This document shows, piece after piece, positions 1-20,000 of a DNA stretch of 20,000 nt; position 1 is the first letter of the stretch; the number at the start of each line of letters is the position of its first letter. A program made the translations under genes and the position numbers. The stretch is from an uncultured virus (IMG/VR IMGVR_UViG_3300029258_003428) (lineage: Duplodnaviria; Heunggongvirae; Uroviricota; Caudoviricetes), in IMG/VR virus record IMGVR_UViG_3300029258_003428. One strand, 5' to 3'. The notes below the pieces were generated by a model. That model was given only the letters and a program-made list of their open reading frames with translations, ran no database searches and was not told the origin of the DNA.

Positions 1-1
1 C

Positions 2-610
2 AAGCACGAGACAGTGAGCTGGCACTCGGGCGACAACTACCACAGCGAGGCGTGTGTGCTGCAGGGTTATTTCTACAGCCGCCACATCAAGACCTTCAAG
101 CCCAAGAAGGGCCAGGACGGACATCCCTCGAAAGATCAGATGCACACCCTTTTAACATTCACCGATGAGTACGTCATCGAGCATCTGGGAATCGACGAGA
201 AACAAGTGGTGGGGCACTACATGTCTCCGCACCCCAAGCCAACCTGCCCGGGTGACGATGTGGAATACTTCCTGGACGGCGTGCAGGAGGGCATCATCTA
301 CTCAGGGACGCCTGACGACGTGGAGGAGAAGGTGATTCAGAAGGTGCCGGGGGCGCTTAAGCTGGATACCTGGGCGGAGCGTCAGGCGGCGTTGGTGTGG
401 CTCGGGCACGACCTCGGCAACTACGGAGAGCTTGGTAACGGCGTGGACGGAGACCCGGGGAATCTGACCAGAATGGCCATTGAGACGCAGGAAGAGCTGA
501 TGATGTTGAAGGTGGACGGATATTGGGACGACGTCTTTGACTTTCAGATCAAGATGTTGTTGATGGCGCTCAGCTGTACGCAAGACGATCTGGAGATGTT
601 GATTCCATGA
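2..610 (+). CDS. Endolysin: N-acetylmuramoyl-L-alanine amidase (Amidase_2-like) with C-terminal peptidoglycan-binding domain; 5'-truncated by window edge
   Basis: Frame is open from position 2. Amidase-type motifs SWHSG-N, PSKDQ..TL, VVGH...KPTCPG (His/Cys zinc ligands). C-terminal QAALVWLGHDLG..GVDGDPGNLTRMAI...LKVDG fits PG_binding_1. Confidence 0.8.
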   Translation, partial: KHETVSWHSGDNYHSEACVLQGYFYSRHIKTFKPKKGQDGHPSKDQMHTLLTFTDEYVIEHLGIDEKQVVGHYMSPHPKPTCPGDDVEYFLDGVQEGIIYSGTPDDVEEKVIQKVPGALKLDTWAERQAALVWLGHDLGNYGELGNGVDGDPGNLTRMAIETQEELMMLKVDGYWDDVFDFQIKMLLMALSCTQDDLEMLIP

Positions 611-834
611 TCGAGAAGGGACAGACCATTACGTGTCCAGCTTGCAAGAAGGAAGTATACCGAGCACGTGAGGACATCTCCTATGGGGCGAATATGGCCA
701 GCAAGTATTTGGAATACATGGACGGCGCGCCGGTCAAGAAGTACACAAAAATGGCGTGTCCAAACTGCTGGATCATATATCGTTCTATCTCGACAAAGAA
801 CAGGGAGTTGATTCTCGTAGGGCAAATGGAGTAG
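607..834 (+). CDS. Small zinc-ribbon protein
   Basis: ATGA overlap with upstream stop; CPAC and CPNC pairs. Confidence 0.7.
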   Translation: MIEKGQTITCPACKKEVYRAREDISYGANMASKYLEYMDGAPVKKYTKMACPNCWIIYRSISTKNRELILVGQME

Positions 835-836
835 TG

Positions 837-1034
837 ATGGTGACCAAGAAGAAGACAACGAAGAAGTCGGCGAACGACAGGGTCAACCTGAAGCTACCGG
901 CGGACTTGAAGAAGTGGATGTTTAAGTACGCGGAGAAACATGGAACAACAGTTACTCAAATGATCATAGATCACTTCGTGCGTGTTCGGAACACCGAGAG
1001 TAAGAAGCTATCGGGAGACGCGGAGCAGGTATGA
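837..1034 (+). CDS. Ribbon-helix-helix (Arc/CopG-like) DNA-binding protein
   Basis: ATG at 837 after GGAG; RVNLKLPADLKKWMFKYAEKHGTTVTQMI is a typical RHH strand-helix-G-x-S/T-helix pattern. Confidence 0.7.
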   Translation: MVTKKKTTKKSANDRVNLKLPADLKKWMFKYAEKHGTTVTQMIIDHFVRVRNTESKKLSGDAEQV

Positions 1035-1210
1035 ATATGGGGCTGCACGAGGTCTGCGTAAATATCGTTAAGGCTTTTTATGACGATGCGGGCTTCGTGT
1101 TGACTCCCGCTGATGTCAGGCTTCTGGCCCAAAACATCTGCAGTGGGCTCTGGAAAGCAGTGATGGAGCCCTTTGAGGAGGAAGAGGAATGGCCGACGTT
1201 AGAGGACTAG
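1031..1210 (+). CDS. Hypothetical 59-aa protein (not in the supplied ORF track)
   Basis: ATGA coupling to the RHH gene stop; MNMGLHEVCVNIVKAFYDDAG...WPTLED; fills the gap exactly. Confidence 0.6.
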   Translation: MNMGLHEVCVNIVKAFYDDAGFVLTPADVRLLAQNICSGLWKAVMEPFEEEEEWPTLED

Positions 1211-2022
1211 GCGATGATGCACCGGCTGGTTGGGTGCTCGAGGAGTACACCACGCCGATGCCGAAGGGCCGCAAGGCGATCTTGGAGGAGGTTGGCAAGA
1301 TCTTCCTGCTGGGTAAGGTGCAGTCCATTCGTCTCGAGGTGGGAAAACCCATCGCATACACGATGTTCATCAAGGAGGACGAGGCAACTCAGCGTCGCTT
1401 TGAGGAGCAGGCTGGCGGGATGACCGTCGGGGAAGTGGCGCGAAACATCGAGATGATCGAATACGAGGGAGATCTTGGCGAGGCTCGTCTGCACAGCGTG
1501 GCCTTGATCAGGATGTTCCTCTCCATTTCCGCCAGGGGTCTTTTTTTAACTCACATCGGCGTAGGCATGGAGAGCCGGTTCTTCGACTGGATTGACATGG
1601 ACAAGCTGATGTTCGGCGGCATCGAGAGTTTCGCTGGAGCGCGATTGATCTACGACAAGAACCTACCAGACGATGCGTTGATCCTTTTTGGTGGTCCACA
1701 CCCAGGCGGCCGGACGGACCAAATCACTTTCGCAGTCAAGTGCCATTTGTTCTCCGAGGAGGACATTGAGGAGGTAACCGATGAGCAAGATCACAAACAA
1801 GCTGCTGGAAGCGGGGATCGTCCCGGAGAACGGAGTGAAGCAGATGGAGCAGTGGAGGACGATTCCCCAGGGCTCGTCAAAGAAAATCGGCGAGTTCAGC
1901 CGCGAAAAGGTCGACGCCCTGCGCGAGGACCTCGAGCTGCAGCAGCTCCCTCAGCTTCACGAGACAGTGATGGACGCGGACAAGATCGTCGAGAAGGGAA
2001 GAGTGGTGACGCTTCTACGTGA
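1189..2022 (+). CDS. Hypothetical protein
   Basis: GAGGA SD; globular-looking for ~195 aa, then a low-complexity tail overlapping the next gene. Confidence 0.7.
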   Translation: MADVRGLGDDAPAGWVLEEYTTPMPKGRKAILEEVGKIFLLGKVQSIRLEVGKPIAYTMFIKEDEATQRRFEEQAGGMTVGEVARNIEMIEYEGDLGEARLHSVALIRMFLSISARGLFLTHIGVGMESRFFDWIDMDKLMFGGIESFAGARLIYDKNLPDDALILFGGPHPGGRTDQITFAVKCHLFSEEDIEEVTDEQDHKQAAGSGDRPGERSEADGAVEDDSPGLVKENRRVQPRKGRRPARGPRAAAAPSASRDSDGRGQDRREGKSGDAST

Positions 2023-2296
2023 GCCCTTCAAGGTCGGGGTCCATGTAGGGGTCGATCGTATCGGTCGGTACATCGTTCCCATCCCGCGCGATCCAGACGA
2101 CTACAAGGCAGTGGCCCCGCTCATGTCTCCGCTGACCAAGTTGTACGACGGGGCCTTGCCGGAGCCGCGTGATGCGCGGATGATCACCGCAGTTTCGGTC
2201 TTGTACGAAACGAAAGCTCGGGACGTATCGGTCCCCGCCTATTGGTTTTGCGAGACCGAGGCCGAGGGCGAAGAGAACGTCGTGAGGTACGGGTGA
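1781..2296 (+). CDS. Hypothetical protein
   Basis: Strong SD GAGGAGGT before ATG 1781; protein-like composition. Confidence 0.7.
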   Translation: MSKITNKLLEAGIVPENGVKQMEQWRTIPQGSSKKIGEFSREKVDALREDLELQQLPQLHETVMDADKIVEKGRVVTLLREPFKVGVHVGVDRIGRYIVPIPRDPDDYKAVAPLMSPLTKLYDGALPEPRDARMITAVSVLYETKARDVSVPAYWFCETEAEGEENVVRYG

Positions 2297-2667
2297 TGCC
2301 CAGGTGCTTCGTGTGCAACAAGAGAACCCCGCCGCCCCAGCTGCGAACCATCGGCTGGAACAACAGGGGCGTACCTGAAGATGAACTCGCCTGCCCGACC
2401 TGCAGGCGCAAACGACTGACCCATGTGGTCAGCAAACAGGAGGTAACAGTCATGGCCAAGAACGAACAACCCAAGCCGATCTTCACGCTCGAGGTCTTCG
2501 AGAACGGCAAGGACGACTACCGTGTCGTGATCAACGCCAAGGTAGGCGGTCTACGCCTCGAGGTGGACAAGACCGTGGAAGAGATCAGGGACTTCTTCAC
2601 CAAGCGCAAGGAGCGCAGGTTGAAGGGCAAGGACGCTGAAGTTCGCAAGTTGAAGTCTGTGGAGTAG
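2296..2667 (+). CDS. Hypothetical protein with N-terminal zinc finger; second in-frame start at 2452
   Basis: TGATG coupling at 2294-2298; CFVC..CPTC; internal AGGAGGT SD before in-frame ATG 2452. Confidence 0.6.
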   Translation: MPRCFVCNKRTPPPQLRTIGWNNRGVPEDELACPTCRRKRLTHVVSKQEVTVMAKNEQPKPIFTLEVFENGKDDYRVVINAKVGGLRLEVDKTVEEIRDFFTKRKERRLKGKDAEVRKLKSVE

Positions 2668-2670
2668 CCG

Positions 2671-2955
2671 ATGAGCTATCTGGTATGTGGTATCTACGAC
2701 AAACGTCCGGAGGTGTGCCGGCAATATCCGAACCGCTACAGCTACATGCCAGATAGCTGTGGTTACTTCTTCAGCGACAAGCGGGAGGGGTGTTGCTATC
2801 TGGAGTGTCAGGCGGCTTGTTGTATGGAGCCGCGGGAGGGCGGAGAGCCGGGAGGGGCACCTCTGCCCGACATCGCCGGGGGCGAGCCATGCAAGTATCT
2901 CATTTCCGTGGATGAGCCGCCAGAGGGCGCTATAATCGAGAGGCCAGAGGAGTGA
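2671..2955 (+). CDS. YkgJ/CxxCxxCC-family-like Cys-rich metal-binding protein (motif order permuted)
   Basis: CGIYDKRPEVCRQYP, CYLECQAACC and GEPCKYL motifs. Confidence 0.7.
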   Translation: MSYLVCGIYDKRPEVCRQYPNRYSYMPDSCGYFFSDKREGCCYLECQAACCMEPREGGEPGGAPLPDIAGGEPCKYLISVDEPPEGAIIERPEE

Positions 2956-3596
2956 TGGGACGCAAGCTCAGGAAGTTGTCCGAGGGTGAAGAAGTTGAGG
3001 TTCCTGCTTTCCTGCAGGACGCGCGGGTCGTGGTAGTAGACACTGAGACGACGGGGTTCGACAGTAAGAGGGACAGGATCATTGAGATTGGAGCAATTTG
3101 GATCAACCGCGGTAGGGTCGTCACCGAGTTCGGTCGCATCTTGAATCCTGGACGAAGGCTGCCGCTGGACATCATGAAGCTGACGGGGATCACACAGAGC
3201 GAGGTGGATGCGGCAGACCCTTTCTGGAAGATCTCCAGTTTCGTGGTAGATCTTCTCGAGGCTCCATCCGTCATTGTGGCGTACAACAGTCCATTCGACA
3301 TGGGTTTTTTGAAGAGCGAGATCGAAAGGGCTGGGCGGGAAGTTCCACGCTTCGGTCCCGTTATCGATCCACTCAAGTGGACGCGGCACGAAGATCGAGG
3401 TAAGAGTTGCAAGCTGGGCGTTGCTGCGGCGAGGCGCGGCATCGAGGTAGAAGGAGCTCACCGGGCGGTGGACGACTGTAGGATCACTTTGGCGTTGATG
3501 AACACGCTCAAGTTCCCGAGCACCTTGTCTCAGACCATCGAAAATCAGAAGCACTTGAAGACCAACAACTATCGCAGACGCGGTGGTATAAGGTAG
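2955..3596 (+). CDS. DEDDh 3'-5' exonuclease (DNA polymerase III epsilon-like)
   Basis: ExoI VVDTETTG, ExoII AYNSPFDMGFL, ExoIII AHRAVDD; TGATG coupling at start. Confidence 0.92.
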   Translation: MGRKLRKLSEGEEVEVPAFLQDARVVVVDTETTGFDSKRDRIIEIGAIWINRGRVVTEFGRILNPGRRLPLDIMKLTGITQSEVDAADPFWKISSFVVDLLEAPSVIVAYNSPFDMGFLKSEIERAGREVPRFGPVIDPLKWTRHEDRGKSCKLGVAAARRGIEVEGAHRAVDDCRITLALMNTLKFPSTLSQTIENQKHLKTNNYRRRGGIR

Positions 3597-3625
3597 CCAA
3601 CCGAAACCACTTAGCGGAGGAAGAA

Positions 3626-4450
3626 ATGCCAGGAGTAACTGAAGAGAACATCAAGCACTGGTTAAGGATGGACATACCGAAGGAGCTGTTGGAGGCGTTG
3701 GACGCATCGAGGAAGCTGGGCGGGTCATACATAGAGGACCTGCTCAAGAAGGGGATCTATAGGTTGGAGGAGATGTACGGCGACCAGGCGGAGCTCAACC
3801 TGGACTCGGTGATCGCAGAGGCGATCCAGAGCTTCACGGAGAAGCAGAGGAAGACCTCCGAGAACAGGTCCTCCCTGGACGACGCGAAGCGGACGACGGA
3901 GACGGTGGACAAGCAGGAGGTCGAGGTCGTCGTGAAACACGAGGTGGACGGGGAATCCTTCGAGCGGCGGTACTTGCTTGATCAGGCTTCCATCAATCAA
4001 AACAGGCAGTACAGCAAGGAGTACGACGAAAATGGCAGATGTGCGGACATCGTGCCGGTCGGAAAGCCATACCTCGTGGTGACTGGTGTAGTGGTCGGGG
4101 GGAGTAACTCCCCGGCTAAAGATCTGCAAGTGTGCGCGGACAAGATCAAAGATCTGCAAGTGTACGCGGACAAGATCGCAGACCGGCTAAGTCTGGAGGT
4201 CACGTGGTGCGGAAGGACCATGGCAACGCTGGAGATAGACGAGAGGACACTGGTAGCGGGAGACAAGCCAGTCGACGAGCTCGTCGCCGGCTTTTGCGAT
4301 CGAGCGGCGCGGGAGATCAACATACCGAACGTGTCGGCGAAGGACATCCACAGGGAACTCTCGCTCGCTGTCGGATCGCGCTACGAAGAAATCGCTGCCC
4401 AGTCACCGGTAAACGAGTCCCCAGCGTCAGAAAGATCAAGCGAAAGCTAG
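3626..4450 (+). CDS. Hypothetical protein, possible N-terminal RHH-like region
   Basis: GGAGG SD; LRMDIPKELLEALDASRKLGGSYIEDLL resembles RHH; 274 aa. Confidence 0.7.
   Translation: MPGVTEENIKHWLRMDIPKELLEALDASRKLGGSYIEDLLKKGIYRLEEMYGDQAELNLDSVIAEAIQSFTEKQRKTSENRSSLDDAKRTTETVDKQEVEVVVKHEVDGESFERRYLLDQASINQNRQYSKEYDENGRCADIVPVGKPYLVVTGVVVGGSNSPAKDLQVCADKIKDLQVYADKIADRLSLEVTWCGRTMATLEIDERTLVAGDKPVDELVAGFCDRAAREINIPNVSAKDIHRELSLAVGSRYEEIAAQSPVNESPASERSSES
4118..4177 (+). repeat. In-frame 30-bp tandem duplication
   Basis: AAAGATCTGCAAGTGT(G/A)CGCGGACAAGATC x2, one mismatch; encodes KDLQVCADKI KDLQVYADKI. Confidence 0.95.
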
Positions 4451-4470
4451 ACGGGAGGATCAAGGTATGG

Positions 4471-5034
4471 ATGGGGTTCCCACGGGACTGGCTTCCGGAT
4501 GTCGCGCAAGTGATCGCAGAGGTTCTGCACGAGAACGCTCTGCGGCGCGGCATACCGGAGACCGTTCGACGATCGGAAATCGTTCTGGAGGGAAGGAATC
4601 CGTTGTTGATGTCCTCGACACACACGACCACCATGAAAGATGGGGCAAAGATCCCTACGTGGCGGGGCAAGAAGTTCGAGGGCAGGGAGTCGCTGAAACA
4701 AGCGATCTCGGACCTGATGGATGGCGTAGATGAAGATGACGGTAGAGGTGCTTTTGGGAATCCAGCTGGAAGATTCCGGTACGATGCTTTCGCCAAAGAA
4801 TTTGCGGCCATCGGGGCGGGTGTACGCAACGAAGATGGCGTTCAAGGCGTTGTGCAAGATTCTGCACGAGAAATACGGGATTGGACTGGACGTGGTGAGT
4901 CAGTCGGCCGAGGCCGCATCATCGATGTGCAGTATGATCGCCAACGGGGACATGGACTGGGAAGAGAACAACCTGATTCGAAAGAAGCGCGAGATGCTTC
5001 GCAGGAGGACAAGGAAAAATGCAAGCCTGGATAG
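4471..5034 (+). CDS. Hypothetical protein (start uncertain)
   Basis: Part of ORF 4132-5034; ATG 4471 follows GGGAGG; fills the gap between neighbours; 3' half overlaps the next ORF. Confidence 0.45.
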   Translation: MGFPRDWLPDVAQVIAEVLHENALRRGIPETVRRSEIVLEGRNPLLMSSTHTTTMKDGAKIPTWRGKKFEGRESLKQAISDLMDGVDEDDGRGAFGNPAGRFRYDAFAKEFAAIGAGVRNEDGVQGVVQDSAREIRDWTGRGESVGRGRIIDVQYDRQRGHGLGREQPDSKEARDASQEDKEKCKPG

Positions 5035-5053
5035 AGATGATCAAACAAAATAA
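4730..5053 (+). CDS. Hypothetical protein
   Basis: Protein-like 107-aa ORF overlapping both neighbours. Confidence 0.5.
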   Translation: MKMTVEVLLGIQLEDSGTMLSPKNLRPSGRVYATKMAFKALCKILHEKYGIGLDVVSQSAEAASSMCSMIANGDMDWEENNLIRKKREMLRRRTRKNASLDRDDQTK

Positions 5054-5684
5054 GGTCACATTCGTCATTGGTGGGCTGATCGTCATTCTGGCCATTGGCG
5101 GTGTCATCTACGGCATTGCCACGAAGGCCGGGGATGAAGGGTTTCACGCGGCGGCGGACGGGACAGTCCTGAAGTGGGACCGCTCGGCCCTGCCGCTGAC
5201 TTGCTTTCACGACACATTCCCCAATGAGGAGCACCAGGCTGCGCTGAAGGAGGCGATCGGGAAGATCTCCAAGGCTGGGATATCGGCGTTCATGCCGTGC
5301 CAGCCTTGGATGGTCTCCGATCCCTTCCCCACAAAGCACGTCAAAAACACGGTCTTGATCAAGGTTGGCGCTCCGCCGGAGCCAGAACGAGAAGTGGTGG
5401 TCACTTCTCCGTTCGAACCGAAGCACGGGGCGTCCACATTTTTAGCTCATGTCAAGGGAAAAGGGATCTACGGCGCGATCGTTTATATCATGCCAGACCT
5501 TGATAAGAAGCTGTACGGTAGGGTCTACCTGCACGAGCTTTTGCACGCCCTGGGCTTGACACACGACCGTGTTCGCGATTCGATTATGTATCCGACAGCA
5601 GCAGAGAGGGCCACCGACCTGTCCAGTAAGGACACTAAACTACTGCTGAAAACCTACGGAGAGCGGAACGATGAGCCTAGCTGA
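5019..5684 (+). CDS. Membrane-anchored matrixin/M10-like zinc metallopeptidase (metzincin)
   Basis: N-terminal hydrophobic helix VTFVIGGLIVILAIGGVIYGIA; HELLHALGLTH (HExxHxxGxxH); Met-turn SIMYP. Confidence 0.88.
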   Translation: MQAWIEMIKQNKVTFVIGGLIVILAIGGVIYGIATKAGDEGFHAAADGTVLKWDRSALPLTCFHDTFPNEEHQAALKEAIGKISKAGISAFMPCQPWMVSDPFPTKHVKNTVLIKVGAPPEPEREVVVTSPFEPKHGASTFLAHVKGKGIYGAIVYIMPDLDKKLYGRVYLHELLHALGLTHDRVRDSIMYPTAAERATDLSSKDTKLLLKTYGERNDEPS

Positions 5685-6144
5685 TCAAATCTGCAGCACA
5701 TTCGGCGCATTGAAGGTCAACCCGACGAGTAAACCCGCGGTGATCAAAGCCGTCCAGGGCGATACCAGGCTGCACGTATCTGTGCGCGTCGATCCAAAGA
5801 AGCTGAAGCCGTGGTTGGCCGCGATGGAGTACGTCTTGAAGAACAAGCAGGGGTGGGATGTTCACCTCTGCAAGCAGTACTTCATTCGAGGCGGCAAGAT
5901 CATGTACGCCTGGAACTTCATCGCGCAGTGGGCGTCGGAGGACATTTCAGAGCAGGTTCTCACAAACATGCTCGAGGTGCTCAAGTTCGCCGCGCGCAAT
6001 ATGCCGAAGGTCGTGCACCAGATAACAGAGTATCCGCTGGCTGGGGCTGGAGACGATCGAAACAAGCCCGAGGGGTCCATGAACCCAAAGGCCAGCGGAT
6101 ACAAGCAGCGTGGGGCACACCCCATCAGGCTGGGAAGGAAGTGA
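5671..6144 (+). CDS. Hypothetical protein
   Basis: 157-aa ORF, GGAG SD, overlaps upstream stop. Confidence 0.7.
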   Translation: MSLADQICSTFGALKVNPTSKPAVIKAVQGDTRLHVSVRVDPKKLKPWLAAMEYVLKNKQGWDVHLCKQYFIRGGKIMYAWNFIAQWASEDISEQVLTNMLEVLKFAARNMPKVVHQITEYPLAGAGDDRNKPEGSMNPKASGYKQRGAHPIRLGRK

Positions 6145-6148
6145 TCTA

Positions 6149-6862
6149 ATGACTGAGTTCGGGCCGGAAACCAGTCTTCAGTATCAGAAGGACCTCTACG
6201 ACAGGGAGAAGCGTGGAGAGACCATCGAGCCCCTGAGCGGGGAGGAGCTCGAGCGGGTCCAGAAATCGATTGAGGCAATGTCGAAGCTCCTCGCTGACGA
6301 CTCGATTATCGCCAAGTACAAGCTCGAGGTTCAGTTCGGGAAGAATCGGACATCCAAGGGCTTCCCCTTCGCCGGTGTCTTGTCTTGTTGGGTGTCTGGA
6401 TCTAAGCTTCACGGCGGTGGGGACGAGAAGATGTACGAGTGCCCCAACAAGCAGTGCAGGGCGTGGATTTTGCCATCAGACTTAGGACACAGCGTGGTCA
6501 AGGACGAGAAAGGGAACCCCAGTGAGGTTCCTGTGGGGTACTGCGGCGGATGCGGATCGGTCTGGCCGGCAGAGCAGTTGATTGGAGAGCGATTCCTCAA
6601 ACTGACGGAGCAGCATTGGGCGCAGGCCATTCTGCAGATCTTCGTGCGCCTGGAGATGAATGCCGACATCTACTTGAAGTACAGCCCAGAGGACGTGCGC
6701 TACAAGGCAATGATGGAGATGGCTCGCAATCGCGGTGGAGAAGAAATCGCCAAGGCTCGACGCCTAAGAGGGCTGAATATCTACCCACTCCGCAACATCA
6801 TCAAAGACACGAAGCACGGAGCTCCGTTGTATGGTAGGATCAGAGCCTTCATCAACGCATGA
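6149..6862 (+). CDS. Hypothetical protein with zinc-ribbon insert
   Basis: ATG 6149 after AAGGAAG; CPNKQC and CGGC pairs. Confidence 0.75.
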   Translation: MTEFGPETSLQYQKDLYDREKRGETIEPLSGEELERVQKSIEAMSKLLADDSIIAKYKLEVQFGKNRTSKGFPFAGVLSCWVSGSKLHGGGDEKMYECPNKQCRAWILPSDLGHSVVKDEKGNPSEVPVGYCGGCGSVWPAEQLIGERFLKLTEQHWAQAILQIFVRLEMNADIYLKYSPEDVRYKAMMEMARNRGGEEIAKARRLRGLNIYPLRNIIKDTKHGAPLYGRIRAFINA

Positions 6863-7230
6863 CCGAACCAAAGACCATAGGAGATCTCCTGGAGTTGTTC
6901 GCTCTCACAGAGCAGGAGAACTCCGTGTGGGGTGAGGTGGAGAGATTCCTTGACACATTTATCTCCACCGATACTTACCAGCCGTCCAAGGGTATAGCCA
7001 CCGTTGTTGGAGACGGAGTCGTACCTGAGGACACAATCGTCCTCGTACGCGATAAGGTCCAAGATATCAGGACCGTGTTGAGCAGAGAGATCGAGCGGAC
7101 CAAAAAGAAACCCATCAGTGCCTCGCCCAAAAAGAAGGCGACGGGCCGGAAAGCACCGAAGCGGAGCAAGCTAAATGTCAAAAAGAAAAAGCAAACCAAA
7201 AAGAAACGCAAAACCTCTGACCGCGCGTAA
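6859..7230 (+). CDS. Hypothetical protein with Lys-rich C-terminal tail
   Basis: ATGA coupling; acidic N-terminus, basic tail. Confidence 0.65.
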   Translation: MTEPKTIGDLLELFALTEQENSVWGEVERFLDTFISTDTYQPSKGIATVVGDGVVPEDTIVLVRDKVQDIRTVLSREIERTKKKPISASPKKKATGRKAPKRSKLNVKKKKQTKKKRKTSDRA

Positions 7231-8257
7231 GAAGGTTCTGCAGAGTAATGTACACCTCCAGCAGACCATCTCGGAAATGGTGAGGGATTTCGACGCCCGG
7301 CGGAATGAGACCGAGAAGCGCATTTCTGAAAGCAACCAGCAGCTCTGGCGCAACCAGCAGGAGCAGAACGAGGGCCTGCGCATCGCTGAGAAACACGCAA
7401 TGATCCAGCGACGTGTCTTCAATGATGCATTGGCTGGGTGCACGCGCGTCACGAGCATCGAGCGGAAGATCCAGGAGGGATCGGACGAGGTGGAAGAGGT
7501 CCAGGTCATCGACTGGGACTGGTACGCCGAGCAGTTGATCAACAGCGCCGATTATAACGACTTCATCGTTGGCGTCCTGGTTCCGGAGGAGACCGTGAAG
7601 CAGAAGACCGAGCAGCGGTCTCAGCGCGCTCGTGCGCAGGTCCTGCACTACTGTGTCTCCAAGGCCCTGGCCAAGGATGAGGCAAAGCTCAGAGAGGCGC
7701 TGGAGGGGGATGGCCTGGAAGGTCTGCTCAAGGACTTCATGCCCAACGGCGTGGATTGGACGGACGAGATGAGTCTCGAGATGGAGGACATTGCCAAGGC
7801 CGGTCTGATGCTTTGGGAGCAGAAGAAGCAGGAAGCCATCAAACGGGCCAAGAAGGTCAGGATCCACAGCGCCATCGATAAGCTGGTCAGGGTTATGCCA
7901 GACGAGTCCATCAGGAAGACGGCAGATCGCATCGAGGCTGGAGAGCCCATCCTGAAGGATAAGGATGGGAACGAGATCGAGCTGAGCGATGAAGAGGCCA
8001 AGGAGGCCGCCGAATTGATGCGTTCCAAGATCAACGATCCCGAAGCCATCGAGAAGGCCAAGAATGAGCTGATGGAGGAGACGGCCGCTGTGGCCAAGAT
8101 AGCCACAGAGGCCCAGGAAGCCATCGCCAAGGGGGACGCTGAGACGGCCGGTAGGAAGATGGCTGAGCTGGAAGAAAAGGTCGAGGAGGCCGAGGCCAAG
8201 GCCCCTGATGACCCAAACAAGCAGTTCCCGGAAGGGGCTTCGATCTTCGGAGGATAA
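7175..8257 (+). CDS. Coiled-coil-rich hypothetical protein
   Basis: 360 aa, E/K/A-rich helical composition. Confidence 0.8.
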   Translation: MSKRKSKPKRNAKPLTARKKVLQSNVHLQQTISEMVRDFDARRNETEKRISESNQQLWRNQQEQNEGLRIAEKHAMIQRRVFNDALAGCTRVTSIERKIQEGSDEVEEVQVIDWDWYAEQLINSADYNDFIVGVLVPEETVKQKTEQRSQRARAQVLHYCVSKALAKDEAKLREALEGDGLEGLLKDFMPNGVDWTDEMSLEMEDIAKAGLMLWEQKKQEAIKRAKKVRIHSAIDKLVRVMPDESIRKTADRIEAGEPILKDKDGNEIELSDEEAKEAAELMRSKINDPEAIEKAKNELMEETAAVAKIATEAQEAIAKGDAETAGRKMAELEEKVEEAEAKAPDDPNKQFPEGASIFGG

Positions 8258-8258
8258 C

Positions 8259-8447
8259 ATGCCGCGTATCATCAGGGGGACAGCCGAGAAGAAGTACAAC
8301 ATCGTCAAGACCCAACATCGTTCAAACATCAACAAGATGCGTTGCCAGGGCTGCAGGTTGGGTTACGCAGAGCGTGTTCAGACGGCCGGCGGGTGGGTCT
8401 ATCGTTGCAACCGGTGCGGCCGGGAGTACACTGTAGACAAGCTGTAG
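8259..8447 (+). CDS. Small zinc-ribbon protein
   Basis: GGAGG SD before ATG 8259; CQGC..CNRC. Confidence 0.7.
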   Translation: MPRIIRGTAEKKYNIVKTQHRSNINKMRCQGCRLGYAERVQTAGGWVYRCNRCGREYTVDKL

Positions 8448-8453
8448 AACTAA

Positions 8454-8490
8454 AGAGAGGTCGGTCGTCCTCTCTAAACCCGAGGGGTTT
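8454..8490. terminator. Two adjacent hairpins after the last + strand gene
   Basis: AGAGAGG/CCTCTCT (8454-8475) and AAACCC/GGGTTT (8476-8490) inverted repeats. Confidence 0.45.
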
Positions 8491-8559
8491 GGCTGATTGC
8501 GGTCTGGTCTTTACGTCACAGAGCACTCAAGTACCCACCTGATTAATCATTTTGTAGCT

Positions 8560-8586
8560 AAGAAAAGACAGCCCGGCCGGGCTGCC
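8560..8586 (-). terminator. Rho-independent terminator closing the array on the - strand
   Basis: Minus strand reads GGCAGCCC-GGCC-GGGCTGTC-TTTTCTT: GC stem followed by a U-rich tract. Confidence 0.7.
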
Positions 8587-9697
8587 TCAGGATGGCATGG
8601 ATTGAGAAGGAGTGTCAGAGCGATCGGGTCTGGATCAGATCGTCGAACTGGTGGGGACCGGACCGCGTTGGGTTGTCGCCACGATCAGGTCTGGCAGGAT
8701 ATGGACTGTCGAGTTGGTTAGATAAGGGCTGTCGCGCCGTGACGGACTGCGCCGTGCGGAGGGGGGACGTCGACTAGGCGCGAGCGGGAGTGGTCAGGCA
8801 TGGTTCGTCTGATCGCGGGGGACCGGGCAGGAGAAGGCTTGTCAGATCGAGAGGGATTGGCCTGTTCCAGCTCGTCGCGAAGGCTTGGCTTATCAGTTAG
8901 GCCCGGCCAGGTCTGTCAGCTGCGTGGTGCGTGAGGGCCGGATCGGGCATGTCGAATCGGATGACGACGAGGTGCGGGTGGGCCAGTCAGCTTGGGTGGG
9001 GTTGAGGAGCGACGGCATGGGATGTCGGCCGGGGCGGGCGTGAACTGGAGCGGGTTGTCGGCTTTGCCAGCACCGGCTCGCAACGGCTCGTAATGAATCG
9101 GACCGTCGAAGTGGATGGGCTAGGAGGGGAGAGGGGAGGCTTGTCAGCACGGGGTGAGGTGGATAGGTCAGGAATGTCGAGCAGTCTCGGCTGGTTTAGG
9201 GTTGGCTTGTCAGGCAGGAGCGGTCCGGTGTAGATCGGATTGTCCAGTCGGTTGGAACAGGCAAGGCATGTCGAGCAGGGAAGGCGCGGCTGATCTTGGC
9301 CCGTCGATTAGGATGGGTAGGGATTGGCTTGTCGGAATGGATCGAATGGGCTTGTCTATGCGGACGGGGACCGAGCGGACCAGGAGAGGTGAGTCGATCT
9401 GAAGTGGATGGGCGCGAACCGGAAGGGTCTGTCGAAAGGTTTGGGATGGGCGGGGACAAGACAGGTGCGTCAGAATGAGGGGGCTCGAGTGAGAGCGAGT
9501 GGGTGAGTCGACCCGGCTTGGTACGCGGTGGTCCGGCATGTCAGCTCGAGAGGAACCGGCTTGGTCTGTCGGACTGGTGTGGTGTGTATGGGACTGTCTC
9601 GTCGGGATCGGGTTGGTTTGATTTGGCGAGGTGTGTCAGGAGGGTCTAAGGTGGGTGGGACCGTGTTGGCTTGTACGGGATAGTCTCAGTGTCTTGT
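8560..9697 (-). ncRNA. Predicted guide-RNA precursor associated with the Cas7-like gene (strand inferred)
   Basis: Array starts at the stop codon of the RAMP gene and ends at a - strand terminator. Transcription is inferred, not shown. Confidence 0.55.
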
Positions 9698-9698
9698 C
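8586..9698. repeat. Non-coding array of ~34 degenerate units: GTC + (GG-NNN)n, 5-nt periodic
   Basis: Hand-parsed delimiter spacings: 28,28,33,33,23,38,38,34,33,18,23,36,35,38,33,48,38,33,33,33,28,33,28,23,39,38,38,38,33,28,28,39,48,13. 29 of 34 equal 3+5n. No credible ORF in the region. Confidence 0.92.
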
Positions 9699-10519
9699 TA
9701 GGCCGCCTTGCCCTTTTTGGGAACCTTCGTCTTGGGAGCCTTCGTCTTGGGCTTGGGCAGCGAGCCCTTCTGGAGCTCCTCGACGGTGAGGAACTTGACG
9801 CGGCCGAAGCCCTGGGACCTCGAGCAGCCGAAGCCGTTATCTTGCGCCAGCTGCATGCAGTAGGTCAAGAACTCCTCGCTCATCCGCTTATCCTTCGGAT
9901 CGGCAAACCATATCTCGAACTCGATGTAGGTACCGGGTTCCACGTAGTCGTGAAACTTGATCGTACTGCGCGGCCCCTGGGGGCCGATGACGTGCGCCAC
10001 CGTCTCTTCATGCCCGTCCGGCTCCACCAGCCGCTTCCTGTCCGCTTCCTTGTGTCCCTTGTCGTATAGGTAGACGCGGTCTGGGTGCTCGCAGCCCCGG
10101 ATGAAGAATGAGTGCTGTAAGATCTGACGAACGCCGCGGTGTACGTTGGTCAGCCCCAGCACCGTTGCGGTCTCCTTGAAGCCGGCCTTGAGTTGCCGCG
10201 TCTCCAGAAAGATGCCATGTCCTTCCGGTTCGATCTTGTCCGGCTCCGCCTTGAACCCCGTCCAGGACTTGAGCTTCGCCTTCTCGCTCTCCTCTATGTC
10301 GTCATCGGACGACATCTCCTGGACGCGGGCTCTGGCCGCCTCCACGGTCTCGTCCTTGACCAGGCCCTTGCGGTGTCGTGCCTCGAGCATGGCCAGCTCG
10401 GATTCCGGATGTTTTGGCCAGCCGCCGAGCAGCCGGTTGGCCGTGACCATTGTCACCTTGTACTTCGTGTAGATGTTGACGTCGTGTTCGCGAACTAGTT
10501 CCTCAAAAGTCCTCTCCAT
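9698..10519 (-). CDS. Stand-alone Cas7/RAMP-superfamily-like protein (Vipr-like)
   Basis: N-terminal strand YKVTMVTANRLLGG; IFLETRQLKAGFKETA equivalent to the RAMP IPGSSLKGxxR helix; DYVEPGTYIEFEI; C-terminal Gly-rich loop GFGCSRSQGFGRV; AAGGAG SD. Confidence 0.8.
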   Translation of the reverse strand: MERTFEELVREHDVNIYTKYKVTMVTANRLLGGWPKHPESELAMLEARHRKGLVKDETVEAARARVQEMSSDDDIEESEKAKLKSWTGFKAEPDKIEPEGHGIFLETRQLKAGFKETATVLGLTNVHRGVRQILQHSFFIRGCEHPDRVYLYDKGHKEADRKRLVEPDGHEETVAHVIGPQGPRSTIKFHDYVEPGTYIEFEIWFADPKDKRMSEEFLTYCMQLAQDNGFGCSRSQGFGRVKFLTVEELQKGSLPKPKTKAPKTKVPKKGKAA

Positions 10520-10559
10520 TTGAGATCTCCTTGTTATTGAGGTTGTTGTGAAAGGGAGC

Positions 10560-11240
10560 TTAGCGCTCCCAAAGAATTGTGAGTTCGTCGTCCTGTACGT
10601 GGATCCATCCGCCAGACGTCTTGTTCTGGTATACTTGCACTACTTGCTGGCACCAGGGCGGCGGCGGGCCGTTCCACATGGACAAGGCCCCTTCGAGCCT
10701 GACAAACTCTCCGGCGTCAGGCTCGAAACATCCCACAGGTAGCGTGACCCGCGGCTTGGGAGTCCTGGGCGTCCCCCAGGTCTTCGATTTCGTCTTCGAT
10801 TCCAGCAGCGCGATGTAGAAGTTCCTCAATGGGATACAAGCCCCTTTCTCGATCAATGTGACCTGTTTCTCTTTCCACTCGTCCTGCCACAGCTCCTCAT
10901 CGATCTCGTGCAGCGTCCCATCCCGTCCGGCTTCTACGATCTTCCCCTCGTGTAGGAAAGCGTAGAGGTTTCCTCCTTTGCACCAACCGAGGGCGGGGAT
11001 CAAATCGCGCGGAACCATCTGTCCGATGTCGTCCCACTCCACCAGGTGCATGTAGAACGTTCTGTCCTCTGCACCACTCGCCCAGACCTTGCGCCCATTG
11101 ACGCTGATCTTCACATGACAGAAGTGTCCCAGCTGCTTGACGCGTCCTGAGCGCTTGATGATGCCGATCATGGGCAAATCCGGTTTGGGGCCTTCAACCC
11201 CAAACCAGATCTGCTTGACGTACCAACTGTACTCACTCAC
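10560..11240 (-). CDS. Hypothetical protein
   Basis: 226-aa ORF, GTGA coupling to the upstream gene; directly upstream of the Cas7-like gene. Confidence 0.7.
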   Translation of the reverse strand: MSEYSWYVKQIWFGVEGPKPDLPMIGIIKRSGRVKQLGHFCHVKISVNGRKVWASGAEDRTFYMHLVEWDDIGQMVPRDLIPALGWCKGGNLYAFLHEGKIVEAGRDGTLHEIDEELWQDEWKEKQVTLIEKGACIPLRNFYIALLESKTKSKTWGTPRTPKPRVTLPVGCFEPDAGEFVRLEGALSMWNGPPPPWCQQVVQVYQNKTSGGWIHVQDDELTILWER

Positions 11241-11485
11241 GATTTTGCTCCGGGCAACCTGAGCGCCTCCAGGCGTTCACATTCATCAAGCGTGCTGGCC
11301 AGTCCGTGTTCGTTGAAAAAGTCTTGCGCTCTCTCTTGGGCCGACCAAGAAATGGAACAGTGTGTTGACTCCGCGGCGTGGATCGCACGCGCAAGCCGCA
11401 ACGCCGCACGGTCTTCCACACCAGGGTAATGTCCGGCCGGATGCAGCTTCCTGAGATCTGCTTTTCTGAACGGCTTATCACCCAT
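11237..11485 (-). CDS. Hypothetical protein
   Basis: ATG 11485 with GGAG upstream; tight packing. Confidence 0.55.
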   Translation of the reverse strand: MGDKPFRKADLRKLHPAGHYPGVEDRAALRLARAIHAAESTHCSISWSAQERAQDFFNEHGLASTLDECERLEALRLPGAKS

Positions 11486-12035
11486 CTTTTGCGATCTCCA
11501 TCTCAACACCAAGCGCCTTACACGCTTCGGCGTAAGCGTCTGCTAGGCCGACCCAAGACTCATCATCTGCGGGCACCAACGATCTTCTGCCACCACGATC
11601 ACGAACCCCGCCGATGGCGCTGACGAAGGATTCGAGCGCCGCGTCTTTGGCTACGATCTGTTCTGTCTGCTCCGCTATGATCTTCTGCAACTCCTCGACA
11701 TTATCCTTGGCGTAAACCCGCTTCATCGTTCCCTCGAACTCCTCTTGTGTGGGGGGAGCGGGGAGCACCATCTTCGGGGCCACGCCAAGACTGTTGCAGG
11801 CCATCATGTAGGCGTCTCCTAAACCGGTCCATGGCTTACCGTTGGTTCTCATACGGACGCCGCCCTTCAAGTTCACGTAGTCCACGAGCGTCTTTAGGGC
11901 TACCCGTTCAAGCTCGTTGGGTCCTTCGCCATCAAGCGCTTGCGCAATGCGCTTGATGGCCTTGATCAAATCGGGGACATCGACCTCGAAGAATCGCACC
12001 CACATCCGTGTTTGAAAGAACTCCAGTCCACTCAT
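11478..12035 (-). CDS. Hypothetical protein with internally duplicated domain
   Basis: ATG 12035 after GGAGGGG; two copies of AL..(L/F)V...GGVR...W.GL.DAY..AC..LGV. Confidence 0.7.
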   Translation of the reverse strand: MSGLEFFQTRMWVRFFEVDVPDLIKAIKRIAQALDGEGPNELERVALKTLVDYVNLKGGVRMRTNGKPWTGLGDAYMMACNSLGVAPKMVLPAPPTQEEFEGTMKRVYAKDNVEELQKIIAEQTEQIVAKDAALESFVSAIGGVRDRGGRRSLVPADDESWVGLADAYAEACKALGVEMEIAKDG

Positions 12036-12385
12036 TGTTTCCCCTCCGTGTAGCGTACCGCCTCTGCGATGCGTTGTCTTAAGATCTTGTGATAGAACGC
12101 TGCATCCTTGTTCCCCTCTTTCTCCATCTTCGCCGCTTGTCGCTCGCATACACCTTGGAGGGCGCGGAGACGACCTTCTATGTTCACGTCTTCGTCCTTC
12201 ACGTCAAACAGGTACATCCTTCCTGCGAAGTCGCAAGCGTTACACACCGTCTCCGTCACTTGTTCTATGTTCTCTGTTGGATCTCGCGCCTCGTCCACAA
12301 TCACCCACCGCTTACCATCCACGAGCTGGTAAACCGTGTGGATGGCCGCGCGTAGATCGGTAGAACCGCACTCTGGGCACTTCAC
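12032..12385 (-). CDS. Zinc-ribbon protein
   Basis: GTG 12385 after AAGGAGG; CPEC..CNAC. Confidence 0.7.
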   Translation of the reverse strand: MKCPECGSTDLRAAIHTVYQLVDGKRWVIVDEARDPTENIEQVTETVCNACDFAGRMYLFDVKDEDVNIEGRLRALQGVCERQAAKMEKEGNKDAAFYHKILRQRIAEAVRYTEGKQ

Positions 12386-12454
12386 GAATTGTCCTCCTTT
12401 TTGTTGAATGCTTCCGGGCATTCTTATCTGCAACGCTGCGCACTTGTTTATTGG

Positions 12455-12697
12455 CTAGTACTGCCCTTCTTTGTCGTACCAGGCAGCGTTTCTTGGCTTA
12501 TCGAGGTCCACAACCAGCAGGTCGTAACCATACTGGTTATGCCTCAGACAGTAGGAAGTTGACTCTATCCGCTCGATCTCCTTCCGGGCTTCAGAATGCG
12601 TCCCAAATAGTAGTGGCTCATTGTTTTCATCTCGCACGATCTCGCTTTTGTTCGAAGACGGCGCGTGGAACTTCATGATGTGTTTGATCACGTACAT
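12455..12697 (-). CDS. Hypothetical protein
   Basis: ATG 12697 just after the upstream stop; MYVIKHIMKF... Confidence 0.6.
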   Translation of the reverse strand: MYVIKHIMKFHAPSSNKSEIVRDENNEPLLFGTHSEARKEIERIESTSYCLRHNQYGYDLLVVDLDKPRNAAWYDKEGQY

Positions 12698-12699
12698 TT

Positions 12700-13014
12700 T
12701 TATTTGGTTGCCTCGCGGCCCATGAACGCGTGGAGCTGTTCCTCGAACAGATACGCCGCTTGCCTCCAGAAGTCTCGATCCCACCGCATCATTTCCTCTT
12801 TGCTGCGCAGCTCCTTGCAGCTCTCGGCCAGTTCGTTGACCCGGGCCTCGTTCGCCTCTTGGATCTCGATGATGGTCCTGTCTCGCTCTCCGATAATCCT
12901 GTGCGCATCGTCTAATGCCTCGTCCATGTTCTTGATCACTTTGATCAGTCGCGCCTTGTTGCATTTCTCCAGAGGACGGACCTCTGGATCATTGTCGACG
13001 AGTAGCTTGCCCAT
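12700..13014 (-). CDS. Coiled-coil hypothetical protein
   Basis: TGATG coupling at 13014. Confidence 0.65.
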   Translation of the reverse strand: MGKLLVDNDPEVRPLEKCNKARLIKVIKNMDEALDDAHRIIGERDRTIIEIQEANEARVNELAESCKELRSKEEMMRWDRDFWRQAAYLFEEQLHAFMGREATK

Positions 13015-13283
13015 CAGTTCAGCGGCCTTTTGCTGATCTTGCCCGCCTTCTCCAGTCCCTCCACCAGCTTCTTGTTCTCCTCCGCTCCCCGATCTCTCCA
13101 TCCCGCTTTCAGTTCCCGCTCCGCGTCCTCGCGCTTCTTGTAGTAACCGCTGAGTCTGCTGTAGGGAACGCCGCACGGTTCGAGTTGACCGATGTAGTAG
13201 CCGGCCGCGCTGGAGCACACCTGGATGGGCAGCTCGGCGGGGTCGTACTCCTCATCGGTTAGAGTGTCTTTCAATTTTTCCAC
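13014..13283 (-). CDS. Small phage-type hypothetical protein
   Basis: AAGGAGG SD + GTG; QVCSSAAGYYIG...PYSRLSGYY motif, which I recall from small phage proteins. Confidence 0.7.
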   Translation of the reverse strand: MEKLKDTLTDEEYDPAELPIQVCSSAAGYYIGQLEPCGVPYSRLSGYYKKREDAERELKAGWRDRGAEENKKLVEGLEKAGKISKRPLN

Positions 13284-13431
13284 GGAGCCTCCTTTCTAGT
13301 TCCGCTTCGGCTAGGGCGACGTACTCCTCTCCCCCAGCCTTCTTTTCTTTCGCCAGAACCCCGTGCACCTGGGACTCGGTGCAGTTCTGGAGGTATCCAT
13401 TGAAGTCCCAAATATCATCCGCGCTGATCAT
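13252..13431 (-). CDS. Hypothetical 59-aa protein (not in the supplied ORF track)
   Basis: MISADDIWDFNGYLQNC...RHSNR; GGAG SD; fills the gap. Confidence 0.6.
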   Translation of the reverse strand: MISADDIWDFNGYLQNCTESQVHGVLAKEKKAGGEEYVALAEAELERRLRGKIERHSNR

Positions 13432-13450
13432 TTCTCATCTCCGGCCAGTT

Positions 13451-13666
13451 TCAGATTGTGCTCTGAGTCTTCGCGCTGCGTTTCAGAAGCGAGCACATGT
13501 ACCTGCTCGCCGTGTCTGCATCATCGAATGATTTTCGATCAATCTCGATTTCCACTCCTGTTTCACCCACCTCGATAGCCACTAGATCTGCCGGCCCTTC
13601 CCAGTAATCAACGTCCGGGGCTTCCAGCTTTCCCGGGCGCACGACGCGCAAGATCATTTGGGGCAT
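13451..13666 (-). CDS. Hypothetical protein
   Basis: AAGGAGG SD before ATG 13666. Confidence 0.6.
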   Translation of the reverse strand: MPQMILRVVRPGKLEAPDVDYWEGPADLVAIEVGETGVEIEIDRKSFDDADTASRYMCSLLKRSAKTQSTI

Positions 13667-13950
13667 GCTTCGTCCTCCTTGATCTCTCCGGTCTCCAGAT
13701 CTACCCACCCGACGAAGAGATACCTCCATCCCATCCCCGAGCTGGTGTCGGCGGGATATTTCTCTGGAGCCTCCTTGCAGGTGTTGTCTGGGCCGACGGC
13801 GAGGAATTGAAGGTGGCCGCAGTTTGCGCTGTCGAGGGCGTGGTTCTGGTATGCGGCCCACTCCGTGTTCTCGTGGTTGTATGGCGACGAGCGCATTGCC
13901 TCCAGCGCTTCCGGGTGCGGTTTCTCATTGCCGATAAGCCTTTTGCTCAT
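13654..13950 (-). CDS. Hypothetical protein
   Basis: GAGG SD; 98 aa. Confidence 0.7.
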   Translation of the reverse strand: MSKRLIGNEKPHPEALEAMRSSPYNHENTEWAAYQNHALDSANCGHLQFLAVGPDNTCKEAPEKYPADTSSGMGWRYLFVGWVDLETGEIKEDEACPK

Positions 13951-13953
13951 TGA

Positions 13954-14298
13954 TTACCTCTTTTCATGTTCGTTCGATTTCAGATCCCACCGGTCGATCA
14001 ATTTGGCGGCAGTTAGCTCCGCAGCGCTCGCCAGGTTGTGGGCGACGAGACTGAGACTCTCCCCGCTTAGTAGGTGAAGGTCGCCCGATTCCAGTTCCCG
14101 TGCGTTGCAAATCCGCACCGCGAGATTGACTACGTAGTGCGGACCCAGCAGTTGATCCCCTCCGTTGGGCTTCCTCTGAAATATACTTGTCCAGGGCCTC
14201 AGCTTCTCTGCCGCATGAAGCAGGCTCTGTACTTGATCAGCCGCCTGAGCCTTCATGCTGTAATGATCGGCGAGCTTCTTCGCTTCACTCGGATTCAT
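13954..14298 (-). CDS. Hypothetical protein
   Basis: GGAGAGG SD; 114 aa. Confidence 0.65.
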   Translation of the reverse strand: MNPSEAKKLADHYSMKAQAADQVQSLLHAAEKLRPWTSIFQRKPNGGDQLLGPHYVVNLAVRICNARELESGDLHLLSGESLSLVAHNLASAAELTAAKLIDRWDLKSNEHEKR

Positions 14299-14521
14299 AG
14301 CCTCTCCTCCTTACCCACTCGATGTGGGCCTTCTTGGCGGCCTCGAAGTCTCCAAGCTCTTTGACCAGCTCGGAGAACCTCGAGGCCGATTTCTCGGTTG
14401 CGAACATCTCTCCCGGGGGTGGGTCTGGAAGCACTTCCCCCGTGGCCAGCTTGATCTCGTTCGGCCCATGCACGCGGCCAAGCCGAATCGTGCCTTCTCG
14501 GCTGACGTAGTAGAAGGCCAT
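14285..14521 (-). CDS. Hypothetical protein
   Basis: TGATG coupling; 78 aa. Confidence 0.65.
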   Translation of the reverse strand: MAFYYVSREGTIRLGRVHGPNEIKLATGEVLPDPPPGEMFATEKSASRFSELVKELGDFEAAKKAHIEWVRRRGYESE

Positions 14522-14949
14522 CAGTCTGTCTCCTCCGGCTCAGGGCCGCACTTCTCCTTCGGGCCGTCGAAGTGACCTGGAGGGGAGTCACTCTCGTCCT
14601 CGTCGCCTTGCAGCGCATCGATGATGTCGTGCCCGAGCCTCCATGCCGCCTCGTTGTCCGACTCGAACAGGCGACGCAACAGAACCGGAAGCGACTCTTT
14701 GCTGATGTGGCAGTCCAGCTTCACCGCCAGCACCATGCCCTTCACCATGGTCGTCTTGATCTCGTAGTGGTCTCCGAACTCGGGGATGTAGCAGGCCTCC
14801 AGGTGTGCGTCGATGCCGATGTTGACCACCTTCTTCACGATCTCCAGCTCCTCACCCACCACCTGCATCACGAATGGCTCCTTCATTTTCTTTCGTACGT
14901 CGTCGTAGGGGATGGAGCGGCCGAGATCGTCCTCGATGATGTTTGGCAT
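14521..14949 (-). CDS. Hypothetical protein
   Basis: TAATG coupling; 142 aa. Confidence 0.7.
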   Translation of the reverse strand: MPNIIEDDLGRSIPYDDVRKKMKEPFVMQVVGEELEIVKKVVNIGIDAHLEACYIPEFGDHYEIKTTMVKGMVLAVKLDCHISKESLPVLLRRLFESDNEAAWRLGHDIIDALQGDEDESDSPPGHFDGPKEKCGPEPEETD

Positions 14950-15479
14950 TAGATGTCTGCTCCATAGTCTCTCAGGAGGCGAACCATCCTGAGTCGGTGT
15001 TTGGCCACCAACTTGTCGATATCTTTCTGCAGGTCGTTCATGGCCTGCGAGAAGAATCTGGAGAAGGCGTCATCGTCGCTCTGTAACTCCTGCTGTTGTT
15101 TCGTGGGCGCTTGTTTGGGCCTCGTGGGTGCTTGTTTGGGCAGCTCGAGCTGCTTGTTCCTCCCGTTCTTGAACTCCGGTGCCGCAGCAGCAGTCTCTCT
15201 GGCTGCCTCCTTGCCCTTCTTCTTGAAGACGGCGAGGATCTTACTGGCCTGGGTCTTGGAGACCCGCTTCATGCGCCTGGCAAAGATCTTCACGTTCTTC
15301 GTGGACGGTTTCTCTGTGATCAGATTGGTCGAGACGATGTACGCCTCATCCCCGGTCTTCCTGGCGGTTCTCACGCTTTGGATGCGGCAGACGATCACAT
15401 CTCCGCTGTTCTTGCTGCGGTACTTCGCGGCGTAGTAGTGCCCCTTGATGAAAGGGCTCTGTTTTCGCTTCTTGGTCAT
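14949..15479 (-). CDS. Basic hypothetical protein
   Basis: ATGA coupling; K/R-rich; PKQAPT x2 from a 21-bp-period duplication at 15101-15141. Confidence 0.7.
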   Translation of the reverse strand: MTKKRKQSPFIKGHYYAAKYRSKNSGDVIVCRIQSVRTARKTGDEAYIVSTNLITEKPSTKNVKIFARRMKRVSKTQASKILAVFKKKGKEAARETAAAAPEFKNGRNKQLELPKQAPTRPKQAPTKQQQELQSDDDAFSRFFSQAMNDLQKDIDKLVAKHRLRMVRLLRDYGADI

Positions 15480-15715
15480 AGTTTCAACACCTTCTTGTTT
15501 TTATCGAGCAAATCGTCGATGAGGTTGAGCGCGCCCAGGAGGACGCCCGTGTCCAAATCGCTGAGGTCGTCGCTTTTACATGCCGCTTCGTGCTCCGCCG
15601 CGATCAGTTCCCGCACCTTCTTGATCTGCTTGATCTGAACGGGTGCGGGGGACCAGATGCTCCATAGCCTTACGCCTGTTCGGCAGGTGAGATGCTCGTG
15701 CATCTTGTAGTCCAT
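15476..15715 (-). CDS. Hypothetical protein
   Basis: AAGGAGG SD; 79 aa. Confidence 0.65.
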   Translation of the reverse strand: MDYKMHEHLTCRTGVRLWSIWSPAPVQIKQIKKVRELIAAEHEAACKSDDLSDLDTGVLLGALNLIDDLLDKNKKVLKL

Positions 15716-15877
15716 TCACAGCCTCCTTTCTGGATCTGATATGGTCTTTCGGGCTTTCATTAACAGTTCCCTGACCTCTCCCGGGAACGCTTCCTTCTTG
15801 GGGTGATCGCGCATCTCGTTGATGTCTTCGCCACGGGCTGCGACGCAGCAGGTCTCGTAGGTGTACGGTTTGCTCAC
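15716..15877 (-). CDS. Hypothetical 53-aa protein
   Basis: GTGA coupling at 15874-15877. Confidence 0.5.
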   Translation of the reverse strand: MSKPYTYETCCVAARGEDINEMRDHPKKEAFPGEVRELLMKARKTISDPERRL

Positions 15878-16197
15878 CTGGTCCCCGTGTGCATTGGGAT
15901 CGACGCCCACACCTCAGCCCTGGGGCAGTAGCCGCCTGTGGATAGCGGCTCACCCAGTGTCAGCTGATAGTGCTGCGCGGCAGGGTTGCTCGGCGTCGCT
16001 TGCGCCACGCCGTCGTCGCGTGGACCCCCGCAGCATCGTAGCCCAGTGGTCCGCTCCAGCGACCGGACTACAGCATCGATTGACGACTCATAGTCGTGGC
16101 GTACAGCGTATGCAGCCACGCTCAGACCGTCTATGCCGCGGCCCCAAATGTTGAAATGAACTCTCATTCTTCCGCCTCCCATTCTTTGCTGTGTCAT
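15874..16197 (-). CDS. Hypothetical protein (alternative start 16167)
   Basis: ATGA coupling at 16197; GGGAGG before ATG 16167. Confidence 0.6.
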   Translation of the reverse strand: MTQQRMGGGRMRVHFNIWGRGIDGLSVAAYAVRHDYESSIDAVVRSLERTTGLRCCGGPRDDGVAQATPSNPAAQHYQLTLGEPLSTGGYCPRAEVWASIPMHTGTR

Positions 16198-16490
16198 ACG
16201 CTCTTGGGTAAGTATCCAAGCTGTGCCTTGGCCTCATCCCGTGCGGCCTTGGCCAGCTCCTTCAGATGTCTGAGCGCCATGGCTGGTGCGATGGTCACAT
16301 GGATGCCATCGGAATAGCTGCCAGATCGATTGCGGCTTTTTGGATACACGGATATCCGGTAGCCGGTGAGACCGCTGTCCTTGCTCGTTCTGGCCAGATA
16401 GCGCAGCAGCGTGGTATTGTTGATTGTGTCTACCAGCGCAGTGGCCCGCTTCGCCAACTTGTGTAACTTCTCGGCGTCTGTCTTCTTCAC
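16194..16490 (-). CDS. Hypothetical protein
   Basis: GAGGAGGAG SD + GTG 16490. Confidence 0.65.
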   Translation of the reverse strand: MKKTDAEKLHKLAKRATALVDTINNTTLLRYLARTSKDSGLTGYRISVYPKSRNRSGSYSDGIHVTIAPAMALRHLKELAKAARDEAKAQLGYLPKSV

Positions 16491-16552
16491 TTCAGCTCCT
16501 CCTCTTGGCGTTCGGCTGCCTCCAAATTCAGTTTGTTGATAATAGCCTGCAT
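16487..16552 (-). CDS. 21-aa micro-ORF MQAIINKLNLEAAERQEEELK
   Basis: ATG directly follows the ligase TAA, GAGGAG SD, and its TGA overlaps the next GTG. Confidence 0.45.
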   Translation of the reverse strand: MQAIINKLNLEAAERQEEELK

Positions 16553-18040
16553 TTACAACTCCTCGTTGATGCACTCGTTGAGATCTTTGTTCCTCCTGAA
16601 GCTGAGAACCTTGGGGAAGGTGAGTGCGTTGCTATCCTGCCCCTTGGATATGTAGCTTCGGTCCTGGTATCCCACTTGCAGGACACCGATCCACATCCCT
16701 TCATCAGCGATGCGCTTGCGTTGGGCGTCCGTCAGGCCGCCGCTCACCTCGCCGATGTAATGCTTCACCCCATCCTTGTCGTACTGGTACAAACTGATCG
16801 ATCCGACCCGCTTCATGTTCTTGCCGGTGCCGTAGGCTCCGTTCGTCTTCAACCGCTTGCCGCATACGGCACACTTACCGCTGCTCGTCTGCTTCTGCAG
16901 CGCGCCATGGTCAGGGACATGACATTTCGTGGTGCAGTGCTCGCGCATGCCGTCAGGTTCCCAGATCCCGATGAAGTCGTCCTCCAGGGCGTTCTTGACC
17001 TTCCAGCAGACGTTCGGCCGATCTGGCTGACCAAGGAAGCTGAGATGCTTCTCGCCCAGCGATCCCCAACAGTCGTACACCACCCATCCCTCGTACCCGT
17101 ACTTCCTCATCTCTGAGATCATGTCGTCGTAAGGCTCGGCAGCAATGTCTGGGCCGTGTACGAACTTGCAGAGATGGAGTCCGGTGTGACCTCCCCACCC
17201 ATCGACGAGCTCCATCAACCAGTCGAGCCAGAAGCTACAGCTGTGGTCCTTCTCGAGGTTGTCCCCTTCCCAGAAGGGCATACGGAACACGTAGGCGTGG
17301 ACCAGGCCGAGCTTGCGCTGCATCTCAATCGCCCGCTCCGGCAGAGAGTTGGCGATTTGCTGCATCGCCTTGAATTCTTCTTTCGTCTTTCCTTCGCCGA
17401 TGTAGAACTCACAGAGCAAGATCGTCTCGGCGGGGAGCAGGGCCTCGAACTCCTCGACCAGGTGCGGGAACTTGTCGTTCTCGACCTTCATCTTCCCGCG
17501 GGATTGGATCCACACAGATCCGTCTCGGTCTTTGGAGACCACGAAGCACATCCCGTTCTTCTTCACGGTCCAGGCCAGCGGGGGACCTCCTACACTCCTC
17601 CCAGACTTCCGTGATTCGAGCTTCCGCAGCTTCTCCTCCTTGATCGAGTTGACGGGCTTCGAGAAGGCCACGTTGTTGGGCAGCGGGCCATCGAAAGAGA
17701 TCTGCTGGGAGCGGGTAACGCCGCCGAGCTCCTCTTCCAACATCGTCGCGAACTTGCCCTTGCTCGGCTTCACAATGATCTCGTACCCCGCCTGCGCTTT
17801 CTTCTTGACGTCGCGGACAAGCTGCTCAAGCGCGGAACGTTCTGGAGAGATCCAGGCTTTCGTGCCCTTCTTTCCCTTCTCACCAGGAATGTCCACCGTC
17901 TCCTGGATCTTCCCGTCCAACACGCCCCACTGGGTGATGACCTCGTCCCCGTCTACCCATCCAGCCCAGACCTGCGTGTTCTTCTTGGCCTCCCGCTGCA
18001 TGCTGCAGTAGGTCTTCTTACTCCTGGGTGTCTTTCTCAT
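16553..18040 (-). CDS. ATP-dependent DNA ligase with N-terminal WGR-like domain and Cys4 insert
   Basis: WGR-like QVWAGWVDGDEVITQWGVLDGKIQ..KKKAQAGY; motif I VKKNG, III LLCE, IV YEGWVV, V WKVK; OB-fold GEVSGGLTDAQR..LTFPKVLSFRRNK. Confidence 0.88.
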   Translation of the reverse strand: MRKTPRSKKTYCSMQREAKKNTQVWAGWVDGDEVITQWGVLDGKIQETVDIPGEKGKKGTKAWISPERSALEQLVRDVKKKAQAGYEIIVKPSKGKFATMLEEELGGVTRSQQISFDGPLPNNVAFSKPVNSIKEEKLRKLESRKSGRSVGGPPLAWTVKKNGMCFVVSKDRDGSVWIQSRGKMKVENDKFPHLVEEFEALLPAETILLCEFYIGEGKTKEEFKAMQQIANSLPERAIEMQRKLGLVHAYVFRMPFWEGDNLEKDHSCSFWLDWLMELVDGWGGHTGLHLCKFVHGPDIAAEPYDDMISEMRKYGYEGWVVYDCWGSLGEKHLSFLGQPDRPNVCWKVKNALEDDFIGIWEPDGMREHCTTKCHVPDHGALQKQTSSGKCAVCGKRLKTNGAYGTGKNMKRVGSISLYQYDKDGVKHYIGEVSGGLTDAQRKRIADEGMWIGVLQVGYQDRSYISKGQDSNALTFPKVLSFRRNKDLNECINEEL

Positions 18041-18596
18041 CGTCCTCTTCCTTTTCCATCGGGAGGTACACGTTGCGTCGCTTATCGCTGTTGTCCTTCT
18101 CGGATCGTATGAGCCCGAGCTTTCGTAGTACCCCAATATGTCTGGAGACTGTCTGTGCTGTGGTGAAAACTCCGACCTCGTCCAGCCCTCGATGAATATC
18201 GCGCAACGCTTTTCTACCCTCGCGAATCAGCTCTAGCACCAACAAGACATCTTCTTTTATACGATGGCCGGCCACAACGAACGGCTGTCTTTGAGCTGTG
18301 AATGGGGCGGACTCCATGATGGCATCGGTTAGAACCAAGAACTGTTCTATGTCGTGTAGGCTTTTCGTCTTGATCCAGACGTGGGCCTGGTCTGTCTTGC
18401 CTGGGGTCACGCACAGGTTGAAGCTCTCAGATTGCCGTTTCATAAACTCCTTCACCTGGGCGAATTTGGAGAACCATTCGAACGAAACTCCCTTCGGCGC
18501 GTTTTCCTTATCCCTCCTCCAAAGCGCGTTGATGTGGTTCCAGTAATTCAGAACCTCGGAGTCGCTAAGGGGCTTGTCAGATCTTCGCTGAGTCAT
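18018..18596 (-). CDS. Winged helix-turn-helix (MarR/ArsR-like) protein
   Basis: C-terminal TAQTVSRHIGVLRKLGLIRSEKDNSDKRRNVY (recognition helix, LxxxGLI, DxR wing). Confidence 0.8.
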   Translation of the reverse strand: MTQRRSDKPLSDSEVLNYWNHINALWRRDKENAPKGVSFEWFSKFAQVKEFMKRQSESFNLCVTPGKTDQAHVWIKTKSLHDIEQFLVLTDAIMESAPFTAQRQPFVVAGHRIKEDVLLVLELIREGRKALRDIHRGLDEVGVFTTAQTVSRHIGVLRKLGLIRSEKDNSDKRRNVYLPMEKEEDDEKDTQE

Positions 18597-19216
18597 AAGA
18601 CTCCCCTCAGTTCTTGCCAGAACGGCGACTCCTCTACGAGCTGTTGGTACTCAGGCGCTCTGTCCACCGGCTCGAACAGGTTGTCCTCGCTGATGGCATG
18701 GCACATTCCGCGAGGCTCGATGTCCTCGTCATAAAAGATCATGGGTCGATAGTTGGGGAGGCCGGTGGAATTGATCGGCCTGAAGATGACAGGCACAACC
18801 TTTCCAAGCACGTCCTCCGCAATGTCAAAGTACCCCTCGCGTACGAAGTAGCGCATACCTCTGATCGTCCGAAATGGCAGGACGGACCATTCCCGTCCGC
18901 TCAATGCTCGTCGCTCTTTTGGCTTCAGCTGAGTCAGCTCGACGTCTTGTTGCAGGCCGTTGCCGGCGAACATGTCGAACCATCCGCGCTGTGTGATGTG
19001 ATGAACGATCGATTCCTTGGTCTCGTCCTCGCAGATCTTGTCTGTCTGCTCGAGCAGCCGGAACAGCGCGGGGCAGTTCACGACCTCGTCAAACTGCATT
19101 CCGAAGACCCAGTTCGTGACGAAGATCGACTCTCCGTGCCTTACGGCGAAGAATGGAGCGTCCCCGTGCTGTTCCGCTGCTCTCTCAAGACGCCTTATCA
19201 GCTGAGGCGTCAGCAT
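18593..19216 (-). CDS. Hypothetical protein
   Basis: ATG 19216 (MLTPQL...), stop coupled to the wHTH start. Confidence 0.65.
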   Translation of the reverse strand: MLTPQLIRRLERAAEQHGDAPFFAVRHGESIFVTNWVFGMQFDEVVNCPALFRLLEQTDKICEDETKESIVHHITQRGWFDMFAGNGLQQDVELTQLKPKERRALSGREWSVLPFRTIRGMRYFVREGYFDIAEDVLGKVVPVIFRPINSTGLPNYRPMIFYDEDIEPRGMCHAISEDNLFEPVDRAPEYQQLVEESPFWQELRGVL

Positions 19217-19571
19217 CGCCAACCCAGCCGTTGTAGGCATCTCGCGTGTTGATCTGCATGGCGGCCATTTCGCAGAGCTGGCGCAGGGCAGAGTCATCAC
19301 AGTGTGCTTGGTACATCATCTCTTCGATCAGCGTCATCCGCTCTTCTCGGTTGAAGTGGACGATGCGCTCGAACTCCGCGGTGGGATCGTCCATTGGTTC
19401 CCAGTCTGGGTTGGTGGCGATGACGTAGAAATCTGTGCTGTCGGCATCCCAGACGTCGTAGTAGATCGGCTGGTTGTTGGCTGCCCTCTCTCGTTCTCTG
19501 GCCTTCTTCACCGCCTCTTCTGGGGAAGCTGCGACGTGTAATCCTTTGATTCGTGGCTCCACGACAAACAT
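19185..19571 (-). CDS. Hypothetical protein, first gene of the - strand block
   Basis: AAGGAGGA SD; 128 aa. Confidence 0.7.
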   Translation of the reverse strand: MFVVEPRIKGLHVAASPEEAVKKARERERAANNQPIYYDVWDADSTDFYVIATNPDWEPMDDPTAEFERIVHFNREERMTLIEEMMYQAHCDDSALRQLCEMAAMQINTRDAYNGWVGDADASADKAS

Positions 19572-19603
19572 AAGTCCTCCTTCTGGTTTGTTTGCGCATA
19601 ACC

Positions 19604-19656
19604 CTTATACCGAAGAATCGGTAGTTCTTGAAATCTAGGAAAAGATGTCGGATAAC
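19604..19656. promoter_or_regulatory. Candidate divergent, overlapping sigma70-like promoters
   Basis: Minus: TTCAAG-N17-TATAAG (19632 to 19604). Plus: TTGAAA-N17-GATAAC (19628-19656). AT-rich intergenic region between divergent genes. Confidence 0.4.
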
Positions 19657-19675
19657 TGGAAGCAGGAGGAAGCCC

Positions 19676-19906
19676 ATGTTGATCCAGACGATCGAGATCG
19701 AGACGAAGGTAGATCGAAGGGAGTTTCTGGAGCTCGCCAAGGAAGATCCGAAGAAGGCCGCTGAGGCTATAGAGCCGGAGATCGAGAAGTTCAACAAGGA
19801 GTGGATGTCGAGTCGTGGCGGACCTTTGTCTACATTCGAACACCAGATCTTACGGGAGTATTTGGCCTGGAAGATGATCGGAAACCCATCAGGATCAAAC
19901 GGGTAA
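19676..19906 (+). CDS. Hypothetical protein
   Basis: AGGAGG SD before ATG 19676. Confidence 0.65.
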   Translation: MLIQTIEIETKVDRREFLELAKEDPKKAAEAIEPEIEKFNKEWMSSRGGPLSTFEHQILREYLAWKMIGNPSGSNG

Positions 19907-20000
19907 TCGTTTTTGATCTTGACTTTTTGATTGTTTGGATCACTATGTAAGCAGAGCATCATGGCTTTTGGGAAGACACACATTCATCGCCACAGTCCCG

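Follow-up and report, generated by a model that had tools for sequence, protein, structure and literature searches.

What does this phage carry in the 1.1 kb between its plus-strand genes, which stop at 8447, and a minus-strand gene at 9698-10519? The 20,000 nucleotides that we analysed (hereafter the window) correspond to positions 30915-50914 in a virus record of 178,259 bp, which is complete and has terminal repeats. The 1.1 kb contain no credible open reading frame and hold an array whose plus strand is 42.7% G and 19% C. An initial annotation of these letters had described GG-containing pentamers punctuated by GTC triplets and had proposed about 34 distinct guides. Judging from sequence and comparative genomics, we consider it very probable that the array is a guide-RNA (vrRNA) array of the VIPR family and that the gene at 9698-10519 is its Vipr gene. 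(This confidence is in the VIPR assignment overall, with the strand not included.) The features that we will refer to are:

8586..9698, minus strand favoured as the transcribed strand: array of about 34 units that adjoin one another and are written in pentamers
9698..10519, minus strand: vipr-like gene encoding P0001 (273 aa), a stand-alone Cas7/Csm3-like RAMP protein
8556..8586, minus strand: terminator-like element that closes the array, with a GC hairpin at 8570-8585 followed by TCTTTTCTTAGCTA (read from the sequence and from a scan)
8454..8475, minus strand: second terminator-like hairpin, with 7 pairs and the tail TTAGTTCTAC

VIPR is a phage-borne, CRISPR-related gene silencer that was described in 2026 preprints (bioRxiv 10.64898/2026.04.26.720920; 10.64898/2026.04.26.720927). 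Its vrRNAs consist of 5-nt repeats in tandem, in which some positions are fixed and others vary, and they are bound by a lone RAMP protein, found mainly in phages. In type II, GGY is fixed and NN is free, the repeats are followed by a structured tail, and one protomer is bound per repeat; pairing to double-stranded DNA is through the free bases and skips every third target base, and the natural targets are rival satellites and prophages (bioRxiv 10.64898/2026.04.26.720920). That preprint reports 667 VIPR systems of seven types, with which we compare the P0001 clade by description only, and its Methods section 20 gives NNNGG, YNNNG, and NNNNG as alternative repeats (bioRxiv 10.64898/2026.04.26.720920). 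It also describes "staggered" arrays, in which the end of one vrRNA is the start of the next; this layout is absent from the architectures that it confirmed by small-RNA sequencing (bioRxiv 10.64898/2026.04.26.720920). VIPR has been proposed as the ancestor of the CRISPR RAMP proteins, and only type II has been dissected.

The arrangement of the array is as the initial annotation had claimed. All 35 positions that it listed hold a delimiter triplet (33 GTC, CTC at 8586, and ATC at 8892), and a triplet-by-triplet check confirmed that 29 of the 34 spacings are 3 mod 5: 33 nt (nine times), 38 nt (seven), 28 nt (six), 23 nt (three), 48 nt (two), and 18 and 13 nt. The five out-of-phase spacings are 34, 35, 36, 39, and 39 nt. 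If the units are cut at the delimiters, they fall into pentamers with an initial G on the plus strand, mostly GG. The plus-strand grammar is GTC + (GRNNN)n; on the minus strand, it is GAC + (NNNYC)n, where n is 2-9 and mostly 5-7. A Viterbi parse of the minus strand gave GAC plus NNNYC pentamers nearly throughout the array. Writing out the units bears out the claim that they are all different from one another while the phase is kept, and the prediction that repeat finders would be blind to the array also held: Tandem Repeats Finder returned just two tiny rows within the region (9070-9090 and 9124-9138).

The 29 in-phase units comprise 168 pentamers. On the minus strand, 148 of them have C and 17 have T at position 5; at position 4, the counts are 113 for C and 33 for T, and 59 of the 64 possible triplets occur at positions 1-3. 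On the plus strand, position 1 is G in 88% of pentamers and position 2 in 67%, and the counts at position 3 (T 31, G 40, C 44, and A 53 of 168) show no pyrimidine preference. Of the five bases in a pentamer, two are fixed and three are free, and the canonical GGY/NN repeat was not seen. Neither is there a structured 3' tail on each unit; the units adjoin with 3-nt junctions only, which agrees with the staggered variant and not with type II. The array fits the description of a staggered VIPR array with two fixed bases.

The periodicity was compared with shuffled sequence. The local power of G at period 5 was 0.66, whereas 500 shuffles that preserve dinucleotides gave 0.236 ± 0.030 and never more than 0.339 (z = 14). 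In the autocorrelation, there are peaks at lags of 5 and 10 and then at 18, 23, 28, 33, and 38, which implies a 5-nt lattice that is shifted by 3 at every junction. Across the 178,259 bp of the genome, the array is the strongest period-5 signal (0.76, versus a mean of 0.212 and a standard deviation of 0.064), and the next peaks are 0.51, at most 600 nt from the array, and 0.47. So the predicted periodicity is present, but a test of bare GTC is less decisive. When all 47 GTC triplets in the 1,113-nt region were taken without selection (pair distances up to 60 nt), the top mod-5 class held 39.6% of pairs, against 27.5% on average, and up to 40.5%, in shuffles. This statistic is not significant by itself, because it lies below the shuffle maximum. 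On the minus strand, 22 of the 30 spacings between unselected [CT]GAC sites are 3 mod 5. Furthermore, the junction is wider than GTC (..GGnwT GTC r.. on the plus strand). The triplets that the initial annotation named as delimiters are thus present, but they are better described as a 3-nt register shift inside this longer junction. On the minus strand, the pentamer before the junction ends in two pyrimidines, and the pentamer after it tends to start with A, AAGCC being the most frequent form.

DNA contigs from 4 runs in 3 studies contain the array with 0 differences; this agreement is not independent, because the contigs may be the source of the virus record. We found no match to the array or to the whole window by DNA similarity in phage GenBank, and no match in Rfam at E ≤ 1 within 8300-9900. 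No RNA run was listed as containing the locus.

The protein encoded next to the array has the fold of a RAMP protein. In P0001, there is a hairpin for the thumb (..AHVIGPQGPRSTIKFHD..) and a loop rich in glycine (NGFGCSRSQGFGRV), and the C-terminal tail is rich in Lys. In its AF2 model (pLDDT 84), which has the RRM core, thumb, and glycine-rich loop that are expected of a RAMP protein, the long beta-hairpin spans 169-193 and the G-loop is GFGCSRSQGFG. Across homologues of P0001, the thumb tip QGPRS and the loop GFG(C/A)SRSQGFG are conserved. Two histidines, H136 and H176, are invariant among its close homologues but do not belong to the invariant residues of type II Vipr. The PDB matches listed by Foldseek are all of the Cas7 family (Csm3, type VII Cas7, and Cmr4), with E from 8e-7 to 3e-5 and TM scores of 0.33-0.57 on the target. 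A profile of 20 P0001 sequences (A1) also matches Csm3/RAMP chains by sequence (E = 1e-5), and one of the 20 homologues was labelled Csm4/RAMP by its source. P0001 itself had no match in Pfam or PHROGs, and a single-sequence search of IMG/VR found no relatives; an alignment was required as the query. With a cut-off of E ≤ 1e-3, the family then comprised 1,506 representative clusters, of which 904 passed E ≤ 1e-10, and its atlas clusters are 92-100% viral.

Modelling of three copies of P0001 predicted a head-to-tail association (0.65, versus 0.00 in the best of 3 controls), with at least 80% agreement of contacts between runs and a partner pLDDT of at least 70. In calibration, 20 of 30 solved homo-pairs and 1 of 23 single chains reached the mark used for self-association. 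The pass by P0001 may reflect likeness, since Cas7 filaments are already among the solved structures. The context is not that of a CRISPR locus: none of the 35 open reading frames in the window belongs to a cas family according to Pfam and PHROGs, so P0001 stands without other cas genes, and Tandem Repeats Finder found no CRISPR-like repeats. The neighbours include a DnaQ-like exonuclease and a ligase-like gene.

We then compared P0001 with the type II Vipr of phage SUSP1, whose locus in KT454805.2 includes vipr (28474-29061), vap1 (28031-28471), and four vrRNAs. Using hhalign, a profile of 88 P0001-family sequences (A3) matched a profile of 24 SUSP1-type Vipr sequences (A2) with Prob 95% and E = 3.9e-8. 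The alignment has 138 colinear columns, starting in helix 1, including the thumb, and ending at the G-loop. The shallower 20-sequence profile (A1) gave no significant match to type II Vipr (E = 0.028, Prob 1.7%), a search of the SUSP1 record KT454805.2 with A1 found nothing, and single-sequence hhalign comparisons of P0001 with SUSP1 Vipr and with vap1 were not significant. The link between P0001 and Vipr therefore needs the deeper profile, as A1 alone gives E = 0.028 and a blank search of SUSP1. In the A3-A2 alignment, the guanine-reading residues of SUSP1 Vipr, D177 and W178, align with C232 and S233 of P0001. Taken together, the fold, the context, the array grammar, and the profile homology argue that the locus belongs to the VIPR family. 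The idea of about 34 guides built from pentamers gains support from a Vipr homologue whose gene touches the array.

It gains further support from related loci, many of which pair an equivalent gene with an equivalent array. We fetched 85 loci (30 from IMG/VR and 55 from metagenomes), of which 72 are distinct and 65 have at least 1 kb of flanking sequence. We called an array if the period-5 signal was at least 0.55 on the gene's strand and within 2.5 kb of the gene. By this rule, a C array of period 5 accompanies the gene, on its own strand, in 39 of the 65 distinct loci. A G signal of at least 0.55 was found in 4 of the 65, 3 of which are also among the 39 with C; in 51 of the 65 P0001-family loci, C is stronger than G on the gene's strand. 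The other 26 loci have no clear array at this threshold, including the closest relative in IMG/VR (L009, 45% identical). The arrays lie directly 3' of the gene in L019, L014, L040, and L096 and directly 5' of it in L033 and L015, and their sizes range from 0.4 to 3.5 kb (about 3.5 kb in L018). The cultured Microcystis phage Mae-JY09 carries the same module of gene and array.

The register shift recurs as well. It is +3 in the window, L012, L014, L040 (30 of 45 spacings), L044 (23 of 40), L015 (7 of 9), and L096 (6 of 10), and there are other registers, +4 in L019 (26 of 39 spacings) and +2 in L023 (16 of 33). The delimiters of the following loci have a common core:

window: yGAC
L040: CTCGAC
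L019: CCCGAC
L033: CCGACTAC
L015: CTTCGAC
L014 (46% GC): ATTGCAAC

The gene of L040 is 67% identical to that of the window at the DNA level, yet no 13-mer is common to the two arrays.

Only one family of open reading frames, the RAMP gene itself, is present in every one of the 85 fetched loci. Further families that recur are antisense shadows of the RAMP gene, an open reading frame within the arrays, or neighbours in at most 15 loci of a distant subfamily. The conserved neighbours in that subfamily have RusA and SLOG domains only, and none is a system-specific partner. We saw no conserved accessory (vap) gene among the 85 loci, where the window's neighbours never recur, and these neighbours had no match in Pfam. 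A vap gene is not obligatory for VIPR, as the preprint's description is that the operon "typically" has two genes (bioRxiv 10.64898/2026.04.26.720920).

What would the guides recognise? In the phage's own genome, the variable triplets at 5-nt spacing had 370 matches, versus 368-373 in shuffles. The unit at 9105 (7 pentamers) had 0 exact matches in IMG/VR with a skip of 0, 1, or 2 bases (its own record was possibly excluded). The triplets of 379 guides (16 arrays), compared at periods of 3 and 4 with 1.2 Mb of fetched phage DNA, gave no excess over shuffles, and the "matches" at period 5 were the arrays themselves. For 278 guides with at least 6 pentamers (15 arrays), the dinucleotides N1N2 and N2N3 at period 3 gave 7 and 11 perfect matches per 278, versus 28 and 29 per 834 shuffles. 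These searches are small and of low power, so their blank outcome says little. We also looked for a codon signature in the units. The unit-specific phase of GC content was near the background (pooled z = 1.3). Stop triplets are depleted on the C-rich strand (96, versus 135.6 expected), but the same depletion affects ATA, TTA, and GTA and spares TGA, so we attribute this to a general avoidance of TpA and not to codons.

Which strand becomes RNA is a separate question, and the terminator-like elements bear on it. The hairpin at 8454-8475 sits between the array and the convergent plus-strand genes that end at 8447. L040 has a differing hairpin followed by the same TTCTTAGCTA as in the window. Two further copies of the terminator-like motif are present in the genome. 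(One of the two other genomic copies of TAGCTAAGAA is between convergent genes and is ambiguous. We also considered TAGCTAAGAA as a -10 element, and it is not recognisable as such.) In a census of terminators after the arrays of 24 loci, sense-strand sites were found in about 6; the census is weak evidence, because these are so few. In the AT-rich L027, five NNNCC pentamers are followed by two sense-strand hairpins, an arrangement like that of type II, where a tail comes after the repeats. All 14 of the annotated Mae-JY09 genes that we viewed are on the C strand of the array. L011 combines both kinds on a single strand: a type II-like vipr accompanied by GGC/NN arrays, and a P0001-like gene whose C array is delimited by GAC. 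Of 68 distinct type II loci, 67 have a stronger signal of G than of C on the strand of the gene, so sense-strand arrays are the rule there. Given the C-rich sense strand in the P0001 family, the guides must be either antisense to vipr or C-rich.

We think that the transcript is probably the minus (gene) strand, which would make it a C-rich RNA with YC as the fixed mark. This is a leaning from genomic context: on that strand, the array starts at the stop codon of the gene and runs to a hairpin plus U-run, whose form is conserved in L040. The grammar that the initial annotation wrote on the plus strand is correct as grammar, but the context favours the minus strand as the RNA. The main competing explanation keeps the same VIPR system and differs in the strand only: the guides would be G-rich plus-strand RNAs (GG + NNN), convergent with vipr and antisense to it, whose promoter would be near 8480-8585. 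Every Vipr characterised so far reads guanines, and the marks that we found in the published text are GGY, NNNGG, YNNNG, and NNNNG; the G content of the plus-strand pentamers at positions 1 and 2 fits NNNGG. The text that we could consult of bioRxiv 10.64898/2026.04.26.720920 makes no mention of a C-rich sense strand or of a cytosine mark. Nevertheless, we found no promoter-like site on either strand between 8100 and 10700. The array overlaps the stop codon of the gene, on the gene's strand, and there is no plus-strand terminator before the gene. The asymmetry between C and G across the related loci (39 versus 4 at the threshold) is systematic. Upstream-type arrays leave no space for an outward promoter: in L033, about 25 nt, with a ribosome-binding site only, separate the upstream array from the start codon. 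Finally, the guanine readers of SUSP1 are not conserved in P0001. We regard G-rich guides as possible but doubtful.

Two other explanations give up the guides altogether. The RNA might be just a scaffold or a sponge (a filament, a means to sequester a host factor, or a decoy for CRISPR proteins), with neutral filler at the variable bases. The blank target searches would fit this, as would the use of nearly all triplets at the variable positions with no codon signal, the wholly different array content in the relative with the 67%-identical gene, and the L014 delimiter ATTGCAAC, which we take to resemble the 8-nt 5' tag of CRISPR RNAs. However, those searches covered very little (a single unit in IMG/VR, and 1.2 Mb of local sequence), and non-identical units in a strict register are what a library of guides needs. 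Also, in the homologous family, the variable bases were shown by experiment to be the guide (bioRxiv 10.64898/2026.04.26.720920). We consider a scaffold improbable. A DNA-level element, such as an origin or iteron field, a cluster of primase sites, or curved or G-quadruplex-prone DNA, is more improbable still, and we give it hardly any weight. It would suit the neighbours with likely roles in DNA metabolism (the DnaQ-like exonuclease and the ligase-like gene) and the density of GTC, which is the primase site of T7. Against it, the sole conserved partner is a putative RNA-binding RAMP protein, the orientation relative to the RAMP gene is fixed, and sizes of 0.4-3.5 kb and a 5-nt register with free content are unlike iterons. 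Some narrower candidates leave the conserved partner protein unexplained, and we rejected them: a GGA sponge for CsrA/RsmA, TRAP-like 5-nt RNA binding, a C-rich sponge like the rut sites of Rho, an array of Chi sites, the RNA repeats of type III toxin-antitoxin systems, GTC sites for a T7-type primase, and G-quadruplex tracts.

If the locus is a VIPR system with minus-strand guides, it might work as follows. The transcript would be made together with the gene and would be ended by the hairpin at 8556-8586. By homology with type II, RAMP protomers would form a head-to-tail row along the RNA, with a single protomer at each pentamer, and each would clamp the two fixed bases and present the variable bases. 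These would recognise the double-stranded DNA of rival mobile elements, leading to silencing. The 3-nt register shift at each junction (..YY GAC A.. on the minus strand) may stop one filament of 5-9 protomers and start the next; this stop, with or without cleavage, could give about 34 different guides per transcript. More specifically, we suggest that the P0001 clade uses a mirror-image code: C-rich sense guides that are co-transcribed with vipr, a YC mark, three readable bases per protomer, punctuation by register shifts of 2-4 nt, and replacement of D177 and W178 to read cytosine. We hold this full proposal tentatively, at a little under even chances. If it is true, then 30-90 guides come from one transcript, without tails, ribozymes, or promoters.

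The P0001 clade is very probably a big uncharacterised branch of VIPR, with very large arrays (34 units in this phage) and a denser code (three free bases per step). If the C-rich strand is the guide, then the chemistry of recognition is more plastic than published, and tools that call GG-type arrays on either strand will mis-orient or miss such guides. Because Mae-JY09 is in culture, the guide strand and the decoding rule are directly testable.

How does the locus compare with known systems? It is like the Class 1 CRISPR backbone (Cas7/Csm3/Cmr4) in its fold family, with a thumb and a G-loop, in its predicted head-to-tail oligomer, and in RNA lengths that are quantised by the number of protomers. 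In contrast, Class 1 CRISPR systems have a 6-nt step without base-specific marks, repeats of at least 23 nt, acquired spacers, and many cas genes. Nor does the window look like a type III-like CRISPR locus: its delimiters are 3-8 nt, its step is 5 nt, and it has no Cas10, Cas5, Cas6, or Cas11. Closer in kind are the VIPR-like clusters from a genomic language model, as far as the available text describes them: 21 clusters with fixed trinucleotides other than GGY (GAC/NN, CAC/NN, WGT/NN, and TGH/NN), in which period-5 arrays lie beside Vipr-like folds (bioRxiv 10.64898/2026.10.21.760802). Those clusters were modelled with three fixed and two free bases, and that text does not describe two fixed and three free bases with register-shifting delimiters.

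Among VIPR systems, the SUSP1 type II locus is similar to the window in its homologous protein, in the fixed and variable positions of its pentamers, in being phage-borne, and in its DNA-metabolism neighbours, and one protomer per pentamer is expected in both. The differences are in the architecture. SUSP1 has GGY + NN with 9-16 repeats per guide, and the window has two fixed and three free bases with 2-9 repeats per unit. Each SUSP1 guide has a promoter-like site and a structured 3' tail, whereas the window has about 34 abutting units and one terminal hairpin. The SUSP1 Vipr has 195 amino acids and is accompanied by a vap gene, whereas P0001 has 273 amino acids, a basic tail, and no conserved partner. 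The staggered VIPR systems, as they are outlined in the preprint, are alike in more respects: a lone phage Vipr RAMP, fewer fixed bases than GGY, abutting guides, and no cas genes. What apparently sets this branch apart from the published VIPR examples is its inverted strand polarity: the repeats of SUSP1 are G-rich on the gene's strand, and in the window the gene's strand carries C.

P0001, the 273-aa Vipr-like RAMP protein whose gene adjoins the pentamer-coded array, has a homologue in a cultured cyanophage in GenBank, Microcystis phage Mae-JY09 (29% identity, annotated as hypothetical). In the Mae-JY09 module (PP395641.1:37713-38850), the homologue is followed by a C-rich pentamer array of ~400 nt with CCGAC delimiters and then by a strong hairpin. 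Because this phage is cultured and has the homologue, the array, and the hairpin, it is an experimental model that is ready to use. As for the window's own array, we found it (window 8400-9800) with zero differences in contigs from four public DNA runs of three studies (sediment from 2018 and seawater from 2021), which are possibly the sources of the record.

An IMG/VR contig with a relative of P0001 (L011:4850-6200) has a tandem pair of distinct Vipr-like genes, both on the same strand:

ends at 5025, strand common to both: gene 1, type II-like, with canonical GGC/NN arrays after it
5264-5926, strand common to both: gene 2, a member of the P0001 family

Downstream of gene 2 are a GAC-delimited NNNCC array and then a further GGC/NN array.

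A hairpin followed by TTCTTAGCTA (on the T-run strand) recurs, with three copies in the window's genome and one in a relative whose gene is 67% identical (L040):

G000:C1:39469 (window 8555)
G000:C1:104128
G000:C1:168951
L040:3595-3625

One copy is flanked by convergent genes. The element looks like a clade-specific terminator consensus.

Across window 1-20000, 28 of the 35 likely genes had no match in either library (Pfam or PHROGs), while 7 did. The matches include:

2952-3596: DnaQ-like exonuclease
5019-5684: matrixin-like peptidase motif
8208-8447: zinc-ribbon protein, convergent toward the array (weak match)
12032-12433: PHROG of unknown function (faint match)
16553-18136: ligase-like protein
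18018-18596: winged-helix protein

The C-terminal tail of P0001 (..PKPKTKAPKTKVPKKGKAA) is rich in Lys and Pro; it is encoded at the 3' end of the gene (window 9701-9760, minus strand), in part by a 15-bp tandem repeat (window 9717-9751, identified by TRF). Most relatives of P0001 have a basic, poorly aligned C-terminal tail; in contrast, the SUSP1-type Vipr (type II) lacks one. The basic tail of P0001 could provide an extra nucleic-acid contact.

In a relative with 46% GC (L014:6790-7200), the delimiter (C)ATTGCAAC occurs at intervals of 33 or 38 nt. We take it to be similar to the 8-nt 5' handle of type I and type III CRISPR RNAs (AUUGAAAC, AUUGCGAC), a likeness that may be a vestige of shared ancestry or a coincidence.

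Follow-up and report, generated by a model that had tools for sequence, protein, structure and literature searches.

The locus considered here raises the question of how a dense phage array of short guides with a five-nucleotide period would be divided into single guides, and from which strand. The release of VIPR-type guides from arrays is an open question, and the text of the VIPR preprint states that its staggered vrRNA arrays were not confirmed by sequencing (10.64898/2026.04.26.720920). The stretch analyzed (20,000 nt, hereafter the window) had been read from its letters alone in an earlier note, the original prediction, in which an 8-nt motif, GGNNHGTC, was taken as a polarized unit boundary and a possible processing site or handle. 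The best combined explanation, held at a probability of roughly two thirds, is a VIPR-like array on the minus strand, in which guides would be separated at YC/GAC-D and a RAMP filament would silence genes of rival phages. A likely signal (YC/GAC), a likely strand, and a unit grammar are named, and all can be tested with one plasmid.

Genome context and locus layout

The genome carrying the array belongs to a phage, is 178 kb long, and is recorded as complete, with terminal repeats; its genes include those for a major head protein, a DNA polymerase, and a multi-subunit RNA polymerase of the phage itself. A protein of 2580 aa at L374:1765-9504 has several matches of the RNA polymerase beta type, pointing to a phage-own polymerase. 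A lone RAMP gene of 273 aa (9698..10519, minus strand) was assigned a Csm3/Cas7-like fold with a thumb and a G-loop (GFGCSRSQGFG) using AlphaFold and structure and profile matches, and its product is presumed to be a guide-binding filament protein. The period-5 array, about 1.1 kb long, begins 4-12 nt past the stop codon of this gene. It occupies 8589..9693 of the minus strand and comprises about 33 units of the form GAC-(NN-NYC)n, where n is mostly 4-7 and spans 3-9 in regular units. Two GAC triplets lying 8 nt apart immediately 3' of the RAMP stop codon (9683..9693, minus strand) form the first junctions and would release guide 1 from the mRNA. At the array end, a hairpin of 10 pairs with a U-rich run behind it (8558..8588, minus strand; RNAfold -19.4 kcal/mol, z -2.1) is terminator-like, and it was absent from the output of the consensus terminator scan. 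A second terminator-like hairpin on the minus strand (8454-8475) and a perfect 10-nt palindrome, TGATTAATCA (8540-8549), were also observed past the array end. A sigma-70 promoter scan returned no candidates, which is a weak test for a phage carrying its own multi-subunit RNA polymerase.

Profile searches of the phage genome covered RAMPs, Cas6, and Vipr and found, besides the G-loop match of the RAMP gene itself, no second RAMP, no canonical Vipr, and, as had been stated in the original prediction, no Cas6. No dedicated nuclease was found in the locus or the genome, and no CRISPR-type repeat family in the window locus. The co-oriented upstream gene (10560..11240, minus strand; 226 aa) had no Pfam or PHROG match and no homolog near any of the 134 family genes described below, and it is probably outside the system because it is not a conserved neighbor. 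Other window genes encode a DEDDh exonuclease (2952-3596), which could trim guides and which nothing ties to the array, an M10-type peptidase (5019-5684), a small zinc-ribbon protein (8259-8447), an ATP-dependent ligase (16553-18136), and a winged-helix protein (18018-18596). A 30-nt tandem duplication (4118-4177, 97% identical) lies inside a 274-aa ORF.

The junction motif in the window

Between 8609 and 9698, GGNNHGTC occurs 30 times on the plus strand and 0 times on the minus strand, where 1000 dinucleotide shuffles gave a mean of 3.25 and a maximum of 10. The array is the sole dense cluster of the motif in 178 kb, all other 500-nt bins holding fewer than 4 copies. Delimiters were parsed using a dynamic programme, with two (8915 and 8951) placed by hand, and the parse comprises 33 delimiters (32 GTC and 1 ATC). 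The GTC starts are located at 8614, 8642, 8675, 8708, 8731, 8769, 8807, 8841, 8874, 8892 (ATC), 8915, 8951, 8986, 9024, 9057, and 9105 in the first half of the array, and at 9143, 9176, 9209, 9247 (or 9242), 9270, 9303, 9331, 9354, 9393, 9431, 9469, 9507, 9540, 9568, 9601 (or 9596), 9635, and 9683 in the second. Their spacing is 5n+3 in 27 of the 32 intervals (18-48 nt), and the remaining five measure 34, 34, 35, 36, and 39 nt. The irregular neighboring units at 8915-8986 measure 36 and 35 nt, the same sum as 33 and 38 nt, a pattern of offsetting indels. Read on the minus strand, the junction is YY/GAC-D (8609..9690; HGTC-RV on the plus strand), with the boundary before GAC.

The pentamer preceding the delimiter starts with GG in 29 of 33 cases, the following base being C in 11, T in 8, A in 5, and G in 5, and its last base is T in 20, C in 8, A in 5, and G in none. 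By comparison, G occupies that base in 28 of 108 internal pentamers (Fisher p 0.0003). The pentamer after the delimiter starts with GA (11), AG (10), GG (6), GC (3), or another pair (2; n=32). On the minus strand, CC is strictest in the pentamer next to GAC (29/33 versus 66/108 internal), and pentamer position 3 carries almost no information in the window array. The counts reported previously (GG in 31/34; last base T 23, C 7, A 4; base after GG C 11, T 8, A 7, G 5) are exactly recovered by an equally good alternative parse, in which 9242 and 9596 replace 9247 and 9601 and a terminal GTC at 9691 or 9696 is added. The motif is real, conserved, and functional-looking; its earlier description as the boundary of directional units holds, and the claim that G never precedes the delimiter is not a matter of chance.

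Unit grammar across relatives

As far as the pattern of letters indicates, the unit is GAC-(NN-NYC)n on the minus strand, and its length is 5n+3 because a special GAC triplet meets an ordinary NYC triplet at each junction. A detector that required GAC returned 1570 units at 90 loci, in which the bases ending in GAC included CCGAC (804), GCGAC (202), TCGAC (169), ACGAC (132), and CTGAC (108); independent parses gave the same core. The core conserved in the family is YC/GAC-D, with the boundary before GAC, and the junction persists in relatives with as little as about 25% protein identity. Across the family, too, C is avoided directly after GAC (67/684 versus 904/3517). Because the spacing modulo 5 in relatives is 3 in 706 cases, 4 in 368, and another value in 496 (2 in 210, 0 in 179, and 1 in 107), the last pentamer overlaps YCGAC by 0-3 bases.

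Junctions fully conserved over at least 8 bases were observed at L006:5790-6200 and L047:400-1300 (WTTGCAAC; AAGGACGAC), and in L006, L057, and L047 conservation extends to every one of the 8 junction bases. By their sequence, the L006 and L047 junctions appear to resemble a CRISPR tag more than the window junction does, and those of L006 and L003 may resemble class 1 repeat ends, a likeness for which the papers searched gave no confirmation.

Units are repeated within the arrays of L032, L004, and L039, which would suit a motif that acts at the DNA level as an insertion or recombination site. In a related proposal, the RNA would be a decoy pairing with G-rich canonical VIPR guides, since the C-rich RNA is pattern-complementary to GGYNN RNAs and one locus has both systems. 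Either explanation is extremely improbable, however: no integrase or Cas1-like conserved neighbor was found around the family genes, a gapped code aligns the units with phage genes (see below), and the array is tied to its own RAMP.

The RAMP protein and its family

The model of the 273-aa RAMP (AlphaFold pLDDT 84) matched Csm3 (6ae2; Z 13.8, rmsd 3.9, 164 aligned) best among solved structures, and PADLOC assigned Csm3 to the protein (E 1e-5). The family profile matched the SUSP1-type Vipr profile with a probability of 95.8 (E 8e-9), the narrow 20-sequence profile reaching only 19.4; judged by these profiles, the family is a distant homolog of SUSP1-type Vipr. It matched 1506 clusters at 50% identity (E 0.001), its members are mostly viral, and one relative was found in a cultured phage, Mae-JY09. 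In a comparison of the family with the seed proteins of the VIPR preprint, 10 look-ups yielded none of that preprint's accessions.

As described in the SUSP1 preprint, D and W of the Vipr G-loop read G1 and G2, and R lies in a pyrimidine pocket (10.64898/2026.04.26.720927). The family G-loop is without D and W and retains the pyrimidine-pocket R (AS/AD/AN/CS-R versus DW/DY-R in Vipr). H136, H176, and R234 are conserved in the RAMP, and close relatives show no variation at two histidines and at the arginine of the G-loop, which would allow self-processing. No conserved nuclease neighbor was found around the 134 family genes. A single common neighbor, a 187-aa gene family, was noted beside 57 of the 134 RAMP genes (e.g., L130:8095-8655), which is not in the window and has no PHROG or Atlas assignment. 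A close homolog (45% identity) at L001/L033 had no adjacent array detected.

Assignment of the RNA strand

Within 400 nt of the 134 distinct family genes, the array on the coding strand was C-rich for 80 and G-rich for 3, and none was present for 51; the same tally for 58 SUSP1-type Vipr genes gave 0, 45, and 13, respectively. The GGY strand of SUSP1 is the vipr strand, whereas the G-rich strand of the window is antisense to the RAMP gene. Arrays of the family either begin at a stop codon or extend as far as a ribosome site. The association of 80 versus 3 agrees with the minus-strand reading of the original prediction, in which GAC comes first, and the RNA is very likely the C-rich minus strand.

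The three G-rich exceptions are L003 (canonical vipr RNAs), L057 (NNNTG clade), and L135 (an inverted divergent array). At L003:3300-5900, a canonical vap-vipr with G-rich RNAs and a family RAMP with a C-rich GCGAC array occupy one operon on the same strand. In the L057 clade (L057:4530-5100; L050, L055, and L089 after the stop), the coding strand carries NNNTG pentamers and a YCGAG junction, the final bases of pentamer and junction having shifted together; the conserved junction is WAGYCGAG, the G-loop is QERSQG, and the first junction of L050 and L055 starts with the stop codon. The arrays of L029, L064, and L072 are inverted, with the C-rich strand running into the next gene.

In the opposite assignment, the RNA would be an antisense transcript of the G-rich strand with the canonical VIPR pattern (GGN-NN), and GUC would end the guides; the arrays would then be the staggered ones of the VIPR preprint in the form drawn there. 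Such a strand fits the NNNGG and NNNNG repeats of that preprint (10.64898/2026.04.26.720920), spacing of 5n+4 in several relatives would be a 1-nt overlap, and double-stranded DNA targets cannot discriminate the strand. Terminators surveyed in 36 arrays also fell on the G-rich side in 10 cases versus 3 on the C-rich side; three of these calls, when inspected, were antisense of lysine-rich gene ends. The assignment is nevertheless very unlikely, for it needs antisense promoters inside coding genes at dozens of loci, runs against the orientation of 80 versus 3 and the presence of both kinds on one strand in L003, and meets a G-loop from which the G-reading residues are missing. G-rich RNA may be made in addition to the C-rich RNA, because no plus-strand terminator was found between the convergent operon end at 8447 and the array. 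A role of GUC as the cut triplet of a hammerhead was rejected, as the G strand is an unlikely RNA and no ribozyme was found: Rfam searches gave no match in the window or in 10 relatives, and the space between guides is only 3 nt.

Targeting code

A total of 1150 units with at least five in-register pentamers were compared with 2.9 Mb using 12 codes and with 5.27 Mb using 8 codes, the sequence searched for targets totaling 6.4 Mb. With two bases paired and one skipped (NN+1), an L013 unit matched the C5 methylase motif NAADYGVPQT of L111 at 20/20 in sense, and an L119 unit matched the terminase Walker A motif of L112 at 18/18 in antisense; the skip falls on codon position 3 in both perfect matches. 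A weaker match (15/16) was located on a GLGKTIQA motif. Matches of at least 34 bits numbered 2 against a shuffle mean of 0.06 (0/200 shuffles reached 2), and wobble-phase matches of at least 24 bits numbered 41 against a mean of 27 (equaled by 0/200 shuffles); at 28 bits the excess was weak (11 versus 6.1, reached by 12/200 shuffles). The matches behind this code are few, and the matched sites are probably homologs of the true targets. An L151 unit matched, at 14/14, the region coding for the G-loop of the same RAMP family (L110:3944 and L120:10625), a possible case of system-against-system targeting. The codes NN+0, NN+2, and three bases+1 were rejected, with no excess; the only scores of the two period-5 codes came from sequences that look like array copies left unmasked. 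A codon-prefix composition test was not significant.

In the relatives' best hits, the match to the target takes in the two variable bases that follow GAC directly as well as those of the last pentamer ahead of the next GAC. Since the bases flanking GAC match in this way, the 8-mer would not be a non-pairing handle, with YC/GAC-D alone resembling one, and the suggested analogy to an 8-nt class 1 handle was not upheld. Matches end at the junction: 11 of the 12 best hits are followed by a further unit, which adds at most 3/6, so each unit is its own guide.

Whether the third variable base pairs was weighed separately. If all three did, with or without an 8-nt handle, the target would be contiguous; position 3 is near information-free, a three-base code without a skip gave 9 matches versus 3.4 at 30 bits (0/100 shuffles), homologous targets would lose wobble matches anyway, and the fully conserved 8-base junctions of L006, L057, and L047 would suit a handle. 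The third base agrees, however, in only 4/10 and 4/9 cases in the two perfect matches and in 86/296 cases in wobble-phase matches, a skip on the first base gave no excess in 5.27 Mb, and the NN inside the 8-mer match targets. Position 3 moreover depends on the scaffold (p 5e-6), and no dinucleotide bias was found across pentamer borders (p 0.73). Contiguous pairing is highly improbable as an account of the locus; a three-base code by itself is doubtful, and one with the full handle more so. The third-base mismatches, the lack of a first-base-skip excess, and the scaffold dependence favor the code with two paired bases and one skipped, which is likely. Of the earlier suggestion that up to three positions per step may be variable, the free variation of the third holds, and that base is more likely skipped than paired.

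Guides of the window itself, compared by 16 codes with the 178 kb genome that carries them, gave self-targets at null level; their best match in 5.27 Mb, 12/12, is at chance level, and 1.14 Mb from phages related by major capsid protein gave 0/22 at 22 bits. With 8-14 pairing bases, guides are short for specific targeting.

Cutting at the junction and proposed mechanism

The junction is very likely a guide boundary. It is probably also a cut site, because guides are bracketed at both array ends, following the n+1 logic of processing sites. In downstream arrays, the first GAC lies at most 7 nt from the stop codon in 13 of 31. In 35 of the 50 arrays located upstream (some of them close relatives), a last YGAC falls no more than 21 nt ahead of the ribosome site of the RAMP gene, too near it for another guide; the corresponding share among other genes is 170 of 667 (25%). 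The strict CC beside GAC suggests that GAC may set the register as well. A role in cleavage or nucleation, as originally proposed, is the best reading of the motif, and the bracketing fits a cut site.

Without specific cutting, GAC would nucleate the filament and reset the register, and host nucleases would trim the gaps or the transcript would work uncut. This is consistent with CC being strictest directly after GAC, with the looseness of spacing on the 5' side of GAC, and with the result that neither locus nor genome yielded a dedicated nuclease. A guide-less terminal GAC before ribosome sites is easier to understand as a cut, however, and the NNNTG clade retains YC before GAG although YC is not its scaffold, which makes a junction without specific cutting unlikely.

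In the preferred reading, with cutting, the RAMP gene and the array would form a single minus-strand transcript, in which a protein-bound N-Y-C triplet, the counterpart of the VIPR GGY, alternates with two target-pairing bases. Each guide would open with GAC and close with NYC, the two triplets abutting at the junction, and YC/GAC-D would be recognized as the guide boundary and cut, so that some 33 individual guides, each 18-48 nt long, result. The cutter would be, at about even odds, the RAMP itself or a host or phage RNase. The RAMP would then polymerize on each guide, one subunit per 5 bases in a register set by GAC, and the filament would bind double-stranded DNA of rival phages, with two bases paired and one skipped at codon third positions, leading to gene silencing. 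Of this scheme, the analysis shows the motif, its geometry and conservation, the strand association, the fold, the relatives' code, and the independence of units, whereas transcription, cutting, filament formation, silencing, and the targets of the window guides are inferred.

If the RAMP cuts at the junction, one protein of 273 aa would both release and employ at least 30 guides from one transcript, which would offer a compact means of multiplex silencing and would model how CRISPR-like repeat processing could have arisen. More tentatively, one Csm3-like protein might both cut a multi-guide array at a 3-8 nt motif and form the filament, in a C-based mirror of the VIPR code, with the junction of some clades frozen into a crRNA-tag-like 8-mer; a large phage family would then stand between VIPR and class 1 CRISPR.

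Comparison with known systems

With type II VIPR of SUSP1, as described in the two preprints (10.64898/2026.04.26.720920, 10.64898/2026.04.26.720927), the locus shares a phage-borne lone RAMP, homologous by profile, and a period-5 RNA. In both, two bases are read and the wobble is skipped, on either DNA strand and in rival-phage genes (in the family, by relatives' guides). The RRM-core RAMP with thumb and G-loop, the minimal viral locus, and the adjacent pentanucleotide repeat RNA gene are likewise VIPR features. VIPR differs in its GGY scaffold with D/W readers, whereas the window family has NYC on the coding strand, presumably transcribed. Type II loci carry few guides of 9-16 repeats, a structured conserved 3' tail, and vap; the window carries at least 30 short guides of 3-9 NN, head to tail, with a 3-5 nt junction and no accessory gene. 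VIPR ribozyme arrays have a hammerhead between guides, and the window array is without one.

In the staggered vrRNA arrays, as in the window, a guide ends where its successor begins, and the 5n+4 spacing of L011, L013, and L091 corresponds to a 1-nt overlap. The legend of Fig. S18 names no junction motif, strand, or 5n+3 spacing (10.64898/2026.04.26.720920); compared by that legend alone, the window array is possibly the same kind of array seen from the other strand. Non-canonical VIPR-like clusters, with Vipr-like folds beside GAC/NN, CAC/NN, WGT/NN, and TGH/NN cores, have been described (10.64898/2026.10.21.760802), and the TGH/NN cluster may be the L057 clade. Those clusters model cores every 5 nt, and the available passages of that source describe neither a junction between units nor processing or targets. 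The literature searched contained no report of C-rich guides or of a junction with GAC.

Class 1 CRISPR systems have a Cas6-made, repeat-derived 8-nt 5' tag (PMC5965381, PMC5256923). Common to them and the window are Csm3 as the best match, a motif-delimited multi-guide array, and a register set from a 5' motif. Class 1 CRISPR has a 25-40 nt repeat, Cas6, and a period of 6, whereas the window has a period of 5, a gapped code, and neither repeat nor Cas6; the CRISPR handle does not pair, whereas the window bases flanking GAC appear to be guide. The locus was filed as a variant because it works like VIPR but lacks the GGY, tail, and guide-length features, and it is best described as a putative, widespread, C-rich VIPR-like variant that would be neither type II VIPR nor CRISPR.
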